NCBI GenBank assembly: GCA_963700635.1
Contig: CAVOYH010000003.1
Location: forward strand, 1,184,001-1,248,000
Direction of reading: 5' to 3'
Length of the DNA: 64,000 nucleotides
Source: an uncultured Bacteroidota bacterium
Lineage (GTDB): Bacteria; Bacteroidota; Ignavibacteria; UBA10030; UBA6906
Shown in pieces: positions 1 through 64,000 of this stretch. The notes beneath the pieces are model-generated. The model was given only the letters and a program-made list of their open reading frames with translations. It ran no database searches and was not told the DNA's origin. Within the stretch, counting starts at the first letter, position 1. Each line of letters starts with the position of its first letter. The translations under genes and the position numbers were made by a program.

Positions 1-183
1 AACCCGGACCCCACGTACATTTTCACGCATGGCACAGCGCACAAGGGTGCCATCCCGCAGCTCGAGGATGCGCGAAAGTTCTCCGCGGTCGGGATCAAAC
101 GCAAAAGGGACAAGATCGCACCATCCGTGGCTGTACGCGGTACGTCGGAATGAGAAATCGCGCGGAATGTTCAGCAGAACCAT
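1..183 (-). CDS. N-terminal part of a probable HhH-GPD/AlkA-Ogg-type DNA glycosylase (runs off window start)
   Basis: Not in the ORF track. Manual translation from ATG at 183 gives MVLLNIPRDFSFRRTAYSHGWCDLVPFAFDPDRGELSRILEL..., open to base 1. F-S-F-x-x-T-x-x-S-H-G-W-x-x-L-x-P-F resembles the N-terminus of this glycosylase group. Confidence 0.55.
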   Translation of the reverse strand, partial: MVLLNIPRDFSFRRTAYSHGWCDLVPFAFDPDRGELSRILELRDGTLVRCAMRENVRGVRV

Positions 184-245
184 GGAGTCCCCTTCGGCGC
201 AAACCGTTTGTGAATGACGACGGAGCTCCGGAACGTGTGCGCGCT

Positions 246-749
246 TCACACTGCAGGAGGTTGCATCCCGTAGGATGCCCATTCTTCTTTTGTGGGACCG
301 TAGATTCCGGGGAGGCTCAATCCGCATTGTCGCATCACCACCGTCATTTGAGCCCGGTGATGAATCTGATGATGCACGAGAATCTGTAACGTCAGACCCC
401 GCGCCCATGTTTCTCCATACATTTCATCCTCGATCAACAGCGTCGCGTCATCCCAGCCTGCCTTCACCTGTTCGAGAAGCGAGATGGCAACAGTATTGTA
501 TGTATCAAAAATCACCCTGGCTGTTGCGGGGACCGGAGCGTTCTCAGCAGGTCCCGTGAACTGCAGCCCGGTACGGCTGGCCATTTCGGGGATGGACGTT
601 ACGATATGCCACGCCATCCGGCCGAGGGTGCGAACGTCCGCATGGACGACCTTCTGCAGCGTGCCGGTAGTGATATGCTTGAAGATTTTCTGGGTGGACT
701 CCATCTCTGCTTGCCACAGGCGGTCAAAGTCGGCAATATGCCTGATCAT
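246..749 (-). CDS. DinB/YfiT-family metal-dependent protein
   Basis: 167 aa with AWHI and HQIHHRAQ His motifs and a C-terminal PGIYGP. SD-like AGGGAG upstream of the ATG. Confidence 0.85.
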   Translation of the reverse strand: MIRHIADFDRLWQAEMESTQKIFKHITTGTLQKVVHADVRTLGRMAWHIVTSIPEMASRTGLQFTGPAENAPVPATARVIFDTYNTVAISLLEQVKAGWDDATLLIEDEMYGETWARGLTLQILVHHQIHHRAQMTVVMRQCGLSLPGIYGPTKEEWASYGMQPPAV

Positions 750-809
750 GCGGGCTCCCTGTCATGTTGTGGGCTCGTTGTGAGTCTCTCTGGCAACGGT
801 TCAAATGTC

Positions 810-2273
810 CTATTTTACCGCCCATTCCGGTATGATGACAATATCGATCCGACGGTTTTTTGCCCGTCCGGTTTCCGAATCGTTGCTGGCGACGGGTTTG
901 CTTTCGCCGTATCCCTGGGCGACGATGGGGAAATCCCCGCCCATATTGGCCTTCAAGTATTCGGCCACCGCCCGTGCCCGGCTCTCGGAAAGTTTCTGGT
1001 TCAGTTCATCACTGCCGCGGGAGTCGGTGTGGCCTTCCACCGAGATCTGACACTTCCCGAATTTCCGCACGGCGACCTGCACCTTTGTCAGGAGGCCGAA
1101 GAATTGAGGTTCAATCGTATTCTTGCCAACCGGAAATGTCAGTCCATAGAGCCGGATAATCCCGTTTTGGCCATTGCGTACCACCATCCCTTCCTCTTTG
1201 GTGAACATGGCCGTCACATCGGCGAACGTTGCTTCCTGATGTTTCTGGATTGCAATGCGGTGTTTGAGCTCTCGCTCCGCCTCGGTGAGAGTTCCTACGC
1301 GGGCCTCCATGGAAGCAACCTGCTGCTTCAGATTGGCAATCTCTTCTTCGTGCTGTGTGATCGTGGCAGCGTCTTTGAGCGACGTTGCCTCCCGCTGACG
1401 GATTTCCGCTGAGAGTTCCTCGGTCACTGCTTCCGGACCACTGTCGAACCGGGGGGCGATATCCAGGGCTTTTGCAAGAGTTGTCATCTGATTCTCGTAT
1501 CCGAGAATCAGGTCCTCCAGCGTCCGTTCTGATTTCTTGAAATTCTCAATCTGCTGATGTACGGTGATGGCGTGTTGCGCTTCGTATTTGGCCTCCTGTG
1601 CCACCTGGCGGGCTTCGTCGGTGTCATACCGATTGGACTTCAAAAGTTCTTCAACCTGGGTGGTGAGTTTTTCCGCGCGGGCAAGGGTCCCGGGCGCATT
1701 GTCCTGAACGTCCAGTTCTCCGGCCTTCTGCAGAAGGGCGCGAGCAGGCCCGAGATAGTTGCCTTTGATTGCCTCAAGTTCGGCCGTACGATACATGCCT
1801 TCGGCTTCGCTGGCTCTGGCTTTTGCATCATTCACATCGCCGTCTTCGAGATCATACGCCCCCGACCGGAATTGCTCTTCGGCCCTCGTCCACAACTCTG
1901 GTGCAAATTGCGGAGCATCGGCGCTTACTGCATCGTTCCGGGCCTTCATCACTGACGTGAAGGTAATTTCACCCAGCTTGCACCCGTCCAGCGCCTTCTT
2001 GAAGGAAATGCCTGCATCCGCCAGCAACGAACGGATATTGTCCAGATCCTTTCCCTTGTTAAGCGCGTCCTCTGCATCCTGGTACGCATCCAGGCCTTTC
2101 TCGAAGTGCCGGGGAGAATACAGGTGGGCATTCTGTTCTTTTGCGGCCTGGAGGATCTTGTCTGTGTCGCCGAAGAGTTGAGAACGGATAGTACCCTGCG
2201 CGATAGCGGCTGGAGTGAAGATTCCCGTGAGCGCGAGAATCGTGCCGATCACAGCTATTTGAGACAAGCGCAT
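810..2273 (-). CDS. Exported OmpA-family peptidoglycan-binding protein with helical repeats and coiled coil
   Basis: Signal peptide ending AIAQ; C-terminal OmpA_C motifs VEGHTDSRG, NQKLSESRARAV, GYGESKPVASN, NRRIDI. Confidence 0.85.
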   Translation of the reverse strand: MRLSQIAVIGTILALTGIFTPAAIAQGTIRSQLFGDTDKILQAAKEQNAHLYSPRHFEKGLDAYQDAEDALNKGKDLDNIRSLLADAGISFKKALDGCKLGEITFTSVMKARNDAVSADAPQFAPELWTRAEEQFRSGAYDLEDGDVNDAKARASEAEGMYRTAELEAIKGNYLGPARALLQKAGELDVQDNAPGTLARAEKLTTQVEELLKSNRYDTDEARQVAQEAKYEAQHAITVHQQIENFKKSERTLEDLILGYENQMTTLAKALDIAPRFDSGPEAVTEELSAEIRQREATSLKDAATITQHEEEIANLKQQVASMEARVGTLTEAERELKHRIAIQKHQEATFADVTAMFTKEEGMVVRNGQNGIIRLYGLTFPVGKNTIEPQFFGLLTKVQVAVRKFGKCQISVEGHTDSRGSDELNQKLSESRARAVAEYLKANMGGDFPIVAQGYGESKPVASNDSETGRAKNRRIDIVIIPEWAVK

Positions 2274-2321
2274 AATGACCTTTCTGCACGTAGTGTCGGA
2301 CTGTGTGAATAGGGCATTGCC

Positions 2322-2771
2322 CTAGGTACCGGTAAACAGCGACTCGAGATTCAACGTAGGCACGCGGGTTTTACTTGCCAGCGAAACGTACCGCCGGGCC
2401 AGGGTATCTTTGCCGGCACCAAGGACGGTGCTGACAAGTCCGAGGGCTTCTGCATACCCGGCGGGAGGAAGTTCTTTTAGTATCCTCATCCAGATTGCCT
2501 CTTCCAGCACGTTAAATGCTGTCTGCACTTCCCACAGGTCGTACCCGGCTTCAAACCGTTCGTGTGCGATGGACTCTGCGTGCGCGATCATGGGCCCGAG
2601 ATTACGTTCTTTTGCGGCCCTGGTGGTGAGTACAAAAAGCGCCTTTAACCGTTGGTGTGTGCTCTCCGATCCGGCTTTTGCATAGGTGTGGAGGCGTGCG
2701 CGGGTAATGGCTTCTTCGGCGTCGGCAAGGATTTCGGCCGACCGATTATGCAAGAGCGTGTGAATATCCAT
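2322..2771 (-). CDS. Hypothetical all-helical protein, possibly RsbRD-N/globin-like fold
   Basis: Start moved to ATG 2771 (MDIHTLL), which removes the overlap with the Fpg gene. IAHERFEAGYDLWEVQTAFNVLEEAIW resembles non-heme globin-like RsbR N-domains. Confidence 0.5.
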   Translation of the reverse strand: MDIHTLLHNRSAEILADAEEAITRARLHTYAKAGSESTHQRLKALFVLTTRAAKERNLGPMIAHAESIAHERFEAGYDLWEVQTAFNVLEEAIWMRILKELPPAGYAEALGLVSTVLGAGKDTLARRYVSLASKTRVPTLNLESLFTGT

Positions 2772-2869
2772 GTGGTGATCCGTGGTGAAGTAGATGAAGG
2801 GAGTATGACAAAAGGTACGCGGAATCCCGCTCTTTCGCAACGCCACATCCTCCGGCGCAGTATCCGGAT

Positions 2870-3724
2870 TTAGGGCTCCGGCTTTTTCGTCCAATCTATG
2901 AAGCCGACCCGGCGCGCCGGCTGGCAGGCCGGGCAGAAAAACACATCATGTCCGCGCACACCCTCGCGCCGGATGATGGTTCCGCACCGGGGACAGGGTG
3001 CGCCTTTGCGATTGCGCACGTGCATGTGATCGCGGACCTTCACGTGGATGGGTTGACGTGCGCGTGCCACCGCCTGAATCCCCCTGTCGACGACGTCGTG
3101 TATCGCTGCGTACAACCGCTCCTGCTCATGTGGCTCAAGGGTGTTCATAAAAGTCTTCGGATGGATTTGTGCCGCAAAGAGGATCTCATCGGCATAGGCG
3201 TTGCCAATGGTGTTCAGAATCGTATGATCGTTAATCAGGGCGCGCACCTGCTTGCGCGGGTGTTCCTGCACTCTGCGGAGGAATTCTGCAAACGTGAACT
3301 CAGGGGAAAGAATGTCGATACCCAGAGAGTTGAATCCCGGGATGGGGTCGTACTTTCCCGTGTGCACGAGATAGACCTTGACCATCTTATGTTCATCGCA
3401 GATGTTCAGGCGGGTGCCGTCGTGGAGATGGAGGGCCAGGCAGATGTGACCGAGAGATCGGTCGGGTTTACGCTGATGCTGTATCTGTCCGGAAAGCATC
3501 AGATGCACCACAAGTTCAATAGTTGAACTGATGATTACCCGGACGAAGGGCCCGTGGATGTTGATGCCGGTAATCGTGAGGGTCTTGAGCGCGTGTTCGA
3601 GCGGATCTCCGACGGCGTTTCTGAGCACGACCGGCTGGCGCAGCTCCGCTTCGGTGATGGTGCGGTTCACCACAGTGTGGCGGAGATACTCCCTTGTATA
3701 GAGGAGATCGGGAAGTTCTGGCAT
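2870..3724 (-). CDS. Fpg/Nei-family DNA glycosylase/AP lyase
   Basis: N-terminal MPELPD, HLMLSG, H2TH motif IGNAYADEILF, zinc finger CPRC...CPACQ. Confidence 0.9.
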   Translation of the reverse strand: MPELPDLLYTREYLRHTVVNRTITEAELRQPVVLRNAVGDPLEHALKTLTITGINIHGPFVRVIISSTIELVVHLMLSGQIQHQRKPDRSLGHICLALHLHDGTRLNICDEHKMVKVYLVHTGKYDPIPGFNSLGIDILSPEFTFAEFLRRVQEHPRKQVRALINDHTILNTIGNAYADEILFAAQIHPKTFMNTLEPHEQERLYAAIHDVVDRGIQAVARARQPIHVKVRDHMHVRNRKGAPCPRCGTIIRREGVRGHDVFFCPACQPARRVGFIDWTKKPEP

Positions 3725-3748
3725 GGTGTCGAGGGTCTGTCCAGTGTA

Positions 3749-4798
3749 TCAGGGCTGTTTTGTATCCAGCGTTTCAGCCGGTTTTGTGAACCACTCACTC
3801 TCAAAAGCGTAGCTCGCGTTCCGGCCGAGGCGCTGTGCCTCAAAGAGCGCCTTTTTTGCCGTGACGAGAAGTATATCGATGGTGTTGCCGTTGCGTGGAT
3901 ATGCTGCAACCCCGATACTGACGCTTGTCCGTATGTTGTGTGGCGTGTACTGCTGGTCGTGAATCTGCCGGCACAGACGATCAGCGAAGTCCCGGCACCC
4001 CTCCAAACCGGTGTTTGAAAGCAAGAGGATGAACTCATCAAACCCGTAGCGGGCCGCGGCGTCGATCGGACGGAGTTGAACCTGTACCAGGCTTCCCAGC
4101 TCTTTGAGCAGCTGGCGTGAGGCTTCAAACCCGAACGTGTTTACGGTGTCCTTAAAATTGTCCACGTCCAGAATGAGGACTGCAAAACCTTCACCAAATT
4201 CATCCGCACGCTGTATCGCGGCCTTGACCTTCTCCAGAAAGGGGGGATACTTTTCAAGACCGGTTTCCCGGTCAGTTCTGTCAAGCCGGATATTTTCTTC
4301 ACGGAGCAGGGACTTCGTGAGCGCGATACCGGCGATGTCCGCAAACAACTGAAGCATTTCGACGTCGGCCTGAGAGAATGTTCCCGGCTCTGCGCTGTCG
4401 GCGTGCAGGTATCCGAGTGTACGCTGATCAACCGTAATCTGGACACAGATACATGATCCGAACGGATGTTCAAGCGCGACCTCCCCCGCAAGCGACGGTT
4501 CGGCGCTGCTGTCAGGGATGACGATGGGCTTTCCCGTCCAGAGAAGATGTCCGATGGCGGTTGTTGCGATGCGGCGACGGAATGAATTGCAGAATGTCAG
4601 GGAGAGATTGTGGCACTGGTCGATCCGGAGGTATTCGGTGTTTGGATCGATCAGGGCTATGGCACAGGTCTGGCACTTATAGGATCGGACGATGCGGTCC
4701 ACCACGAGGGAAAGAACCCGCTCGTAATGTGTTGTGGCTTTGAGGGTATGGACGATCTCGGCGAAATAGCTGAAGCACAGTTCGTTGATCGGGTGCAT
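3749..4798 (-). CDS. GAF + degenerate GGDEF-domain protein
   Basis: GAF region (CICVQITVDQRTLGYLHAD...FSQADVEMLQLFA), then LDVDNFK, RPIDAAARYGFDEF, TSVSIGVA and KRLGRN-like QRLGRN. Start set at ATG 4798, with GGAGG 9 nt upstream. Confidence 0.85.
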   Translation of the reverse strand: MHPINELCFSYFAEIVHTLKATTHYERVLSLVVDRIVRSYKCQTCAIALIDPNTEYLRIDQCHNLSLTFCNSFRRRIATTAIGHLLWTGKPIVIPDSSAEPSLAGEVALEHPFGSCICVQITVDQRTLGYLHADSAEPGTFSQADVEMLQLFADIAGIALTKSLLREENIRLDRTDRETGLEKYPPFLEKVKAAIQRADEFGEGFAVLILDVDNFKDTVNTFGFEASRQLLKELGSLVQVQLRPIDAAARYGFDEFILLLSNTGLEGCRDFADRLCRQIHDQQYTPHNIRTSVSIGVAAYPRNGNTIDILLVTAKKALFEAQRLGRNASYAFESEWFTKPAETLDTKQP

Positions 4799-4897
4799 GG
4801 TTTTCATCCTCCGGCTCTGGTTGATGATCCCGAACCCTGATGTAATCTGCAAAGAAAGATCGTTTATGTCAACGGCAGGCCATGGACTGTTGCGTAC

Positions 4898-4926
4898 TTG
4901 CATTTTGCTCCCGACAAGTGTATACT
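4898..4926 (+). promoter_or_regulatory. sigma70-type promoter of the thiamine operon
   Basis: TTGCAT-N17-TATACT immediately upstream of the TPP aptamer. Confidence 0.65.
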
Positions 4927-4934
4927 TCACCATA

Positions 4935-5017
4935 CCGTTAGGGGTGTCCTGCACGACCTGCAGGACTGAGAGTAGACCCTGGAACCTGATCTGGATTATG
5001 CCAGCGTAGGGAAACGG
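4935..5017 (+). ncRNA. TPP (thiamine pyrophosphate) riboswitch aptamer
   Basis: Conserved blocks GGGGTG...CTGAGA...ACCCT-GGAACCTGATCTGGATTATGCCAGCGTAGGGAA. P1 is CCGTT(4935-4939)/AACGG(5013-5017). Lies upstream of thiamine salvage genes. Confidence 0.95.
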
Positions 5018-5044
5018 ACACAACGATGTGTTCGCCTCATGCAA

Positions 5045-5090
5045 GCCGTCTCTCCAGATTATTCCCCCACGGAGAAACGGCCTTTTTTTT
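5045..5090 (+). terminator. Intrinsic terminator forming the riboswitch expression platform
   Basis: Stem GCCGTcTCTCC/GGAGAaACGGC followed by a T8 run, between the aptamer and the SD/ATG. Confidence 0.75.
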
Positions 5091-5108
5091 GTCGGGCAGG
5101 AGGAACAC

Positions 5109-7529
5109 ATGAAACACCTGATCATTCTCCTCATTCTGGGCGTCACCGTGCCGCATGTTTCTGGTGCGACAGGCGGTATACTTAACGTTACCGTCATCGA
5201 TGGGGAGAGCAGCCGGGCGCTTGCCGGCGCGCACGTGAGCATTCCGGGAACAACCGCGGGGGGTTCAACTGACACGAACGGGGTGTGCGTGTTATCCGGA
5301 GTACCTGCCGGCACCGCACTCCTTCGCGTGTCGTTTGTAGGATACACGCCTTCGGCACGTCACGTGGATATCACGGAGGGTGTGATCACCAGCGTGAGCG
5401 TTACACTCCGACCTGCCGTCATTCCCGGTCAGCCGATAACAGTCACGGCAACCCGGGGCCGTGACCGCGAGACGCCGGCGACGTTCTCGACGTTGGATCG
5501 CATGGCAATCCGCGAACGGCATCCGACTCAGGATATCCCGGTATTGCTCTCCGAACTCCCGTCCACCACGTACTACTCGGAAAGCGGCAACGGGATCGGG
5601 TACACCTATCTTAACATACGCGGCTTTGACGCACGCCGTGTCGCTGTGTTTGTGAACGGCGTTCCGCAGAACGATCCCGAGGATCACAATGTGTACTGGT
5701 TGGATTTCCCGGACCTCGCGGCGAGCGCGGAAGACATCCAGGTACAGCGGGGCGCAGGGAGTGCCTTTTATGGCGCCCCGGCTATCGGGGGATCAGTAAA
5801 TCTTGTAACCTCACAGTTTGGCCGCGAACGTTCCCTGCAGGTCTCTGCAGGCGTCGGCAGCAACAACACGCGCAAGTACTCCGTATCATTCTCATCCGGG
5901 TTGGTGGAGAAACGTTATGCCATGCACGCCCGCCTTTCGAAACTTCTGAGCAGCGGATACCGCGACAGATCATGGGTGGATTTTAGCAGCTATTTTCTGG
6001 GATTCGCGCGCTACGACGAATCGATGACCACTCAGCTGCACGTCTACGGCGGCCCCATCGCCGATGGCCTTGCGTACTACGGCATTCCCAAAGAGGATGT
6101 GAAGAATCCGGACCGGCGGCGCAGCAACCCCATCACCCGTCCGGAAGAGATCGAAAACTTCTCCCAACCCCACTTCGAGCTTCTTCACGAGTGGCGTCTG
6201 GGGGCAGGGTTGACGCTCAACACCACCGCTTTTCTTATTCTGGGAGACGGCTTTTTTGATTATGACGGGTCCTGGGCTCCGTATTCCTACTATCGCATCA
6301 CTGAAGGAAATGGATTCGCCATTACAGGTGATCCCGATACTCTGTACCTGCCCGGTGCCCTCATCCGGGCTCAGGTGACAAACCGGCAATGGGGATTTCT
6401 GCCCCGACTGACCTGGCGACACCCCGGCGGCGAAATCATTGTCGGAGGAGAATTCCGACTTCACCGTTCAGAACACTGGGGGCGTTTGCAGTGGACACAG
6501 GAACTCCCCGCAGGCGTGCCTTTTGACTATCGTTACTACGACTACCGGGGAGCAAAAGACATCATGTCTGCCTATGCCCATGCGCTCCAGGAAATTTCTG
6601 AGGGGGTGAAGGTGATGGCTTCACTCCACTATGCGTTTAACCGTTACCGCCTGTTCGAAGAAAAATTTGTGGGGACAGATTTTACGGTTCCGTATCATTT
6701 TGTGAACCCCCGGTTCGGGGTGAACTACAATCTGGATGAACACTGGAACACCTACATAAGCATCGCGTATACCACTCGTGAACCACGGCTCAAGAACCTG
6801 TATGATGCTGCCGAAGCCAGCACTCCCGCGTCATGGGGAATGGTGAGTCCACAATTTGCGACGGATCCATCGGGCCGACCCGACTTCCGGCGCCCCCTGG
6901 TGAAACCGGAGTCGCTCCTCGATGTTGAATTCGGATGCGGCTACATATCGGACATCGCCCGGGTGTCCGGCAATCTGTACTGGATGGAATTCACGGATGA
7001 AATCGTGAAGAGCGGTCAGGTCGACCGTTTCGGACAGCCGGTTACCGGAAATGCGGATCGTACACGCCATCTCGGCATCGAGGTGAGCGGAGCGGTGCGC
7101 CTGACGAACGCCCTGGACATTGCAGCGAATGCCACTTTCGGCCACAACCGGTTTATCCGGCACACCGACTTCTCCACCGGACGCCCGCTTGCTCTTGACA
7201 ATAATCCCATCGCAGGATTCCCCGATCTGCTTGCACATGTCCGGATGACATTCCGCCACGATGCGTTTGCCCTGTCACTGTCAGGCCGGTATGTCGGCAA
7301 ACAATTCACGGACAATTTCCGGGATGAACGCAACACCGTTGACCCATTCTTCGTGAACGACGCCTCTGTGTCGTATACGTTTGCTGATCTTCTTGATAAT
7401 GTCGATGTTGAAACCAGGGTGCAGGTGCAAAACGTTTTCAACGTATTGTATGCGGCCCACGGGGAAGGGAATCAGTTCTTCGTAGGTGCGGAGCGAAGCG
7501 TCTACGTTCAGCTCTCCCTGAACCTGTAA
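5109..7529 (+). CDS. TonB-dependent receptor, probable thiamine outer-membrane transporter
   Basis: Signal peptide MKHLIILL; carboxypeptidase-regulatory-like domain; plug motifs IRGFD, NGVPQND, IQVQRGAG, GGSVN; barrel end. First gene under the TPP riboswitch; SD CAGGAGG. Confidence 0.9.
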   Translation: MKHLIILLILGVTVPHVSGATGGILNVTVIDGESSRALAGAHVSIPGTTAGGSTDTNGVCVLSGVPAGTALLRVSFVGYTPSARHVDITEGVITSVSVTLRPAVIPGQPITVTATRGRDRETPATFSTLDRMAIRERHPTQDIPVLLSELPSTTYYSESGNGIGYTYLNIRGFDARRVAVFVNGVPQNDPEDHNVYWLDFPDLAASAEDIQVQRGAGSAFYGAPAIGGSVNLVTSQFGRERSLQVSAGVGSNNTRKYSVSFSSGLVEKRYAMHARLSKLLSSGYRDRSWVDFSSYFLGFARYDESMTTQLHVYGGPIADGLAYYGIPKEDVKNPDRRRSNPITRPEEIENFSQPHFELLHEWRLGAGLTLNTTAFLILGDGFFDYDGSWAPYSYYRITEGNGFAITGDPDTLYLPGALIRAQVTNRQWGFLPRLTWRHPGGEIIVGGEFRLHRSEHWGRLQWTQELPAGVPFDYRYYDYRGAKDIMSAYAHALQEISEGVKVMASLHYAFNRYRLFEEKFVGTDFTVPYHFVNPRFGVNYNLDEHWNTYISIAYTTREPRLKNLYDAAEASTPASWGMVSPQFATDPSGRPDFRRPLVKPESLLDVEFGCGYISDIARVSGNLYWMEFTDEIVKSGQVDRFGQPVTGNADRTRHLGIEVSGAVRLTNALDIAANATFGHNRFIRHTDFSTGRPLALDNNPIAGFPDLLAHVRMTFRHDAFALSLSGRYVGKQFTDNFRDERNTVDPFFVNDASVSYTFADLLDNVDVETRVQVQNVFNVLYAAHGEGNQFFVGAERSVYVQLSLNL

Positions 7530-7546
7530 CCGGAAAGGTGCACAGT

Positions 7547-8182
7547 ATGACGACACTTCTCCTGTGTAATGGAGAGCCCCCTTCCCGTCCGTTCGCCCGT
7601 CGGCTTCAGCGCATGGCGAGCCGCGTCGTTGTCGCCGACGGCGGGGCAAATCTGGCCCGCCAGCTTGGTTTGACGCCGGACCTTATTATAGGTGATCTGG
7701 ATTCGATTACCCCGGCCACTCGGCGTGCGTTTGCCGGTGTCCGGACACTCCGGATACGCCGCCAGGACAATACGGACATGGAAAAGGCGCTTGATCATAT
7801 CCGTTCCGACGGGAAGGGGAGCGTGATTGTGCTTGGCGCGACAGGGCGCCGCATTGATATGACATTAGCCAATTTTTCGGTGTGCTGGCGGTACACTTCC
7901 GTGCTTGATATCATCATTGCCAATGACGGATGGTATGCCGTGCCTCTGCGCGGAAGGCGTACGTTTGAAGCACCGGCAGGAACCAGGGTGAGTCTTGTCC
8001 CGTTTGGACCTTGCGGGGGAATTACCGTGCGGGGGTTACGATTCCCGCTGATCCGCGGGCGGCTGCGTGTGGGTGAAGTTGCGGTGAGCAATGTCGTCCG
8101 CTCCCGCCGGTTCAGCGTTACTGTCGAACGTGGTAATCTCCTCGTCGTGGTGTTTGGCACATGGTCTGGCGACACACGATGA
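7547..8182 (+). CDS. thiN: Thiamine pyrophosphokinase
   Basis: VADGGAN, PDLIIGDLDS, QDNTDMEKAL, LGATGRRIDMTLAN and VSN motifs. Confidence 0.92.
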   Translation: MTTLLLCNGEPPSRPFARRLQRMASRVVVADGGANLARQLGLTPDLIIGDLDSITPATRRAFAGVRTLRIRRQDNTDMEKALDHIRSDGKGSVIVLGATGRRIDMTLANFSVCWRYTSVLDIIIANDGWYAVPLRGRRTFEAPAGTRVSLVPFGPCGGITVRGLRFPLIRGRLRVGEVAVSNVVRSRRFSVTVERGNLLVVVFGTWSGDTR

Positions 8183-8189
8183 GCCATCA

Positions 8190-9692
8190 ATGAGTTCTTT
8201 CGATCCCATACTCCATTTCTCCCCAGCGGACGCCGGCGTTCTTGTGATGTATGTACTTGCCGTGATGGGACTCGGCTGGTTTGCGGTGCGAAGGCAGCGG
8301 GGAAAGGGCACCGCGGAATACCTGCTGGCCGGCCGGTCGCTCACAGCCCCCATGTTTGTCATGACGCTCGTTTCCACCTGGTACGGGGGCATCCTGGGTG
8401 TCGGAGAGTTTACCTATTCGTACGGACTGGCCAACTGGGTGATCCAGGGTATCCCCTACTACGTGTTCGCTGTGGTGTTTGCCGTGTTGCTTGCCGGAAA
8501 AATCCGCGCAAGCCGGCTCATCACAATTCCGGACCGTCTCGAACAGATCTACGATCGTCGTACGGCGCTTCTGGGAGCGGGGCTCACGTTCTTTCTCATG
8601 ACACCGGCTCCCTATGTGTTGATGCTCGGCATTTTGATCCACTTGATCACAGGGTGGAGTCTGGTCGTCTGTGTCATTGCAGGTACCGTTGCCACGACAG
8701 CGTATCTGTTTGCAGGCGGCTTTCGAGCCGATGTCTACACCGATGCGCTGGAGTTTGTCCTGATGTTTGCAGGATTTGGTCTGATCATTCCCTTTGCCGT
8801 GAGCAGCTATGGTGGCTGGGATTTCCTTCGGGCCCATGTCCCACCGCTCCACCTGTCGTGGCATGGAGGGAATTCCATCCAGTTTATCGTTGTGTGGTTC
8901 TTTATTGCGCTGTGGACACTTGTTGACCCCGCCTTTTATCAGCGTTGTGCAGCTGCGGTTTCGGGAGAAGTTGCCCGCAGAGGGATCCTCTGGTCGGTGG
9001 TGTTCTGGCTGGCGTTTGATGCGATGACTGTCACCGTGGGACTTTATGCGCGCGCCATTCTGCCGCAGCTGGATCAGCCGGTGATGGCATTTCCCCTGCT
9101 TGCAGAACGTCTCCTCCCTCCTGTGGCGAAGGGCCTCTTTTTTGTCGGTTTGCTTGCCACCATAATGTCTTCGCTGAATACACTTGCGTTTGTATCAGGG
9201 ACGACGCTGGGACGGGATCTGGTCATGCGGATGCGGAAGAGGAAAGCCGGGATGGTGAGCTATGGTGACAGTGTGCCGGCTGGACCCGCGGAGAGGGCGA
9301 ATGACCGACCGGAAGGTCAGGAAGGCGTCGAAGATGAAGAAAGGGAGAGAGTCTGGGTGCAGCGTGGCCTGCTTATCAGCAGTGTTCTGGCTATCGTCCT
9401 GGCGCTGCTGATCCCCTCGGTGATTAAACTGTGGTACACGATCGGGACGGTTATCGTTCCCGGGTTGCTGATCCCTCTCGTCAGTACGTACTTCGAGAGA
9501 CTCCGGGTAAACGCGCGAACGGGATTCTGGGCCATGCTCCTGGGGTGGCTTACTTCAACGGCATGGTTGCTTGCGGGATGGACACAACAACTCGGTATCT
9601 CCGAATTTTATCCGCTCGGGATTGAACCGATGTATCCGGGCTTGGCGGTGAGTCTCGGCGTGTGGGCGTGGGGACGTTTTACTCGAACCTGA
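8190..9692 (+). CDS. Sodium:solute symporter (SSS) family transporter, probable thiamine/precursor uptake
   Basis: EYLLAGRSL, TWYGG, TIPDRLEQIY, GGFRADVYTD, AFYQRC, ATIMSS; many TM segments. 7 nt after the thiN stop. Confidence 0.88.
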   Translation: MSSFDPILHFSPADAGVLVMYVLAVMGLGWFAVRRQRGKGTAEYLLAGRSLTAPMFVMTLVSTWYGGILGVGEFTYSYGLANWVIQGIPYYVFAVVFAVLLAGKIRASRLITIPDRLEQIYDRRTALLGAGLTFFLMTPAPYVLMLGILIHLITGWSLVVCVIAGTVATTAYLFAGGFRADVYTDALEFVLMFAGFGLIIPFAVSSYGGWDFLRAHVPPLHLSWHGGNSIQFIVVWFFIALWTLVDPAFYQRCAAAVSGEVARRGILWSVVFWLAFDAMTVTVGLYARAILPQLDQPVMAFPLLAERLLPPVAKGLFFVGLLATIMSSLNTLAFVSGTTLGRDLVMRMRKRKAGMVSYGDSVPAGPAERANDRPEGQEGVEDEERERVWVQRGLLISSVLAIVLALLIPSVIKLWYTIGTVIVPGLLIPLVSTYFERLRVNARTGFWAMLLGWLTSTAWLLAGWTQQLGISEFYPLGIEPMYPGLAVSLGVWAWGRFTRT

Positions 9693-9726
9693 AGGGGAGG
9701 GGGGACTCTCACTTCACGATCGATCT

Positions 9727-11106
9727 CTATCCAAGTTTGATCTGATACTGCTGGATCTTGGTATAAAGGGTTTTCAGACTTATCCCGAGAATTTTTGCTG
9801 ATTCAGCTTTGTTTCCCCTGAAGCTCCTCAGGACTCCTTCGATATGGAGGTGTTCGATTTCTTTGAGAGCCATTGCCGTGCCCAGTTTCTGGTCCCCGCC
9901 CCCTCCGGCGGACAGTGACAGTGACGCATTCGGCAAAGAAAAATCCTGCGGCTCGATCACTCCGTTCCGGCAGAGAATCGCTGCACGTTCGATTACATTC
10001 TCCAGTTCCCGGATGTTGCCCGGCCAGTCGTATCCCATGAGGACTTCCATTGCCTTCGGGGAGATCGTGGTTTGCACCTTCGTTTTCATCCGATTGGCAA
10101 GAAACGTCGCAACCAGCAAAGGAATGTCCTGTTTGCGCTGGCGCAGGGAAGGAATCTCGATAGTGATCACATTCAGACGGTAGAGCAAGTCTTCACGGAA
10201 GCGTCCCTCCCGGACCTCTTCCTTGAGATTCTTATTTGTGGCGGAGAGGATGCGCACATCCGCATTAAGCGGTGTATTGCCGCCGACCCGCCGGAATTCT
10301 CCGCTCTGGATAAACCGGAGGATTTTTGGCTGCACGACGGGGCTGATATCGCCTATTTCGTCCAGGAAAAGTGTTCCGTTGTTGGCGATTTCGACGATTC
10401 CCGGTTTTGTTGCCCGGGCATCAGTGAAGGCCCCTTTTTCGTGCCCGAACAGCTCACTTTCGATGAGCGTGTCCGGGATGGACGCGCAGTTCAGGGTGAC
10501 AAAGGGTGCATCCGCACGGAGGCTGTTTTTGTAGATAAAGTTGGCGACAAGTTCTTTGCCTGTCCCGCTCGGGCCCTGGACGAGCACCGTTGATTCGGTC
10601 GGAGCCACTTTGGCCGCGATTTCCAGGACTTTCTGGAAGGCTTCGCTCGTTCCGACCATTTGCTGGGTGCCCTGGAGCCGGTCGAGAGCGTCTTTCATCA
10701 GGAAATTGTCGATCATCAGCTGCCGGCGTTCGAGTGCCCGCCCGATGGTCGAAAGCAGCTCGTCTGCCGTTGTCGGCTTGGAAATGTAATCATATGCGCC
10801 AAGACGCATGCATTCGACAGCCGTTTTTACGTCGGATGCCCCGGTTAACATGATCACTTCGATTCCGGGGTAGTTATTCTTGACGAACTTGAGCACCTCG
10901 ATGCCGTCGACCTTCGGCATCTTCACATCGAGCAGGACGACATGGTACAGCTTGGTCTGGACGGCATTAATTGCCGAGACACCATCCATAACGGTGTCGA
11001 CCGAGTACCCTGCCGTGCTTATGAGTGAAGACAGGAGATACCGAAAGGTCTCTTCGTCATCAACAACGAGGATAGAGGAGTCTTTTTTGGTCGTGGTCGT
11101 GGGCAT
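9727..11106 (-). CDS. NtrC-family sigma54-dependent response regulator
   Basis: Receiver (VVDDE, LLDVKMP), AAA+ (GPSGTGKE, ESELFGHEKGAFTDA, LFLDEIG, WPGNIRELEN) and Fis-type HTH. Confidence 0.93.
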   Translation of the reverse strand: MPTTTTKKDSSILVVDDEETFRYLLSSLISTAGYSVDTVMDGVSAINAVQTKLYHVVLLDVKMPKVDGIEVLKFVKNNYPGIEVIMLTGASDVKTAVECMRLGAYDYISKPTTADELLSTIGRALERRQLMIDNFLMKDALDRLQGTQQMVGTSEAFQKVLEIAAKVAPTESTVLVQGPSGTGKELVANFIYKNSLRADAPFVTLNCASIPDTLIESELFGHEKGAFTDARATKPGIVEIANNGTLFLDEIGDISPVVQPKILRFIQSGEFRRVGGNTPLNADVRILSATNKNLKEEVREGRFREDLLYRLNVITIEIPSLRQRKQDIPLLVATFLANRMKTKVQTTISPKAMEVLMGYDWPGNIRELENVIERAAILCRNGVIEPQDFSLPNASLSLSAGGGGDQKLGTAMALKEIEHLHIEGVLRSFRGNKAESAKILGISLKTLYTKIQQYQIKLG

Positions 11107-11213
11107 TTTGTCTCAGCCCTATATAGAGAAAAGCTCAGTCAAAATCAACCTTTGATTGATTTTAACTCCGCCAGTTTGTATTTTTTCTAATGTCAAACCT
11201 CACTCGCTCCCCT

Positions 11214-12308
11214 ATGCACATCACAGAACGGTTCATCCGCACACTCCCCAAGGTTCTTCTCCACGATCATCTGGACGGCGGGCTGCGTCCGATGACGATT
11301 ATCGAGCTGGCGAGGGACCAGGGATACGGGGGACTTCCGACAAACAATCCCGAAAAATTGGCTGAATGGTTTCACCGCGGGGCCCGGCGGGGGAGTCTTC
11401 CGTTGTATCTTGAAGGATTTGCCCACACCACGGCGGTCATGCAGACCGAAGAGGCGCTCGAACGGGTTGCCTACGAGATGATGGAGGACATGAAGGAGGA
11501 CGGCGTGGTATACGTTGAAACCCGCTTCGCTCCGGTCTTCCACACCGAAAAGGGACTTCACTGGGACGAGGTTGTGAGCGCAGTTCTTCGAGGGCTCGAG
11601 AGGGGAAAAAAGGACTTCGGCGTTGAATACGGGGTCATTCTCTGTGCCATGCGCAACATGAAAAATTCACTGGAAACCGCAGAACTTGCCGTGGATTTCC
11701 GGCAGCGCGGTGTCGTGGGTTTTGACCTTGCCGGCGAAGAGGGGGGATACCCTCCCAAGAAACATGTGGATGCGTTTCATTACATCCAGCGGGAAAACTT
11801 CAACATTACCGTTCATGCCGGTGAAGCCTTTGGGAAAGAAAGCATCTGGCAGGCATTACAGTGGTGTGGCGCACACCGCGTCGGTCATGCAACCCGTCTG
11901 GTGGAAGATATCGGTCTGGACGTGCACAACCGCAAAAAAATCATCCGCATGGGATACCTCGCCCAGTATGTTCTGGACAAACGCCTTCCGCTGGAAATAT
12001 GTCTGACAAGCAATGTGGATACGGGCGCGGTGAAAAATCTCGAAGAGCACCCGTTCGGTCTGTACTACAAGTACAAGTTCCGGGTTACCTTGAATACCGA
12101 CGATCGGCTGATGAGTGACACCACGATGACAAAAGAATACCGGATCGCGCATCAGGTGTTTAAGCTCTCGCTGGAGGATCTTGAGAAACTGACTATCAAT
12201 GCAATGAAGAGCGCGTTTCTGCCCTACAACCGCAGAATCCAGATCATTTACGATGTCATCAAGCCCGGATTTGCGATTGCACACCGGCGTCTGTCAAGAA
12301 AGAAATAA
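11214..12308 (+). CDS. add: Adenosine deaminase
   Basis: LPKVLLHDHLDG, FDLAGEE, TVHAGE, RVGHA, NTDDRLMS motifs. Start 11214 or 11190; candidate promoter TTGATT-N17-TATTTT at 11156-11184. Confidence 0.93.
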   Translation: MHITERFIRTLPKVLLHDHLDGGLRPMTIIELARDQGYGGLPTNNPEKLAEWFHRGARRGSLPLYLEGFAHTTAVMQTEEALERVAYEMMEDMKEDGVVYVETRFAPVFHTEKGLHWDEVVSAVLRGLERGKKDFGVEYGVILCAMRNMKNSLETAELAVDFRQRGVVGFDLAGEEGGYPPKKHVDAFHYIQRENFNITVHAGEAFGKESIWQALQWCGAHRVGHATRLVEDIGLDVHNRKKIIRMGYLAQYVLDKRLPLEICLTSNVDTGAVKNLEEHPFGLYYKYKFRVTLNTDDRLMSDTTMTKEYRIAHQVFKLSLEDLEKLTINAMKSAFLPYNRRIQIIYDVIKPGFAIAHRRLSRKK

Positions 12309-12808
12309 TGAAACTCTATCTTGTTCGCCACGCCGAGGCGAAACCTGTCGGCGGAGCAATCACCACGGATGCCGCCCGGCCACTCACCGACGAGGGGGAA
12401 CGGGATGCGCTTCTGATGGGACGCGCACTGGCGCGCATCGAATCACGCCCGATGGAGCTGGTGTGCAGTCCGCTCCTCCGTGCTACACAGACCGCAGCAC
12501 TCATGAGCGAGGGGCTTCCGGGACATCCGGCATCACAAATCTGGGAAGATCTTGCACCCGGCGCGCGTCATAAGGCCATTGTGGCGCGGTTGACCACCAC
12601 GTCGGCGAAAGCGCTGGTGCTGGTCGGGCATCAACCCGACATCACCATTCTGGTTGCCTACCTCGTGGCTGACGCCGCTGTGGAAATTGCGATGAAGACC
12701 GGTTCAATGGCGTGTGTCAGCCTCGTACCGGCCAACGCACTAAACAGCGCTCGTCTGCGCTGGCTGTTGACCCCGGACCTTGTCCGAGCACTCTCCCCGG
12801 AACTCTGA
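12308..12808 (+). CDS. sixA: SixA-family phosphohistidine phosphatase
   Basis: LYLVRHAEA, RPLTDEG, SPLLRATQTA, LVGHQP. TAATG overlap with the add stop. Confidence 0.88.
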   Translation: MKLYLVRHAEAKPVGGAITTDAARPLTDEGERDALLMGRALARIESRPMELVCSPLLRATQTAALMSEGLPGHPASQIWEDLAPGARHKAIVARLTTTSAKALVLVGHQPDITILVAYLVADAAVEIAMKTGSMACVSLVPANALNSARLRWLLTPDLVRALSPEL

Positions 12809-12819
12809 CGGAGGCCTAA

Positions 12820-13302
12820 ATGCAGCTTTCGGTCGTGCGCATTGAAAAACCGGCTGACATGAATTTCCTCCTCGGCCATGCACACTTCATCAAGACTGTT
12901 GAGGATCTGTACGAGACGATCGTGCAAACAAATCCGGCGATGAAGTTCGGTCTTGCCTTCTGTGAGGCTTCAGGTCCCCGCCTTGTCCGCGCCGCGGGCA
13001 ATGAGGAACGCCTGATCGAACTCGCAAAGAAGAACGCGGTGTCGATTGCTGCCGGACATACATTCATCGTGTTCATGGAGCAGGGATATCCGATCAACAT
13101 TCTGAATGCGGTGAAAAATGTTTCGGAAGTGTGCCGGGTATTCTGCGCTACAGCCAACCCCACGGAGGTGCTGGTCGCGGAAACAGACCAGGGGCGTGGT
13201 ATTCTCGGTGTCATCGACGGAGAAAAGCCCATCGGTGTGGAAACACCCGATGACGTTGTAAAGAGGAAAGAATTCCTCCGTACCATCGGCTATAAAATGT
13301 AA
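12820..13302 (+). CDS. DUF355 / 'adenosine-specific kinase' family protein
   Basis: GHAHFIKTVEDLYE, AFCEASGPRL, AGHTF, CATANP, GRGILGVIDG, FLRTIGYK. SD GGAGG. Confidence 0.88.
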   Translation: MQLSVVRIEKPADMNFLLGHAHFIKTVEDLYETIVQTNPAMKFGLAFCEASGPRLVRAAGNEERLIELAKKNAVSIAAGHTFIVFMEQGYPINILNAVKNVSEVCRVFCATANPTEVLVAETDQGRGILGVIDGEKPIGVETPDDVVKRKEFLRTIGYKM

Positions 13303-13376
13303 ACCCACTCTCCCTGCGTTCCGGGAGAAGCGGGCACAGTTCATTCACGGTGTAACGATTAACGAGGAGAAGCCCC

Positions 13377-13757
13377 ATGAAACATTCTCGATTTGCCGTC
13401 GCGATGTTTGCCACCCTTGCAGTGCTCCTCCTGATGGGCACTGGCGAAACCCTCGCGCAAAAGAAAAAGACTCCCGCCAAACCAACGGAACAAACGGCTG
13501 CGCCCGCCGCCCAACCAGCTCCTTCCCCCTCGGCGGTCAGATTGGGAGGCACCATAAAAGACCTGCTCGTGAAGTATAAAGGCGAACTGACGTCGCTCGG
13601 AGTCCTTACACAGGTAGAGTCGGACTATTTTATCGCCGAAGAGGATGGCAAGCCCGTCGTGCATCCTATCAGCACGATCAGGTGGATCAAAATTCTCAAG
13701 GTGGAGGAAGATGCCGATGAGGAGGATTCTCCCAAACTTGATATCCGTTTGCAATAG
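13377..13757 (+). CDS. Hypothetical exported protein with Pro/Ala linker
   Basis: Signal peptide ending TLAQ, PAAQPAPSPS linker, small beta-rich C-domain. SD GAGGAG. Confidence 0.7.
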   Translation: MKHSRFAVAMFATLAVLLLMGTGETLAQKKKTPAKPTEQTAAPAAQPAPSPSAVRLGGTIKDLLVKYKGELTSLGVLTQVESDYFIAEEDGKPVVHPISTIRWIKILKVEEDADEEDSPKLDIRLQ

Positions 13758-13767
13758 AGAGGTCACG

Positions 13768-14247
13768 ATGAAAGTACTGGGAGTTTTTGTCTGTACGCTG
13801 CTTCTGGTGGGATGTACACCGCGCGATGAGGATGTGCGTCGTCTGGTCCGCGACGAGATGCTCGCGCGGTCCGCCAGAACATATTACTCACCCACCGCGG
13901 TGATCGGTCCGTATACCCCGGCGGTGCAGATCGGATCGCTTGTGTTTGTCTCAGGGCAGATTGCCCTCCATCCGGAAACGGGCCAGATGATCCAGTCCGA
14001 TATCGAATCGGAAACCCGGCAGGTGCTCAATAACCTCCGGACCGTCCTTGCTGCGGCGGGATGCGATTCGTCGGATGTGGTCAGCGCAACGGTCTATCTC
14101 AAGAATATGAACGACTACCAGCGCATGAACGCCGTCTACGGCACCTTTTTTCCGGAAGGCAAGTATCCCGCGCGCGCGGCCGTGGAGGTCAGCAATCTGC
14201 CAAAGTCAGCAAACGTAGAGATTGCGGTTATAGCAGTGAAGGAGTGA
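13768..14247 (+). CDS. RidA/YjgF-family imine deaminase with N-terminal lipoprotein signal
   Basis: [16 protein letters not shown] lipobox, then [24 protein letters not shown] (catalytic Arg), LPK and VEI. Confidence 0.85.
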
Positions 14248-14249
14248 GT

Positions 14250-15917
14250 GTGAACCCTGCTGAGGGCTTTGATCCTCGGTCCATACGCGCTCCCCGCGGG
14301 ACGGAGTTGAGCTGCAAAGGGTGGGTGCAGGAGGCGGCGCTGCGCATGCTGATGAATAACCTCGATGCCGAGGTCGCAGAGAAGCCGGAAGACCTGATCG
14401 TGTATGGTGGGGTAGGAAAAGCGGCCCGCAACTGGGAGTGTTATCACACGATTGTCAGGACATTACGTGCGCTCGAAGACGATGAAACCCTGCTGATTCA
14501 ATCGGGCAAACCTGTGGCCGTGTTCAAAACCCACCCCCATGCGCCACGGGTGCTCATTGCCAATGCACTGCTCGTCCCACACTGGGCGACATGGGATGAA
14601 TTCCGCCGGCTGGATGCACTTGGCCTGACGATGTACGGCCAGATGACGGCAGGCAGCTGGATCTATATTGGCACGCAGGGAATCCTCCAGGGAACGTATG
14701 AAACCTTTGCGGCTGTTGCCGGCCGATCATTCAACGGATCGCTGGCAGGCAAGCTGCTCGTGACCGCCGGACTTGGCGGTATGGGAGGGGCGCAACCCCT
14801 TGCCGCAACCATGAATGGGGCAGCGTGCCTTGCCGTCGAAGTGGACCGCTCCCGGATCGAACGACGCCTCAAGACCGGTTATGTCGACGCGATGACCGAG
14901 TCCCTTGACGAAGCGTTACTCATTCTACAGACTGCAAAGGAACTGAAGGAAGCGCGCTCCGTTGCCCTGCTCGGTAATGCCGCAGAAGTTTTGCCCGAAC
15001 TGCTTGCCCGGCGTATCATTGTGGATGTGTTGACCGATCAGACCTCCGCGCACGACATGCTCAACGGATATGTGCCTGCGCACATGCCCTATGAAGAAGC
15101 TCTCGGACTGCGCGCATCCAATCCCACACGGTATACCCAACTCGCGCGGGCGTCCGTTGTGGAACATGTGGAGGCAATGCTCGGCCTTATGGAGCGCGGT
15201 GCCGTGACCTTCGACTATGGCAATAACATCCGCGGTGAAGCCCTTGCCGGGGGGCTCGATAGGGCTTTTACGATTCCCGGGTTTGTTCCCGAATACATCC
15301 GTCCGCTCTTCTGTGACGGGAAGGGTCCCTTCCGCTGGGCTGCGCTGTCCGGCGATCCCGAAGATATCTACCGTACTGACCGTGCCCTGCTGGAGGCGTT
15401 TCCCGAGAATGCCGGCCTACGTCGCTGGATCGAAAAGGCCCGGCAGCACGTACACTTCCAGGGTCTTCCTGCAAGAATCTGCTGGCTCGGTTATGGTGAG
15501 CGGGCGATTATGGGCAGCATCTTCAATGATCTGGTAGCGCGCGGGGAAGTTCGGGCGCCGATCGTCATCGGAAGAGACCATCTGGATTGCGGATCGGTAG
15601 CTTCTCCGAACCGGGAGACCGAAAAAATGCTGGATGGCAGTGATGCCATTGCCGATTGGCCGATCCTCAACGCACTCCTGAATGTCGCCGGTGGAGCCAG
15701 CTGGGTGAGTGTTCACCACGGCGGAGGTGTCGGGATGGGACTGTCGTTGCATGCCGGAATGGTTGTCGTGGCCGATGGTACCCCCGAAGCAGCAAAACGG
15801 CTGGAGCGCGTGCTGACCTACGATCCCGGGATGGGGATCGTACGCCATGCCGATGCCGGATATGAACGGGCAAGAATAAATGCGCGCGAGCACGGCCTGA
15901 ATATGCCCATGCTCTGA
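14250..15917 (+). CDS. hutU: Urocanate hydratase
   Basis: [77 protein letters not shown] start at 14250 or 14244. Confidence 0.97.
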
Positions 15918-15972
15918 GATGCGGCCCTGTACTCCACCCCCACAGTGTACTCACATTATCACGGAGGTCCGT

Positions 15973-16359
15973 ATGCACGGTTTTGGTCATGTTGATATCC
16001 CCTCGACAAATCTGAAGAAGACAAAGAAGTTCTTCGGTGCGGTGTTCGGTTGGACATTCGAGGATATTCCTGAAATGGACTATGTGCTTTTCCGTGCAGG
16101 AACACAACCGAACGGGGGTTTTTTTATGGTGAAGAAGATGCCCAAGAAGGGGCAGGTGAATGTCTACATCGAAGTGGAGGATATTGTTTCCAAGTTGAAG
16201 GAGATCAAAAAGGCCCGGGGCAAAGTGCTGGTGAAGAAAACGGAAATAGGCGGGATGGGGTGGTTTGCCCAGTTTGCAACTCCCGATGGTTGCTTTCTCT
16301 CCCTCTGGCAGGCGGGTCCCGCACAATCGCTTGAAAGCGGTTCCCCGACGGTCGGATAA
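15973..16359 (+). CDS. VOC/glyoxalase-like protein
   Basis: HVDIP, FFGAVFGWTF, VYIEVEDI, GMGWFAQFATPDG. SD GGAGG. Confidence 0.85.
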   Translation: MHGFGHVDIPSTNLKKTKKFFGAVFGWTFEDIPEMDYVLFRAGTQPNGGFFMVKKMPKKGQVNVYIEVEDIVSKLKEIKKARGKVLVKKTEIGGMGWFAQFATPDGCFLSLWQAGPAQSLESGSPTVG

Positions 16360-16365
16360 CACGTT

Positions 16366-16581
16366 TTGAACGAAACACTGACCCGGCGACCGGTACCGGA
16401 ATTTTCAGGATTGTGCGCCTCCTGTGTTTATGCGCAGATGCATGCCTCCGGTCGGGGGTCAGTGTTCGTGCTGTGTGCCCTCTCCCGGACACGCCCATCA
16501 TACCCCAGATACCCCCGCATTCCGGTCCAGAGCTGCAGCGGGTTCTCGCGTGAATCCGGGGCCGGTGAGGAACATTGTTGA
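16366..16581 (+). CDS. Small four-cysteine protein (putative metal-binding)
   Basis: GLCASC...RGSVFVLC...YPRYPRIPVQSCSGF. Fills the gap between two co-oriented genes; TTG start. Confidence 0.6.
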   Translation: MNETLTRRPVPEFSGLCASCVYAQMHASGRGSVFVLCALSRTRPSYPRYPRIPVQSCSGFSRESGAGEEHC

Positions 16582-16608
16582 CAATCAACCGTATACATCT
16601 GCAACACC

Positions 16609-17821
16609 ATGCTCGATCCGGTTCGCTTTAAACGTATTCTGATCAAGATCCTGAAACTCCTGATCATCATCGAATTGATCAGCGCGTTTCTGGAAGGGCT
16701 GACTCTGGATATGTGGGGTCGCTTCGGCACAGACCTCATCATCGCCGGTATCCTGTATGTCACCTGGGAACGTATCACCATGGTGCTCCGCGGGCGTAAG
16801 GAGCATGCACGGCGAAGGGTTGAGACAGCAGGACAGAATCTTAAGATCCAGGACGCCTTCATCTTTTCGCTTCTATGGAGCGATGAGATCATTCAGGAAA
16901 TTCCGCAGGACCGGCGCCGGCTTGTGATCACTGCCATCACCATCATTGCCGCAGGCCTTGTCCTGGCATTTGTCAAGATCGGAACCGGCCTTATGCCGCT
17001 GGTCATCTCGGGTGTTGTTGTGCTGGGAGGGGTGAATCTCCTGACATGGCTCGTCTCACTCGAACGTGTTGGCAGGGAGACACTGCAGACGGAGCTCCGC
17101 CTCGCGCACAGTGTGCAAGTGTCCCTGATGCCGAAAGAACAACCGGTTGTGAAGGGGTATGACATTGCGGGAATGTCACTGCCCGCGCAGGAGGTTGGTG
17201 GAGACCTGTATGATTTCTCCTGCCACAACAACAGTCAAAGCGAACTCTGTATTTCTGTGGTGGATGTTTCCGGGAAAGGTATGCAGGCGGCCATGGCGGC
17301 GGTTTTTACCAGTGGCGCGCTGGCGAGTGAAATCCGGCAATCCGACTCGCCTGCCCGTATTCTCACGCACCTGAACCGCGCAGTCTTCGAACATTCGCGT
17401 CGTGGACAGTTTGTGGCTTTTCTTCTCGGCAGGATCACGGCACGGAAAAAACGTTTCATTTTTTCCAATGCCGGTCAGACGAAACCGCTTCTGCGCCGCG
17501 GAAAGACGCTCCGCTGGCTGGATGGCAAAGGAGTACATTTCCCTCTGGGGATACGCGCCGACACCGAATACGAAGAATATGCGATAGATCTCCGCAAGGG
17601 CGACATTGTGTTTCTGTCTGACCGATGGATTTACCGAAGCGATGAACATCACCCGGGAGCCGTACGGATACGATCGTCTGGAGCGTCTTGTTGGCGCGGC
17701 GGATCTTAATACCCTCTCGGCGCCGGATATCATTGCCCGTCTCACTGACGACGTCAGACAGCATACAGGCGAAGCACCGCAGCATGATGATATGACACTT
17801 GTTGTCCTGAAGGTACACTGA
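16609..17821 (+). pseudogene. Membrane-anchored PP2C/SpoIIE (RsbU-like) phosphatase, split by a +1 frameshift near 17617
   Basis: The first frame has TM helices, VGGDLYD, DVSGKG and NAG. The TDGFTEA and DDMTLVV motifs lie in another frame (ORF 17606-17821). GTG TTT CTG T CTG ACC GAT GGA has one extra base. May be a sequencing error. Confidence 0.8.
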
Positions 17822-17822
17822 C

Positions 17823-18944
17823 ATGCGAGTTGCGTCCACACTTTTTTGTCTTACGATTGTGTATGCCCTGTCCGGGTTTTCCCAGCCGCATGCCCGATTT
17901 TCCCTTTCGTTGGATCTCAACGATGCTGCAGCGGAAAAGGCTGTGGAACTCTATGCAGGGCTCTCCGGCCGTCCCGCCGAAGTGGCTGCACTCCGGGGAA
18001 GCCAGCTTGCTCTGGCTGTCACGGGGATGCTTGCGCGGAAGCCCCTCCAGACCGCCGATCTCGAACGGAGTCTGGAGTCTGCCAAGTTTAACCAGAGTGA
18101 CGGGGACGATCTTTTCCGCATGCGTCACGCACGCGCCAATGTGACCGCCATCAGAGACCTGCTTCTGGAACTCCGCCGGCGTAACTTCGGACAACGGGTC
18201 GTGAGCACTGTTGAACAGCTGTTCCCACCGGATGCGCGTGTGAACGCCCGGATACCGATGTATGTCGTCGCCTTCGGGCATCAGAACATTGATGCATTTG
18301 TCGTGCGGGTGACGTGGAATGGCAACACACCACATCCTGCTGGTGAACTCGAGGGAGAACCGGTCATCGTTGTCAACCTGGCCAAAGCCGTACATTACGG
18401 ATCATCCGTTGATGAGCGGTTTATCGGGTTGCTGAGCGTGGTTGCACACGAGGTGTTTCACGCGGCGTTCGGAGAATTTAAAGCCAACACGCCCGAATGG
18501 CGGGCATATTATGCTTCTGCCCTCCAGCCGCTTGACGAGTTGCTGGATCTTGCGCAGAATGAGGGCGTTGCATACTATCTTTCCCTGATACAGCAGAATC
18601 AGGGACGTCTTCCCCATGACGGGTTGTCTCGTGCACAGACTGCGTTTACACAATTTAACAGTGCCGCCGCCGAACTTGTTTCTCCCCGGATCGGGCCCCA
18701 CCGTCAGGCCGAACTGCTCCGCACGTCGAATACATCAGGGTACTGGGAAAGTTTCGGGTCCATGACCGGAATGATCGTCGCCCGGCAGATTGATCAGACA
18801 CTTGGACGTGTCGCACTTGTCGGGACTCTTCGCGACGGGCCGAATGCTTTCTTCAAGACCTACATCCGCCTCATGAAACGGGATTCGGGTCTCCCGCAAC
18901 TTTCTCCTCTTGTTCAGCAAGAACTCTCCCGCCGCTCCCCGTAA
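17823..18944 (+). CDS. Exported zinc metallopeptidase-like protein (DUF5700-like)
   Basis: Signal peptide; AHEVFH plus downstream QNEGVAYY gluzincin-type motif. Confidence 0.7.
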   Translation: MRVASTLFCLTIVYALSGFSQPHARFSLSLDLNDAAAEKAVELYAGLSGRPAEVAALRGSQLALAVTGMLARKPLQTADLERSLESAKFNQSDGDDLFRMRHARANVTAIRDLLLELRRRNFGQRVVSTVEQLFPPDARVNARIPMYVVAFGHQNIDAFVVRVTWNGNTPHPAGELEGEPVIVVNLAKAVHYGSSVDERFIGLLSVVAHEVFHAAFGEFKANTPEWRAYYASALQPLDELLDLAQNEGVAYYLSLIQQNQGRLPHDGLSRAQTAFTQFNSAAAELVSPRIGPHRQAELLRTSNTSGYWESFGSMTGMIVARQIDQTLGRVALVGTLRDGPNAFFKTYIRLMKRDSGLPQLSPLVQQELSRRSP

Positions 18945-18957
18945 GCACCGCCTCTGG

Positions 18958-18986
18958 TTGAAGTTCCTGAAGAGTTTTGGTATCTT
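18958..18986 (+). promoter_or_regulatory. sigma70-type promoter of hutI-ftcD-cyclodeaminase
   Basis: TTGAAG-N17-TATCTT with TGn extension, 9 nt before the GTG start. Confidence 0.5.
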
Positions 18987-18995
18987 TCGGTCACT

Positions 18996-20243
18996 GTGAA
19001 CCTATTTGTCAAGAACATACGGCAACTTGTCACCGTTGCCGCCCATGGCAACCCGACGCGGTCTGCTCAGGAAATCCAGGACCTGGGGATCATCGAAGAT
19101 GCGGGTGTCCTCTGCCGGGAGGGCAAGGTCGCCTGGGTTGGACCGATGGCCTCTTTTGCCGGGCGGCTTCCGGACGATATACCCGAGCTGGATGCGTCCG
19201 GGGCAATCGTCGTACCCGGATTTGTCGATTCGCATACGCACATGATGTTTGCGGGAGACAGAGCGGAGGAGTTTGCTCTCCGTGCGCGTGGAACGTCGTA
19301 TCAGGAAATCGCCGAACAGGGTGGAGGCATCCTGCATACGGTACGCCATGTCCGCGCCGCCTCTAAAAAGGAGCTCAAACGATCGACCGCAGCATTCCTG
19401 TGGGAGATGATGAAACATGGAACGACGACGGTGGAGATCAAGACGGGGTATGGTCTTGACATGGACACCGAGATCAAGATGCTGGAAGCGATTCATGAGC
19501 TCAGCGAGGAGGAAATGGCGACGGTCGTTCCCACCTTCATCGGCGCTCATGCAGTCCCGCCAGAATTCAAGAAAGACGTCGAAGGGTATGTCCGGCTTGT
19601 CGTCGAAAGAATGATTCCCTATGCCGGAAAGAAACGCCTGGCGGTCTTCTGTGACGTGTTCTGTGAAAAGGGATACTTCACGCCCGAGCAGGCCGAGGAG
19701 GTCCTCGTTGCCGGGAAGTCCTGGGGAATGCTTCCCAAAATTCATGCGGAGGAGCTCACTTCGTTCGGGGGGGCTGAACTGGCAGCCAGACTTGGTGCCG
19801 TATCGGCAGACCATCTCGAGCATGTTACACCGGCGGGTATCAGGGCATTACGCGAGGGGAAAGTTGTTGCCGGACTGTTGCCCGGCGTGTCGTTTTTTCT
19901 GAACCACGGTTATGCCCCTGCGAGGGCGCTCATCGACGGTGGAGTGCCTGTAGCGCTCGCATCGGACTTCAACCCGGGTTCGTGTATGTCCTATTCGATG
20001 CCCCTGATGATGACCATTGCGTGCACCCAGATGAAGATGACTCCGGAAGAAGCACTTACGGCGGCCACACTGCATGGTGCGGCGGCCCTCAATCTTTCCG
20101 CCACCCACGGAAGCATCGAAGTGGGAAAACAGGCAGATCTCCTTGTCGCGGCGATTCCGGATTACCGGCATCTGATCTATCACTTTGGCGCCAACCATAT
20201 CCGTCACACCATTAAAAATGGAACCCTTCTTGAAATCCCGTAA
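18996..20243 (+). CDS. hutI: Imidazolonepropionase
   Basis: PGFVDSHTH, GGGILHTV, EIKTGYGL, DVFCEKG, KIHAEE, SADHLE, ASDFNPGS. Confidence 0.96.
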   Translation: MNLFVKNIRQLVTVAAHGNPTRSAQEIQDLGIIEDAGVLCREGKVAWVGPMASFAGRLPDDIPELDASGAIVVPGFVDSHTHMMFAGDRAEEFALRARGTSYQEIAEQGGGILHTVRHVRAASKKELKRSTAAFLWEMMKHGTTTVEIKTGYGLDMDTEIKMLEAIHELSEEEMATVVPTFIGAHAVPPEFKKDVEGYVRLVVERMIPYAGKKRLAVFCDVFCEKGYFTPEQAEEVLVAGKSWGMLPKIHAEELTSFGGAELAARLGAVSADHLEHVTPAGIRALREGKVVAGLLPGVSFFLNHGYAPARALIDGGVPVALASDFNPGSCMSYSMPLMMTIACTQMKMTPEEALTAATLHGAAALNLSATHGSIEVGKQADLLVAAIPDYRHLIYHFGANHIRHTIKNGTLLEIP

Positions 20244-20254
20244 CCGGAGAAATT

Positions 20255-21277
20255 ATGCCTGCTCTTGTTGAGTGTGTTCCGAATTTTAGCGAAGGCCGGG
20301 ATCTGAATGTTATCAGTGCGATAGGAGAGGCAATTCGCACCGTGAAGGGGGTGACTCTGTTGAGTGCGGAACCGGACAAGGACTACAACCGCACGGTTAT
20401 CACGCTTCTGGGCACGCCGCAGGCGGCTGGCGAAGCGGCCTATGCAGCTACCCGGACCGCCGCCCGATTGATTGACATGCGCCATCACCACGGAGAACAT
20501 CCCCGTATCGGTGCAACGGATGTTGTCCCATTTGTACCCGTCTCGGGGGTGACCATGGACGAATGCGTTCAGCTGGCACGTCATTTTGGCCGCCGTGTTG
20601 GCGAGGAGCTGCGGATACCTGTCTATCTGTATGAAGAAGCGGCGACCCGTCCGGAACGGAGAAATCTTGCCACCGTTCGGAAGGGTGAATATGAAGGACT
20701 TGCCGAAAAGCTGCAGGACCCGGCCTGGATTCCGGATTTTGGTCCTGCCGTGATGAATGAAAAGTCGGGCGCGACCGTCACGGGCGCGCGGCTCTTCCTC
20801 GTTGCATACAATGTAAATCTGAATACCAACGATCCGAAAATCGCCCAGGAAATCGCCCTCCGTATCCGGGAGAGCGGCCGCGTTAAAAAAGACGATGACG
20901 GTAATCCGGTACTTGATTCCAAGGGCCGGAAGATCACCGTGTCCGGAACACTCAAAGCAGTGAAGGCAATGGGAGTGCTCCTCGAGGCTCACCAAATCGC
21001 TCAGGTGTCGATAAATCTTGTAGATTTCCAGGTGACACCTCCCCATGTAGCTTTTGAAGAAGTTAAACGGCAGGCATTAACACTTGGCGTGGAAGTGACG
21101 GGAAGCGAAATCATCGGGCTCACTCCACGTGAAGCGCTCCTTATGGCCGGCAGATACTATGCGCCAGCAGTGACCGACGACCGGGCATTAGTGGCTGTCG
21201 CCGTTGAACGGCTCGGCCTGAGCCAGCTTGAGCTTTTTGATCCCGCAAAAAAAGTTATCGAGTATCAACTTTCTTGA
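20255..21277 (+). CDS. ftcD: Glutamate formimidoyltransferase
   Basis: ECVPNFSEGR, DYNRTV, HHGEHPRIGATDVVPF, GARLFLVAYNVNL, AQVSINL. Confidence 0.94.
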   Translation: MPALVECVPNFSEGRDLNVISAIGEAIRTVKGVTLLSAEPDKDYNRTVITLLGTPQAAGEAAYAATRTAARLIDMRHHHGEHPRIGATDVVPFVPVSGVTMDECVQLARHFGRRVGEELRIPVYLYEEAATRPERRNLATVRKGEYEGLAEKLQDPAWIPDFGPAVMNEKSGATVTGARLFLVAYNVNLNTNDPKIAQEIALRIRESGRVKKDDDGNPVLDSKGRKITVSGTLKAVKAMGVLLEAHQIAQVSINLVDFQVTPPHVAFEEVKRQALTLGVEVTGSEIIGLTPREALLMAGRYYAPAVTDDRALVAVAVERLGLSQLELFDPAKKVIEYQLS

Positions 21278-21297
21278 CGGAAGGAAGTGGTAGACCC

Positions 21298-21924
21298 ATG
21301 CCCAAACCCCTGCACGCATTTCTTGATGAAGTCGCCTCGTCGTCTCCGGCACCGGGAGGAGGAAGTGTTGCGGCACTCTCCGGAGCGCTTGGATCGGCCC
21401 TTACGTCCATGGTGTGCAATCTGACCATCGGCAAGAAGAAATATGCGGATGTGGAAAGTGAACTGAAGAAAGTGCTTTCACAGGCCGAGCACCTTCGTAA
21501 GCAGTTTACCGAACTGGTGGACCGGGACACTCACGCCTTCAATAAGGTCATGGAGGCCATAACCCTTCCGAAAGACACCGATCCCCAGAAGGCACTCCGT
21601 GCTGCGGCGATCCGCGAAGCGACAAAAGAGGCAACACTCGTTCCGCTGGAGGTAATGAAGCATTGCATCGATGCGCTCGCGCTGGCGCAAACAGTGGCAA
21701 CGAAAGGCAATGTCAATTCAGTGAGTGATGTCGGGGTCAGTGCGTTGATGCTGCACGCGGCAGTCGAAGGTGCGGCACTGAACGTCCGGATCAACTTGAA
21801 CAGTCTGGATGATCCGGAGTTCGTCGGGTGGAAGGAAGATGAAGTGCAGTCTCTTCGTTCAACCAGTGCGTTGATGCTCGAAGAGATCCAGGCGATTGTG
21901 GAAGAACATCTGCAGAAAAAGTAA
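21298..21924 (+). CDS. Formimidoyltetrahydrofolate cyclodeaminase
   Basis: SSPAPGGGSVAAL, MVCNLTIGKKKY, GNVNSVSD, LNVRINL. Confidence 0.92.
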   Translation: MPKPLHAFLDEVASSSPAPGGGSVAALSGALGSALTSMVCNLTIGKKKYADVESELKKVLSQAEHLRKQFTELVDRDTHAFNKVMEAITLPKDTDPQKALRAAAIREATKEATLVPLEVMKHCIDALALAQTVATKGNVNSVSDVGVSALMLHAAVEGAALNVRINLNSLDDPEFVGWKEDEVQSLRSTSALMLEEIQAIVEEHLQKK

Positions 21925-22683
21925 CTACATCAACACCCGGACGGCAGCTGCGATGGCTGCCGTCTCACTCCGCAACCTGCGGGTCCCCAGGGAGACGGCA
22001 CAGTAGCCGTGTTCCGCCGCCAGCGATACCTCCGCCCCGGTGAAGCCACCCTCCGGACCGATCATAAGACTGTGCATCTGCTGCGGATTGTCCGTATTGC
22101 CGGGTGGCATTTCTTCTGTCGCTTCTTCGTGGAGGATCCATCGACGATCCCCGTGGAGTGTGCTCTCCTGGAGATATGCAGCGATTGGCATAGGCGCATG
22201 GATATGCGGAATGATGGAGCGACCGCACTGTTTGGCTGCGGCCAGGGCCAGTTTCTGCCATCGTTCCGTGCGTGCGTGACGTGGAATCGTTCGTTCGGTA
22301 AAGAGGGGAACTACTGACCGAATCCCTACCTCCGTGACTTTTTCGATCAACGTGTCAAAACGTGAGGGGTTCTTCAATATGGCTGCGGCCAGGATGACCG
22401 GAGTGGAGTGTTCGTGGAGCAGGGGATGTGTGGACCGGATCGACCCGATTGCGCGGTCCTTTTGTACAACGGTGATTCCCACAACGTATGCCATTCCCTG
22501 CCCGTCGATCACACCGACAACGTCTCCCTCCCGTCTGCGCATGACATGCGTCAGATGGGCGAATTCGTCTCCGTCAATATACACGGTGTCCGCCGTAACC
22601 GCCGAAGGAGGCGCATAGAAATATTCCAGCCCGTGCGGTGGTTGGATGGGAGCAGGGTTGTCAGAATGGGGTGCGGAAATCAA
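21925..22683 (-). CDS. rsmE: 16S rRNA m3U1498 methyltransferase
   Basis: HLTHVMR, EKVTEVG, AAKQCGR, IGPEGGF, LGTRRLRSETA. Start codon uncertain. Confidence 0.93.
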   Translation of the reverse strand: MISAPHSDNPAPIQPPHGLEYFYAPPSAVTADTVYIDGDEFAHLTHVMRRREGDVVGVIDGQGMAYVVGITVVQKDRAIGSIRSTHPLLHEHSTPVILAAAILKNPSRFDTLIEKVTEVGIRSVVPLFTERTIPRHARTERWQKLALAAAKQCGRSIIPHIHAPMPIAAYLQESTLHGDRRWILHEEATEEMPPGNTDNPQQMHSLMIGPEGGFTGAEVSLAAEHGYCAVSLGTRRLRSETAAIAAAVRVLM

Positions 22684-24013
22684 GTATAAACTCGCCTTTG
22701 CCGTAGTTGTTCAACGCGTATTCCGTTCGCGCCACGATTCCGTATGGAAGAAGAAACCGGATACCGCCACCGTATCCGGAGAAGAAGGTGCTGAAAGTGA
22801 GCGGGTCATGCCGGAACCAGGTGGTTCCCGCGTCGGCAAAAAGGGCGAGACTGATGCCAAACTGCCACATCGTGAACTCTTCCGGAAGCAGATCCGTGGG
22901 TAACCTGAATGCCCGGGTCGGGAGGAGCGAAAAACGGAGCTCCATGCTTGACGCGAGCAGGTTTTCTCCCTCCAGAACAGTCCTGAAGTATCCGCGAATT
23001 CGTTCCCCGTACCCGAAATACGTCCGTGCATAGGTGGGCACCACACCGCCTGAGACCACACTTCCGGTGACCCTTCCCGCGAGAGTGAACAGTGAACTGA
23101 ACGGGAGGTACCCGCGCAGATCCAGTCCGAGCCGGGCGAAGTTAACATCAGAAGTACCCAAACCATACTTGGTGAGAGACACTCCAACAAGTCTTCCGCG
23201 GGAAGCGTATTCGCGCAAATCACGTGAATCAAAGAGGTAGCTTGCGGTGACGGAAAAGAAACGGTCGATACCGCTGCCGGACACGGTTCGCAGGGGCCGG
23301 TAGGAGGACACTTCCAGAACCTGGTAGCTGAGACTCAGGTTAACGCTTTCGAAAATGGTAAACCGCTTTCCAACACCCGCCCTGAAGTCGTATTGCAGCT
23401 CATTGAAGTTCCCGGTTGCCTCCGCCTCGATCTCACTTTTGTTTCGCGCCCGGCTGAAGGATGCTGAGGTGGAGAACGAGAGCCGGTGCTTGGTGTCTAT
23501 GAGAGGCTCGCTGAAAGATATGCGTGCTGACGGATCATAACCAAAGATGAAAGACGTAAACAGTTTCTGGTTACGTCCCTGAAAGTTGTTATGGAGAAAT
23601 CCGGCGCCATAATAAACCCTCTTCGGGTCGCCGTCCCGGAAACCGAAAAGCGGAACAGGGAAATAATGCCAGCGTTCACGCACGGAGACCTGGAGGATCC
23701 GATCGTGTGCGAGTGTATCAAGGGAAAGGTCGACGAACGTAAAAAGACCCAGGCTGTATACCCGGGCGCGATCGTATTGCAGGAGATAGGGCGTGATGGG
23801 AATTCCCGGACGGATCGTCATCTCATTCAGGATAACATATTCCTTGGTGGAGGTATTCCCGGAGACGACCACCGAGTCGACTGTTCCCAGGCTCTGAAAA
23901 AACCTCTCTGGATCATCCTGTGCCCTGACGGATGTGCCGAGGAGTATACCTCCCAGCACGACACCACAATAAAGCAGCCACCGGCTGAAGTCGGATCGGA
24001 TTGTTGCGACCAT
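22661..24013 (-). CDS. Omp85/BamA-TamA-family outer-membrane protein with one POTRA domain
   Basis: Signal peptide; POTRA (GNTSTKEYVILNE...YSLGLF...VRERW); NFQGRNQKL; IRGY lid motif; FADAG. Confidence 0.8.
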   Translation of the reverse strand: MVATIRSDFSRWLLYCGVVLGGILLGTSVRAQDDPERFFQSLGTVDSVVVSGNTSTKEYVILNEMTIRPGIPITPYLLQYDRARVYSLGLFTFVDLSLDTLAHDRILQVSVRERWHYFPVPLFGFRDGDPKRVYYGAGFLHNNFQGRNQKLFTSFIFGYDPSARISFSEPLIDTKHRLSFSTSASFSRARNKSEIEAEATGNFNELQYDFRAGVGKRFTIFESVNLSLSYQVLEVSSYRPLRTVSGSGIDRFFSVTASYLFDSRDLREYASRGRLVGVSLTKYGLGTSDVNFARLGLDLRGYLPFSSLFTLAGRVTGSVVSGGVVPTYARTYFGYGERIRGYFRTVLEGENLLASSMELRFSLLPTRAFRLPTDLLPEEFTMWQFGISLALFADAGTTWFRHDPLTFSTFFSGYGGGIRFLLPYGIVARTEYALNNYGKGEFILDFRTPF

Positions 24014-24023
24014 GCGTACGGGT

Positions 24024-24803
24024 CTATAAGTCGAGTTCGGCGAGCGCCTGATTGGCCGCAGCTTGCTCGGCTTCCTTTTTGTTTTTGCCTGATCCGGTTC
24101 CCCGCCGCTCGTTCCGGAGAAACACTTCGACGGTAAACGTGCGGTCGTGGTCCGGCCCGTCTTCCTTCATGATCACATAACGCGGAACGCCGAACCCATG
24201 GGATTGGGCGTATTCCAGGAGTCGGCTCTTGTAGTTCTCATCGGCTGTGGCCACCGAACCGCGGTAGAGCGCAGCAATCACCTGCCGCTCGACAAACTCT
24301 CGAGCTGCATTGAACCCGCTGTCAAGATAAATAGCCGCCACAAGGGCTTCGAACGTATCCGAGACAATGGTGTCGTATCCCTTGCCCACGGACTGCGCTG
24401 CGCTGGGGCTCATCAGGATGAAGGTGGAAAGCTGGAGCTCCCGTCCGTACGCGGCAAGGGCTTTGCGGTTGACCAGGCGCGACCGGTATTTTGTCAGATC
24501 ACCCTCGGGAGCACGGGGATACTTGCGATAGAGGTACTCGCCCACAATGAGGTTCAGCACTGAATCGCCAAGGAATTCGAGTCGTTCGTTCGAAGGGGAT
24601 GGCAGATCCGCCTGCTGGGGGAAGGAGCGGTGCAGGAGCGCCTGGACAAAAAGCTCTTTCCGGCGGACGCGGTAGTTGAGAGTCCGCTCCAGTTTTCGGA
24701 GTGTACAATCATCAATGGACGCCGGATGGTCATTGATAACCTCCGGGTTCGTGGTGCGGGAGCGGCTAAACAGATCCCGTATAAACCGTCCGGCACGCAG
24801 CAT
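24024..24803 (-). CDS. rnc: Ribonuclease III
   Basis: ALLHRS, NERLEFLGDSVL, DTFEALVAAIYLDSG, dsRBD NYKSRL...KKEAEQAAA. Confidence 0.97.
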   Translation of the reverse strand: MLRAGRFIRDLFSRSRTTNPEVINDHPASIDDCTLRKLERTLNYRVRRKELFVQALLHRSFPQQADLPSPSNERLEFLGDSVLNLIVGEYLYRKYPRAPEGDLTKYRSRLVNRKALAAYGRELQLSTFILMSPSAAQSVGKGYDTIVSDTFEALVAAIYLDSGFNAAREFVERQVIAALYRGSVATADENYKSRLLEYAQSHGFGVPRYVIMKEDGPDHDRTFTVEVFLRNERRGTGSGKNKKEAEQAAANQALAELDL

Positions 24804-24811
24804 TCCAGGGA

Positions 24812-26062
24812 TCAGTCCATTGTGTACTTCTTGAATAACAGGGTAGCATTATGTCCGCCAAAGCCGAAGGTATTGCTCAGAGCATAACGGATATCCCGTT
24901 TCACCGGGGTGTTCGGCGTATAGTTGAGATCACATGCCGGATCCGGGAACTCGTAGTTGATCGTCGGCGGGACGATGGCGTACTTCACGGCGAGAATGGC
25001 GGCAATAGCCTCGACTGCTCCGGCGGCTCCGAGGAGATGGCCGGTCATCGATTTTGTGGAGCTGATACTCATCCGCCACGCATGATCGCCGAAGGTCGTC
25101 TTGATCGCTGCGGTTTCGCTTGCATCATTGAGCGGTGTTGATGTGCCGTGCGCATTGACGTAGTCAACGAAGTCCGGGGTGATGCCGGCATCCTTGATTG
25201 CGCGCCGCATGGACCGGACCGCGCCTTCGCCCCCTTCGGGAGGTGCGGTGATATGATGGGCATCTGCGGTGAATCCGATACCGACCATTTCGCAATAGAT
25301 CTTCGCACCCCTTTTTTTGGCGAATTCGAGTTCTTCCAGGATAAGCGCTCCGCCTCCTTCGCCCATCACAAAGCCGTCCCGCTGGAGGTCAAAAGGACGG
25401 CTGGCCTTCGCCGGGTCATCATTGCGTGCCGAGATAGCTCTCATGTTGTTAAAACCGCCAAGGCCCATGGGGGTAATCGGGGCTTCCGATCCTCCGCACA
25501 CCATCGCATCCGCATCGCCGTATTGTACGATCCGGTAGGCATCCCCGATAGCATGGGATGCCGTGGCACACGCCGAGACGGTGGCATAGTTCGGACCCTT
25601 GAAGCCATGTCTTATGGAGATGTTGCCGGCGGCGATATCCGGGATGAGCATGGGGATGAAGAACGGACTGATGCGCCGTGGTCCACCCTCCATGTAGTTC
25701 GTAAACTGTGCGTCGTAGGTGGTCATGCCCCCAATGCCCGAACCAAAGACCACGCCAATGCGGTCGGGGTCTGTATCCTTTGCCAGAAGGCCCGCGTCGC
25801 GAACCGCCATATCAGAAGAGATCACCGCATACTGTGAGAATGGATCCATCCGTTGCACTGCTTTTCGGTCAAGGAAATCATTGGCCTTGAATCCCTTCAG
25901 CTCGCATCCGAAATGGGTGTCATATGCACTTGTATCAAAATACGTGATGGGTGCGGCGCCGCTGGCGCCGCGCATCATCGCATCCCAATACTCCTCCGCG
26001 TTGAGTCCGATAGGCGTCAACGCGCCCATTCCCGTAACAACAACTCTGCGTTTACCATTCAT
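24812..26062 (-). CDS. fabF: 3-oxoacyl-ACP synthase II
   Basis: [40 protein letters not shown]. Confidence 0.97.
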
Positions 26063-26125
26063 AATCACTCTCTGATTTCATCGCGATTCATCACATCCCG
26101 GCCGCAATGGGGTGGGACTGCTGGA

Positions 26126-26362
26126 TCAAGCGGATTTGCCCTGAATATATTTGATGGCATCCCCGACGGTGGCAATTTTTTCCGCGTCTTCATCGGGAAT
26201 CTGGAGGTTGAACGCCTTCTCGAACTCCATCACAAGTTCAACCGTATCGAGAGAATCGGCGCCCAGGTCATTCGTGAATGACGCCTCGGGGGTGACCTGT
26301 CCGTCATCCACGCCGAGTTTATTGACGATGATTTCTTTGACTTTTGCAGCAATATCTGCCAT
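26126..26362 (-). CDS. acpP: Acyl carrier protein
   Basis: [17 protein letters not shown]. Confidence 0.98.
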
Positions 26363-26425
26363 GATGCAACCTCCTGTGTGATTGTGGGATTACAGCAACA
26401 TTAATGATACTCGGGCGGCGGGTGA

Positions 26426-27172
26426 TTACATCGTCATCCCGCCGTCAATTGCAAGAACCTGTCCGGTGATATAATCGGCCCGTGAGGAAGCCAGAAACGT
26501 GACGACGCCGGCAACCTCTTCCGGTTTGCATCCGCGGCGCAACGGGATGACGCTCAGAAAGGCCGTACGCTGATCTTCCGTGAGCACCGCGGTCATTTCC
26601 GTTTCAACGAATCCCGGGGCAATAGCATTTACCGTGATGTTGCGGGCGGCCAGTTCTTTCGCCGCTGATTTTGTAAGACCGATCAAACCTGCCTTGGATG
26701 CCGCATAATTGCTCTGCCCCACATTGCCCATAAGTCCGACCACCGAACTCACGTTGATGATTTTTCCCTTGCGCTGCCGCATCATAATCCTGCTTACGGC
26801 CCGCGTCGTGATGAAGGAGCCTTTTAGATTTACTGTCAGGACTGCATCCCATTCTTCATCCGACATACGTACCAGCAGCTTGTCACGTGTTATGCCGGCA
26901 TTGTTCACCAGCACATCAATCCGGCCCAGCTCGGCAACCACCTCATCACATGCCTTTTCTGTAGCAGGGGTGTTTGTAATGTCCACGGCCTTTGATACCA
27001 CCGTACATCCCGAACTCTTGAGGCTATCGACAAAACCCTGAAAATCATCAGGGAAGGCCCTATCGAAGATCGCTACATGGGCGCCTTCTTCCACAAACGC
27101 CCGGGCAATAGCCCGCCCGATACCGCGGCCTCCGCCGGTTACAACGGCAACCTGATCTCGAAGCTGGTCCAT
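26426..27172 (-). CDS. fabG: 3-oxoacyl-ACP reductase
   Basis: TGGGRGIG, NNAGITRD, NYAASKAG. ATG 27172 has SD GGAG. Confidence 0.95.
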   Translation of the reverse strand: MDQLRDQVAVVTGGGRGIGRAIARAFVEEGAHVAIFDRAFPDDFQGFVDSLKSSGCTVVSKAVDITNTPATEKACDEVVAELGRIDVLVNNAGITRDKLLVRMSDEEWDAVLTVNLKGSFITTRAVSRIMMRQRKGKIINVSSVVGLMGNVGQSNYAASKAGLIGLTKSAAKELAARNITVNAIAPGFVETEMTAVLTEDQRTAFLSVIPLRRGCKPEEVAGVVTFLASSRADYITGQVLAIDGGMTM

Positions 27173-27208
27173 ACTTCTCCAGTTGTCTTTTTGGTCCAAA
27201 GCTGAACG

Positions 27209-27817
27209 TTAATGAGTAATATTACCAGAACCAAGTTCTTTTTCAAGACCCTGGTAGTGCTCTTCCAGAATGGCATATCCATCTTCGCCGATCAGGTGAA
27301 CAAGTTCGGCCCGGCATGCCCGGAACAGGGGAACTTCATATTCCGGCTTGATCGAGCAACATCGTTGTTCTCCCTGGAGCATCGGATCAAACCCGACAAC
27401 CCCATCGGAAATTTCGATGGGGAAGAGGATACAGTACATGGGCTTCCAGGCCCAGCGGTCGAGCCCCGCTTCAACGGCGGCCAGTTGAATTGCACATCTG
27501 CCCATTTTGTCAAGAAACACACACTTGTTCTCATGGACCTGCGTGCCGATGGCCCGTCCGGAAGGAAAATCAGCGTCATCGTGTTCGTCATCTGCGAACC
27601 AGACGGAGACATCACGGGTTTGTGTTTCATCCATTTGACCGGCGATTGCGTCCCTGTGTGCCAGGATCGTGTCCCGCTCGTTAATGTCAATGTATACACC
27701 GCTTGTGCAGCATTCGGATGTGCATGAGCACGGGCTATGGCCTGCCGGAAACCCGCTTTCAAACATTTCGCTGGAGAACGTGAGGGGCCCGATCTGCACG
27801 GTAGACTGTTCGCTCAC
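27209..27817 (-). CDS. DUF3109-like cysteine-rich (putative Fe-S/Zn) protein
   Basis: CSCTSECCTSG, CVFL, CAIQ, WKPMYCILFPI, CC. The GTG start overlaps the fabD stop (GTGA). Confidence 0.75.
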   Translation of the reverse strand: MSEQSTVQIGPLTFSSEMFESGFPAGHSPCSCTSECCTSGVYIDINERDTILAHRDAIAGQMDETQTRDVSVWFADDEHDDADFPSGRAIGTQVHENKCVFLDKMGRCAIQLAAVEAGLDRWAWKPMYCILFPIEISDGVVGFDPMLQGEQRCCSIKPEYEVPLFRACRAELVHLIGEDGYAILEEHYQGLEKELGSGNITH

Positions 27818-28737
27818 ACGTCCCCCCGGAGAGCAGTAACGTCCGACCACTTGTCGAATCCTCCTGTTTGCACGGCGGGGGCGATACGCTTAACGAGTCC
27901 CTGGAGCACTTTACCGGGCCCGATCTCGTAAAAAACATCCGCGCCGTCACGCACCATATTTCGAATAGTCTGTTCCCAGCGAACAGGGCTCGTGAGTTGT
28001 TGATACAAAAGATCCCGGATATCGGATGCTTTGGTCACCGGTTCAGCCGTGACATTCGCATACACGGGAACGCGGGCATCGTTGATGGATGTCGCATCGA
28101 GTGCGGCCTTCAGTCCTACTTTTGCACTGTGCATCAGCGGAGAATGGAACGCACCGCTGACGACGAGTTCTTTCACCATCTTTGCGCCTCTGGTGCGGGC
28201 CAGTTCCATTGCCGCGTGTACTCCCGCCAGAGATCCGGAGATCACGATCTGTCCGGGAGAGTTATAATTGGCCGGTTGAACAATTCCGGACGCGCTTGCT
28301 TCGCGGCAGACTTCTTCCGTCACCTCCGGCGATAATCCCACAATGGCGGCCATGGTGCCTTTCTGTTCTTCACCCGCGTGTTGCATCAGTTCGCCGCGCA
28401 GGCGCACGAGGCGGAGTCCGTCTGAGAAGCTCAGTGCACCTGCGGCCACAAGCGCGGAGTATTCTCCAAGAGAATGGCCGGCCACCATACGGGGAGTATG
28501 CCGGCCGATTGCACCGGCGGCAACCAGACTGTGCAGGAAGATAGCCGGTTGCGTATTGCTCGTCTGCCGGAGCAGATCCTCAGGGCCGTCAAAACAGACA
28601 CTGCTCAACGACGAGCCAAGCAGGCGATCCGCCTCTGCGATGGTGGCTTTGGATCGGTCGTCGTGTTCATAGAAGTCCCGTGCCATACCGACGTACTGGG
28701 ATCCCTGACCGGGGAATATGTAGGCTATCATGGACAT
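27814..28737 (-). CDS. fabD: Malonyl-CoA:ACP transacylase
   Basis: FPGQGSQ, TQPAI, GHSLGEY, VSGAFHS, EIGPGKVL. Confidence 0.97.
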   Translation of the reverse strand: MSMIAYIFPGQGSQYVGMARDFYEHDDRSKATIAEADRLLGSSLSSVCFDGPEDLLRQTSNTQPAIFLHSLVAAGAIGRHTPRMVAGHSLGEYSALVAAGALSFSDGLRLVRLRGELMQHAGEEQKGTMAAIVGLSPEVTEEVCREASASGIVQPANYNSPGQIVISGSLAGVHAAMELARTRGAKMVKELVVSGAFHSPLMHSAKVGLKAALDATSINDARVPVYANVTAEPVTKASDIRDLLYQQLTSPVRWEQTIRNMVRDGADVFYEIGPGKVLQGLVKRIAPAVQTGGFDKWSDVTALRGDV

Positions 28738-28752
28738 GGTTTTGTTGCTGTG

Positions 28753-29757
28753 TTATCCCTTATTCTCAGCGGTCCAGCGTATTAGTATCGATCCCCATGT
28801 GTAGCCCGCGCCGAAGGCAGCAAGCACAACCGTTTGGCCCTTACGAAGTTTTCCGGCCTGCCACCATTCAGAGAGACACAAAGGGATTGTTGCCGCTGTG
28901 GTATTGCCGTAGCGATTGATATTGATCATGACCTTACTTTTGTCGATCCCTATACGAGAGGCCGTGGCATCGATGATGCGCAGATTTGCCTGATGGGGAA
29001 CAAGCCAATCAACATCGTGGCCGGTCATGGAGTTGCGTTCGACAATTTCAGCGGAGACGTCGGCCATACCGACGACGGCCACCTTAAAGACGGCTTTCCC
29101 GTCCTGATACAAATAGTGCATCCGCTTGTCAACGGTTTCATGGGTAGGCGGGTTGAGGCTTCCGCCTCCCTGCATGTTCAAATACCGTTCGCCGGAACCA
29201 TCACAGCGTAGTATGTGATCCAGGATGCCGCCGGATTCATCATCCGTCGGTTCCAGCAGCACTGCTGCGCCAGCGTCTCCGAAGAGGATGCAGTTATTCC
29301 GATCCGTATAGTCCGTGATGGAACTCATTTTGTCCGCACCCACAACAACAACCCGTTTATAGGCACCGGTTTCGATGAACTGCGCTCCGGTCATGAGTGC
29401 AAAGAGGAACCCCGAGCAGGCAGCCGAGAGATCAAAACCCCACGCATTTGTTGCCTGGACTTTTTCCTGTATCAGGCATGCCGTTGACGGAAAGAACATA
29501 TCGGGAGTGACCGTTGCCACGATAATCAGGTCGATGGCGTCGGCGGCCATCCCCCTGTTTTTCAGCATTGCGGTAATGGCGCCAGCGCCAAGGTCAGACG
29601 TTGCACCCTGTTCGAGGATGCGGCGTTCTTCAATACCCGTTCGTGTTCGGATCCACTCATCGGTGGTATCCACCATCTTCTCAAAGTCAAAATTAGAGAG
29701 GATCTTATCCGGGACGTAGTGCCCGACTGAAGTTATTGTTGCTCGGCGTTTAGGCAT
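28753..29757 (-). CDS. fabH: 3-oxoacyl-ACP synthase III
   Basis: WIRTRTGI, AACSGF, LFGDAG, HQANLRII, GNTTAA. Confidence 0.97.
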   Translation of the reverse strand: MPKRRATITSVGHYVPDKILSNFDFEKMVDTTDEWIRTRTGIEERRILEQGATSDLGAGAITAMLKNRGMAADAIDLIIVATVTPDMFFPSTACLIQEKVQATNAWGFDLSAACSGFLFALMTGAQFIETGAYKRVVVVGADKMSSITDYTDRNNCILFGDAGAAVLLEPTDDESGGILDHILRCDGSGERYLNMQGGGSLNPPTHETVDKRMHYLYQDGKAVFKVAVVGMADVSAEIVERNSMTGHDVDWLVPHQANLRIIDATASRIGIDKSKVMININRYGNTTAATIPLCLSEWWQAGKLRKGQTVVLAAFGAGYTWGSILIRWTAENKG

Positions 29758-30802
29758 CGGTGCGCGTCAGCTTTTCCTGTATGTGTGTATTGACCATCTT
29801 ATGGATGATTTCTTCGGCCCGGAAAATCATATTCTTGATGGCTTTGGGTGATGACTTGCCATGGCCGATAATGACGACGCCATTCACACCGAGAAGAGGA
29901 ACGCCGCCATGTTCCTGGTAGTCCATCTCTTTCATCACGCGGCGAAGGCCGTTTCTGGCGAGCAGGGCAATCATGGAATTCCAGAGACTGGCTTTCGCAA
30001 AGGTCTGGAATTTTGCCTTGAAGAAGTGCGGCACACTTTCTCCGAACTTCAGAAGGACATTGCCGGCAAAGCCGTCGCACACAACCACATCCAGCTCTCC
30101 GCTCAGGATATCCCGTCCCTCGACGTTGCCGACGAAATGTAGTCCGCTCTTCCGGAGAAGTTTGAGAGCGGCCAGACTTGCCTCGTTCCCTTTGGAGTCT
30201 TCTTCGCCGATACTCAGGAGGCCTACCTTAGGATTTGCAATGTTTCGTATGGCCCCCACGTAAATAGATCCCATGATAGCGAATTCCAGCAGGTGCTGCG
30301 GGCGGCAATCAACATTGGCTCCCGCATCGAGCAACAGACAGGGTTCCTTGGCCGTCGGGAGAAGCGCGCCAATCGTTGGGCGTCCGATACCACTGATCCG
30401 CCCGAGGATCAATGTCGCCGCGGAAAGCACGGCGCCGGTGTTGCCCGCGCTGACGAAGGCATCAACCGCGCCATCCCGGTGATGATGCAGCCCGACGCTG
30501 ATGGATGACCGGCGTTTTGTCTTGAGCGCCGCCATCGCGGAATCTTGCATATCAATAACTTCGGGGGCATCGATGATAGAGTAGTGCTCCTCGGAAGGAA
30601 CACACCCTCCGGGTAGTGCTCCCTGCGCACGGACTGCAGCCTGGAGTGTTGCCTCTGGGCCGAAGAGGGCTATCCGGAAACGTCCTCCGGTTTCGTGGAG
30701 GGCCTGGCAGGCGCCGGTCACGACATTCGCCGGAGCGTAGTCCCCACCCATTGCATCGACAGCAATAGTTATGTGCTTAGCCTGGGAGGTCAATGAGCAC
30801 AC
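29750..30802 (-). CDS. plsX: Phosphate acyltransferase
   Basis: IAVDAMGGDYAP, SAGNTGA, DAGANVD, GNVEGRD, VCDGFAGN, HGKS. Exact start uncertain. Confidence 0.95.
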   Translation of the reverse strand: MCSLTSQAKHITIAVDAMGGDYAPANVVTGACQALHETGGRFRIALFGPEATLQAAVRAQGALPGGCVPSEEHYSIIDAPEVIDMQDSAMAALKTKRRSSISVGLHHHRDGAVDAFVSAGNTGAVLSAATLILGRISGIGRPTIGALLPTAKEPCLLLDAGANVDCRPQHLLEFAIMGSIYVGAIRNIANPKVGLLSIGEEDSKGNEASLAALKLLRKSGLHFVGNVEGRDILSGELDVVVCDGFAGNVLLKFGESVPHFFKAKFQTFAKASLWNSMIALLARNGLRRVMKEMDYQEHGGVPLLGVNGVVIIGHGKSSPKAIKNMIFRAEEIIHKMVNTHIQEKLTRTDA

Positions 30803-30835
30803 TACTGATTGTCGGAATCTGTCCGGATAACCGAA

Positions 30836-31018
30836 TCAGGAGGATTTCGGGACGATGATGGAACGGCCGTTGTAGAAGCCACAATTCGGGCATACCCGAT
30901 GGGGGAGTTTCTGCGTGTGGCAATTGGGGCATTCCGAAACCGCGGGTGCCGTGGCCTTGTAGTGTGTGCGGCGTTTGCGTCCACGGGTCTTTGAATGGCG
31001 TCGTTTTGGATTCGGCAT
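30836..31018 (-). CDS. rpmF: 50S ribosomal protein L32
   Basis: [12 protein letters not shown]...CPNC...[10 protein letters not shown] (zinc-binding type). Confidence 0.97.
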
Positions 31019-31050
31019 GGTACACGCTCCTGTAATTTACTACCGTATGC

Positions 31051-31554
31051 TCAGTTTTCTTTCTGAAAGAAGTCTCGTAACCCGTCCCAGCGCGTGTCAG
31101 TCTCTCCAGCCGGGCAACCGCAGGGTCCGCTGTTCAAATCTTTCCCGCATCGCGGACAAAGCCCCCGGCACTCTTTTCTGCAGAGAAGCTTCAGCGGGAT
31201 GGAAAGGAGAACAGTCTGCCGGACGTCGTCTGCGAGGTCAATGATCGGTAAACCGGGAGGAAGAATCTGCACCTCCGACGGATCAAAGCCCTGGGCATCA
31301 GTTTCGTCCGCAACATAATTCATCCGATATTCCGGGGTCAGGACCAGGTCGAACTGCGCCGTGCACCGGTCGCAGTAAAACGCACCCGACGTCTGTATCC
31401 GTGCCCGCAGGAAAAGCTGCTTCCCGGTCTTGTCCAGAGTAGCATCTATCTTGACCGGGTTGACAAGTCCGTCCCCCAGTGTAATGTCCGCGGCGTCTAC
31501 CTCGAAATGATACTCGTGTGTACCCTCCGAAAGACTCCCGATCTGAATTCTCAT
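31051..31554 (-). CDS. yceD: YceD/DUF177 family protein
   Basis: CDRC, LCRKECRGLCPRCG, DTRWDGL. Upstream of rpmF, its usual position. Confidence 0.9.
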   Translation of the reverse strand: MRIQIGSLSEGTHEYHFEVDAADITLGDGLVNPVKIDATLDKTGKQLFLRARIQTSGAFYCDRCTAQFDLVLTPEYRMNYVADETDAQGFDPSEVQILPPGLPIIDLADDVRQTVLLSIPLKLLCRKECRGLCPRCGKDLNSGPCGCPAGETDTRWDGLRDFFQKEN

Positions 31555-31622
31555 CGTTTCCTGCCAGACGCTCAAATGGGGCTCGTTAGCCCCATTCTCA
31601 ATTCGAACCGAAAAAGTATGAC

Positions 31623-31651
31623 AATGTACCGAGAAATCTCTTGAGAGTCAA
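31623..31651 (-). promoter_or_regulatory. sigma70-type promoter of the yceD-rpmF-plsX-fab cluster
   Basis: On the minus strand, TTGACT-N17-TACATT. Confidence 0.65.
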
Positions 31652-31694
31652 GATTCCGGTGGGCGGAGAGCAGGGAGGATCAAGGAAGCAAGAC

Positions 31695-31731
31695 GCGGCC
31701 CCCCGGGCTGGTGGTTACCCCGGGGAGTCGC
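31695..31731 (-). terminator. GC-rich hairpin after the DUF3276 gene (probable terminator)
   Basis: GCGACTCCCCGGG/CCCGGGGGGCCGC stem followed by a pyrimidine-rich tail. Confidence 0.5.
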
Positions 31732-31757
31732 AAGAGAAGCGCGGAGTTCGATGAAAG

Positions 31758-32024
31758 TTAGCGGACTTCTACGCTATGATCCAGAAGCTGTGTCTGGACA
31801 TGCTCAACCGTTTCTGCGAGGGCCTCCTTGAACTTCTCAAAATCCTCCTTGTAGAGGAAGATCTTGTGCTTCTCGTATTCGTCATCACCGACACGTTTGC
31901 TCTCCGTAATCGTGATGTAGAAGTCTTTTTCGGACTTTGTCGCTTTTACGTCGAAGAAATAGGTCCGTTTCCCCGCCCTCACGCGTTTCGTGAAGATTTC
32001 ATCTTTGTAGCCATCGTTCTCCAA
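31758..32024 (-). CDS. DUF3276 / PUR-like nucleic-acid-binding protein
   Basis: VRAGKRTYFFDVKAT, YITITESK, HKIFLYKEDF. TTG start with SD AAGGAGG. Confidence 0.9.
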   Translation of the reverse strand: MENDGYKDEIFTKRVRAGKRTYFFDVKATKSEKDFYITITESKRVGDDEYEKHKIFLYKEDFEKFKEALAETVEHVQTQLLDHSVEVR

Positions 32025-32093
32025 TGTTAACTCCTCCTTGTACAGTAAGTGAGTTGCCTACCGGTTCTCCCCGTCGGTGCGGAGGGTGTTCCG

Positions 32094-34361
32094 TTATCGT
32101 TTGATGAGCGCGACTTTTCCAGCGGCAACCGTGCTGCCATCCTTTGCATAAGCCACGATGATATACACACCCGAGGCAACCACTTCTCCCCTGACATCCT
32201 TGCCATCCCACGTGCCGATCAAACCGCCCGGTGTGGTAATATTGCGCACGACGTTGCCGTCGACGGTCAGAATCTTCATCTCCGATCCGGCTACCAGTCC
32301 GCTGACCGTGAGAGGATCCGGAGAGGGGACAATAAACGGATTCGGATAGACGGTCAGTCCGTCGAATGCCGCCCGCGGCGCCGCGGCCGGGGTCGTGAGA
32401 CTTGCCAATCCTGACATCGTGCCAATGTAGACGGTTCCCGTCCTGGAATCCACTCCGATTGATTTGATGTCGTTATCCATCAACTTTCCGGCCGTATTCT
32501 CAACGGTATACGAAGCAAGTGTCTGCGTCCCATCGGGAGAGAGGAGGAACACGCCTTCCGTTGTCCCGACCCATTTCTGATTCAGGGGATCCTGTGCGAT
32601 GGTGTTCACCACCAGTCCGTTCAGGGGTTTGTACGCGGCGATAGCGCCTGTCCGGGTTGGATTGGAAGGTTCCAGGATGATGGCAATACCACGATCGGTG
32701 CCCACCCAGATGTCATTGTCGCGGTCGACAAGGAGGGTTTTGACCTCACTGCTGGGCAGTCCGTTGGAGGCTCCCAGAAGAAAGGCGGCAGTACTGTCAA
32801 TCGTTCCGGCATTGCCCAGAGAAATCAACCCGCGATACGCAGGGTCGCGAACAGTTGCCCAGACATTGTCGAACGCATCGATGGCGATGCAGCGATCCAC
32901 CGGGCGATCCATCAGGCTGGTCATCTTGATGCCATTGATCATGGCAGGGAAAAACGACCAGGTTCCGTCAGGTTTCCGCACGGTGAACACATTCCTGTCC
33001 GCAGCCAGCACAACACTCATCCATGCATTGCCGCGACTGTCGCAGGCAACGTTGCTTACCACCACATAGTTGCGATCGGCATCCAGGCCGATCATGCCGA
33101 CATTCCGGCCATAGACAAACTGGGAATCAAGCTTTGTGCTTCCCCGCGGGATGGCAACAACACCGCGTCCGTAACTCGACGCCCATACCCTGCCATCGCA
33201 TCCGGTGGACATCCGGTAAATGTCGTTGGTGGGGAGCGGACTGTTTTCGGTCGTAAATGTTGTCCACAGCGACCCGTCATATCTGAACAAACCGCGGCCG
33301 GAGAGATCGCCTGATGCACACCACAGGATACCGTCGGGATCCACGACGAGGTTAAGAAACTGGTTGGAGTTTGGTCCGTTCGGCACGTGTGCTGACCACG
33401 TGGTCTCCCCGGTGAGTAATCCCGTTGTTGCGGTGCCCACAACGGCCTTCCCGTCGTTGCTCATGGTCAGGGCGGTCGGCGTGACGGGCAGCGCGGGACC
33501 CACGGTAGTGACGACGTTCGAGGGTGAGATGGAAAATACAACTTTGTCAAGTGTGGTGGCGATAAGTTGTGTCGCAGAGGACGAAAGAGCAACCACACTC
33601 TTCCCGCTGAGTGCCGATACTTCGGTCCACACGCCGTTCTCCTCGACGTAGAGTCCCGCGGAGGTGCCGGCGTAGAGCTTGCCCGCAAAAACATCCAGGA
33701 CCCTGGGAATCGTTGCGGTCCCGCCCACAATCTGGAGTGTCCATGCCTCCGGAGGCAGCAGGTTTGGATTGGCAAGCGACGCGGACGCAACGCGGTTGAC
33801 GGACTGTCCGTCGGAAACACAGGCCCACATTTTTCCGGCATGGATTGCGGCAGATGTCACCGCGCTCCGTGTTCCTGCGGGTATTGTACCAAAGCGTGAG
33901 TAGGTATCGCCAAATTCAAAACGCCGGATGTGGAAAAGGCTCAGACCAAACTCGGTGGAAAACAGGGCGGTGTCGCCGACGATCGTGATCGCATTGATCT
34001 TTTTGTTGGTCTGATTTGACGAGGCGATATCCAGAACAGGCCGGATGGTACCCGTTGACGGGGTGTACACATGGAGCGTGCCGTTGGTGCTTCCGGTCCA
34101 CACGTCGCCCTGCCGATCGACATTCACGGCGGTGAGATCAATTGTCCGCAGTCCTTCGGCATTTGTCAGAAGGAGATACTGTTCGGAAGCGGGTGTCCAG
34201 CGGAAGAGGCCGCCCGAGGTGGCAGCCCAGAAGGTTGTGCCGTCGCGGACGACAGCACGGACGTCCTTCATTGATGTGTAATTGCGCCACGTCCCCGATG
34301 CGCCCAGAGCGCACAGTGGTGCGAGGAGAACAGCCGCACAGACATACCACCCTCTCTTCAT
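32094..34361 (-). CDS. PorZ-like beta-propeller protein with T9SS-type C-terminal domain
   Basis: Signal peptide then GTWRNY; repeated two-component-regulator propeller units (D...WVGT..G); C-terminal VYPNP...WDGKD...VASGVYI...GKVALIK. Confidence 0.75.
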   Translation of the reverse strand: MKRGWYVCAAVLLAPLCALGASGTWRNYTSMKDVRAVVRDGTTFWAATSGGLFRWTPASEQYLLLTNAEGLRTIDLTAVNVDRQGDVWTGSTNGTLHVYTPSTGTIRPVLDIASSNQTNKKINAITIVGDTALFSTEFGLSLFHIRRFEFGDTYSRFGTIPAGTRSAVTSAAIHAGKMWACVSDGQSVNRVASASLANPNLLPPEAWTLQIVGGTATIPRVLDVFAGKLYAGTSAGLYVEENGVWTEVSALSGKSVVALSSSATQLIATTLDKVVFSISPSNVVTTVGPALPVTPTALTMSNDGKAVVGTATTGLLTGETTWSAHVPNGPNSNQFLNLVVDPDGILWCASGDLSGRGLFRYDGSLWTTFTTENSPLPTNDIYRMSTGCDGRVWASSYGRGVVAIPRGSTKLDSQFVYGRNVGMIGLDADRNYVVVSNVACDSRGNAWMSVVLAADRNVFTVRKPDGTWSFFPAMINGIKMTSLMDRPVDRCIAIDAFDNVWATVRDPAYRGLISLGNAGTIDSTAAFLLGASNGLPSSEVKTLLVDRDNDIWVGTDRGIAIILEPSNPTRTGAIAAYKPLNGLVVNTIAQDPLNQKWVGTTEGVFLLSPDGTQTLASYTVENTAGKLMDNDIKSIGVDSRTGTVYIGTMSGLASLTTPAAAPRAAFDGLTVYPNPFIVPSPDPLTVSGLVAGSEMKILTVDGNVVRNITTPGGLIGTWDGKDVRGEVVASGVYIIVAYAKDGSTVAAGKVALIKR

Positions 34362-34371
34362 TGCGATGTGC

Positions 34372-34860
34372 CTACCCCCCCGCTCTCTTCTTTTTGTTGT
34401 GCAGTTGTCTGTGAACGTGGAGCAATTCCATGACGCTTAAGGCGGCATCCCACCCCTTGTTTCCGGCTTTTGCACCGGCGCGTTCAAGCGCTTGTTCGAG
34501 GGTCTCTGTCGTGAGCACGCCGAAGGTCAACGGAACTCCTGTCTGAAGAGCCACCGATCCGAGGTCGCGAGCAACCCCCGATGCAATATATTCAAAATGA
34601 GGAGTGTCTCCCCGGATGACACAGCCCAGACAAATGACAGCATCGGCGGTACCTGTGCGGGCGACCTGGAGTGCTGCCTGGGGGATTTCGAATGCACCTG
34701 GGACATAGATCGTGGTAATGGCGTTCTCGTTGCCGCCGTGTCGCAGCAGACAGTCAACGGCGCCCGACACAAGTTGTTGGGTTATCAGACTGTTAAACCG
34801 GCTGACAACCAGAGCGAAGGTGGATCCCTCGGCGGTAATCTGACCTTGAATAGTGCGCAT
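34372..34860 (-). CDS. ribH: 6,7-dimethyl-8-ribityllumazine synthase
   Basis: VSRFN, VPGAFEIP, LGCVIRGDTPHFEY, FGVLT, KAGNKG. Confidence 0.97.
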   Translation of the reverse strand: MRTIQGQITAEGSTFALVVSRFNSLITQQLVSGAVDCLLRHGGNENAITTIYVPGAFEIPQAALQVARTGTADAVICLGCVIRGDTPHFEYIASGVARDLGSVALQTGVPLTFGVLTTETLEQALERAGAKAGNKGWDAALSVMELLHVHRQLHNKKKRAGG

Positions 34861-35146
34861 GGAATTCTTCCCTTATATCACAACATTCATCACAAACATC
34901 CGTCATCCCCAGGGCCGATCCACGATGGAGGCCCAACCCGGCTTTCTGCCGACCGCCGTATTCTTCCCTTGCCACCGCCGGGACTCCGTCAGGATATCTC
35001 CGACAGAGCGTCAAGTGTTCGCACACACACGCGGGAGGGTTTTAAGGAGGTGGTGCGGGTCACCTCGAGCGTCGCTGGAAGGGGGCAGGGTACGGTCCGG
35101 TTTCCCTTCGCGGCGTTCCTGTCGGGAAGAAAGAACGAAGAAAGGC

Positions 35147-35830
35147 CTACAGATACCTGCTTTTGAATTTCTCGTAGTCGTTGATGATCAGCTTTCCGCG
35201 CTCGATCTCAATGTGGCCTTCCCGGATAAACGAGTGAATCATCCGGGAGATGGTTTCACGTGAGGTACCGGCCATATTTGCAAGATCCTGTTGCAGGGGA
35301 AGCTCATCAATTTCGACCCGACCCTTGCGGATCTTTCCGATATCATCGGCAAGCTGCAGCACCACGTTTGCGACCCGTCCCGCAGCATCTTTCAAAGACA
35401 GGCTCTTGATCATTGCGTCTGCTTTGCGCAAACGCATCGTCAATTCCTTGAGGAGGGCAATAGCCACGGAGGGGAAATCGTGCAGCAACTTCAGGAAATC
35501 CCTTCGGTGGATCATAAACAATTCAGCTTTGGTCGTCGCCACGACGCTGGCACTGCGGGCCAGACCATCCAGGATGGCCATTTCGCCAAAGAAGTCACTT
35601 TCCCCCAAAATCGATAAGATTACCTCGCGTCCGTCATCATCCATCCGTAAAATCTTCACCTTGCCGGTTACGATGACAAAGAGGGCTGCTCCGGCTTCTT
35701 CTTCGAGCAGGATGATGCTCCCTTTTTTGTATTTTTTACGAACCCCGACTTTGGAAATCGTATCAAGGTCCATCGCCTCGAGATCGCTGAGGATCGGGAC
35801 ATTCTTAAGGAATTCCAGGTCGTCCTTCAT
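35147..35830 (-). CDS. Crp/Fnr-family transcriptional regulator (cAMP-receptor-like)
   Basis: cNMP pocket FFGEMA...RSASV; HTH QQDLANMAGTSRETISR. Confidence 0.92.
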   Translation of the reverse strand: MKDDLEFLKNVPILSDLEAMDLDTISKVGVRKKYKKGSIILLEEEAGAALFVIVTGKVKILRMDDDGREVILSILGESDFFGEMAILDGLARSASVVATTKAELFMIHRRDFLKLLHDFPSVAIALLKELTMRLRKADAMIKSLSLKDAAGRVANVVLQLADDIGKIRKGRVEIDELPLQQDLANMAGTSRETISRMIHSFIREGHIEIERGKLIINDYEKFKSRYL

Positions 35831-35890
35831 TGGGGGGCTGGCATGTGGTAAAGGCGCGTGTCCAGGCGATACGACCGATCGCAATGGTCA

Positions 35891-35919
35891 AATATAGGTC
35901 GTGCAACCGTGAAAGTCAA
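35891..35919 (-). promoter_or_regulatory. sigma70-type promoter of the Crp-family gene
   Basis: On the minus strand, TTGACT-N17-TATATT. Confidence 0.6.
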
Positions 35920-35947
35920 GGTTTGCAAGAGGTTACGGCGATTCCTC

Positions 35948-36757
35948 CTATTCCGAGATCAGCAGGTAGCAGAACAAGGCCAGCCCGACCTGGGTAAGTG
36001 CAAACGAAACCCCCGCCCACGTGTCCAGCCGACGCCGCTCGGTGAGCAAGGCCGGAGTACCACTCTGTAAATATGCCGCCTGCCGTTCATCTGCGGCAAT
36101 TTTGAAGTATGCAGCAGCGATGCCTGCAAGCACAGACACACCCCCACTGACGTACAATCCGATACGGCGGGTGGACCACCCGTCAGGAGAGACGAAGAGC
36201 TGGGACTCGTCTGGGGGGAGCCGCTGCCAACCGGCCTTGAGCGCCGTTTGAAACACACTTCCCGAAAGCTCAGAAGCACCAAGAGAAACAGTCTCAAAAC
36301 CCTCTTTTTTCAATGCAACGCGCAGGCCCGGGTGAAGAAGTGAAGGGTGCAAGAGGAAGGGTGTTGTGCCGGCAAGCGAGTCGTCAAGATACACGCCGGC
36401 ACCCGAGGGCTGGCTGTTTACCGAGACATACGAACGGACAGCATAGTGAAGGGTTTGTGTCTGGCCCGGGGCCAGCACCAGTGAGTCCGTGACCGTGGTT
36501 CCAAGCCAGCTTTCAATGTGGGGATGGCTGATCCTGAAGATGTACGTTCCCGGCCTGAGGGAGTCTGCCGCGAAAGGAGTTCGCCCGACATAGGATCCAT
36601 CAAGAAAAACAAGTGCGCTGTCGATGTCGGCGAAGATCTTCACCCCTGCCACCTCACTGACAGTAACAGAATCATCAGGAGACGGCCTGGTGAACGCATA
36701 TTCCCCGCAGCACACCAGGAGGGCGAGGCATGTAATCGTTGTGCGAGCGCTGATCAT
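35948..36757 (-). CDS. PEGA-domain protein with C-terminal hydrophobic helices
   Basis: Two PEGA units (ALVFLDGSYVGRTP; SQPSGAGVYLDDSLAGTTP) and two C-terminal hydrophobic segments. ATGA overlap with the upstream gene. Confidence 0.8.
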   Translation of the reverse strand: MISARTTITCLALLVCCGEYAFTRPSPDDSVTVSEVAGVKIFADIDSALVFLDGSYVGRTPFAADSLRPGTYIFRISHPHIESWLGTTVTDSLVLAPGQTQTLHYAVRSYVSVNSQPSGAGVYLDDSLAGTTPFLLHPSLLHPGLRVALKKEGFETVSLGASELSGSVFQTALKAGWQRLPPDESQLFVSPDGWSTRRIGLYVSGGVSVLAGIAAAYFKIAADERQAAYLQSGTPALLTERRRLDTWAGVSFALTQVGLALFCYLLISE

Positions 36758-37968
36758 TTTTTCCCCTCCCGGAAGGCCTGGAGGATCCGGTTATCCCCGG
36801 CGACAAAGATACGCCCCACCCCAATGATCGGTGTCGTTTTGATTCTGCCCCCGGTCGTGCCGCGCCATACAACCTCTCCCGTCTTACGCTGGAGTGCCAG
36901 AAGGTCCTTTCTGAGTGTTCCTGCGTAAACGTATTGGCCGGAACCGACGATTCCGGAATTGATAGGGGCACGGACGTCCGTCTCCCACACCAGCAATCCT
37001 GTCGCGCGATTGATCGCGACGACGCGCCCTGCTGTTGTGCCGACGATCACGAGGGCAGAATCGACAAGCGCGGAACCATAGATCGACCCTCCCGCGTCAT
37101 AGGACCACAGTGCAGTTCCGGTCGTCATGGCAATTGCGAGAATTTTGCCTTCCAGCGTTCCGACAAACAGGTCGCCCTGATGGATCACCGCTGGTGCATA
37201 CACTGCTGCGCCGGCATCAAACCGCCACCGCAATGTGCCGGATGATGCAACCAGATGATAGAGAAACCCATCATCTGCTCCAAAGAGAACGGATTGATCA
37301 AATCCCGCCGGTGACGAACGGATTCCTTTCATCGTCGTGTTGTCCGGAAGATCAAACCTCCAGAGTTCTCCTCCATCCTCGCGGGAGACGCAGTAGAATG
37401 TCCCAGCGGTATTTGCGATGAAGATCCGGGATTCCAGAAGGAGTGGAGATACGTGGATGTCGCCGAGCATCTGGCGCCAGCGGGTCTTTCCTTCCAGCAG
37501 ATCATAGGCGACCAGGGACTCGCGCGACCCGACGAGAGGGACGATGGCAAGGTTGCCGTCGATGACCGGCGCGCCATGGATCGCTCCGCCAAGGCCCACC
37601 CATCCATACCGTTTGCCGGTGCGGGCGTCGAAGGCGTATAGCTCACCGCGGAGATTGCCGAGAAAGAGCACACTATCAACAAGCAACGGTGCGCCCTCAC
37701 CGAAGCCTGCGGTCAGATTCTGTTCCCATTCAAGAAACAGCGGGGGGTCCGAGATGGGCTGCCGGTCATTGTTGCGCAGCGTGTTTCCATTAAACGTCCG
37801 GATGTCTGCTTCCTGGTCCCGCAGAGGATACGGGAGCCGGAGTCCGCCACACCCTGCGAGAACACCGATCAGCAGCGCGGCGATGGTCACCCTGGACGCT
37901 GCCGCAGTGCGTCCGGCAGCCGCAGGTGACAGCGAGGTCACGTCGCCATAGCAAGAGGTGCTTGACAT
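36754..37968 (-). CDS. PQQ-like beta-propeller (BamB-like) lipoprotein
   Basis: Repeated G.LYA.D..TG...W units; lipobox-like LIGVLAGC. Start uncertain; TGATG coupling at 37968. Confidence 0.8.
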   Translation of the reverse strand: MSSTSCYGDVTSLSPAAAGRTAAASRVTIAALLIGVLAGCGGLRLPYPLRDQEADIRTFNGNTLRNNDRQPISDPPLFLEWEQNLTAGFGEGAPLLVDSVLFLGNLRGELYAFDARTGKRYGWVGLGGAIHGAPVIDGNLAIVPLVGSRESLVAYDLLEGKTRWRQMLGDIHVSPLLLESRIFIANTAGTFYCVSREDGGELWRFDLPDNTTMKGIRSSPAGFDQSVLFGADDGFLYHLVASSGTLRWRFDAGAAVYAPAVIHQGDLFVGTLEGKILAIAMTTGTALWSYDAGGSIYGSALVDSALVIVGTTAGRVVAINRATGLLVWETDVRAPINSGIVGSGQYVYAGTLRKDLLALQRKTGEVVWRGTTGGRIKTTPIIGVGRIFVAGDNRILQAFREGKK

Positions 37969-40808
37969 CAGAAGTCCCATCCGAAAAAGAACTGATGAAA
38001 GATGCCGTTCTGAAATCGTGAAAAATTGTCTTCGATACGTTTTCCCACGTCATACCGCAGGACGAGGAATCCTCCCAGGTTCATCCGCAGCCCTGCTCCG
38101 GTGCTCCCCAGGGTCTCGACATAGCTGCGGTCCCAGGCTCCGCCCGCATCGACGAACAACGCGCCGCGAATGGAGAAGAAACTTAGCCCGAATATCGGAA
38201 AGCGGATTGCGAGTTCGTCGATGAACGGAAAACGTAATTCATGGCTGGTAAGCCAGAGCTTCTCCCCCCGGATAGTCCACCGATCGAATCCGCGTAGGTC
38301 CCAGCTTCCCCCCATCACAAAACGGCGCGACTCTTTGCCATGATTGTAAAAGACCCAGAAACGGGATGCGAACGCGCTTCGTTGTGAAAGGCGTGCGTAG
38401 TGACGGTAATCGGCGATGACGGTAAAATAGTTGACGTTTGAATATTGGATATCCGACGTGTACGCAAGGGTAAGATTGAACCGGCTGCCGTCCAGCGGGC
38501 CGCTGGGCCCCCAGAGGGAATTATCGTGTGTCAGGGATATCGAATTGGAGACGAGCAGCGCTTTCCGTTGTTCGATGGTTCCGTCCACTTCACGGTTGGA
38601 ATTACTCAGACTGATCCCCGTTTCAATACGCTGAAATTTCGTGAGGGGGTAACTCAGCGCAAAGTACCCTCCGAAGACACGTTCGTAGTAAAACTCATCC
38701 TTTGACGTAAGATCGTAGCGCCTGCCCGTGAAGCGATAAATGCCGTATGCGTAACTTGTGCGCTGACTCAGTGAGATTCGCGAGATGGCAATATTAAAAC
38801 TTGACAGGAGCTCGTCCTGTGACTGGGCGGTATTATAGAGAAGAAAGTAGTACTGGTCGTTGCCAAGGAGGTCGCTTAATGCCACAAAAGCGCCGCCGGA
38901 CGTGCCGAATACCGGATCGGTGGAGATGGCGCTCTGGGCGATATCCAGACTGTAGTCTCCCCGGTATTTGAGTCGTTCCACGCCGGACTCCCCGGAAATC
39001 GAGCGCGCCTCCCACGGCCGTTCTCTGTCATACAGGTCCATGATGCGGACCGTGGTTGACGTGTCGCGGACCGACCGTACGTTTTGCAGGGATTGCAGCC
39101 GGAAGCTGAACCGTTCAAAGGTGGCGAACACGAGGTCCCCTGATGACGTCCACGCCGGGTCAAAAGCCGAAGTGACAAACGACGTGACGCGTGTCATCGT
39201 GCGCATTCCGCCCGGATGTGTTTTGTTCGGGTCCGTGATCCATATATTGCTGGTGCCGTCAACATCGGAGGTGAATGCCAGCATGGAGCCGTCACGGGAC
39301 CATGCGGGGGATGCGTCGAGTTGAGCACCGCATGTAATGTACCGTATGTCGTTGCTGGTGAGGTCGAAGAGGAACAAATTGTATTTTCCCTGCTGGCCAT
39401 ACGGAGTCCGGTCGGAACTGAACGCGATCTGATCGCCGGTTGGAGACCAGGCCGGATCACGATCGTCAAAGTAGTCTTTGGTCAGCCGTTGCAGCGCGCG
39501 GGTTTTGGTATTGAGCATGTACAGGTCATTCTGTCCCGCCCTGTCAATGGCCGAGAAAGCGACACGTATGCCATCTGCTGCCCAGGACGTGGAACCAATG
39601 CTGACAATATCACGGAACCGGAACGTGTCAACGAGGTCATCGGCAAGGACGTCGTACAGATGCAGGGCATCGTGTTCGCCGCTTTTGGTAACAAACGCGA
39701 GTGTTCCTTGACGCGAAATGTCAATGCGACTCCGGAAGGGATGGAAGGCCTCAAATTCGTCGGTCTGTTCTCCCTCCACGACGTTCTCGGCGTCCTCCTC
39801 GTCCCTGTCCCCCGGCTTCTTCTCACGGAGAGCTTTCCGATAGATTCCCGTATATCCGGTCCGATTCCCGATGAAGTACACCTCGCGTGTCGTGTCGTGC
39901 TCGAACACCACGGGCTTGCTGCTAAAGCCTTCCATGGCGACCTTGCGCATCACCTTGCTGGGTTGATCTTTTGACGCGAGCAGGGGGTAATACTGTTTCT
40001 TCAGCTGGTATAACCACTCTTCATCAAATTCCTTGAATGTTTTTCCGATGGTTGTCTTCAGGAGATCATTAAAGGACGGTTCTTTCCAGAAGTTTTCCAT
40101 CAGGAGAAGGATTTTCTCTTCACCATAGTGCTTGCCGATGTGCATCAGGATGTTCTGCCCCGCCTTGTACATAAGGAAGGAGCCGTAAATGCGTGGCATG
40201 TCCTCAAGTCCGACAATGATATTGCTCAGGACAGCGTCTCTCATCACCATCTCCGCCTGTGAATCCCATTCGGTCGACCAGTATTCCGCGAGACCTTCCA
40301 CGAACCAGAGTGGTGGATACCGGTCCTGGGTCTTCCGATGATCGGTAAGAACTCGACTCACCTTGCTGTGCATAAACACGTGGACCAGTTCATGTCTGAT
40401 GACGTGGCGGAACTGGGAGGTGGAACCGTCGGAGGGAATGACAACCCGGCCTTTCAGGAATTCAAAAAAACCGCCGACGCCTTCGGGGATAAATCCCCCG
40501 ATCGTGTTCGTCTGTTGAAAATGGAGATGGGAACTGTAGAAAATCAGGGGGACGCGTGTATTCAGGGAGTGATTAAACCGGACTTCGAGGCCGCGGTATG
40601 CTTCTTCGGCAAAAAACGCCCCCCTCTCCGCCAGCTCCTTCATTTCGGGATAATAGTAAATGTCAAAGTGCTCGGTCTTGAGGACGTGCCACTCAAAATC
40701 GGTATACTGCACTTTGTTCCGCCCGAAGTAGAAGAACTGTGCATGCGCAATCGCACCGATCGTTACAAGGGTGAAAAGAAGGAACATTCTGAAGGAAAAA
40801 CGCTTCAT
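37968..40808 (-). CDS. Omp85-family protein with N-terminal Zn-peptidase-like domain and PD40/TolB-like propeller
   Basis: Signal peptide; HELVH...WFVEGLAEY; repeated PAWSP/DG...AF.SD units; barrel with LRGF, FVDAG and terminal FFFGWDF. Confidence 0.85.
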   Translation of the reverse strand: MKRFSFRMFLLFTLVTIGAIAHAQFFYFGRNKVQYTDFEWHVLKTEHFDIYYYPEMKELAERGAFFAEEAYRGLEVRFNHSLNTRVPLIFYSSHLHFQQTNTIGGFIPEGVGGFFEFLKGRVVIPSDGSTSQFRHVIRHELVHVFMHSKVSRVLTDHRKTQDRYPPLWFVEGLAEYWSTEWDSQAEMVMRDAVLSNIIVGLEDMPRIYGSFLMYKAGQNILMHIGKHYGEEKILLLMENFWKEPSFNDLLKTTIGKTFKEFDEEWLYQLKKQYYPLLASKDQPSKVMRKVAMEGFSSKPVVFEHDTTREVYFIGNRTGYTGIYRKALREKKPGDRDEEDAENVVEGEQTDEFEAFHPFRSRIDISRQGTLAFVTKSGEHDALHLYDVLADDLVDTFRFRDIVSIGSTSWAADGIRVAFSAIDRAGQNDLYMLNTKTRALQRLTKDYFDDRDPAWSPTGDQIAFSSDRTPYGQQGKYNLFLFDLTSNDIRYITCGAQLDASPAWSRDGSMLAFTSDVDGTSNIWITDPNKTHPGGMRTMTRVTSFVTSAFDPAWTSSGDLVFATFERFSFRLQSLQNVRSVRDTSTTVRIMDLYDRERPWEARSISGESGVERLKYRGDYSLDIAQSAISTDPVFGTSGGAFVALSDLLGNDQYYFLLYNTAQSQDELLSSFNIAISRISLSQRTSYAYGIYRFTGRRYDLTSKDEFYYERVFGGYFALSYPLTKFQRIETGISLSNSNREVDGTIEQRKALLVSNSISLTHDNSLWGPSGPLDGSRFNLTLAYTSDIQYSNVNYFTVIADYRHYARLSQRSAFASRFWVFYNHGKESRRFVMGGSWDLRGFDRWTIRGEKLWLTSHELRFPFIDELAIRFPIFGLSFFSIRGALFVDAGGAWDRSYVETLGSTGAGLRMNLGGFLVLRYDVGKRIEDNFSRFQNGIFHQFFFGWDF

Positions 40809-40849
40809 GGCCGGCCCGACAAATTCCAGATGCACAACATCTTCATTTT

Positions 40850-40878
40850 ATGGTAGAAAGTTTCCGGAGAAGTTGCAA
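40850..40878 (-). promoter_or_regulatory. sigma70-type promoter of the Omp85/BamB-like/PEGA operon
   Basis: On the minus strand, TTGCAA-N17-TACCAT. Confidence 0.5.
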
Positions 40879-41005
40879 CCAGGAGGACTCGTCCCCTTGG
40901 ACCCGCGCGGACGCGCCTTCCACGTAAAAGAAACGTTGATTATCGGTTCACCGGGAGCGATATTGTCTTCCACACAATCGCCTTTGGGAGAACACGGAGC
41001 AAGTC

Positions 41006-42088
41006 ATGAGCACAGCACTATCCTTTCGCAGGGATGCCGCCCTGGACCTTGTTTCTCTTGGTGCCCTGGTGCACCGGCTGGATACGGGAATCACCCCGTT
41101 TCGAAAAGCAATGGATTGTCGTATTCACGTCAGCGGTGGAGAGTTTAATGTCGCCGCAAACATGGCGGATTGTTTCCGGATGAACACGGGTATTGCGACT
41201 GCGATCGTGGACTACCCAATCGGGGAACTGATCGCTGAGCGCGTGCGCGCGCTGGGTGTACGGCCATTCTACAAAAGGTTCACACACAACGGTGTAACCG
41301 GGCCGAACATGGCCACCGTGTACAGTGACCGCGGACGAGGCGTGCGCGCCCCCGTGGTATTCTACAATCGCAGCAATGAAGCTGCCGCGCTGCTGAAGCC
41401 GGGTGACTTCGACTGGCCTGCCATTTTCAGCGGTGGTGTCAAGTGGTTCCACAGCGGAGGGATTTTCGCCGCGCTGTCCGAGACAACCCCTGAGGTTATC
41501 GTTGAAGGGATGAAGGCGGCCCGGAAGGAGGGCGCAATTACCAGCTTTGACCTCAACTACAGGGAGAAACTGTGGCATATCCGGGGCGGACAGCAGAAGG
41601 CCGTCGAGGTGATGAAGCGGATCGTTGACCATGTGGACGTGCTCGTCGGGAACGAAGAAGATCTCCAAAAGTGTCTCCGGATCCCCGGTCCGGAGGTGAA
41701 GGCAACATCCCCGCTCGACCCGGCCGCGTTCTTTTCCATGACCAACACCGTTCTGAAGAGACATCCCCATCTTCACTGTGTCGCGACCACTCTGCGCGAA
41801 GTGCATTCGGCGAACCGGCATAGCTGGAGCGCAGTGGCATGGTGTAACGGGAGAAGATGTGCTGCACCGACAGTCGAACTCGATGTGTTCGACCGCGTTG
41901 GAGGAGGAGATGGATTTGTCAGCGGCTTAATCTATGGACTGCTCTCCGGTGAGACTCCCGACGAGGCCGTAAAATTGGGGTGGGCACACGGGGCACTCCT
42001 GACAACATTCCCGGGTGACACGACCATGGCGACAGCCGAGCAGGTCCACGCTTTTGCAGACGGAAATTCGGCGCGCATTCAACGTTAG
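41006..42088 (+). CDS. PfkB-family sugar kinase (2-keto-3-deoxygluconate kinase-like)
   Basis: GGEFNVA, SFDLNYR, VGNEED, DRVGGGDGF. Confidence 0.88.
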   Translation: MSTALSFRRDAALDLVSLGALVHRLDTGITPFRKAMDCRIHVSGGEFNVAANMADCFRMNTGIATAIVDYPIGELIAERVRALGVRPFYKRFTHNGVTGPNMATVYSDRGRGVRAPVVFYNRSNEAAALLKPGDFDWPAIFSGGVKWFHSGGIFAALSETTPEVIVEGMKAARKEGAITSFDLNYREKLWHIRGGQQKAVEVMKRIVDHVDVLVGNEEDLQKCLRIPGPEVKATSPLDPAAFFSMTNTVLKRHPHLHCVATTLREVHSANRHSWSAVAWCNGRRCAAPTVELDVFDRVGGGDGFVSGLIYGLLSGETPDEAVKLGWAHGALLTTFPGDTTMATAEQVHAFADGNSARIQR

Positions 42089-42237
42089 CCGCCCGGGTGG
42101 GCACAAAGGTGAAAGGGAGGAATCTCACCGCGCAAGGAGAAAGCTGTTGCCGCTGTGTCAGAAAAAGCGGCGGTCAGGACAACTCCGTTTCCGGTGTTCT
42201 TCCTCAACCGCCGTGGTCACGGCGGGGGGCTCGACGC

Positions 42238-42333
42238 CTACCAGGCAGTTCCATTCCGGAAGACCGTCGCAATGAGAATCAGCACAAGCGTAAGAACCGC
42301 GACACCGGCGGCGACATAGTGTTGTTTTTTCAT
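42238..42333 (-). CDS. Putative 31-aa single-pass membrane peptide
   Basis: Manual translation gives MKKQHYVAAGVAVLTLVLILIATVFRNGTAW*. Its ATG overlaps the pgi/pmi TGA (ATGA). Below the ORF-track size cutoff. Confidence 0.5.
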   Translation of the reverse strand: MKKQHYVAAGVAVLTLVLILIATVFRNGTAW

Positions 42334-43382
42334 TGCACCTTTCCCAATTCAGTCTTGAGATAATTGATTACCGCGACCGGCGTCGGATCTTCACCATGCA
42401 GAAGTCCCAGATAATAACTCACCCAATCCCCCAGATAAATCAATGAAAACATCCGCGCCAACAATCCATCCCCCTCACTCCATACTTCTGTCACATGTGT
42501 TGTATATTTTTTGATGATTTCCCTTGTAATCCCCATCCGGATCTGCACACGGGCATGATCGGCGCGGTCGCGGAGGAATATCACGTGCATTTCGCGCATC
42601 TCGTTCTCCAGAACCTTCCATCCCACCAGCTCATTGTGATTCATTTCGGGCAGCACGTGACCAAAGGCGAGGGATTTACCGTTTTCGGCGATTTGTCCTC
42701 GCCAGCGGGTGTTCACGGTGTCAAATCGTTCGGTCGAGGAGTAGCAGACGACCAAACGGTTTTTCATTTTCATAGCAAGCGCAAGCGCAGGATTAGAGAC
42801 GGGGTCGGGAGAAACGTACGCATCCGCTTTGGCGGCTAATAATGAAAGCGTTTCCTTGATTTCCTTCTGCTTGTTCCTGATGAGGCCGAGTTTTGACAGC
42901 GTCAACAGGAGTGGAAAAAAGGAGTATCCGAGTGCCGCGCGCGGGGGGAGCCCGCCGGGAACCTTGATAAAAGGGGACCTGGCCTTGTGCGCCAGTGTTT
43001 CGGTAAAGCCGTTCGAGGAGATACAAACGATGCGGGCCTTCCGCTTTACTGCTTCCCGGTGTGCGGCATTGGTCTCCTCCGTGTTGCCGGAGTAGCTGGA
43101 GATAAACAGGAGAGTGTTCGGGCCCACGAATTTCGGGAGCGTGTAATGCCGGTTGACGAGGAATGGTACCGGCAGTTCATCGGCGAGGTATGATCGAAGC
43201 AGATCCCCTCCGATGGCCGATCCCCCGAGTCCGCAGACAACAATGTTTCGTATGCCAGTTGTGCGGAGGCGAACCTGGGCGTTCCGGCCGATTTCCAACG
43301 CCTCAGAAACCTGAGCGGGGAAGTCGCGGAGAAGCGAAAACATATTGGCTTTATCGATACCTGCAAGAGTCTCGGAAATCAT
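42330..43382 (-). CDS. Bifunctional phosphoglucose/phosphomannose isomerase
   Basis: GLGGSAIGG, SYSGNTEET, PPRAA, QIAENGK, PEMNHNE, DPTPV. Confidence 0.92.
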   Translation of the reverse strand: MISETLAGIDKANMFSLLRDFPAQVSEALEIGRNAQVRLRTTGIRNIVVCGLGGSAIGGDLLRSYLADELPVPFLVNRHYTLPKFVGPNTLLFISSYSGNTEETNAAHREAVKRKARIVCISSNGFTETLAHKARSPFIKVPGGLPPRAALGYSFFPLLLTLSKLGLIRNKQKEIKETLSLLAAKADAYVSPDPVSNPALALAMKMKNRLVVCYSSTERFDTVNTRWRGQIAENGKSLAFGHVLPEMNHNELVGWKVLENEMREMHVIFLRDRADHARVQIRMGITREIIKKYTTHVTEVWSEGDGLLARMFSLIYLGDWVSYYLGLLHGEDPTPVAVINYLKTELGKVQ

Positions 43383-43423
43383 GTTCTTCTTTCTCTTTTG
43401 GGGATACATGGGCTGTAGTCGGG

Positions 43424-45187
43424 TTACTCTTCGAAGGGAATTTCGGGCACTTTGTTTCGTATAATGGACGACAGGTACTCACGGATTTCAGGACCACGGG
43501 TCATGCCGAGGACTTTTTCCGCCACCCGCCGGGCGTCTTTATATTTGATGGACCGGATGATCTTTTTTATCTCCGGAAGGACGTGAGGAATAACGCTGAG
43601 CTCGTCCACGCCCAGTCCGACGAGCAGAACGGTTGCGATCGGATCTCCGCCCATTTCGCCGCAGACACCCACCCAGTTCTTTTTTTTGTGCGCAGCCTCT
43701 ACGATCTGATGGATGGTGCGGATCACTGCAGGATGAAACGGTTGGTACAACGCGGCAACCGCATCGTTGCCACGGTCCACGGCCATCATGTACTGTACCA
43801 GGTCGTTTGTCCCGATACTGAGAAAGTCCACTTCCGCGGCAATCTGTTCGGCCATGAGGGCGGCGCTCGGGACTTCGATCATCACGCCGATTTTCATTTT
43901 TGCGTCAAAGGGAACGCCCTGCGTACGGAGTTCTTCCTGGGCTTGCCGGATGAAGGCCCTGGCGTGTTGTACCTCTTCGATGGTTGCGATCATGGGAAAC
44001 ATGACCCGCACATTACGTCGGACGCTCGCGCGGATAATAGCGCGCAGCTGGTCAAGAAAGATCTCAGGCCGGTCCAGCAGGACGCGGATACCGCGCCAGC
44101 CGAGGAACGGATTTTCTTCATGATGTGCACTGGGAGAAAGTTTGTCGCCCCCGACGTCGAACGTCCGGAAAATCACCGGATGGGGGAAAGCGGCATCTGC
44201 GACCTGCGTGTACACCTGAGTCTGCTCCTCTTCGCTGGGATATTCCGCCCGCCCGATCAGCAGACTTTCGGTACGGAACAAGCCAACCCCCTCCGATCCC
44301 TGGACTTTTGCAAACTCGATCTCATCGGGTAATTCGATATTGGAAGAAAGTTCGATGTGTTTACGGTCGAGGGTTTCTGCCGGCAATCCGGCGATACCCG
44401 CGAGTTTCTCTTCAAAGGCCCTGAACCGGCCGGCCTTAGCGTCGAGGGCCTGCAGTGTCGCCCCGGAGGGATTGATGATGAGTAGGCCGGCGTAGCCATC
44501 GATGGCGACCGTATCGCCCGTTTTGACCACACGCGTTGCGTTTCTGAGTCCGACCACAGCCGGGATCTTGAGGGTTCTGGAGAGCAGGGCAGCATGTGAT
44601 GTTACACCGCCCAGATCGGTGGCATACCCGAGAACGTTGTTCCTGCTGAATATTACGGTGTCTGCGGGGGCCAGCTTCTCCGAAATGATGATTGATGCAC
44701 CTTCCAGACGGGAAAAAAGTTTCTGATCCTGGATATTACGAATGATTCTGTTCATCACGTCGTCCACGTCATGCGCGCGTTCGTGCATGTATTCATTCGT
44801 GGAGGCCATCATCAACTGTTTGTACTTGCTGATCTCATCGGACACGACATATTCGGCGTTCCGGAGTTCGTCAACAATCCTGCGTTCTATGGTGCCCATG
44901 AGGATGGTATCACCGAGGATCATGATCTGCGCTTCAAAAATCGTCGCACTGTCAGAACCAAGTTTTTGTTCGGCGAAGGCATGAACTTTCCGGAGTTCCT
45001 TTTCCGCACGGGCGTTTGCGTTGCGAAGGCGTTCGATTTCGGCGGGGACGTCCTCGGGAGTGATGATGCGTGCATGGACTTCCGGTATCAGTTTGGAATA
45101 GAGATAGGCGGAGCCCGTCGCGATGCCGGGGGCGGCCGCGACACCCTTGATAATAAATTCATTGTGCGTGTCAGCTTCTTGCGTCAT
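43424..45187 (-). CDS. ptsI: PTS enzyme I (PEP-protein phosphotransferase)
   Basis: GGVTSHAA (phospho-His), GVGLFRTE, RTFDVGGDK, NPFLGWRGIR, SIGTNDL, VCGEM. Confidence 0.95.
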   Translation of the reverse strand: MTQEADTHNEFIIKGVAAAPGIATGSAYLYSKLIPEVHARIITPEDVPAEIERLRNANARAEKELRKVHAFAEQKLGSDSATIFEAQIMILGDTILMGTIERRIVDELRNAEYVVSDEISKYKQLMMASTNEYMHERAHDVDDVMNRIIRNIQDQKLFSRLEGASIIISEKLAPADTVIFSRNNVLGYATDLGGVTSHAALLSRTLKIPAVVGLRNATRVVKTGDTVAIDGYAGLLIINPSGATLQALDAKAGRFRAFEEKLAGIAGLPAETLDRKHIELSSNIELPDEIEFAKVQGSEGVGLFRTESLLIGRAEYPSEEEQTQVYTQVADAAFPHPVIFRTFDVGGDKLSPSAHHEENPFLGWRGIRVLLDRPEIFLDQLRAIIRASVRRNVRVMFPMIATIEEVQHARAFIRQAQEELRTQGVPFDAKMKIGVMIEVPSAALMAEQIAAEVDFLSIGTNDLVQYMMAVDRGNDAVAALYQPFHPAVIRTIHQIVEAAHKKKNWVGVCGEMGGDPIATVLLVGLGVDELSVIPHVLPEIKKIIRSIKYKDARRVAEKVLGMTRGPEIREYLSSIIRNKVPEIPFEE

Positions 45188-45188
45188 A

Positions 45189-45455
45189 TCAGTTCTCCCC
45201 GAACCCCTGTTCGAACAGTTCCACCAATGCCGTGGCCGCCTGCTCTTCATCGGGACCGTTGAAGATCAGTTTCATTGACGACCCCTGTTCGGCGGCGAGC
45301 GTCATGACTCCGATGATGCTCTTCCCGTTGATTTCAAAGATTCCCTTTTTGATGAAGAAGTCAGCTTTAAACCGGGAAGCGGTCTTTACAATCGCAGCCG
45401 CGGGACGTGTGTGCAGGCCTGCTTTGTTCACTATGGTGACAGTGCGTTCGACCAT
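45189..45455 (-). CDS. ptsH: Phosphocarrier protein HPr
   Basis: GLHTRPAA (His15) and NGKSIIGVM (Ser46). Confidence 0.96.
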   Translation of the reverse strand: MVERTVTIVNKAGLHTRPAAAIVKTASRFKADFFIKKGIFEINGKSIIGVMTLAAEQGSSMKLIFNGPDEEQAATALVELFEQGFGEN

Positions 45456-45462
45456 GCGCTGC

Positions 45463-46479
45463 TCAGGAAACCCTGTGGATTAATTTCTGTGCCAGCCAGG
45501 ACAGCATCTCTTGCGCCGCGGTTGGCGGGAGCGCGCGAAGAGCCTGGGTTGCCCGCCGGGTATTGTGCTGCACCGCGGTGCGTGTGTCGTTGATGACGCC
45601 ATAGACATCGTACAATGATCGTACGGTGGCCACAAGCTGCCGGCGTTGTGCAGGGGATTCCGGACGTGTCGGAGGTCTTGTTTTCCGCTTGAGAACCCGT
45701 TCGAGCAGGACCCTGTCGGACTTTCGTGCACGCTCCATCGCCGTGAGCAGGAGGTACGTACGTTTGCCTTCCAGAATATCCCCCCCGATCTTCTTCCCGA
45801 AATACTTCTCTTCGCCGATGACATCCAGAAGATCATCCTGCAACTGGAATGCCCGGCCGAGATACCGGCCGAATGTGCGCAGCCCTTTCACCTCGGCCGG
45901 GGATCCGCCTCCGATCCTGGCGCCGAGTTCCGTTGCCACCGTGATCAGCCGGCCGGTTTTCTGCTCGATCATGGCAAAATAATCGGCCACCGTGATGTCT
46001 TCCCGCCGTTCAAATTCAAGATCGAGGGCCTGCCCCTCGCACACGTTGATGACACTCTCCGTGAACAGCTGGAGAAGAAACTTCTGGTTTTCTGCTGCAG
46101 TCTTGAGCAGACGATCATAGGCGACGGCGAGCAGCGTGTCACCCGTAAGCAGAGCTGTGTTCAGATCCCATCGGACATGCACCGTAGCCCGCCCCCTCCG
46201 CGTCCGGGCGTGATCCATGATGTCATCGTGGACCAATGTGAAGTTGTGCATAATTTCGACGGCGGCACCTGCCGGCAGTGCCTTTGTTACTGACCCGCCC
46301 ACCGCCTCGCTTGAAAGGAGCACCAGAATGGCACGCAGGCGCTTTCCCCCTCCGGTGAGAACATACGCACACGCTTTGCGGAGTTGCCGGGGGGGCCCCG
46401 GGGTGATGATCGCCGCCAGATGGCGGTCTACCCGGCGACGCAACCGTTCATACCGGGGATAAAAATGGTTCTTGGTCAC
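45463..46479 (-). CDS. Polyprenyl diphosphate synthase (GGPP/FPP synthase type)
   Basis: GGKRLR, LVHDDIMD..TRRG, GQALD, KTG, FQLQDDLLD. The GTG start overlaps the fni stop. Confidence 0.92.
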   Translation of the reverse strand: MTKNHFYPRYERLRRRVDRHLAAIITPGPPRQLRKACAYVLTGGGKRLRAILVLLSSEAVGGSVTKALPAGAAVEIMHNFTLVHDDIMDHARTRRGRATVHVRWDLNTALLTGDTLLAVAYDRLLKTAAENQKFLLQLFTESVINVCEGQALDLEFERREDITVADYFAMIEQKTGRLITVATELGARIGGGSPAEVKGLRTFGRYLGRAFQLQDDLLDVIGEEKYFGKKIGGDILEGKRTYLLLTAMERARKSDRVLLERVLKRKTRPPTRPESPAQRRQLVATVRSLYDVYGVINDTRTAVQHNTRRATQALRALPPTAAQEMLSWLAQKLIHRVS

Positions 46480-47531
46480 GAGGCGCTCCTCCTGAGGAGG
46501 GGTTTTGTCTGAAGGTCGGCAATCGTGCGCGCGCCTGTAAGGAACATCACGCTCCGGAGTTCCCCGGTCCATTGCTGAATCAATCGCAAAAGGTTTGTTT
46601 TTCCGCCGGCATTAAGCGCGCTCAACATCGGTCGCGCCGAAGATGCAAGATCTGCTCCGAGCGCGATACTTCGCGCAACATCCAATCCGGAACTGATTCC
46701 GCCCGATGCGATGAGGGTGAACGGTGGCGCGCCGGGCCGCAACGACGCAGCGTCCCGCACGGCCGTTGCTGTCGGAATCCCCCAGTCCCAGAACAGCTCC
46801 CGGCGCTCCGGTTTACGCCGGCGGAGTATCTCCACGCCCGCCCAGCTTGTTCCCCCGGCTCCTGCCACATCCACGTACCGGACGCCGGCTTCGAGCAGTT
46901 GCCGGACAACGTCACGGGAAAGCCCCGCGCCCACCTCTTTGACAATCACCGGAATGGGGAGCTCGCGCACCATACGTGTTATCCCATTCAGGACGCCGCG
47001 GAACCGGGGTGTGCCTTCCGGTTGGAGAAGTTCCTGGAGGGGGTTGAGATGGATGGCCATGGCGTCCGCCCTGGTGAGGGCGATGAGGCGCAGCATCGCA
47101 CCGGCGTCTTTCATGGAGGCTACCTCCGCAGCACCGATATTGCCGATGATGGGGATGCCCGGCGCAACGTCGCGTACCACCGAAAACGTCTTGTGGTAGG
47201 TTGTATCTTCGAGGGCCTGTCGTTGACTCCCGACTCCCATGGCGATCCCTGTCTGTTCACACACGGCGGCGAGTTCACGATTGATACGTCCTGCCCCTGC
47301 GTACCCGCCGGTCATACAGGAGACCATGAGGGGAGCTCTGAGCACGTGTCCGAGAAATTCTGTGGAACAATCAATGTCTGCGAAGTCGAGCTCCGGGAGG
47401 GCGTTGTGCACGAACTCCCACTCCTCGAGGCCTGTTGATTTTGACCGAAAAGTCACGTTCTTCTTCAGGACGAGGTCCACATGCTGAGCCTTGCGGGCAA
47501 TGGTACTACGGGGAGGGGATCGTTTGGGCAT
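46476..47531 (-). CDS. fni: Type 2 isopentenyl-diphosphate delta-isomerase
   Basis: RKAQH, MTGG, MGVGSQR, HLNPLQE, VKEVGAG, AGAGGTSW, WGIPT, ASGG. Start set at MPKR. Confidence 0.95.
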   Translation of the reverse strand: MPKRSPPRSTIARKAQHVDLVLKKNVTFRSKSTGLEEWEFVHNALPELDFADIDCSTEFLGHVLRAPLMVSCMTGGYAGAGRINRELAAVCEQTGIAMGVGSQRQALEDTTYHKTFSVVRDVAPGIPIIGNIGAAEVASMKDAGAMLRLIALTRADAMAIHLNPLQELLQPEGTPRFRGVLNGITRMVRELPIPVIVKEVGAGLSRDVVRQLLEAGVRYVDVAGAGGTSWAGVEILRRRKPERRELFWDWGIPTATAVRDAASLRPGAPPFTLIASGGISSGLDVARSIALGADLASSARPMLSALNAGGKTNLLRLIQQWTGELRSVMFLTGARTIADLQTKPLLRRSAS

Positions 47532-47568
47532 GCAGGTCGGTGGCGTTGTGCTCCGGTTGCTTGTCCGC

Positions 47569-47661
47569 AACATACACAATTCGCGAGCGAATTTCAATCC
47601 CGTGATGCGGGTCACAGGGCTCACACAGTGTGTTGCTTCTCTCTCGGGAGTTGTGTACCAT
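47569..47661. promoter_or_regulatory. Divergent sigma70 promoters with a central CRP-like box
   Basis: Minus strand: TTGAAA-N17-TATGTT (47597-47569). Plus strand: TTGCTT-N17-TACCAT (47633-47661). CGTGA-N6-TCACA at 47601-47616. Confidence 0.55.
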
Positions 47662-47690
47662 GTACTGATTTTTGAACCGGAATCCCTTAT

Positions 47691-48668
47691 ATGCATGCGA
47701 TTATACCGGTTGCGGGCATCGGCACGCGCCTCCGACCGCATACTTTTACGCACCCCAAAGTCCTGCTAAACGTTGCCGGGAAACCAATTCTCGCGCACAT
47801 ACTGGACAAGCTGATCGGAGAGGGTGTGACATCGGCGACCATCGTTGTTGGTCACATGAGCGAGAGGATCATCGAATACGTGCAGGCCTCTTATCCGGGA
47901 CTGCCGGTTGACTTTGTGGAACAGGACATGCCGCTTGGTCTCGGCCATGCGATCTACACAGCACGCGGAGCATTAAAGGACAAACCTGTACTCATCATCC
48001 TGGGCGACACGATTTTTGAGGTGGATCTCCGGCCGGTATTAAAGAAGCCCGTCACGGCTCTCGGCGTGAAAACCGTTGAGGATCCGCGCCGGTTCGGGGT
48101 TGCGGAGATGGTTGACGGCACCATCACCCGCCTGATTGAAAAACCCGAACGTCCCACAAGTAACCTGGCCGTGGTCGGGTTGTATCATATCCACAATACC
48201 CCGCTGCTGCGCTCCTGTCTGGAGGAGGTCGTCTCCCGAGATATCCGGACGAAGGGGGAATACCAGCTGACGGATGTTCTGCAGATGATGATTGATCGCG
48301 GCGAGCGGATGGAGACATTTCCCGTTGAGGGGTGGTATGATTGCGGAAAACCTGAGACATTGCTCTCCACGAATCAGGCGTTGCTGGAGAAGCAGTCCAC
48401 CTTCCGCCCCATGGAAAGTGTGGTCATTGCCGAGCCGGTGTTCATCGCGCCCACCGCCGTTCTCTGTAATTGTGTGATCGGCCCGAATACTACCGTTGGG
48501 GACGGCGCGGAAATCAGTGAGGCCGTCATCCGGAACTCCATCATCGGATCCCAGTCCCGCGTAAGCCGTGTGCTTCTGGAGAATTCCATCATCGGCAACG
48601 GGGCTCTGGTCAGAGGGAGTTTTAAGCGGTTTAATGTCGGTGATGCATCAGAACTTGAATTTGAATAA
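47691..48668 (+). CDS. Sugar-phosphate nucleotidyltransferase (long-form RmlA-like, with left-handed beta-helix tail)
   Basis: AGIGTRLRPHT, PK.L..VAGKP, LGDT, EKP, GEYQLTD, WYDCG; hexapeptide C-terminus. Confidence 0.9.
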   Translation: MHAIIPVAGIGTRLRPHTFTHPKVLLNVAGKPILAHILDKLIGEGVTSATIVVGHMSERIIEYVQASYPGLPVDFVEQDMPLGLGHAIYTARGALKDKPVLIILGDTIFEVDLRPVLKKPVTALGVKTVEDPRRFGVAEMVDGTITRLIEKPERPTSNLAVVGLYHIHNTPLLRSCLEEVVSRDIRTKGEYQLTDVLQMMIDRGERMETFPVEGWYDCGKPETLLSTNQALLEKQSTFRPMESVVIAEPVFIAPTAVLCNCVIGPNTTVGDGAEISEAVIRNSIIGSQSRVSRVLLENSIIGNGALVRGSFKRFNVGDASELEFE

Positions 48669-48705
48669 CACAATCATCACGATCCGTTCACAATTGAGGT
48701 AAGTC

Positions 48706-49848
48706 ATGTCTTATCTGTTCACGTCCGAGTCCGTCTCCGAGGGGCACCCTGACAAGGTGTGCGACCAGATATCCGATGCAGTGCTGGACGCAATCCTGGA
48801 TCAAGACAAACGTTCTCGTGTAGCCTGCGAGAGTTTTGTGACGACAGGACTGGCCTTCGTCGGCGGCGAAATTACGACCGATGCCTATATTGAAGTACAG
48901 GACGTGGTCCGCAAGGTGATCCGGGAGATCGGGTATACAAAGGCGGACTATCGCTTCGATGCGGAATCGTGCTCCGTTATCTCGAGCATTCACTCGCAAT
49001 CGGCGGATATTGCCCGGGGTGTGGACACCGGCGGTGCGGGCGATCAGGGTATGATGTTCGGGTACGCTTCGAACGAGACCCCCGAATACATGCCGATGCC
49101 GATCATGTACGCACACAAACTCGTGAAGCGGTTGTCCGACATCCGGAAGAAGGAACTAAAACTGATGCCGTATCTGCGTCCGGATGCCAAGTCGCAGGTT
49201 ACGGTGGAATATCATGGCCGGAAGCCGGTACGTGTGCACACCATCGTGATTTCCACACAGCATGACCCGGGTGTTACCCAGAAGCAGATCCGCGAAGATG
49301 TTATTAAGCACGTAATCCGGAAGGTGCTTCCGGCGGAGATGGTGGACAGGAGCACGGTGATTCATGTCAATCCGACCGGTCGTTTTGAAATCGGCGGACC
49401 GCACGGCGACACGGGTCTCACCGGCAGAAAGATCATTGTGGATACATACGGTGGCCGGGCGCCTCACGGTGGGGGTGCCTTTTCCGGAAAAGACCCCTCA
49501 AAAGTTGACCGGAGCGCGGCGTACGCCACGCGGCACCTTGCCAAGAACCTCGTGGCGTCAGGTCTGGCGGATGAATGTCTGATCCAGGTCGCCTATGCGA
49601 TCGGCGTCGCAGACCCGGTTTCCATTCATGTGAATACATACGGTACGGGCAGGATTCCGGACATGGAGCTTGAAAAAGTTATCATCAAGGAAGTTGACAT
49701 GACGCCGCGCGGCATCATTAAACGCCTTAATCTCCTGCGTCCGATCTACAGAAAGACCGCGGCGTACGGACATTTCGGAAGAAACGAGAAGGATTTCACC
49801 TGGGAGAAACTGGACCTGGTGAATACCATACTCAAGGCGATCAAATAA
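48706..49848 (+). CDS. metK: S-adenosylmethionine synthetase
   Basis: [49 protein letters not shown]. Confidence 0.98.
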
Positions 49849-49894
49849 CGGGAATATCCCGGAACACATTGTTCACAAGAAGGTACAGGATCAC

Positions 49895-51175
49895 ATGGAT
49901 CAGAAAGTTGGCAAATTCAAAGTACGCGATCTGAAAATGGCAAAAGAAGGATCCCGGCTCGTCGAGTGGGCCGAGTCCCGCATGCCCGTCCTCATGGCGC
50001 TTAAGGAAAAGTACAAAAAAACAAAACCCTTCAAGGGCTACCGGATTGCCGGATGTCTGCATGTCACAAAAGAAACTGCGGTTCTGGTGGACACGTTCGT
50101 TGCCGCAGGTGCAGAAGTCAGCTGGAGCGGCTGCAATCCTCTCTCCACGAATGACGCAGTGGCTGCCGCCCTGGCTGCCAGGGGAGTTTCGATATTCGCC
50201 TGGCACGGGATGAACGTCAAGGAGTTCTACTGGTGTATCGATCAAACACTCAAGTTCCATCCCAACCTTACGCTGGATGACGGTGCGGACCTGATCTTCA
50301 CGATCCACAAAGACCATCCCGAATTCGCACAGAAGTATGTCATCGGCGGGACGGAAGAAACCACCACCGGCGTGCACCGGCTCCGCGCGATGGCTGCGGA
50401 TGGTGCGTTGCGATATCCGGTCATTGCTGTGAACGATGCCGAGACAAAATGGGATTTTGACAATGTGTACGGAACGGGCCAGTCGACGCTCGACGGCATC
50501 TTGCGCGCAACGAGCGTCCTGTTCGCGGGGAAGAACGTCGTCGTGGCCGGGTACGGTCATTGCGGACGCGGTGTTGCGCTACGCGCAAAGGGACTCGGTG
50601 CCAATGTGATCGTCACTGAGGTGAAACCTACCGCGGCGCTGAAAGCGACGCTGGAAGGGTACCGGGTGATGAAGATGGATGATGCAGCAAAGATCGGCGA
50701 CATTTTTGTGACCGCTACGGGCGTCAAAGATGTGATTGTCAAGCGGCACTTCCAGTCCATGAAAGACGGTGCGATCGTCTCTAATACGGGCCATTATGAT
50801 TGCGAAATAAACATCCCCGATCTGGCTGCCGTGACCAGGGGAAAGCGGGAGATCCGGGAGAACAATGAAGAGTACGTGACCAGAAACGGCCGGAGGATTT
50901 ATCTTCTTGCGCAGGGGCGGCTGGTGAACCTCGCGGCGGCGGAGGGTCATCCATCGGAAGTCATGGACATGTCGTTTGCGAATCAGTTTATGTCGCAACT
51001 CCGGTTGGCCGAGCTTCATAAGAAGGGTGTGCGCCTGGAGAATACGGTGCACGATATCCCCGAGGAGCAGGACCAGGAAATTGCCCGCGTAAAGCTCGGG
51101 ACGAATGGCATCAAGATTGACAAACTGACTCCTGCGCAAATCAAGTATAACGAAGATTACAGTGCGGGGACCTGA
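49895..51175 (+). CDS. ahcY: S-adenosylhomocysteine hydrolase
   Basis: CLHVTKET, CNPLST, EETTTG, FDNVYG, GYGHCGRG, GRLVNL, GHPSEVMDMSF. Confidence 0.98.
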   Translation: MDQKVGKFKVRDLKMAKEGSRLVEWAESRMPVLMALKEKYKKTKPFKGYRIAGCLHVTKETAVLVDTFVAAGAEVSWSGCNPLSTNDAVAAALAARGVSIFAWHGMNVKEFYWCIDQTLKFHPNLTLDDGADLIFTIHKDHPEFAQKYVIGGTEETTTGVHRLRAMAADGALRYPVIAVNDAETKWDFDNVYGTGQSTLDGILRATSVLFAGKNVVVAGYGHCGRGVALRAKGLGANVIVTEVKPTAALKATLEGYRVMKMDDAAKIGDIFVTATGVKDVIVKRHFQSMKDGAIVSNTGHYDCEINIPDLAAVTRGKREIRENNEEYVTRNGRRIYLLAQGRLVNLAAAEGHPSEVMDMSFANQFMSQLRLAELHKKGVRLENTVHDIPEEQDQEIARVKLGTNGIKIDKLTPAQIKYNEDYSAGT

Positions 51176-51202
51176 TCTTCGTATGAAGCGAAGGTAAGAC
51201 AC

Positions 51203-51238
51203 AACGGCGGGTTGCACATGCAATCCGCCGTTTGTTTT
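51203..51238 (+). terminator. Intrinsic terminator after ahcY
   Basis: AACGGCGGGTTGCA/TGCAATCCGCCGTT stem followed by TGTTTT. Confidence 0.8.
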
Positions 51239-51265
51239 GGTGCTCCGGTGGTGCCCCCCCCTGCC

Positions 51266-51294
51266 TTGAACCTCACTCCATTTCTTGGTATTAT
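51266..51294 (+). promoter_or_regulatory. sigma70-type promoter of the kinase/regulator pair (probably leaderless)
   Basis: TTGAAC-N17-TATTAT with TGn extension; ATG only 6 nt after the -10 box. Confidence 0.55.
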
Positions 51295-51300
51295 GAACCG

Positions 51301-52737
51301 ATGAAGGCTCTTTCCACGTCTGCGGCTGACTCTCTCCGCGGTCTTCTGGATATCGTTCCCGACATGTGTTTTGTGCTTTCTGCGGACCTGAAGATCCTGG
51401 ACTGCAACCGGCGGGCACGGGCAATGACCGGTCTCCCTGCCCAGCTCGATGGCTCCATTCCTTTTGCCTCTGTGCTCACCTCCGAATCTTCGCGTCCGCC
51501 TTTTGATTCCCTCGATGAAACCACTCGTTCGTGCGAAACCGAAGTCCGCTTCCGGCTGGACGGACGCAGAGACCTGGATGTCCTTGTCTATGTGAACTGC
51601 ATACAGGTGGACGGGGAACGGCAGTACGTGATTTTCGGGAGGGACATCTCGGGTTCAAAACAGCGGGAGCTGGATCTGCTCCGCTTTGCCAATGTGGTCC
51701 ACTATACGGTCAACCCTATCCAGATCACCGATGCACAGGGACGGATGATCTATGTGAATCCCGCCTTTGAACGTACGACCGGGTTCACCAAGGAAGAACT
51801 TATCGGCCGGAACCCCAGCATCATCTCGAGCAAGAAATATGGCAAAGAATTCTGGGAGAAAGTATGGACGAGGATCAGCGCCGGGAAGGTCTGGAACGGC
51901 GAGATTGAAAACCGGCGGAAGGATGGTCAACCGCTCTACACACAGCTGCTGATCTCCCCCATTATGGATGCGGATGGGAATGTGGTAGGTTTTCTCGGTT
52001 CACATCGGGACGTAACCGAGCAGCGCGCACTCGAACAACAGCTCATGCATTCACAGAAAATGGAGAGTATCGGTACCCTGGCGGCAGGGATCGCTCATGA
52101 AGTGGGCAATCCGCTGGCCTCGATTTCCTCAATTGTACAGGTCTTGCAGCGCACCATGAGCGACGAGCTTGCGCGGGACAAACTGGCTCTGGTGCAATCC
52201 CAGGTGCATCGGATCACAAAAATCATCCGTGACCTTGTAGATTTTTCGCGTCCATCCAACTACCAGATTCAGCCCACCGACCTCGTAAAAGTTCTGACTA
52301 ATTCGGTCGAGATTGTGAAGATGGGCAAGAAAGCGAAGGAGGTCACGTTCTATACGCATGTACGCCACCAGGTACCAATCCTCTCTCTCGTGCCGGATCA
52401 GGTCGCCCAGGTCTTCATCAATATTCTTCTGAACGCCGTGGACGCGCTGCAGGGTAAGCGGGGGACCATCACGACGGATTTTGAACGTGATGAGGATGTG
52501 GTGCGGGTGACCATTGCTGATGACGGCGCCGGCATTGCGCCCGAACACCTTTCGAAAATCTTTGAACCGTTCTTTACGACAAAACGTGTGGGTGAAGGAA
52601 CCGGACTCGGGCTCTGGGTCAGCTATGGCATTATCCGGAGCTTCCGCGGTGATATCACGGTCCGCAGTGAACGGGGAGAAGGAACGTCATTCTGTGTCAC
52701 ATTGCCGTTACAACCAAAGGACTATATGCATGGCTGA
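51301..52737 (+). CDS. Cytoplasmic PAS-PAS histidine kinase
   Basis: PAS (YVNPAFERTTGF, NRRKDG), H-box IAHEVGNPL, N-box NILLNA, DDGAGI, FEPFFTTK, GTGLGL. No TM segment. Confidence 0.93.
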   Translation: MKALSTSAADSLRGLLDIVPDMCFVLSADLKILDCNRRARAMTGLPAQLDGSIPFASVLTSESSRPPFDSLDETTRSCETEVRFRLDGRRDLDVLVYVNCIQVDGERQYVIFGRDISGSKQRELDLLRFANVVHYTVNPIQITDAQGRMIYVNPAFERTTGFTKEELIGRNPSIISSKKYGKEFWEKVWTRISAGKVWNGEIENRRKDGQPLYTQLLISPIMDADGNVVGFLGSHRDVTEQRALEQQLMHSQKMESIGTLAAGIAHEVGNPLASISSIVQVLQRTMSDELARDKLALVQSQVHRITKIIRDLVDFSRPSNYQIQPTDLVKVLTNSVEIVKMGKKAKEVTFYTHVRHQVPILSLVPDQVAQVFINILLNAVDALQGKRGTITTDFERDEDVVRVTIADDGAGIAPEHLSKIFEPFFTTKRVGEGTGLGLWVSYGIIRSFRGDITVRSERGEGTSFCVTLPLQPKDYMHG

Positions 52738-54094
52738 GTCGATCCTGATTGTTGACGACGAAGAGATCATTCGTGAGTCTCTTTCCTTTGTGCTTACCAA
52801 GGAGGGATACCGTGTCGTGGATGCGGCGAACGGCAGGATCGCACTGGACATGATCCGGGAGACCTCGTTTGATCTGGTCATCACCGATCTCGAGATGCCG
52901 GAGATGAAAGGGATCGAGCTTCTGGAACACGTTACGCAGTTAAGCCCGGAGACGTTTGTCGTTATCATCACTGCCTATGGATCCATTGATACAGCGATTG
53001 CCGCCCTGCGTAAGGGTGCCGTGGACTATGTACTCAAACCGGTGGAGTTTGACGAGCTGCTCGTAAAGATCTCCCGGTTGCTGCAGACCCGCCGGATCAG
53101 CCTGGAAAACAAGTTGCTGCGGGGGGAACTCCATCGTCAATACACGTTTGATCAGATCATCGGACAGAGTCCCGCGATGCAGCGCGTGTTCGATACCATC
53201 CGTAAAGTGGCCGTCACCGACGGCACTGTGCTCATCAGCGGGAAAAGCGGGACCGGCAAGGAATTGGTTGCACGCGCAATCCACTTTAACAGCAAGCGAT
53301 CCGCGGGGCCGTTTGTTGCGGTCAACTGCGGTGCCATCGTGGAAAATCTCTTTGAAAGTGAACTCTTCGGCCATAAGCGGGGCGCGTTTACCGGGGCAGC
53401 GATGGACAAGGAGGGATTCTTCAAGGCAGCCGACGGGGGAACGTTGTTCCTGGATGAAATAAGCGAAATCCCCATGCACCTGCAGGTAAAACTCCTGCGC
53501 GCAATCGAACTCAAGGAGGTCACTGCGGTAGGCACCTCCATGCCGGTGCCGATGGATGTTCGGATCATCTCTTCAACGAACAAAAATCTGGCGAAGGAAG
53601 TCGAGGAGGGACGTTACCGGGAAGATCTCTTCTATCGTCTTAATATCGTAGAAATACCTCTCCCCTCGCTGACGGAACGCGTCGATGACATTCCCCTTCT
53701 GGTTCAACATTTTGTCGCCAGATACGCCAAGGAGATGAGCAAGGATGTGCGAGGGGTGGACAATGAAGTGATGAAATGTCTGGTGGGACACTCCTGGAAG
53801 GGGGAAATCCGGGAACTCGAGAACATTATCGAGCGCGCGGTGATTTTTGCCGAAGGGAATATTGTGACCAAAAAGGAATTGCCCGCGTTTTTTGATCAAC
53901 GAACTGATGCGGTGTACTCGTTCGACGCCCGGCGTTCAATGAAGGAGGCGGTGGACGACTTCGAACGGCAGTATATTGCACATGTGCTCCGGACAAACCA
54001 GTTCAACAAGGAAGTCGCCGCAAAAGCCTTGAAGATCAGCCTTTCTTCTCTCTACCGGAAGATCGAGGAGTTAAATATCCCTTCGCAGGGTTAG
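52730..54094 (+). CDS. NtrC-family sigma54-dependent response regulator
   Basis: Receiver (IVDDE, ITDLEMP), GKSGTGKE, intact GAFTGA, FLDEI, HTH. Overlaps the kinase end. Confidence 0.94.
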   Translation: MAESILIVDDEEIIRESLSFVLTKEGYRVVDAANGRIALDMIRETSFDLVITDLEMPEMKGIELLEHVTQLSPETFVVIITAYGSIDTAIAALRKGAVDYVLKPVEFDELLVKISRLLQTRRISLENKLLRGELHRQYTFDQIIGQSPAMQRVFDTIRKVAVTDGTVLISGKSGTGKELVARAIHFNSKRSAGPFVAVNCGAIVENLFESELFGHKRGAFTGAAMDKEGFFKAADGGTLFLDEISEIPMHLQVKLLRAIELKEVTAVGTSMPVPMDVRIISSTNKNLAKEVEEGRYREDLFYRLNIVEIPLPSLTERVDDIPLLVQHFVARYAKEMSKDVRGVDNEVMKCLVGHSWKGEIRELENIIERAVIFAEGNIVTKKELPAFFDQRTDAVYSFDARRSMKEAVDDFERQYIAHVLRTNQFNKEVAAKALKISLSSLYRKIEELNIPSQG

Positions 54095-54207
54095 GAATTT
54101 CGCCCCCCCATTCCCACAATTCGGAATCAGCTGCCAACGGCCCACGCCTACATAGTCAAAATCGGGGTGTTTTCGGCAGCTTCTTTCCCTCCTCAGGCCT
54201 CGACTAT

Positions 54208-54223
54208 TGGCACAACTCTTGAA
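54208..54223 (+). promoter_or_regulatory. sigma54-type promoter upstream of the Usp gene
   Basis: TGGCAC-N5-TTGAA (-12 is GA instead of GC). Confidence 0.6.
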
Positions 54224-54252
54224 AAACCCCCATCAAACAACGGGGGTCATGG

Positions 54253-54717
54253 ATGATATTTCTCAAGAAGATACTCGTAACAACGGATCTGTCGCCGTTC
54301 TCTCTGGCAGCAATGGAGTACGCGACGTCGTTAGGAACACTCTACTCTTCGAGGATCTATCTCCTTTACGTGCCGGACGGGAAGGAGGGACAAGCACAAC
54401 CGAAGACCGAAGAGGAGGCCGGGAAGGCCCTGGAGGAATTTGTCCGCACGAACGTGTCAAGTGACACGCGGCTTGTCCAGGTAGTGCGAAAGGGTGTCCC
54501 CGTGGAGGAAATCAATCGCTTCTCCCAGGAGGAGGGCATTGACCTCATCATCATAGCATCACACGGACGAACGGGCTTGCGCCACATGGTAATGGGAAGC
54601 GTGGCAGAACGAATCGTCCGGCTTTGCACTGTGCCGGTGTTGACCATTAAACCCCAACCCTTCCGGGAGACGATTCTCCGGAGGGAGGACATCGAAAAGG
54701 AACTGCACCTGCGGTAA
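54253..54717 (+). CDS. Universal stress protein (UspA family)
   Basis: KKILVTTDLS, DLIIIASHGRTG, MGSVAERIVR..PVLTIK. Confidence 0.92.
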   Translation: MIFLKKILVTTDLSPFSLAAMEYATSLGTLYSSRIYLLYVPDGKEGQAQPKTEEEAGKALEEFVRTNVSSDTRLVQVVRKGVPVEEINRFSQEEGIDLIIIASHGRTGLRHMVMGSVAERIVRLCTVPVLTIKPQPFRETILRREDIEKELHLR

Positions 54718-54744
54718 GCAGGTCATGGATGTAAATACAGAAAC

Positions 54745-55170
54745 ATGCAACAAGACACCAAACATAAAAATACGGAAACCACTTCTGAAGTGGAAGGCGG
54801 AGACGGGAAAAAGACGATACTGCTCTACAGTCCCGACCTGAACTTCTGTTTTAGCCTGTCAATGCTTTTCCAGGATCGTTATAATGTAATCACGACAACA
54901 AATCTTGGTATGCTGGACAAGCTGGTTGCTGACTATTCAGCAGACCTCGTGCTGGTTGATGCAGTTCCTTCCGAGAAACTCATCGAACGGCTGGGAGCAC
55001 TGCGCGGCTTGAACAATGCCCTCCCGATCATCCTCCTCTATGTGTACAATGCCAGGGATGTGGACCTGGATCGTACCATTCGTGAACATGTTGATTCAGT
55101 ATTTTACAAACCGTTAGAGATTCTCTCAATCTCCAAACGTGTTGAAGAACTGCTCTCCCGGACATCTTGA
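54745..55170 (+). CDS. Atypical stand-alone receiver-domain protein
   Basis: Receiver-like pattern ILLY...DLVLVD...LPIILL...FYKPL, but the first acidic pair is replaced by SPD. Confidence 0.65.
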   Translation: MQQDTKHKNTETTSEVEGGDGKKTILLYSPDLNFCFSLSMLFQDRYNVITTTNLGMLDKLVADYSADLVLVDAVPSEKLIERLGALRGLNNALPIILLYVYNARDVDLDRTIREHVDSVFYKPLEILSISKRVEELLSRTS

Positions 55171-55301
55171 ACACCCCCGCCAGAATGGCCTGTTGTTTCC
55201 CAACCCTGCAAATAAGGCGCGAAATTCTCGCATATTTAGGAATATTTTCAGAGCATGCTTGAGAATATGTGGCAAATTTCAACAATTTCGACGCCTGAAT
55301 C

Positions 55302-55317
55302 TGGCATGTTGATTGAC
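55302..55317 (+). promoter_or_regulatory. sigma54-type promoter of the cytochrome cluster
   Basis: TGGCAT-N5-TTGAC, the same -12 variant as at 54208. Confidence 0.6.
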
Positions 55318-55359
55318 CCTGAAGTCAGTTATCTAGCCCGAATCGGGAGAATAAGTCTT

Positions 55360-57492
55360 GTGAAACGGTTTCTCTTTATACTACTGGGAGTCTGGATATT
55401 TTCTACTCCCCGCCTCGCTGCGCAGTCCGATACGGAATGCCTCAGTTGTCACTCTGATGCATCGATCAGTATGGAACGTAAAGGGGTGACGGTTTCCCTC
55501 GCTGTGGACGGGAAGCAGTTCGCCTCTTCGGCACATGGAAAGCTGGGATGTGTGCAGTGCCATTCCGGATTCCGTCCTTTTGAACTCCCGCACGCGCGGA
55601 AAATCAAGGCGGTCGACTGTTCGCAGTGTCATCAGAGCGACCACCTCAACACCTATGCGCAGAGCGTTCACGGTGGGGCAGCGAAGGAGAAGGGTGCGGC
55701 TGCCTGCGTGGACTGCCATACAACACACGCGATTCGCAAAGTCTCAGACCTGGAGCCCCAGCAGCGGAAAGCGTTTGCGGAACGGATGTGTTCGAAATGC
55801 CATGGGAGCGTAAGTGTACGGTACGTGCAATCGGACCATGGGATCGCACTCGCAAACGGAGTAAAAGGTGCGCCGAGTTGTATTGATTGCCATGGTGAGC
55901 ACGGCGTACAATCCTCGGCAACGACAGAGTCAACCACGCACCGCGCGCATCAGGCGCAGATGTGCGAAAGTTGTCATCTTGACAACCCGGAAGTACGCGC
56001 CCGCGTGGGACCCTCGGCTGGGTTCATCCGCAGCTACGAGCAAAGTGTCCACGGGCAGGCAATCGCACACGGCAATGATGCTGCTGCCACCTGCACCGAT
56101 TGCCACACGAGCCATGATATGCGGAAGGGCTCGAATCCGGGGTCGACGGTGTCCAAGAAGAACATTGCGGCCACGTGCGCAGCCTGTCATGGCGATATCA
56201 AAGAGCAGTATGACGCGAGTATTCATGGCATAGCGCTTTCAAAGGGAATTGGCGCTTCGCCGACCTGCACCGACTGCCATGGCGAACATAACATCCTCTC
56301 GCCCAAAGACGCACGCTCCCCGGTTGCCGCCGGCAACGTCTCCGCACAAGTGTGTTCCCCCTGCCATGAATCCGTCCGACTGACGGAAAAATATGGTCTT
56401 GCCTCCGACCGGTTCCGGAGCTTCGAAGACAGTTTCCATGGTCTTGCCACGAGGGCGGGATCTGTGGAAGTGGCAAATTGCGCCAGCTGTCATGGCGTGC
56501 ACGATATCAAGCCGTCAACGGATTCCACTTCGCGGATTTTTCCCGCAAATCTTATACAGACATGCGGGGATTGCCATCCGGGTGCCAACGAAAATTTTAC
56601 CCGCGGCTCGGTGCACGTGATTGCGACGGAAAGCGGCGAGCAAATCCTGTACTTTGTATCCAACGGGTATCTGGCTCTGATTTTCGTCATCATCGGAGGC
56701 ATGCTCTTTCACAACATCCTGGACTTCCTGAGGAAATCCCGGAAGCAGCTTCAGTATCGCAGGGGTGATCTCCCCCGTAAACATGTTGCGCACCGGCTCT
56801 ACGTACGTATGACGCTGAACGAGCGAATACAACACGGCACACTGGTGGTCAGTTTTATCGCGCTCGTCGTCACCGGGTTTGCGCTCCGGTATCCGGACGC
56901 CTGGTGGGTCGCGCCGTTGCGCAGCCTGAGTCCCTTGATGTTTGAACTGCGCGGTATCCTCCATCGGGTTGCGGCGGTTGTGATGGTGGGGGCGAGTCTG
57001 TACCATGTGTACTATCTGTTCTTCGTGACGCGGGGAAAAGAACTCTTGAAGGATCTTCTCCCGCGCAGGCAGGACATTACCGATGCCGTCGCAGTGTTAC
57101 GCTACAATCTGGGGTTCTCACCGGAGAAACCCAGATTCGGCCGGTTCAGCTACATTGAAAAGAGCGAATACTGGGCGCTGGTATGGGGAACCATCGTCAT
57201 GGGAGTCACGGGAGTGATTCTCTGGTTCGACAACCTCTTTCTTGGCCTGCTGACCAAACTCTGGTGGGATGTTGCACGAACGGTGCATTATTACGAGGCA
57301 TGGCTTGCGACCCTCGCAATTATTGTCTGGCATTTCTATTTTGTTATTTTTAACCCGGATACCTACCCCATCAACCTGGCGTTCTGGAAAGGAACGCTGA
57401 CGGAAGAGGAGATGGAGGAAGAACATCCGTTGGAACTGGAGAAACTACAGGAGCAGCAGCGGCTTCTTCCGGCGGATGCAGAGAGTGTGTAA
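55360..57492 (+). CDS. 13-heme cytochrome c fused to FdnI/HydC-type cytochrome b (CbcL-like quinol oxidoreductase)
   Basis: Signal peptide from GTG 55360; 13 CxxCH counted; TM domain with RIQH, LHR, RFSYIEKSEYWA, VHYYEA, WHFY. Confidence 0.88.
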   Translation: MKRFLFILLGVWIFSTPRLAAQSDTECLSCHSDASISMERKGVTVSLAVDGKQFASSAHGKLGCVQCHSGFRPFELPHARKIKAVDCSQCHQSDHLNTYAQSVHGGAAKEKGAAACVDCHTTHAIRKVSDLEPQQRKAFAERMCSKCHGSVSVRYVQSDHGIALANGVKGAPSCIDCHGEHGVQSSATTESTTHRAHQAQMCESCHLDNPEVRARVGPSAGFIRSYEQSVHGQAIAHGNDAAATCTDCHTSHDMRKGSNPGSTVSKKNIAATCAACHGDIKEQYDASIHGIALSKGIGASPTCTDCHGEHNILSPKDARSPVAAGNVSAQVCSPCHESVRLTEKYGLASDRFRSFEDSFHGLATRAGSVEVANCASCHGVHDIKPSTDSTSRIFPANLIQTCGDCHPGANENFTRGSVHVIATESGEQILYFVSNGYLALIFVIIGGMLFHNILDFLRKSRKQLQYRRGDLPRKHVAHRLYVRMTLNERIQHGTLVVSFIALVVTGFALRYPDAWWVAPLRSLSPLMFELRGILHRVAAVVMVGASLYHVYYLFFVTRGKELLKDLLPRRQDITDAVAVLRYNLGFSPEKPRFGRFSYIEKSEYWALVWGTIVMGVTGVILWFDNLFLGLLTKLWWDVARTVHYYEAWLATLAIIVWHFYFVIFNPDTYPINLAFWKGTLTEEEMEEEHPLELEKLQEQQRLLPADAESV

Positions 57493-57496
57493 CCTC

Positions 57497-59533
57497 ATGA
57501 AAAGAGAACGGACAGACATGCACCGGGGAGGATGGTTGTGGCGGTGGAGTGTTATGCTCTGTCTGGCGCTTCTCTGCCTTCTCCCCGGCACGGTGCAGGC
57601 ACAGGATGCGGAAGAGTGTCTCCTCTGCCACAGCGATCGGGATCTGCGCGGGACGCGGAAAGGGAGATCGATCAGCGTCTTTGTGGACGAGAAGAAGTTT
57701 GGTTCTTCCGTGCATGGGACCCTCGCGTGTGTTACCTGTCATGCCGATCTTTCGGGGAAAGAAATGCCGCATGCGGACGATGTGGCGCCGGCGGTCTGCG
57801 GTGACTGTCACGACAGGGTGCAAGCTCTCCACACGGGATCTCTTCACGGCAAGGCGGTGAAGAGCGGAGATCCCCTTGCGCCACGCTGTGCGGATTGTCA
57901 TGGGTCACACGGAATTCTTCCTGCAAAGGATCCACGGTCACCTGTTGCCCCGATGAAAATTCCCTTTCTTTGCGGGAAGTGCCACACGGAAGGGGCTCCG
58001 GTTCAACGGCAACGGGTAATCCACGCAGATCATATCGTCGAAAACTACTCTGAAAGTATTCACGGCGAAGGACTTCTCCGCAAAGGGCTTGTCGTCTCGG
58101 CAACGTGTGCCTCCTGCCACACCGCACACGCGATTCTTCCTCACACCGATCCCGCATCATCGATAGCGAGGCGCAATATCGCGGCCACCTGCACGCAATG
58201 TCATGCGGAAATTGAGATGGTGCACCGGAAGGTGATCAAGGGCGAGTTGTGGGAACGGGAAGCCCATGTCCTGCCTGCCTGCGTGGATTGCCACCAGCCA
58301 CACAAGGTGCGCAAGGTGTTTTACGATCAGGGTATGGCCGATAAGGACTGCATGCGCTGTCACGCCAAGCCCGATCTTGTTGCATCCAGAGACCGGCGGT
58401 CAATGTATGTCGCGCAGGATCATCTGGGAAATTCGAAGCACGCACGGACGTCATGCAGCCAGTGCCATACGGGTGTGAATGCAGCCAAGGTGCGGCCGTG
58501 CGAGACCATCACACAGAAAGTTGATTGTGCATCATGCCACGCCGAGGTAGCGCAGCAGTATGCGGGCAGCATTCACGGTAAGCTGGTGGCGCGTCAGGAT
58601 CCCAATGGCCCGACATGCAAAGAATGCCACGGAACACATGCGGTGCTTGGCAAACTCCAGCCCGAGTCGCCCAGCTTTCCCACAAATGTCCCGACACTGT
58701 GTGCCCGCTGTCATCGCGAAGGTGAGAAAGCCGCGGTTCGGTATACAGGGGATCAAACGAACATCGTGGAGCATTACGGCGAAAGTATTCATGGTAGGGG
58801 CCTGACACGAAGCGGGTTGACGGTGACCGCCATGTGCACCAACTGTCACACCGCACACGGCGTGCTCCCGCGGAAAGATCCCCAGTCCAGCATCAACCCG
58901 AAAAATGTCCCTGCAACATGCGGACGGTGTCACCACGGGATCGAAGACCAATTCCGTCACAGTGTGCATGCAAGTATCGACACCACCTCAGGGAAGAAGC
59001 TGCCGGTCTGTGATGATTGCCACAGCGCCCACACGATCCGCCGGGCTGACGAAGAGGGATTCAAGCTCACGATCATGAACCAGTGCGGCAGGTGCCATGA
59101 GGATATCGCCAAAACGTACTTTGATACGTACCATGGGAAGGTGTCACAGCTCGGGTACACCAAAACTGCAAAATGTTACGATTGCCATGGCGCGCATGAT
59201 ATCCTTCCGGTTACGGATACCCGCTCACATCTCAGCAGAGAAAATGTCGTCGCAACATGTCAGAAGTGCCATCCCGGCGCAAACCGGAGGTTCGCGGGAT
59301 ATCTCACCCATGCCACGCACCATGATCCCGACAAGTACCCGTTCCTGTTCTGGACTTTCTGGGGGATGACCGGGTTGTTAGTGGTGACATTTGTCGTCAG
59401 CGGCTTGCACACACTCCTCTGGTTGCCACGGGCGATCCAGATGCGAAGGGCGCGGACACGGCGGGAAAAAGCCGTCGAGGCGAAACCGAAGGCGGATGAA
59501 GTAGAAAAGGACAATGAACCACCAGCACAATAA
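57497..59533 (+). CDS. 19-heme cytochrome c with C-terminal membrane anchor (CbcL-like periplasmic module)
   Basis: Signal peptide ending VQAQ; 19 CxxCH counted; C-terminal HATH...YPFLFWTFWGMTGLL...LHTLLWLPR. Start 57497 or 57518. Confidence 0.9.
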   Translation: MKRERTDMHRGGWLWRWSVMLCLALLCLLPGTVQAQDAEECLLCHSDRDLRGTRKGRSISVFVDEKKFGSSVHGTLACVTCHADLSGKEMPHADDVAPAVCGDCHDRVQALHTGSLHGKAVKSGDPLAPRCADCHGSHGILPAKDPRSPVAPMKIPFLCGKCHTEGAPVQRQRVIHADHIVENYSESIHGEGLLRKGLVVSATCASCHTAHAILPHTDPASSIARRNIAATCTQCHAEIEMVHRKVIKGELWEREAHVLPACVDCHQPHKVRKVFYDQGMADKDCMRCHAKPDLVASRDRRSMYVAQDHLGNSKHARTSCSQCHTGVNAAKVRPCETITQKVDCASCHAEVAQQYAGSIHGKLVARQDPNGPTCKECHGTHAVLGKLQPESPSFPTNVPTLCARCHREGEKAAVRYTGDQTNIVEHYGESIHGRGLTRSGLTVTAMCTNCHTAHGVLPRKDPQSSINPKNVPATCGRCHHGIEDQFRHSVHASIDTTSGKKLPVCDDCHSAHTIRRADEEGFKLTIMNQCGRCHEDIAKTYFDTYHGKVSQLGYTKTAKCYDCHGAHDILPVTDTRSHLSRENVVATCQKCHPGANRRFAGYLTHATHHDPDKYPFLFWTFWGMTGLLVVTFVVSGLHTLLWLPRAIQMRRARTRREKAVEAKPKADEVEKDNEPPAQ

Positions 59534-60365
59534 ACCCGACGAGCGTCAGTACCTGCGGTTCACGCGGCTGAACCGCCTACTCCACGCCACCATGATCGTC
59601 TGCTTCATCAGCCTGGCGTTGACGGGCATGACGCTCAAATTCTCCTATACAGGCTGGGCCGCGTTTCTGTCGAGACTCTTCGGCGGGTACGAAACGGCGG
59701 GCTACGTTCACCGTCTCGCCGCAGTCGTGATGGTAGGAATCTTCATCGTGCATCTTGTGGACCTCGTCCGTCGCAAGCGGCGAGGACATACGAGCTGGAA
59801 AAGTATGCTCACCGGGCCGGACACCATGATGCCCACCAGGCGGGATCTTACCGACGCCCGGGACTCGCTACGGTGGTTCCTGGGCATGGGGCCGCGTCCG
59901 AATTACGGGAGATGGACATACTGGGAGAAATTTGACTATTTTGCAGTGTTCTGGGGGATGGTTGTCATCGGATCCACCGGGTTTACGCTCTGGTTCCCGG
60001 AGTTCTTCACATTGGTGTTTCCGGGTTGGATGATTAATGTGGCGGCAATCATTCACAGTGATGAAGCCCTGCTTGCGACAGGGTTTATCTTCACCGTACA
60101 TTTCTTCAATACCCATCTCCGTCCCGAAAAGTTTCCCATGGATATGGTGATTTTTACCGGACGAATGCCGGTTGAGGAGCTTGCGGAGGATAAGCCGGAG
60201 GAGTATGCAAAACAGGTTGCAGCTGGGACGCTGGAAAACAACCTCGTGGAACCGTATCAGCCTATCGTGATTCGTGCGATCCGGACATTTGCCTGGATAG
60301 CGCTGGGGATCGGATTCAGCATCGTGGTCTGGATCATTTATGCCATGGTATTCTCATATCGGTAA
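59514..60365 (+). CDS. Diheme cytochrome b subunit (CbcL TM-domain-like)
   Basis: RLLH, VHR, GRWTYWEKFDYFAVFWG, IHSDEALLA, VHFFNTHLRPEKFPMD. Overlaps the 19-heme gene. Confidence 0.88.
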   Translation: MNHQHNKPDERQYLRFTRLNRLLHATMIVCFISLALTGMTLKFSYTGWAAFLSRLFGGYETAGYVHRLAAVVMVGIFIVHLVDLVRRKRRGHTSWKSMLTGPDTMMPTRRDLTDARDSLRWFLGMGPRPNYGRWTYWEKFDYFAVFWGMVVIGSTGFTLWFPEFFTLVFPGWMINVAAIIHSDEALLATGFIFTVHFFNTHLRPEKFPMDMVIFTGRMPVEELAEDKPEEYAKQVAAGTLENNLVEPYQPIVIRAIRTFAWIALGIGFSIVVWIIYAMVFSYR

Positions 60366-60476
60366 CCGGATTGTTCTTGAGGGCTTAATGGCCGGCCCTC
60401 AGCCATGGCAAAAAGTGGCAAATTGTTTTTGTTTCCCGTACATTACAGTATCATTACACCTTAGAAGGAGGAGTTT

Positions 60477-61016
60477 ATGAGAATCGCTCTGACGGTCGTC
60501 ACAGTCGTCGTTGCTGTCGTGTTCCTTACCGGCACGGTCGCTGCTGAGAACAAGTTTGTGGGTACGAAGATGTGTGCGATGTGCCATAAGGCAAAGGACA
60601 AAGGCGAGGCCTCTGTCATCTGGCAGAAGAGCACTCACGCAAATGCCTTCAAGACGCTGGAAGGCGAACAGGCAAAGAAGATTGCGAAGGAGAAGGGTTT
60701 GTCGAAACCGCCGGCCGAATCTCCCGAATGCCTCAAATGCCATGTCACCGGTGGTGGAGTTGCAAAAAATGTCGACAAGTCATTCGATATGAAAGAAGGT
60801 GTGACGTGCGAAGCATGCCATGGCGCAGCGTCGGGATACAAGACCCTCCATGCAAAGGCAGAGAACAAGGCGAAGGCAGTCGCGGCAGGCCTTATCACGG
60901 GTGAAGCGTCCGCGAAGTTGTGTGTAACCTGCCACAACGAAGAGAGTCCGACATTCAAGGGATTCAAGTACGACGAGTACTGGTCCAAGATCGAGCACAA
61001 ACTTCCCAAGAAATAG
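60477..61016 (+). CDS. Periplasmic tetraheme cytochrome c (c554-like)
   Basis: Signal peptide; FVG..MCAMCH, WQKSTHA, CLKCHVTG, GVTCEACHG, CVTCH; Lys-rich; strong SD AAGGAGG. Confidence 0.88.
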   Translation: MRIALTVVTVVVAVVFLTGTVAAENKFVGTKMCAMCHKAKDKGEASVIWQKSTHANAFKTLEGEQAKKIAKEKGLSKPPAESPECLKCHVTGGGVAKNVDKSFDMKEGVTCEACHGAASGYKTLHAKAENKAKAVAAGLITGEASAKLCVTCHNEESPTFKGFKYDEYWSKIEHKLPKK

Positions 61017-61029
61017 GAACATTTGTACG

Positions 61030-61066
61030 ACGGCGGGGGATGAAGGAACTACCTCCGCCGTTTTTT
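61030..61066 (+). terminator. Intrinsic terminator between the tetraheme and ImcH-like genes
   Basis: ACGGCGGGG/CTCCGCCGT stem plus T6. Confidence 0.7.
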
Positions 61067-61088
61067 GTCACTCACTCCGACGTCGTGT

Positions 61089-62588
61089 ATGTCGAACCGA
61101 AAACTTCCTGACATCTTCTACAATCCGCTGAGCATCGGCGGCGCGGCGCTTGCCAGCGTTTCGCTGGTGACGATCGTTTTTCTCATTCTTGTTGAATGGT
61201 TGCAGCACGATTCTCCTCCCTACATCGGCATTATCTCGTACGTGATTCTTCCGCTCCCGCTGGTCATGGGACTCCTGCTGATTCCTGCCGGCGCGTGGCG
61301 CGAACGCTGGCGAATACGCAGAGGTCAGCCGGCCAGCCGGCTTGCATTTTCTGTGGACCTGGCGGTGCCGCGCCAGCAGGCTGCCCTGACGATCTTCAGC
61401 AGTGTATCCGTTATCATACTCCTACTTACGGCGTACGGGAGTTACCGGACGTTTGAATGGACAGAATCTGTGGAGTTCTGCGGTACCATCTGTCATGAAG
61501 CGATGGAACCCGAGCATACGGCCTACCAGCATTCGCCGCATGCACGCGTAAAATGTGTTGACTGTCATGTGGGCTCCGGGGCCGGGTGGTATGTCCGCTC
61601 GAAACTTTCCGGCGCCTATCAGGTGTACGCGGTGATCGCCAATGTATTCCCGAGACCGATTCCTACCCCGATCAAAGACCTCCGTCCGGCACAGGAAACC
61701 TGCGAGCAGTGCCATTGGCCCTCACACTTTTCTGCCGAGAAAAAATACGTCAATACGTACTTCAAGTCCGATGAGGCCAACACACGCTGGACGATTGCGT
61801 TGTTGATGAAGATCGGCGGCGGCAGTGAAGAACGCGGCCCGTCAGGCGGAATCCACTGGCACATGAACATTGACAACGAAGTGACCTATGCGGCGACAGA
61901 TTCTCAACGTCAGGTGATTCCGCTGATCAGCATCAGGAACCGACGTACCGGTGTTGTTTCTGAGTTCATCGCACAGGATGCCATTGATGACATCGAGACA
62001 CTGCGCACCCTCCCCAGGGCCACGATGGATTGTATTGATTGCCACAACAGACCTTCACACATCTACCGGCCCCCTGCCCGTATCATTGACCAAAGTCTTG
62101 CGCATGGCCGGATCAGCTCCGATCTTCCCCGGATACGGGAACAGGCGATGGAGCTGCTGAAGTTTGAGTACACGAGCACCCAGGCGGCCGTCGACAGCAT
62201 TGACATGCTCCTGAAAGAATTTTATGCCAGGGAGTACCCGGCAATCACAGAATCACAACCCGCATTGATTGCCGCCGCAAGCAAGGAGCTTCAGGCTCAA
62301 TTCCGTCTCAACTTCTTCCCGCGCATGAAGGTGCGGTGGAGCGCATATCCCGACAACATCGGACATATGACCGATCTTGGTTGTTTCCGATGCCATGATG
62401 GAAATCACCGCACTGCTGACGGACGTGTACTCTCAAAGGATTGCAACATCTGTCACACAATTTTGTATCAGGGAACGGCACCGAATCCACAGACACTGTC
62501 TGTTGCAGGTCTTCCCTTCGAACATCCCGAAGATATCGGCGACATCTGGAATGATATGAACTGCGTTGAGTGCCACTCCGGTCGGTGA
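61089..62588 (+). CDS. 7-heme NapC/NirT-related inner-membrane cytochrome (ImcH-like)
   Basis: Three N-terminal TM segments; CGTICH plus six CxxCH; CVDCHVGSGA.WYVRSKLSG, LRPAQETCEQCHWP, GIHWH, MDCIDCHNRPSH. Confidence 0.85.
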   Translation: MSNRKLPDIFYNPLSIGGAALASVSLVTIVFLILVEWLQHDSPPYIGIISYVILPLPLVMGLLLIPAGAWRERWRIRRGQPASRLAFSVDLAVPRQQAALTIFSSVSVIILLLTAYGSYRTFEWTESVEFCGTICHEAMEPEHTAYQHSPHARVKCVDCHVGSGAGWYVRSKLSGAYQVYAVIANVFPRPIPTPIKDLRPAQETCEQCHWPSHFSAEKKYVNTYFKSDEANTRWTIALLMKIGGGSEERGPSGGIHWHMNIDNEVTYAATDSQRQVIPLISIRNRRTGVVSEFIAQDAIDDIETLRTLPRATMDCIDCHNRPSHIYRPPARIIDQSLAHGRISSDLPRIREQAMELLKFEYTSTQAAVDSIDMLLKEFYAREYPAITESQPALIAAASKELQAQFRLNFFPRMKVRWSAYPDNIGHMTDLGCFRCHDGNHRTADGRVLSKDCNICHTILYQGTAPNPQTLSVAGLPFEHPEDIGDIWNDMNCVECHSGR

Positions 62589-62631
62589 GGGAACGCAGAT
62601 CATGTACAGGCGGCAAGGAAAGGAATATGGA

Positions 62632-63939
62632 ATGAACGGATCTCGTCTTCTCCCGCTCGCACTACTTCTGACGTGGAGTGCGGCGGCTCCAGCACAATAT
62701 GTCTCGGGCCGCCTCTCGACGGCATTCTACGCGTGGGAACAATTTGATACGGTTGGCACATCCCAGCAATACCTCCGTGCCTACCAGACGGCGCAGTTAA
62801 GCATCGCCCACGGTGATGTATCACTGACAACATTTCTCCAGGGAACCACAAACCTGGCCGGCACGTTCGGCGCTTCGGGACGCGTTCGCTTCTACAATCT
62901 CTACCTGAGTTGGACGAACATCGGTAAGGTTGTCGACCTTCACCTGGGACGGCAGGGAATCTTTGCCGGGGCGGGGGTAGGCACCATCGACGGACTCTCC
63001 GCAAAAGCGCGGCTGTTTCAGAACAGAGTGACCCTGACCGGATACGGGGGTGCAACGGTTGGTCCTGAGTTTACCGGAGTGCGCGAAAACATCGGGGATA
63101 ACTATTTTTACGGAGGCCAGGTGGTTACTTCCCTCCTTCCGGGTACGCGCATCGGGTTAAGCTACATGAATCGTCACGAAGAGCGGGACCCCTACTGGAC
63201 CCTTCGCGCCCGGGACACCTCGTATGCGCCCGTGCCCTACTATGTGGCCAACGATTCTCCGGCGGAAGAACTCGGGAGCGCAGATGCCCGGTATGAGTAC
63301 GGTGACCGTTTCTCCGTGTACGGGCGTTATGACTATGATTTCCTGAATGAGCGCACGTCACGGGCTCAGGGTGGTGCGCGGGTCCAGGTAACTCCAAAAC
63401 TTTCCGTCAACGCCGATTATATTCACCGGGTGCCCCGTGTGTTCTACAATTCCATATTCTCGGCGTTTGTCACCAATGCCGTCAACGAATTTGAGGGCGG
63501 TCTCGAGTATGGTTTCACGCCGCTGCTTCGGCTGTTCGGACGGATGGCATGGGTTTCGTATACCGACGAAAAAAGTCACCGCTGGACGCTCGGACTGAAC
63601 ACAGGATATGCCACGGTGGTGTATGCGGGGAGCGACGGATATGCCGGCGAGTTGAGTTCGTTCAGTGTGCAGGGATCCTATCCGCTCTTCGGCCGCACGG
63701 TCGTTCCGACAGCAGGAATCTCGTATGCCTCGTACCGGCTCAGCAGGGAAAGTACGCGAGACAATGCCTTGAGTCTCCTGCTGGGCGCGATGGTCCGGCC
63801 CACGTCCACCTTCTCCTGTGACGTTCAGGGGCAATGGTTGACGAACAAGCTGATGCAGCGTGATCTTCGCGTTCAAGTGCGGTTGAGTTACTGGTTTGCG
63901 CAACGGCTCTCATCCAGCAAAGAGGAGGGGACACCATGA
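62632..63939 (+). CDS. Probable outer-membrane beta-barrel (porin of a porin-cytochrome conduit)
   Basis: Signal peptide ending APAQ; no Cys/heme motifs; Tyr/Gly-rich alternating strands; LHLGRQ; ends ...VQVRLSYWF plus a short tail. Confidence 0.7.
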   Translation: MNGSRLLPLALLLTWSAAAPAQYVSGRLSTAFYAWEQFDTVGTSQQYLRAYQTAQLSIAHGDVSLTTFLQGTTNLAGTFGASGRVRFYNLYLSWTNIGKVVDLHLGRQGIFAGAGVGTIDGLSAKARLFQNRVTLTGYGGATVGPEFTGVRENIGDNYFYGGQVVTSLLPGTRIGLSYMNRHEERDPYWTLRARDTSYAPVPYYVANDSPAEELGSADARYEYGDRFSVYGRYDYDFLNERTSRAQGGARVQVTPKLSVNADYIHRVPRVFYNSIFSAFVTNAVNEFEGGLEYGFTPLLRLFGRMAWVSYTDEKSHRWTLGLNTGYATVVYAGSDGYAGELSSFSVQGSYPLFGRTVVPTAGISYASYRLSRESTRDNALSLLLGAMVRPTSTFSCDVQGQWLTNKLMQRDLRVQVRLSYWFAQRLSSSKEEGTP

Positions 63940-64000
63940 TCCGCCGCTATTTTTTCTTCCTCGCGGTCGTTGTCGTGGCGTTGTTGACCGCCGTCGCGTA
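63936..64000 (+). CDS. Start of an exported protein (truncated by window end)
   Basis: ATGA overlap with the barrel stop; SD GGAGG; MIRRYFFFLAVVVVALLTAVA signal-like sequence. Confidence 0.65.
   Translation, partial: MIRRYFFFLAVVVVALLTAVA

Follow-up and report, generated by a model that had tools for sequence, protein, structure and literature searches.

The window (the whole stretch of 64,000 nucleotides that we analysed) carries on its plus strand three consecutive genes: add (11190..12308), sixA (12308..12808) and a gene of the PF04008 family (12820..13302; DUF355, 'Adenosine_kin'), which encode an adenosine deaminase of 372 amino acids, a SixA-family phosphohistidine phosphatase of 166 amino acids and a protein of 160 amino acids, respectively. 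The add ORF has an alternative in-frame start at 11214; this internal ATG, in the same frame as the ORF start at 11190, is the one used in the first-pass annotation. The stop codon of add (TAA, 12306-12308) and the start codon of sixA (ATG, 12308-12310) share one base within a TAATG sequence. The sixA gene ends with a TGA codon (12806-12808), followed by an 11-nt gap (12809-12819) containing a GGAGG sequence (12810-12814) located 5 nt before the ATG of the PF04008 gene at 12820. These coordinates and the GGAGG confirm what the first-pass annotation had described, a TAATG coupling of add to sixA with DUF355 following 11 nt later behind a Shine-Dalgarno (SD) sequence. The three genes are not neighbours by mere chance: the order add-sixA-DUF355 was repeated in 26 of the 29 genomes of the window's family (f1). 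Altogether, add, sixA and PF04008 form a real, tightly coupled operon that is inherited within one bacterial order. A promoter and terminator scan of positions 10900-16500 reported no terminator-like site on the plus strand between 11716 and 16275, and 2 promoter-like sites where 2.8 were expected, and was uninformative.

Upstream of the operon, an NtrC-type sigma-54 response regulator (9727..11106, minus strand; Response_reg, Sigma54_activat and HTH_8 domains) is divergently transcribed, and 47 of the 127 DUF355 loci of the order surveyed below have a homolog of this regulator no more than 4 kb upstream. A search of the window for the sigma-54 -24/-12 pattern gave no evidence for control by this adjoining regulator: there were 6 matches against 4.8 expected, none of them upstream of add. 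Downstream of the PF04008 gene, and on the same strand, lie a small ORF (13377..13757) that matches no Pfam family and encodes a signal-like segment at the N-terminus, with homologs downstream of DUF355 in many f1 loci, a gene for a RidA/YjgF-family protein with a lipoprotein-like N-terminus (13765..14247; Ribonuc_L-PSP, E=6e-40), and the urocanate hydratase (urocanase) gene hutU (14241..15917), whose homolog at L027:3904-5574 has the Urocanase N, Rossmann and C domains. The hutU ORF is listed from 14061, and its true start is probably after the RidA stop. A RidA homolog was present downstream of DUF355 in 58/127 loci and hutU within 4.5 kb downstream in 102/127, hutU being a wider-spread neighbour than sixA. 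The regulator gene, RidA and hutU are syntenic around the locus in the same genomes.

The add product matched A_deaminase (PF00962, E=1.3e-101) in a Pfam profile search and the NF006847 adenosine deaminase model with 484.9 bits (cut-off 412). HDH, HAGE, GH and TDD are visible in its translation, and we take these to be the metal and catalytic motifs of adenosine deaminase. Based on this family membership, Add would deaminate adenosine to inosine and ammonia. The sixA product matched His_Phos_1 (PF00300, E=7.2e-12) and, over the complete profile (1-154 of 154), TIGR00249 with 80.7 bits, a narrow margin above the cut-off of 74.5; secondary matches to CobC and dPGM models were weak. Among solved structures, the protein is closest to E. 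coli SixA (1ujb, E=6e-6) and Alr0221 (3f2i), and residues 1-156 of this single small domain align to residues 1-152 of 1ujb. R7, H8, R58 and H108 were found in the protein and presumably have the roles of their E. coli counterparts, namely the RH motif with the catalytic His, the second Arg and the second His. These residues were conserved in 54-55 of 55 DUF355-adjacent orthologs and in all 11 SixA proteins linked only to add. A SixA protein with the H8A mutation is reported to be inactive (PMC11974560). Judged by family and residues, the SixA of the window is predicted to be a catalytically intact phosphohistidine phosphatase. Two SixA paralogs occur in the order: one resides in a ppx-CHAD-ppk cluster, and the other (paralog A, that of the window) is linked to add and/or DUF355. 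The ppx-CHAD-linked paralog is absent from the window's genome, in which this sixA is the single TIGR00249 match. That the add/DUF355-linked paralog is distinct from the ppx-CHAD-linked one could point to specialisation of the former for a local partner.

The third product, encoded by a single-copy gene in this genome, matched PF04008 over its complete length (E=2.6e-73, 245.3 bits, profile positions 1-154 of 154), with ST1511 (2ekm), TTHA1091 (1vgg) and PAE2307 (2jb7, 1wvq and 2gl0) as solved relatives (E=1e-64 to 3e-51). H22 and H80, the latter in an AGH motif, are invariant in the 55 aligned orthologs and also conserved in the aligned PDB homologs. The catalytic motifs that the first-pass annotation had described as intact are present in all three products. 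According to the summary in PMC10248530, a conserved histidine of PAE2307, which may correspond to H80 or to H22, is phosphorylated and the protein binds adenosine/AMP; the T. maritima protein is described there as having no kinase or phosphatase activity, being inactive on adenosine, AMP, ADP and ATP, and an ADPase activity, cleaving ADP to AMP, is cited for the T. thermophilus protein. These last two accounts (PMC10248530) weaken the premise, adopted in the first-pass annotation, that DUF355 proteins are adenosine-specific kinases. The PF04008 protein putatively binds adenosine/AMP and may act on an adenine nucleotide via the invariant His80; for one homolog, the reported activity is that of an ADPase. 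The neighbours of DUF355 in other phyla were also considered as a source of functional clues and set aside as uninformative: in Acidobacteriota-type loci they are housekeeping genes (lepA, xseA, and genes for a D-Ala-D-Ala carboxypeptidase and a TPR-GGDEF protein).

The earlier remark that SixA enzymes have very few known substrates needs updating, the number now being four: ArcB, NPr, PfkA and Ndk (PMC12934123; PMC11974560). In the reports cited here, E. coli SixA works on NPr of the nitrogen PTS and on the HPt domain of ArcB (PMC6282199, PMC7948535, PMC12934123), acts on phosphohistidine (pHis) in PfkA (PMC11974560), and dephosphorylates the pHis intermediate of Ndk, with a mutant phenotype tied to nucleoside uptake (Sinha & Goulian 2026, PMC12934123). 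Hydrolysis of Ndk pHis consumes an NTP while no new NTP is made (PMC12934123). Removal of this pHis in E. coli is, by analogy, a real precedent for SixA acting on a nucleotide enzyme. The window's genome encodes the documented substrate types, with two Ndk, EI and HPr, and two Hpt proteins; the genes for PTS enzyme I (EI, 43424-45250; PEP-utilizers domains) and the HPr/NPr homolog (about 45210-45452, contig positions 1229210-1229452; PF00381, 99.5 bits) lie on the minus strand of the window. Extrapolating from the distant E. coli, the SixA protein may be a general pHis-protein phosphatase that strips the pHis steering nucleotide phosphoryl flow, with Ndk, EI/HPr and possibly PF04008 as targets.

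To locate sixA relative to DUF355, 127 DUF355-bearing genomes (loci) of the window's order, from 9 families, were surveyed by direct phmmer/jackhmmer matches on stop-to-stop ORFs. The sixA gene was directly upstream of DUF355 in 57/127 loci, all of them in four families (26/29 in f1, 27/31 in f2, 2/3 in f45 and 2/2 in f46). The conserved neighbourhood sought in the first-pass annotation thus holds across these families but not beyond them: sixA was upstream in none of the 62 loci of the other five (f3, 13; f4, 3; f44, 11; f47, 3; f5, 32), and it adjoined DUF355 in none of the 49 loci assigned by title to other phyla, so that the adjacency was found in one order and not in independent lineages. 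The gaps between sixA and PF04008 in f1 are mostly 8-65 nt. The add gene was upstream of DUF355 on the same strand in 29/127 loci, all in f1, and in part of this family an unrelated lipoprotein gene of about 165 codons sits between add and sixA. In f2, sixA and DUF355 are still adjacent after add has moved away. The DUF355-adjacent SixA proteins have diverged to 23-55% identity with the adjacency kept across the four families, and f1 and f2 proteins share 23-30% identity with the adjacency to PF04008 still retained. At the level of gene order, an adjacency that outlasts both the divergence of SixA and the departure of add in f2 exceeds what is usual for random gene order and would be consistent with a direct functional connection.

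The two genes were also found apart. The pair add-sixA occurs without DUF355 in f1 (G245 and G285) and in f3 (G109, G161, G224, G240, G248 and G312), and apart from a DUF355 gene held elsewhere in the same genome in G228, G232 and G292; in f3 the SixA paralog stays with add and not with the PF04008 gene of the same genome. In G069, sixA is part of a regulator-sixA-RidA-hutU arrangement and DUF355 is on a separate contig. Conversely, G257, G289 and G313 have lost sixA and keep add and DUF355 together. With E<=1e-16 as the threshold, TIGR00249 matches were missing from at least 14 genomes that carry DUF355; DUF355 in turn was missing from at least 14 genomes that carry SixA. Since each gene persists without the other, neither depends on the other; the joint gain and loss of a dedicated pair was not observed for SixA and PF04008, each being retained alone in several genomes of the order. 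The adjacency state changed at least 6 times on the hutU tree, indicating that the adjacency breaks easily.

The explanation that we favour, with a little less than even confidence, is that the operon is a set of co-translated adenine nucleoside/nucleotide genes heading the hut cluster and vertically inherited in one order from an uncultured lineage of Bacteroidota/Ignavibacteriota type, the linkage reflecting co-expression of adenylate run-down and recycling functions and not an obligate, dedicated SixA-PF04008 pair. Direct coupling of SixA to DUF355, as proposed in the first-pass annotation, appears doubtful. In such a dedicated pair, an adenine nucleotide would serve PF04008 for the autophosphorylation of His80, and the SixA encoded next to it would be its own pHis phosphatase, acting as a reset or switch or giving net AMP/ADP hydrolysis that feeds Add. 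We consider this unlikely, although several observations agree with it: the tight coupling across an 11-nt gap with an SD sequence, the position of sixA directly upstream of PF04008 in four families with mostly short gaps in f1, the retention of the SixA active site and of His80 in practically every adjacent ortholog, the reported pHis and adenosine/AMP binding of PAE2307 and ADP-to-AMP cleavage by the T. thermophilus protein (PMC10248530), and the hydrolysis of Ndk-pHis by SixA as a precedent (PMC12934123). However, the adjacency is limited to one order (0/49 in other phyla and 0/62 across five of this order's families), an intact SixA paralog A is retained without PF04008 and PF04008 without sixA, and in f3 the paralog keeps with add even with PF04008 in the same genome. 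Moreover, none of 53 longer PF04008 proteins was a fusion to His_Phos_1 (an absence that is weak evidence), and the T. maritima homolog is reported as inactive on all four adenine compounds (PMC10248530). A complex prediction with three copies of PF04008 and SixA gave no answer (score 0.00); it was run without controls and counts neither way. A further step along this line, which we regard as improbable, is that PF04008 and SixA constitute a two-protein phosphohydrolase, in which the AMP phosphate (or the ADP beta-phosphate) would be transferred to His80, yielding the 'stable' pHis of the crystal, and this pHis hydrolysed by SixA; together with Add, adenylates would then be converted to inosine, Pi and NH3 in a starvation or nitrogen-scavenging route heading the hut cluster.

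In f1 and f3, add-sixA is the pair that persists whether or not PF04008 is present, which raises another explanation, a small-molecule phosphatase activity of the SixA-like protein that would supply Add by converting, for example, AMP or 2'/3'-AMP to adenosine, with a PF04008 ADPase one step earlier (ADP to AMP to adenosine to inosine). Branch 1 of the histidine phosphatases is rich in such enzymes, the weak CobC and dPGM matches point in the same direction, and a PF04008 homolog has been described as an ADPase (cited in PMC10248530). We nevertheless find this very unlikely. SixA itself is the best family match, with profile positions 1-154 of 154 covered and a score exceeding the cut-off; among solved structures, E. 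coli SixA and Alr0221 match best. The protein also has the minimal architecture of about 160 amino acids, which we assume to be without the extra substrate-capping segments of metabolite phosphatases. The literature on SixA-type proteins, in the portions cited here, gave no nucleotide phosphatase activity. Scarcely more probable is that the linkage is functionally meaningless, an ancestral arrangement not yet broken in some families. The synteny of the whole neighbourhood (regulator, RidA and hutU) in the same genomes, the repeated changes of adjacency state on the hutU tree and the interruption of add-sixA by an unrelated lipoprotein gene in part of f1 are all in line with this. Yet the translational coupling (TAATG, 11 nt) has been maintained, the adjacency is kept between f1 and f2 SixA proteins of 23-30% identity, and the three products all handle adenine nucleosides/nucleotides or phosphoryl groups.

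The PF04008 family is spread over archaea, Thermus, Thermotoga and many soil phyla, with six solved structures, a reported pHis, and activities that are contradictory or absent. An operon that places a member with a phosphohistidine phosphatase and an adenosine deaminase is a testable, unproven lead to its function, and it is relevant to the extent to which nucleotide enzymes are under the control of SixA-type phosphatases, as raised by the 2026 SixA-Ndk work. If the two-protein hydrolase were true, PF04008 would have a function and the inactivity of isolated homologs would be explained; its pHis protein would be a fifth SixA substrate and the first one sharing an operon with its phosphatase. 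If the link consists of co-regulation only, the locus would be an ordinary lineage-specific purine/histidine catabolic cluster. Overall, it is a lineage-restricted purine-nucleotide operon.

Among known systems, the operon resembles E. coli SixA-Ndk in that SixA is tied to the nucleotide/nucleoside economy (PMC12934123), and here too SixA would target a catalytic pHis located where a nucleotide binds, a phosphoanhydride or phosphoester being consumed without transfer. The account of PMC12934123 does not describe E. coli sixA as sharing an operon with its target; here, the candidate target would be a PF04008 protein and not Ndk, for which this genome also has two genes. With E. coli SixA-NPr/ArcB the locus shares the TIGR00249 family and a genome encoding EI, an HPr/NPr homolog and Hpt proteins, but its sixA lies 32 kb away from EI/HPr, the co-translated partners being add and PF04008. 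PAE2307, TTHA1091 and ST1511 are homologous to the PF04008 protein over their full length and share the AGH histidine; their type of protein has been proposed as a kinase, reported as an ADPase and found without detectable activity, and the account drawn on here (PMC10248530) mentions no partner phosphatase. Finally, the ppx-CHAD-sixA(-ppk1) polyphosphate clusters also carry a sixA-family gene within a phosphoryl-transfer operon, although they contain a different SixA paralog, which is missing from the window's genome, with different partners.

The genes add (adenosine deaminase), sixA (phosphohistidine phosphatase) and a PF04008 gene (DUF355 or 'Adenosine_kin', an adenosine/AMP-binding protein family) form a real, tightly coupled operon on the forward strand, with catalytic residues intact. 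The TAA of add (12306-12308) and the ATG of sixA (12308) have one base in common, and sixA (12308-12808, 166 aa) is followed by an 11-nt spacer with GGAGG at 12810-12814 and then by the third gene, PF04008 (12820-13302, 160 aa), all of which agrees with the first-pass annotation. Its description of the motifs as intact also held, as the active-site residues R7, H8, R58 and H108 are all found in the window SixA, and H22 and H80 (AGH) of PF04008 are present and invariant in 55/55 orthologs. The start it gave for add, 11214, is in frame but is an internal ATG of an ORF beginning at 11190 (11190-12308, 372 aa). Add matches PF00962 (E=1.3e-101) and NF006847 (484.9 bits, cut-off 412), the PF04008 profile is matched at full length (245 bits), and SixA matches His_Phos_1 (E=7e-12) and passes the TIGR00249 cut-off by a narrow margin (80.7 vs 74.5 bits). 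A genome search returned one PF04008 gene and one TIGR00249 match.

SixA had been proposed to dephosphorylate a phosphohistidine form of PF04008, with the three genes then setting adenosine phosphorylation versus deamination. Of 485 confirmed PF04008 loci from species-representative genomes we surveyed the best 80 (upstream flank <200 nt in 4/80), using the window's SixA to seed an iterated profile search across all ORFs. In 18/80 loci the gene directly upstream, in the same orientation, is sixA; all 18 are among the 31 titled Bacteroidota, Ignavibacteriota, Kryptonia or Chitinophagales; this count omits L046, whose sole match is unrelated and on the opposite strand. Among the 49 of these best 80 titled for other phyla (Acidobacteriota/Terriglobia, Chloroflexota, Actinomycetota, Verrucomicrobiota, Calditrichota, Desulfobacterota, Thermotogae and others), none has sixA upstream of PF04008; the adjacency was not found outside the window's order. 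The recurring neighbours in Acidobacteriota-type loci are lepA, xseA and D-Ala-D-Ala carboxypeptidase.

PF04008 occurs in 19/201 genomes of a phylum-wide sample, of which the window's order accounts for 18, and in 128/151 genomes of that order. For the order, 127 loci were annotated over about 4 kb each side of PF04008 with the window's proteins as queries (upstream flank ≥700 nt in 124; the cut copy of G317 left out). Same-strand sixA is upstream in 57/127 loci, distributed by family as f1 (the window's family) 26/29, f2 27/31, f45 2/3 and f46 2/2, with 0/13 in f3, 0/3 in f4, 0/11 in f44, 0/3 in f47 and 0/32 in f5; same-strand add is upstream in 29/127, only in f1. Conservation of the linkage is at order level. 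sixA and PF04008 are also retained independently of each other: PF04008 is present without a strong SixA, and SixA without PF04008, in at least 14 genomes each (some assemblies incomplete). One f2 genome (G069) keeps RR54-sixA-RidA-hutU (RR54, NtrC-type sigma-54 response regulator; hutU, urocanase) with PF04008 on a different contig, and genus g114 (G257, G289, G313) has lost sixA, leaving add abutting PF04008, as at L007 and L027. At L093 (G073) and L043 the PF04008-adjacent sixA is broken into two frame pieces that overlap, and it may be a pseudogene; an intact second SixA paralog lies on another contig of G073. In part of f1 (L146, L161, L171, L180, L200, L240, L242) a gene for a predicted lipoprotein of ~165 aa, whose lipobox is followed by a conserved N-D-x-C-x-C-E stretch, lies between add and sixA.

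TIGR00249 (E≤1e-16) matches 129/151 genomes of the order, often in two copies. We fetched 60 copies not adjoining PF04008 and built a quick IQ-TREE phylogeny of 126 sequences (SH-aLRT only, weak deep branches), in which a 39-copy group has neither add nor PF04008 in its context. A CHAD-domain gene is immediately upstream in 25 of these loci, preceded by Ppx/GppA in 20, and PPK1 is near in 5; this is a polyphosphate cluster. Ppx/GppA-CHAD-sixA loci include L223-L244, L248, L256, L267, L276 and L281; this paralog is absent from the window's genome. PPK1 works through a phosphohistidine intermediate, so this cluster could be another SixA-substrate operon. All other copies, including the window's SixA, constitute a distinct paralog (A) tied to add and/or PF04008. 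It occurs as add-sixA-PF04008 in f1, as add-sixA in G245 and G285 (f1 genomes lacking PF04008) and in 9/11 f3 loci, as RR54-sixA-PF04008 in f2, and as sixA-PF04008 in f45 and f46; in f5, f44 and f47 it adjoins neither gene. Its catalytic residues are retained in every context. Paralog A is fast-evolving, with 55% identity to a same-genus ortholog and 23-33% to f2; PF04008 identity stays at 61-81%. Three f3 add-sixA genomes (G228, G232, G292) carry PF04008 elsewhere, beside hutU in G232 and G292. In all 11 A-type f3 loci (L082, L083, L245, L247, L249, L250, L252, L254, L255, L258, L259; add directly upstream in 9/11) an alpha-glucan phosphorylase-like gene of ~705 aa (DUF3417 + Phosphorylase) comes next after sixA, in the same orientation.

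Downstream, hutU lies within 4.5 kb of PF04008 in 102/127 order loci (L105-L222; directly abutting in 33), which makes urocanase, not sixA, the most persistent PF04008 neighbour in the order; no such linkage was seen in other phyla. On a hutU tree (79 loci; unrooted, gains and losses not distinguishable) the sixA-adjacency state requires at least 6 changes. The genes that come after hutU in the window encode a VOC protein, a SpoIIE-type phosphatase, a DUF5700 peptidase, an amidohydrolase (18996-20243) and a formiminotransferase (20255-21277), which puts PF04008 at the front of a histidine-utilisation cluster (12820-21277). The SpoIIE/PP2C-type phosphatase (16609-17709, +) has a membrane-like N-terminal region. 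Within 13377-14247 (+), a small ORF with a signal-peptide-like N-terminus and a RidA-family protein with a lipoprotein-like start (LLVGC) look exported, in contrast to the cytosolic operon upstream.

As summarised in PMC10248530, the kinase proposal goes back to PAE2307, which was seen to bind adenosine and AMP and to have a conserved His in phosphorylated form. Cleavage of ADP to AMP was reported later, for a T. thermophilus homolog. For the T. maritima protein, the same paper gives neither kinase activity nor phosphatase activity towards AMP, ADP or ATP. The adenosine-specific kinase role cited in the first-pass annotation is therefore not established, and 'adenosine kinase' is a name rather than a demonstrated function. 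A dedicated SixA-PF04008 pair seems somewhat unlikely to us: the linkage is restricted as described, and neither His_Phos_1 nor A_deaminase is fused to PF04008 in any of 53 PF04008 proteins of 281-2000 aa. Its most interesting form, a two-protein AMP/ADP phosphohydrolase feeding Add, would accord with the ADP cleavage and is unlikely. Linkage as residual synteny without meaning is quite improbable. That paralog A is a small-molecule phosphatase is very doubtful.

We tentatively favour an operon that co-expresses adenine nucleoside/nucleotide functions, in which SixA would serve the nucleotide economy as a general phosphohistidine phosphatase, like its E. coli counterpart, and PF04008 would be at most one target among several. 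Paralog A, as the sole SixA of the window's genome, presumably covers whatever general role SixA has; besides PF04008, that genome's candidate SixA substrates are the products of two Ndk genes, two Hpt-domain proteins and an adjoining pair of enzyme I (43424-45250, -) and an HPr/NPr homolog (~45210-45452, -). In P0036 (641 aa; 9 sequences from 4 contigs) PF04008 shares one chain with a CCA-adding enzyme (PolyA_pol + HD), and in P0044 (307 aa; 4 sequences from 3 contigs) with a cytidylyltransferase-like domain; these fusions hint at a role in nucleotidyl or terminal-adenosine chemistry; several forms of ~300 aa carry an additional unannotated half.

Every gene of the operon is a member of a known family. 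The operon itself appears undescribed, as does the existence of one SixA paralog linked to add/PF04008 alongside another in polyphosphate clusters, and our literature search found no paper tying SixA to PF04008 or to add. The operon is a useful, testable lead to PF04008 function rather than a demonstrated new system. Known SixA substrates, ArcB and NPr, have been joined by PfkA-pHis249 (in the available text of PMC11974560) and by the Ndk phosphohistidine intermediate, which its authors place at the base of the nucleotide cleft; raised nucleoside uptake suppresses the E. coli sixA mutant defect (both in the accessible part of PMC12934123). SixA-Ndk is a direct precedent for the reaction type proposed in the first-pass annotation, and a published parallel to the logic suggested for SixA and PF04008.

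Follow-up and report, generated by a model that had tools for sequence, protein, structure and literature searches.

Gene content and regulatory features of the locus

We analysed a stretch of 64,000 nucleotides from an uncultured Ignavibacteria-type bacterium, hereafter the window. Positions follow the window numbering, and those preceded by C3 are contig positions. Inspection of open reading frames revealed seven of them on the plus strand within 55360-64000, and the gene string continues past the window end. The features considered are listed below.

51301..52737, + strand: PAS-PAS histidine kinase, cytoplasmic, a candidate for the sensor role in the cluster (Pfam PAS, HisKA, HATPase_c)
52730..54094, + strand: candidate NtrC-type sigma-54 activator (receiver PF00072, AAA+ PF00158, HTH_8 PF02954)
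54208..54222, + strand: sigma-54-type -24/-12 site TGGCAC-N5-TTGA (pattern) ahead of the universal stress protein gene, shared with related loci L004, L039 and L099
54253..54717, + strand: universal stress protein (PF00582)
54745..55170, + strand: degenerate single-domain receiver-like protein (weak OmpR-model match, E 1.5e-4)
55302..55316, + strand: sigma-54-type site TGGCAT-N5-TTGA, 58 bases 5' of the first cytochrome gene
55360..57492, + strand: CB13, fused 13-haem c/dihaem-b cytochrome (710 aa, 13 CxxCH, PF01292 above cut-off)
57518..59533, + strand: C19, 19-haem cytochrome c, first part of a protein of the CbcL family that is split in two (671 aa, 19 CxxCH)
59514..60365, + strand: cytochrome b subunit, second half of the split protein (283 aa, PF01292)
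60477..61016, + strand: c4, exported c554-like tetrahaem cytochrome (179 aa, 4 CxxCH, PF13435)
61029..61068, + strand: hairpin with T-run 3' of c4 (-19.7 kcal/mol, z -3.3)
61089..62588, + strand: ImcH-family heptahaem menaquinol oxidase (499 aa, 6 CxxCH and 1 CX3CH, PF03264)
62632..63939, + strand: outer-membrane beta-barrel, porin of a porin-cytochrome unit (435 aa; model and fold matches)
63936..64000, + strand: start of P14, 14-haem periplasmic cytochrome (401 aa, 14 CxxCH; whole gene C3:1247936-1249141)
C3:1249134-1250549, beyond the window: lipoprotein cytochrome (11 CX2CH and 2 CX4CH; lipobox LGG-C)
about C3:1250552-1250592, beyond the window: terminator-like hairpin closing the operon after the lipoprotein gene
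C3:1250753-1252978, beyond the window: gene of the CcmF/NrfE family, with a sigma-54-type site of its own

From CB13 to the lipoprotein, successive genes are separated by 25, -20, 111, about 70, 43, -4 and -8 bases. The cytochromes preceding the barrel carry 13+19+4+7 = 43 haem-binding motifs, of which 42 are canonical CxxCH and one is CX3CH. All six cytochromes together have 67 CxxCH in 2932 residues (about 23 per 1000), a density that is not due to chance, since the genome-wide background over all open reading frames of at least 100 aa is 0.11 per 1000 residues. An earlier note on this DNA had counted 43 motifs and described a pair of cytochrome b modules as well as a barrel; all were found, the number 43 being reached when the CX3CH is counted. 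The anatomy that it proposed (an ImcH-type protein, two CbcL-type modules, a small periplasmic cytochrome and a barrel) is borne out by the analyses below, and the labels of relatives (Bacteroidota/Ignavibacteriota) agree with its placement of the DNA in a Bacteroidota-group lineage. Its expectation of further cytochromes beyond position 64000 also held, as the 14-haem cytochrome and the 13-motif lipoprotein cytochrome lie there. They are followed by the terminator and then by ccmF, a gene found in 20 of 62 porin loci.

The same note had proposed sigma-54 control, and at the sequence level this is supported. A -24/-12 site precedes the first cytochrome gene, rpoN was found in the genome and a sigma-54 activator is encoded upstream. 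The site at 55302 is kept in L004, L039 and L099, which are close kin. We infer that the activator, homologs of which are present in 26 of 62 related loci, drives this promoter. The histidine kinase is a candidate sensor by position; it is kept ahead of the cluster in L039 and L099. The receiver-like protein is 27% identical to the receiver of the activator over 104 aa. The sigma-54 calls are based on a stricter genome-wide pattern and on conservation only, as a loose scan of the window (2 mismatches) gave chance-level results (72 sites versus 66 expected). A further sigma-54-like site at 51106 was taken as a chance occurrence because it lies inside the upstream gene and is not seen in L039 or L099.

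The hairpin following c4 is possibly a partial terminator or a stabilising structure, and c4 is likewise trailed by strong hairpins in L004, L039 and L006. A hairpin pair 3' of the b subunit gene was no better than shuffled sequences (z -0.64). A simple terminator scan picked up neither the c4 hairpin nor the closing one.

Candidate quinol oxidases and the tetrahaem cytochrome

Motif spacing and key residues fit the heptahaem protein to ImcH, typified by GSU3259 (Levar 2014, PMC4251993; Pimenta 2023, 10.1101/2023.05.03.539133). Both proteins have three N-terminal membrane helices, at 17-35, 47-65 and 99-117 by hydropathy here versus 13-35, 45-67 and 100-122 in GSU3259. In both, a CX3CH, here located beside the membrane domain, is followed by six CX2CH at the family spacing (25, 49, 110, 117, 20, 40 here versus 24, 49, 106, 117, 20, 38). 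They also share the haem-1 His/Gln site and, at the proposed quinol site, a Lys and a Glu. With residues numbered from base 61086 and matched to GSU3259 by spacing rather than by alignment, H137, Q179 (the haem-1 His/Gln) and K173 are invariant in 14 of 14 rows, and position 127 is Glu or Asp in all 14. The Tyr found at position 188 in GSU3259 and in 10 of the 14 rows is replaced by Phe in this protein (4 of 14 rows). The structural model has three long helices; it is of low quality over the haem domain (mean pLDDT 61.6) and was left out of the fold search; a comparison with PDB sequences gave no match. The position of imcH directly 5' of a porin gene differs from the survey of Zhong & Shi (PMC6295460), in which no mtrAB/mtoAB were reported beside imcH. 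ImcH is required for acceptors of high potential, and the protein here may share this role.

The other two candidate entry points were compared with CbcL (GSU0274) by His pattern, membrane helices and haem counts, not by alignment. CbcL is a single polypeptide with six helices and nine haems (family range 3-23), whereas here CB13 has 13 haems and five helices and the 19-haem module is split. CB13 has conserved His at 451, 492, 535, 549, 643 and 658, its five helices were counted by hydropathy, and it ends short of the position of the sixth CbcL helix; it is a CbcL-like paralogue with the His pattern of CbcL. Comparison of CB13 with PDB sequences gave partial cytochrome matches only.

C19 has a signal peptide and a C-terminal membrane helix carrying a His, and the b subunit adds five helices with His 24, 66, 80, 181 and 196. 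Jointly they form a six-helix b domain of the HydC/FdnI type with five His, reached as 1 + 5 helices. Thus, as judged from sequence features, the full six-helix CbcL layout belongs to the split 19-haem pair and not to the fused CB13. Of the 18 intervals between the haem motifs of C19, 17 match those of OGU58019 (Zhong & Shi). Three fused proteins of 922-949 aa match C19 with their N-terminal part (64-73% identity) and the b subunit with their C-terminal part (72-75%). Among the best 120 longer homologs of C19, most are fused 19-haem forms (106 of 120 have 19 motifs). C19 and the b subunit are encoded by two overlapping open reading frames, split after the first helix, and so depart from the one-polypeptide organisation of the CbcL family. 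A frameshift artefact was rejected: the split is present in seven of eight orthologous loci, and we therefore consider it natural.

Separate b and c subunits, with a C-terminal helix anchoring the c subunit, are also known from CbcBA (GSU0593-0594; Joshi 2021, 10.1101/2021.04.15.440034), which likewise has a sigma-54 promoter and an adjoining activator (BccR in Geobacter). However, CbcB is a four-helix protein with three His and CbcA has seven haems, whereas here a five-helix b subunit with the CbcL His pattern is paired with 19 haems. Since helices, His pattern and haem count all differ, we rejected the assignment to CbcBA and regard the pair as a split CbcL-type protein. The tetrahaem c4 is a candidate periplasmic shuttle.

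Porin-cytochrome unit and its distribution

The gene string ends with a barrel gene adjoined by genes for a periplasmic and a lipoprotein multihaem cytochrome, the composition that defines a Pcc cluster (Shi 2014). The barrel had no match in Pfam or NCBIfam, and its profile found nothing credible among PDB sequences. Its model is all-beta (pLDDT 86.5), with 22 strands by our own count of modelled strands and no plug domain. The fold matches are general outer-membrane barrels such as TonB-dependent transporters and ushers, the best being a TonB-dependent barrel (Z 20.2, rmsd 4.8, 373 aligned residues); MtrB gave Z 15.8, rmsd 5.8 and 363 aligned residues. The 62632-63939 product, which the earlier note had called a transmembrane barrel, is thus modelled as one. 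A Geobacter Pcc-type porin is absent among the fold matches listed, which is no evidence for a new fold. The best ESM Atlas matches were Bacteroidota/Ignavibacteriota clusters only. Membership in the MtrCAB/MtoAB families was rejected, as MtrB has 649 residues (6r2q_B) and a decahaem partner against 435 aa and 14 haems here; a decahaem model stayed far under its cut-off.

P14 starts four bases before the end of the barrel gene and has an N-terminal hydrophobic segment; PDB sequences gave only partial cytochrome matches to it. The model of the barrel-P14 complex, folded without haems and from our own alignments, scored 0.77, while the best of three controls scored 0.00. Among solved complexes, 116 of 157 attain this mark, against 2 of 215 mismatched pairs. 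The runs agreed in at least 80% of contacts, with a partner pLDDT of at least 74. P14 is therefore predicted to sit in the barrel, though a solved MtrAB porin-cytochrome complex exists and the pass may reflect likeness to this other family. The lipoprotein cytochrome would be exposed at the outer face; a crude lipobox-like pattern occurs in 42 of 57 of its homologs.

The barrel was found in 97 of 151 genomes searched in the class. P14 follows it in 62 of 62 loci, a lipoprotein cytochrome homolog is present in 62 of 62 and c4 in 59 of 62. The set of upstream modules varies widely: a b-module is present in 40 of 62 loci, and 22 of 62 have none within the fetched stretch. In the same order, 12 of 15 genomes have ImcH no more than 15 kb from the porin, compared with 3 of 58 genomes elsewhere.

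These data bear on two alternatives. The barrel might be an unrelated transport porin beside a chain that is confined to the periplasm and has a soluble reductase at its end, as the missing family match and the general nature of the fold matches would allow. However, the genes past 64000 hold no such reductase, the model lacks a plug domain, the barrel is coupled to P14 in every locus and the modelled complex with P14 passes; we consider this explanation highly improbable. The second alternative is that the modules and c4 make up a general periplasmic hub or capacitor feeding nitrite reductase, peroxidases and octahaem enzymes, with the porin unit as only one outlet and the paralogues adding capacity instead of serving different potentials. 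The scarcity of ImcH beside the porin outside the order, the variable upstream modules and the further multihaem proteins encoded in the genome speak for it, and the hairpin 3' of c4 could keep the levels of c4 and of the b/c modules higher than those of the porin genes. Tight gene spacing, the single closing terminator and the constancy of c4 at the porin speak against it. We regard such a hub as unlikely; it is in any case compatible with an outward conduit and mainly denies the multi-potential part.

The closest published counterpart is the pcc cluster of Ignavibacterium album JCM 16511 (IALB_1840-1837). According to Shi, Fredrickson & Zachara 2014 (PMC4245776), its consecutive locus tags encode a periplasmic cytochrome, a porin, a 400 aa 14-haem periplasmic cytochrome and an outer-membrane cytochrome with atypical motifs. 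Here the counterparts are c4, the porin, P14 (401 aa, 14 haems) and the lipoprotein with two CX4CH. From the same source, the trio matches barrel, P14 and lipoprotein in order, size and haem number, a correspondence not based on alignment. In contrast, imcH here follows c4 and precedes the porin gene, with two CbcL-type modules located 5' of them; the available part of that source names none for I. album, and the 'Ignavibacteri' rows of the ImcH table of Zhong & Shi (PMC6295460) do not include it.

Quinol oxidases clustered with porin-cytochrome genes have been published for other porin types (PMC6295460, PMC13264449). In Rhodoferax ferrireducens (mtrH-cymA-cymA-mtrABC) and in MtrAB-type clusters with ImcH/NapC, several quinol-oxidase families likewise lie beside a conduit. 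Rhodoferax, however, has CymA instead of ImcH, and an MtrB-type porin with a decahaem cytochrome instead of the 435 aa barrel and its 14-haem partner. The available text of PMC5492636 and PMC11748539 holds nothing on such a cluster.

Proposed electron flow and its implications

Taken together, the gene string probably moves respiratory electrons from the inner membrane out to the surface of the cell. We consider it likely that it is a sigma-54-controlled operon for outward menaquinol-to-surface extracellular electron transfer, and a menaquinone synthesis family is present in the genome. An Fe(III) user, M. roseus, likewise carries ImcH. In this mechanism, menaquinol would be oxidised at three alternative inner-membrane enzymes: ImcH, with a NapC/NrfH-type site on the periplasmic side, and the two CbcL-type b/c cytochromes, one with 13 fused c-haems and the other split into the 19-haem and b subunits. 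Electrons would reach P14 by way of c4 or else straight along the extended haem chains. Threading the 22-strand barrel, P14 would hand them to the lipoprotein cytochrome, which would reduce Fe(III), humics, electrodes or partner cells. The adjoining CcmF would help to mature about 70 haems. The gene content, motifs, residues, fold, synteny and promoter motifs are shown and porin-P14 binding is modelled; we infer the direction, the partners of c4, which acceptor is used and whether the entry points divide their work according to redox potential.

Counting against this mechanism, I. album, which has the same trio, reportedly cannot use the oxides of Fe(III) or Mn(IV). Alternatively, a real conduit might work mainly inward in an Mto-like manner, from Fe(II), reduced humics or partner cells through the surface cytochrome, with the CbcL/MtoC-type modules reducing quinone, to oxygen or nitrate respiration. 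CbcL/MtrH/MtoC proteins are known from both reducers and oxidisers without a distinguishing feature, MtoC homologs of CbcL occurring in Fe(II) oxidisers, and possible sinks are encoded in the genome in the form of two haem-copper oxidases and NarG. However, ImcH has to date been implicated only in quinol oxidation, and no Fe(II) oxidiser with a pcc cluster was known to Shi 2014 (PMC4245776). The carbon-fixation markers covered, RuBisCO and CdhC, were not found in the 97% complete genome. Mainly inward flow thus seems quite unlikely to us.

A more far-reaching reading of the outward conduit is possible, though we hold it only tentatively. The order may have gathered ImcH, two CbcL-type paralogues and the conduit under one sigma-54 promoter, so that the oxidases are co-made and the choice among them falls at the protein level by redox potential. 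The parallel would be Geobacter, in which ImcH and CbcL are expressed constitutively and CbcL shows redox-dependent shut-off above -0.1 V (V205, F525; 10.1101/2022.08.31.506072). ImcH would then make the class-wide porin unit an Fe(III)-respiring chain; M. roseus, which has ImcH, uses Fe(III), and I. album does not use it. The operon would be a self-contained multi-potential conduit that could be transplanted, and its 22-strand barrel would belong to an unsolved family.

The novelty claimed in the earlier note was overstated. Each component is a member of a known family: the outer-membrane unit was described from I. album in 2014 (PMC4245776), and ImcH and 19-haem CbcL-family proteins of Ignavibacteriae were catalogued in 2018 (PMC6295460). 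What is new is only the co-location of three membrane entry points with an outer-membrane pore. Since the components were known, the finding is useful rather than surprising. If the operon works as proposed, uncultured heterotrophs of a widespread group are able to respire acceptors outside the cell, and their porin family, present in 97 of 151 class genomes searched, would be a marker missed by standard annotation. An operon joining ImcH, two CbcL-type paralogues and a conduit would also allow a test, outside Geobacter, of how general potential-dependent switching of quinol oxidases is.

Composition and extent of the gene string

Seven ORFs, all in one orientation (+), fill positions 55360-64000, as the earlier note had claimed. 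In genome coordinates the window is G000:C3:1184001-1248000. CxxCH-type motifs along the string number 13, 19, 0, 4, 6+1 (one CX3CH) and 0, which bears out the 43 haem-binding motifs proposed there (13+19+4+(6+1 CX3CH)), and the two proposed cytochrome b modules both carry a b561-type domain. Past position 64000, where either further cytochromes or a soluble terminal reductase had been envisaged, we found two multihaem cytochromes and, in the operon including these genes, no soluble terminal reductase.

Features of the operon and its downstream border (window numbering, continued along the contig past 64000)
55360-57492, +, fused 13-haem c/b protein (CB13); cytochrome b561-type domain (Pfam)
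57518-59533, +, 19-haem protein (C19)
59514-60365, +, b subunit partnering C19; cytochrome b561-type domain (Pfam)
60477-61016, +, tetrahaem protein (c4); c554 domain (Pfam)
61089-62588, +, ImcH-type 7-haem protein; NapC/NirT domain (Pfam)
62632-63939, +, barrel (porin); no Pfam match
63936-65141, +, P14, 401 aa, 14 CxxCH
65134-66549, +, lipoprotein cytochrome, lipobox LGG-C, 11 CX2CH and 2 CX4CH; TIGR01904 above cut-off
between the lipoprotein gene and ccmF, strong hairpin with T-run (z -6.0)
66753-68978, +, CcmF/NrfE-family gene (ccmF)

The operon totals 70 c-haem motifs. Haem motif density is ~23 per 1000 residues, compared with 0.11 across all genome ORFs of at least 100 aa. For proteins of the 55360-64000 string every NCBIfam match fell under its cut-off. 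Genes after ccmF are metabolic in appearance, judging from their translations. The gene string is real, intact and well conserved.

Outside its four motifs c4 has only three His, which may leave one haem five-coordinate or with Met as its ligand, as in cytochrome c554. Region 43424-51175 (- strand) of the window holds housekeeping genes, named by translation only: PTS enzyme I, HPr, polyprenyl synthase, type 2 IPP isomerase, sugar-phosphate nucleotidyltransferase, MetK and AhcY. Elsewhere the source genome (G000) has further multihaem loci: C4:221751-224534, C4:638178-639683, C3:1707695-1709902, C6:111161-113353, C4:883687-885105, C3:1539089-1540702 and C3:295925-297806. Listed in that order, they encode a pair with 20 and 13 haems, one protein with 13 haems, three octahaem proteins (two of their genes preceded by a sigma-54-type site), one 6+1-haem protein and a pair that is NrfH/NrfA-like in size and number of motifs. 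At C3:1120592-1122094 lies an ORF of 500 aa that carries 5+2 haem motifs.

Candidate quinol-oxidizing modules

The 7-haem protein has three helices and one CX3CH plus six CX2CH motifs. Their spacing is 25, 49, 110, 117, 20 and 40, and that of GSU3259, the Geobacter sulfurreducens ImcH, is 24, 49, 106, 117, 20 and 38, as given in the supplement of PMC6295460. Among the ImcH residues singled out by Pimenta et al. (10.1101/2023.05.03.539133), H137, Q179, E127 and K173 are the same in the window protein (numbered from base 61086, one codon ahead of the ATG), whereas Y188 is replaced by F188. H137, Q179, K173 and E/D127 are present in all 14 aligned rows and Y188 in 10 of the 14.

CB13 displays the His pattern of the CbcL/MtrH/MtoC family but only five helices, while C19 and the b subunit jointly provide six helices together with the CbcL-family pattern. 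The haem spacing of C19 equals that of OGU58019 in 17 of 18 intervals; Zhong & Shi (PMC6295460) class this 19-haem Ignavibacteria protein as a CbcL/MtrH/MtoC homolog. C19 and the b subunit are 64-75% identical to fused proteins of 922-949 aa (three checked); of 8 orthologous loci, 7 have the split form. A tree, midpoint-rooted for drawing only, was built from 24 b-domains of the window and 14 chosen loci. In it the domains of CB13 and of the C19 partner fall on opposite sides of a long, fully supported branch, and we therefore regard the two modules as old paralogues.

The barrel, its predicted partner and their distribution

The earlier note had made its reading depend on the 62632-63939 product being a transmembrane barrel. 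Its AlphaFold2 model is all-beta (pLDDT 86.5), with 22 membrane strands counted after excluding one short hairpin, and both Foldseek and VIA-align return outer-membrane barrels. The best fold match is a TonB-dependent barrel (Z 20.2, rmsd 4.8, 373 aligned); MtrB scores Z 15.8 (rmsd 5.8, 363 aligned), a common barrel fold that says nothing on function. We found no sequence similarity of the barrel to any solved porin. The barrel alignment used 113 of 120 listed proteins, the query included.

For barrel residues 22-425 and P14 residues 30-401, with 61-row alignments each, the predicted complex scored 0.77, compared with 0.00 for the best of three controls. Solved complexes attain this mark in 116 of 157 cases and mismatched pairs in 2 of 215; both rates are approximate for the alignments used here. 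At least 80% of contacts agreed between runs, and partner pLDDT was at least 74. Contacts involve alternating residues of barrel strands all round the barrel, which in the model would be the lumen, and mainly P14 residues 154-381 (haem motifs 6-13). The passing complex, predicted without haems, may stem from likeness to MtrAB.

Of 151 Ignavibacteria genomes, 97 have a match to the barrel profile (one of them weak) and 77 a match to ImcH; relatives are labeled Bacteroidota or Ignavibacteriota. We compared 62 loci: 60 from the 97 porin genomes, selected so that contigs were long and families broadly sampled, each taken with ~12.5 kb before and 6 kb after the porin, and two of six further loci, three short ones and one duplicate being left out. 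P14 directly follows the porin in all 62, with 14 haems in 47. A lipoprotein homolog is likewise present in all 62; c4 occurs in 59 loci, b-modules in 40 and ImcH in 13, and six combine two b-modules with ImcH. In longer stretches genome G055 also shows the full upstream set, at a distance of ~12 kb from the porin. Both matches are listed for 73 genomes; the ImcH and porin genes are no more than 15 kb apart in 12 of 15 genomes of this order and 3 of 58 others, counts that are a description and not a test because fragmented assemblies hide links and kin are not independent. In seven more genomes the two share a contig at distances of 21 kb to 3 Mb.

In L070, L071, L073, L079, L095 and L096 the porin is preceded by a three-gene cassette (b / 9-haem c / b) and then at least one 17-20-haem cytochrome; the stretch examined contains no ImcH. 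Two-piece porin matches (G102:C4:1056495-1057777 and G143:C1:2282036-2283314) are probably frameshifts or assembly errors. In family f9, seven genomes have a porin open frame of ~790-840 codons stop to stop, and P14 has 11 haems in L046, L057, L093 and L094.

Putative regulation, precedents and probable electron route

Upstream of the cluster, Pfam identifies a PAS kinase and an NtrC-type activator, and the genome encodes rpoN. TGGCAY-N5-TTGA sites occur at 54208 (before usp), 55302 (before cb13) and 66703 (before ccmF). Genome-wide such sites number 35, whereas base composition predicts 13; 17 of the 35 lie directly before a gene, versus 12% of random positions (crude gene calls). The textbook TTGC form is near chance (20 sites versus 17 expected). 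Judged from these motifs, sigma-54 sites of this lineage may prefer TTGA at -12. The usp and cb13 sites recur in L004, L039 and L099 and are patchy in more distant loci. We infer that the NtrC-type activator drives the sigma-54-type promoter. In the kinase (51301-52737) two PAS domains are present and a clear membrane helix is lacking. The second of these domains presumably resembles the NifL-type redox sensors that bind flavin, and redox control of the operon would be in keeping with this. Unlike this kinase, the neighbouring kinase in L056, L058, L063, L065, L067, L069 and L092, with two membrane helices and a CxxCH, is probably a haem-c sensor.

Parts of this arrangement have precedents. 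Shi 2014 (PMC4245776) describes the Ignavibacterium album cluster IALB_1840-1837, whose products include a periplasmic cytochrome of 400 aa and 14 haems and an atypical-motif outer-membrane cytochrome; the same paper reports no use of Fe(III) or Mn(IV) oxides by I. album. Similar clusters in further Ignavibacteria are reported by Arbour 2020 and Fortney 2018. Zhong & Shi 2018 (PMC6295460) catalog ImcH and CbcL homologs in Ignavibacteriae, give the R. ferrireducens cluster as mtrH, two cymA and mtrABC, and state that no mtrAB adjoins imcH. PMC13264449 lists six decahaem-type clusters that include ImcH- or NapC-like genes, and consecutive accessions of D. acetexigens ImcH and CbcL, as printed in PMC12133095, suggest adjacency. 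In the text of the open-access literature we did not find ImcH, two CbcL-type modules and an Ignavibacteria-type porin unit in one operon, although the cluster drawings in Zhong & Shi and in Arbour may include such neighbours. The parts belong to known families, their combination in one operon was not found in print, and function is predicted.

In Geobacter, ImcH delivers protons into the periplasm. The yield with CbcL is lower, and CbcL ceases to function above -0.1 V (10.1101/2022.08.31.506072). Both are constitutively expressed there (10.1101/2021.04.15.440034), and by analogy co-transcription would be compatible with protein-level switching. Menaquinol oxidation would take place at ImcH or at one of the two b/c modules; electrons would cross the periplasm via c4 or the long haem chains and pass through P14 inside the barrel to the lipoprotein cytochrome and an outside acceptor. 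The route is most likely outward, from menaquinol through the barrel. The genome (97% completeness) contains menaquinone synthesis family, two haem-copper oxidase, NarG and NiFe-hydrogenase-family matches, and RuBisCO and CdhC were not found in it. This gene content fits a versatile heterotroph that exports electrons.
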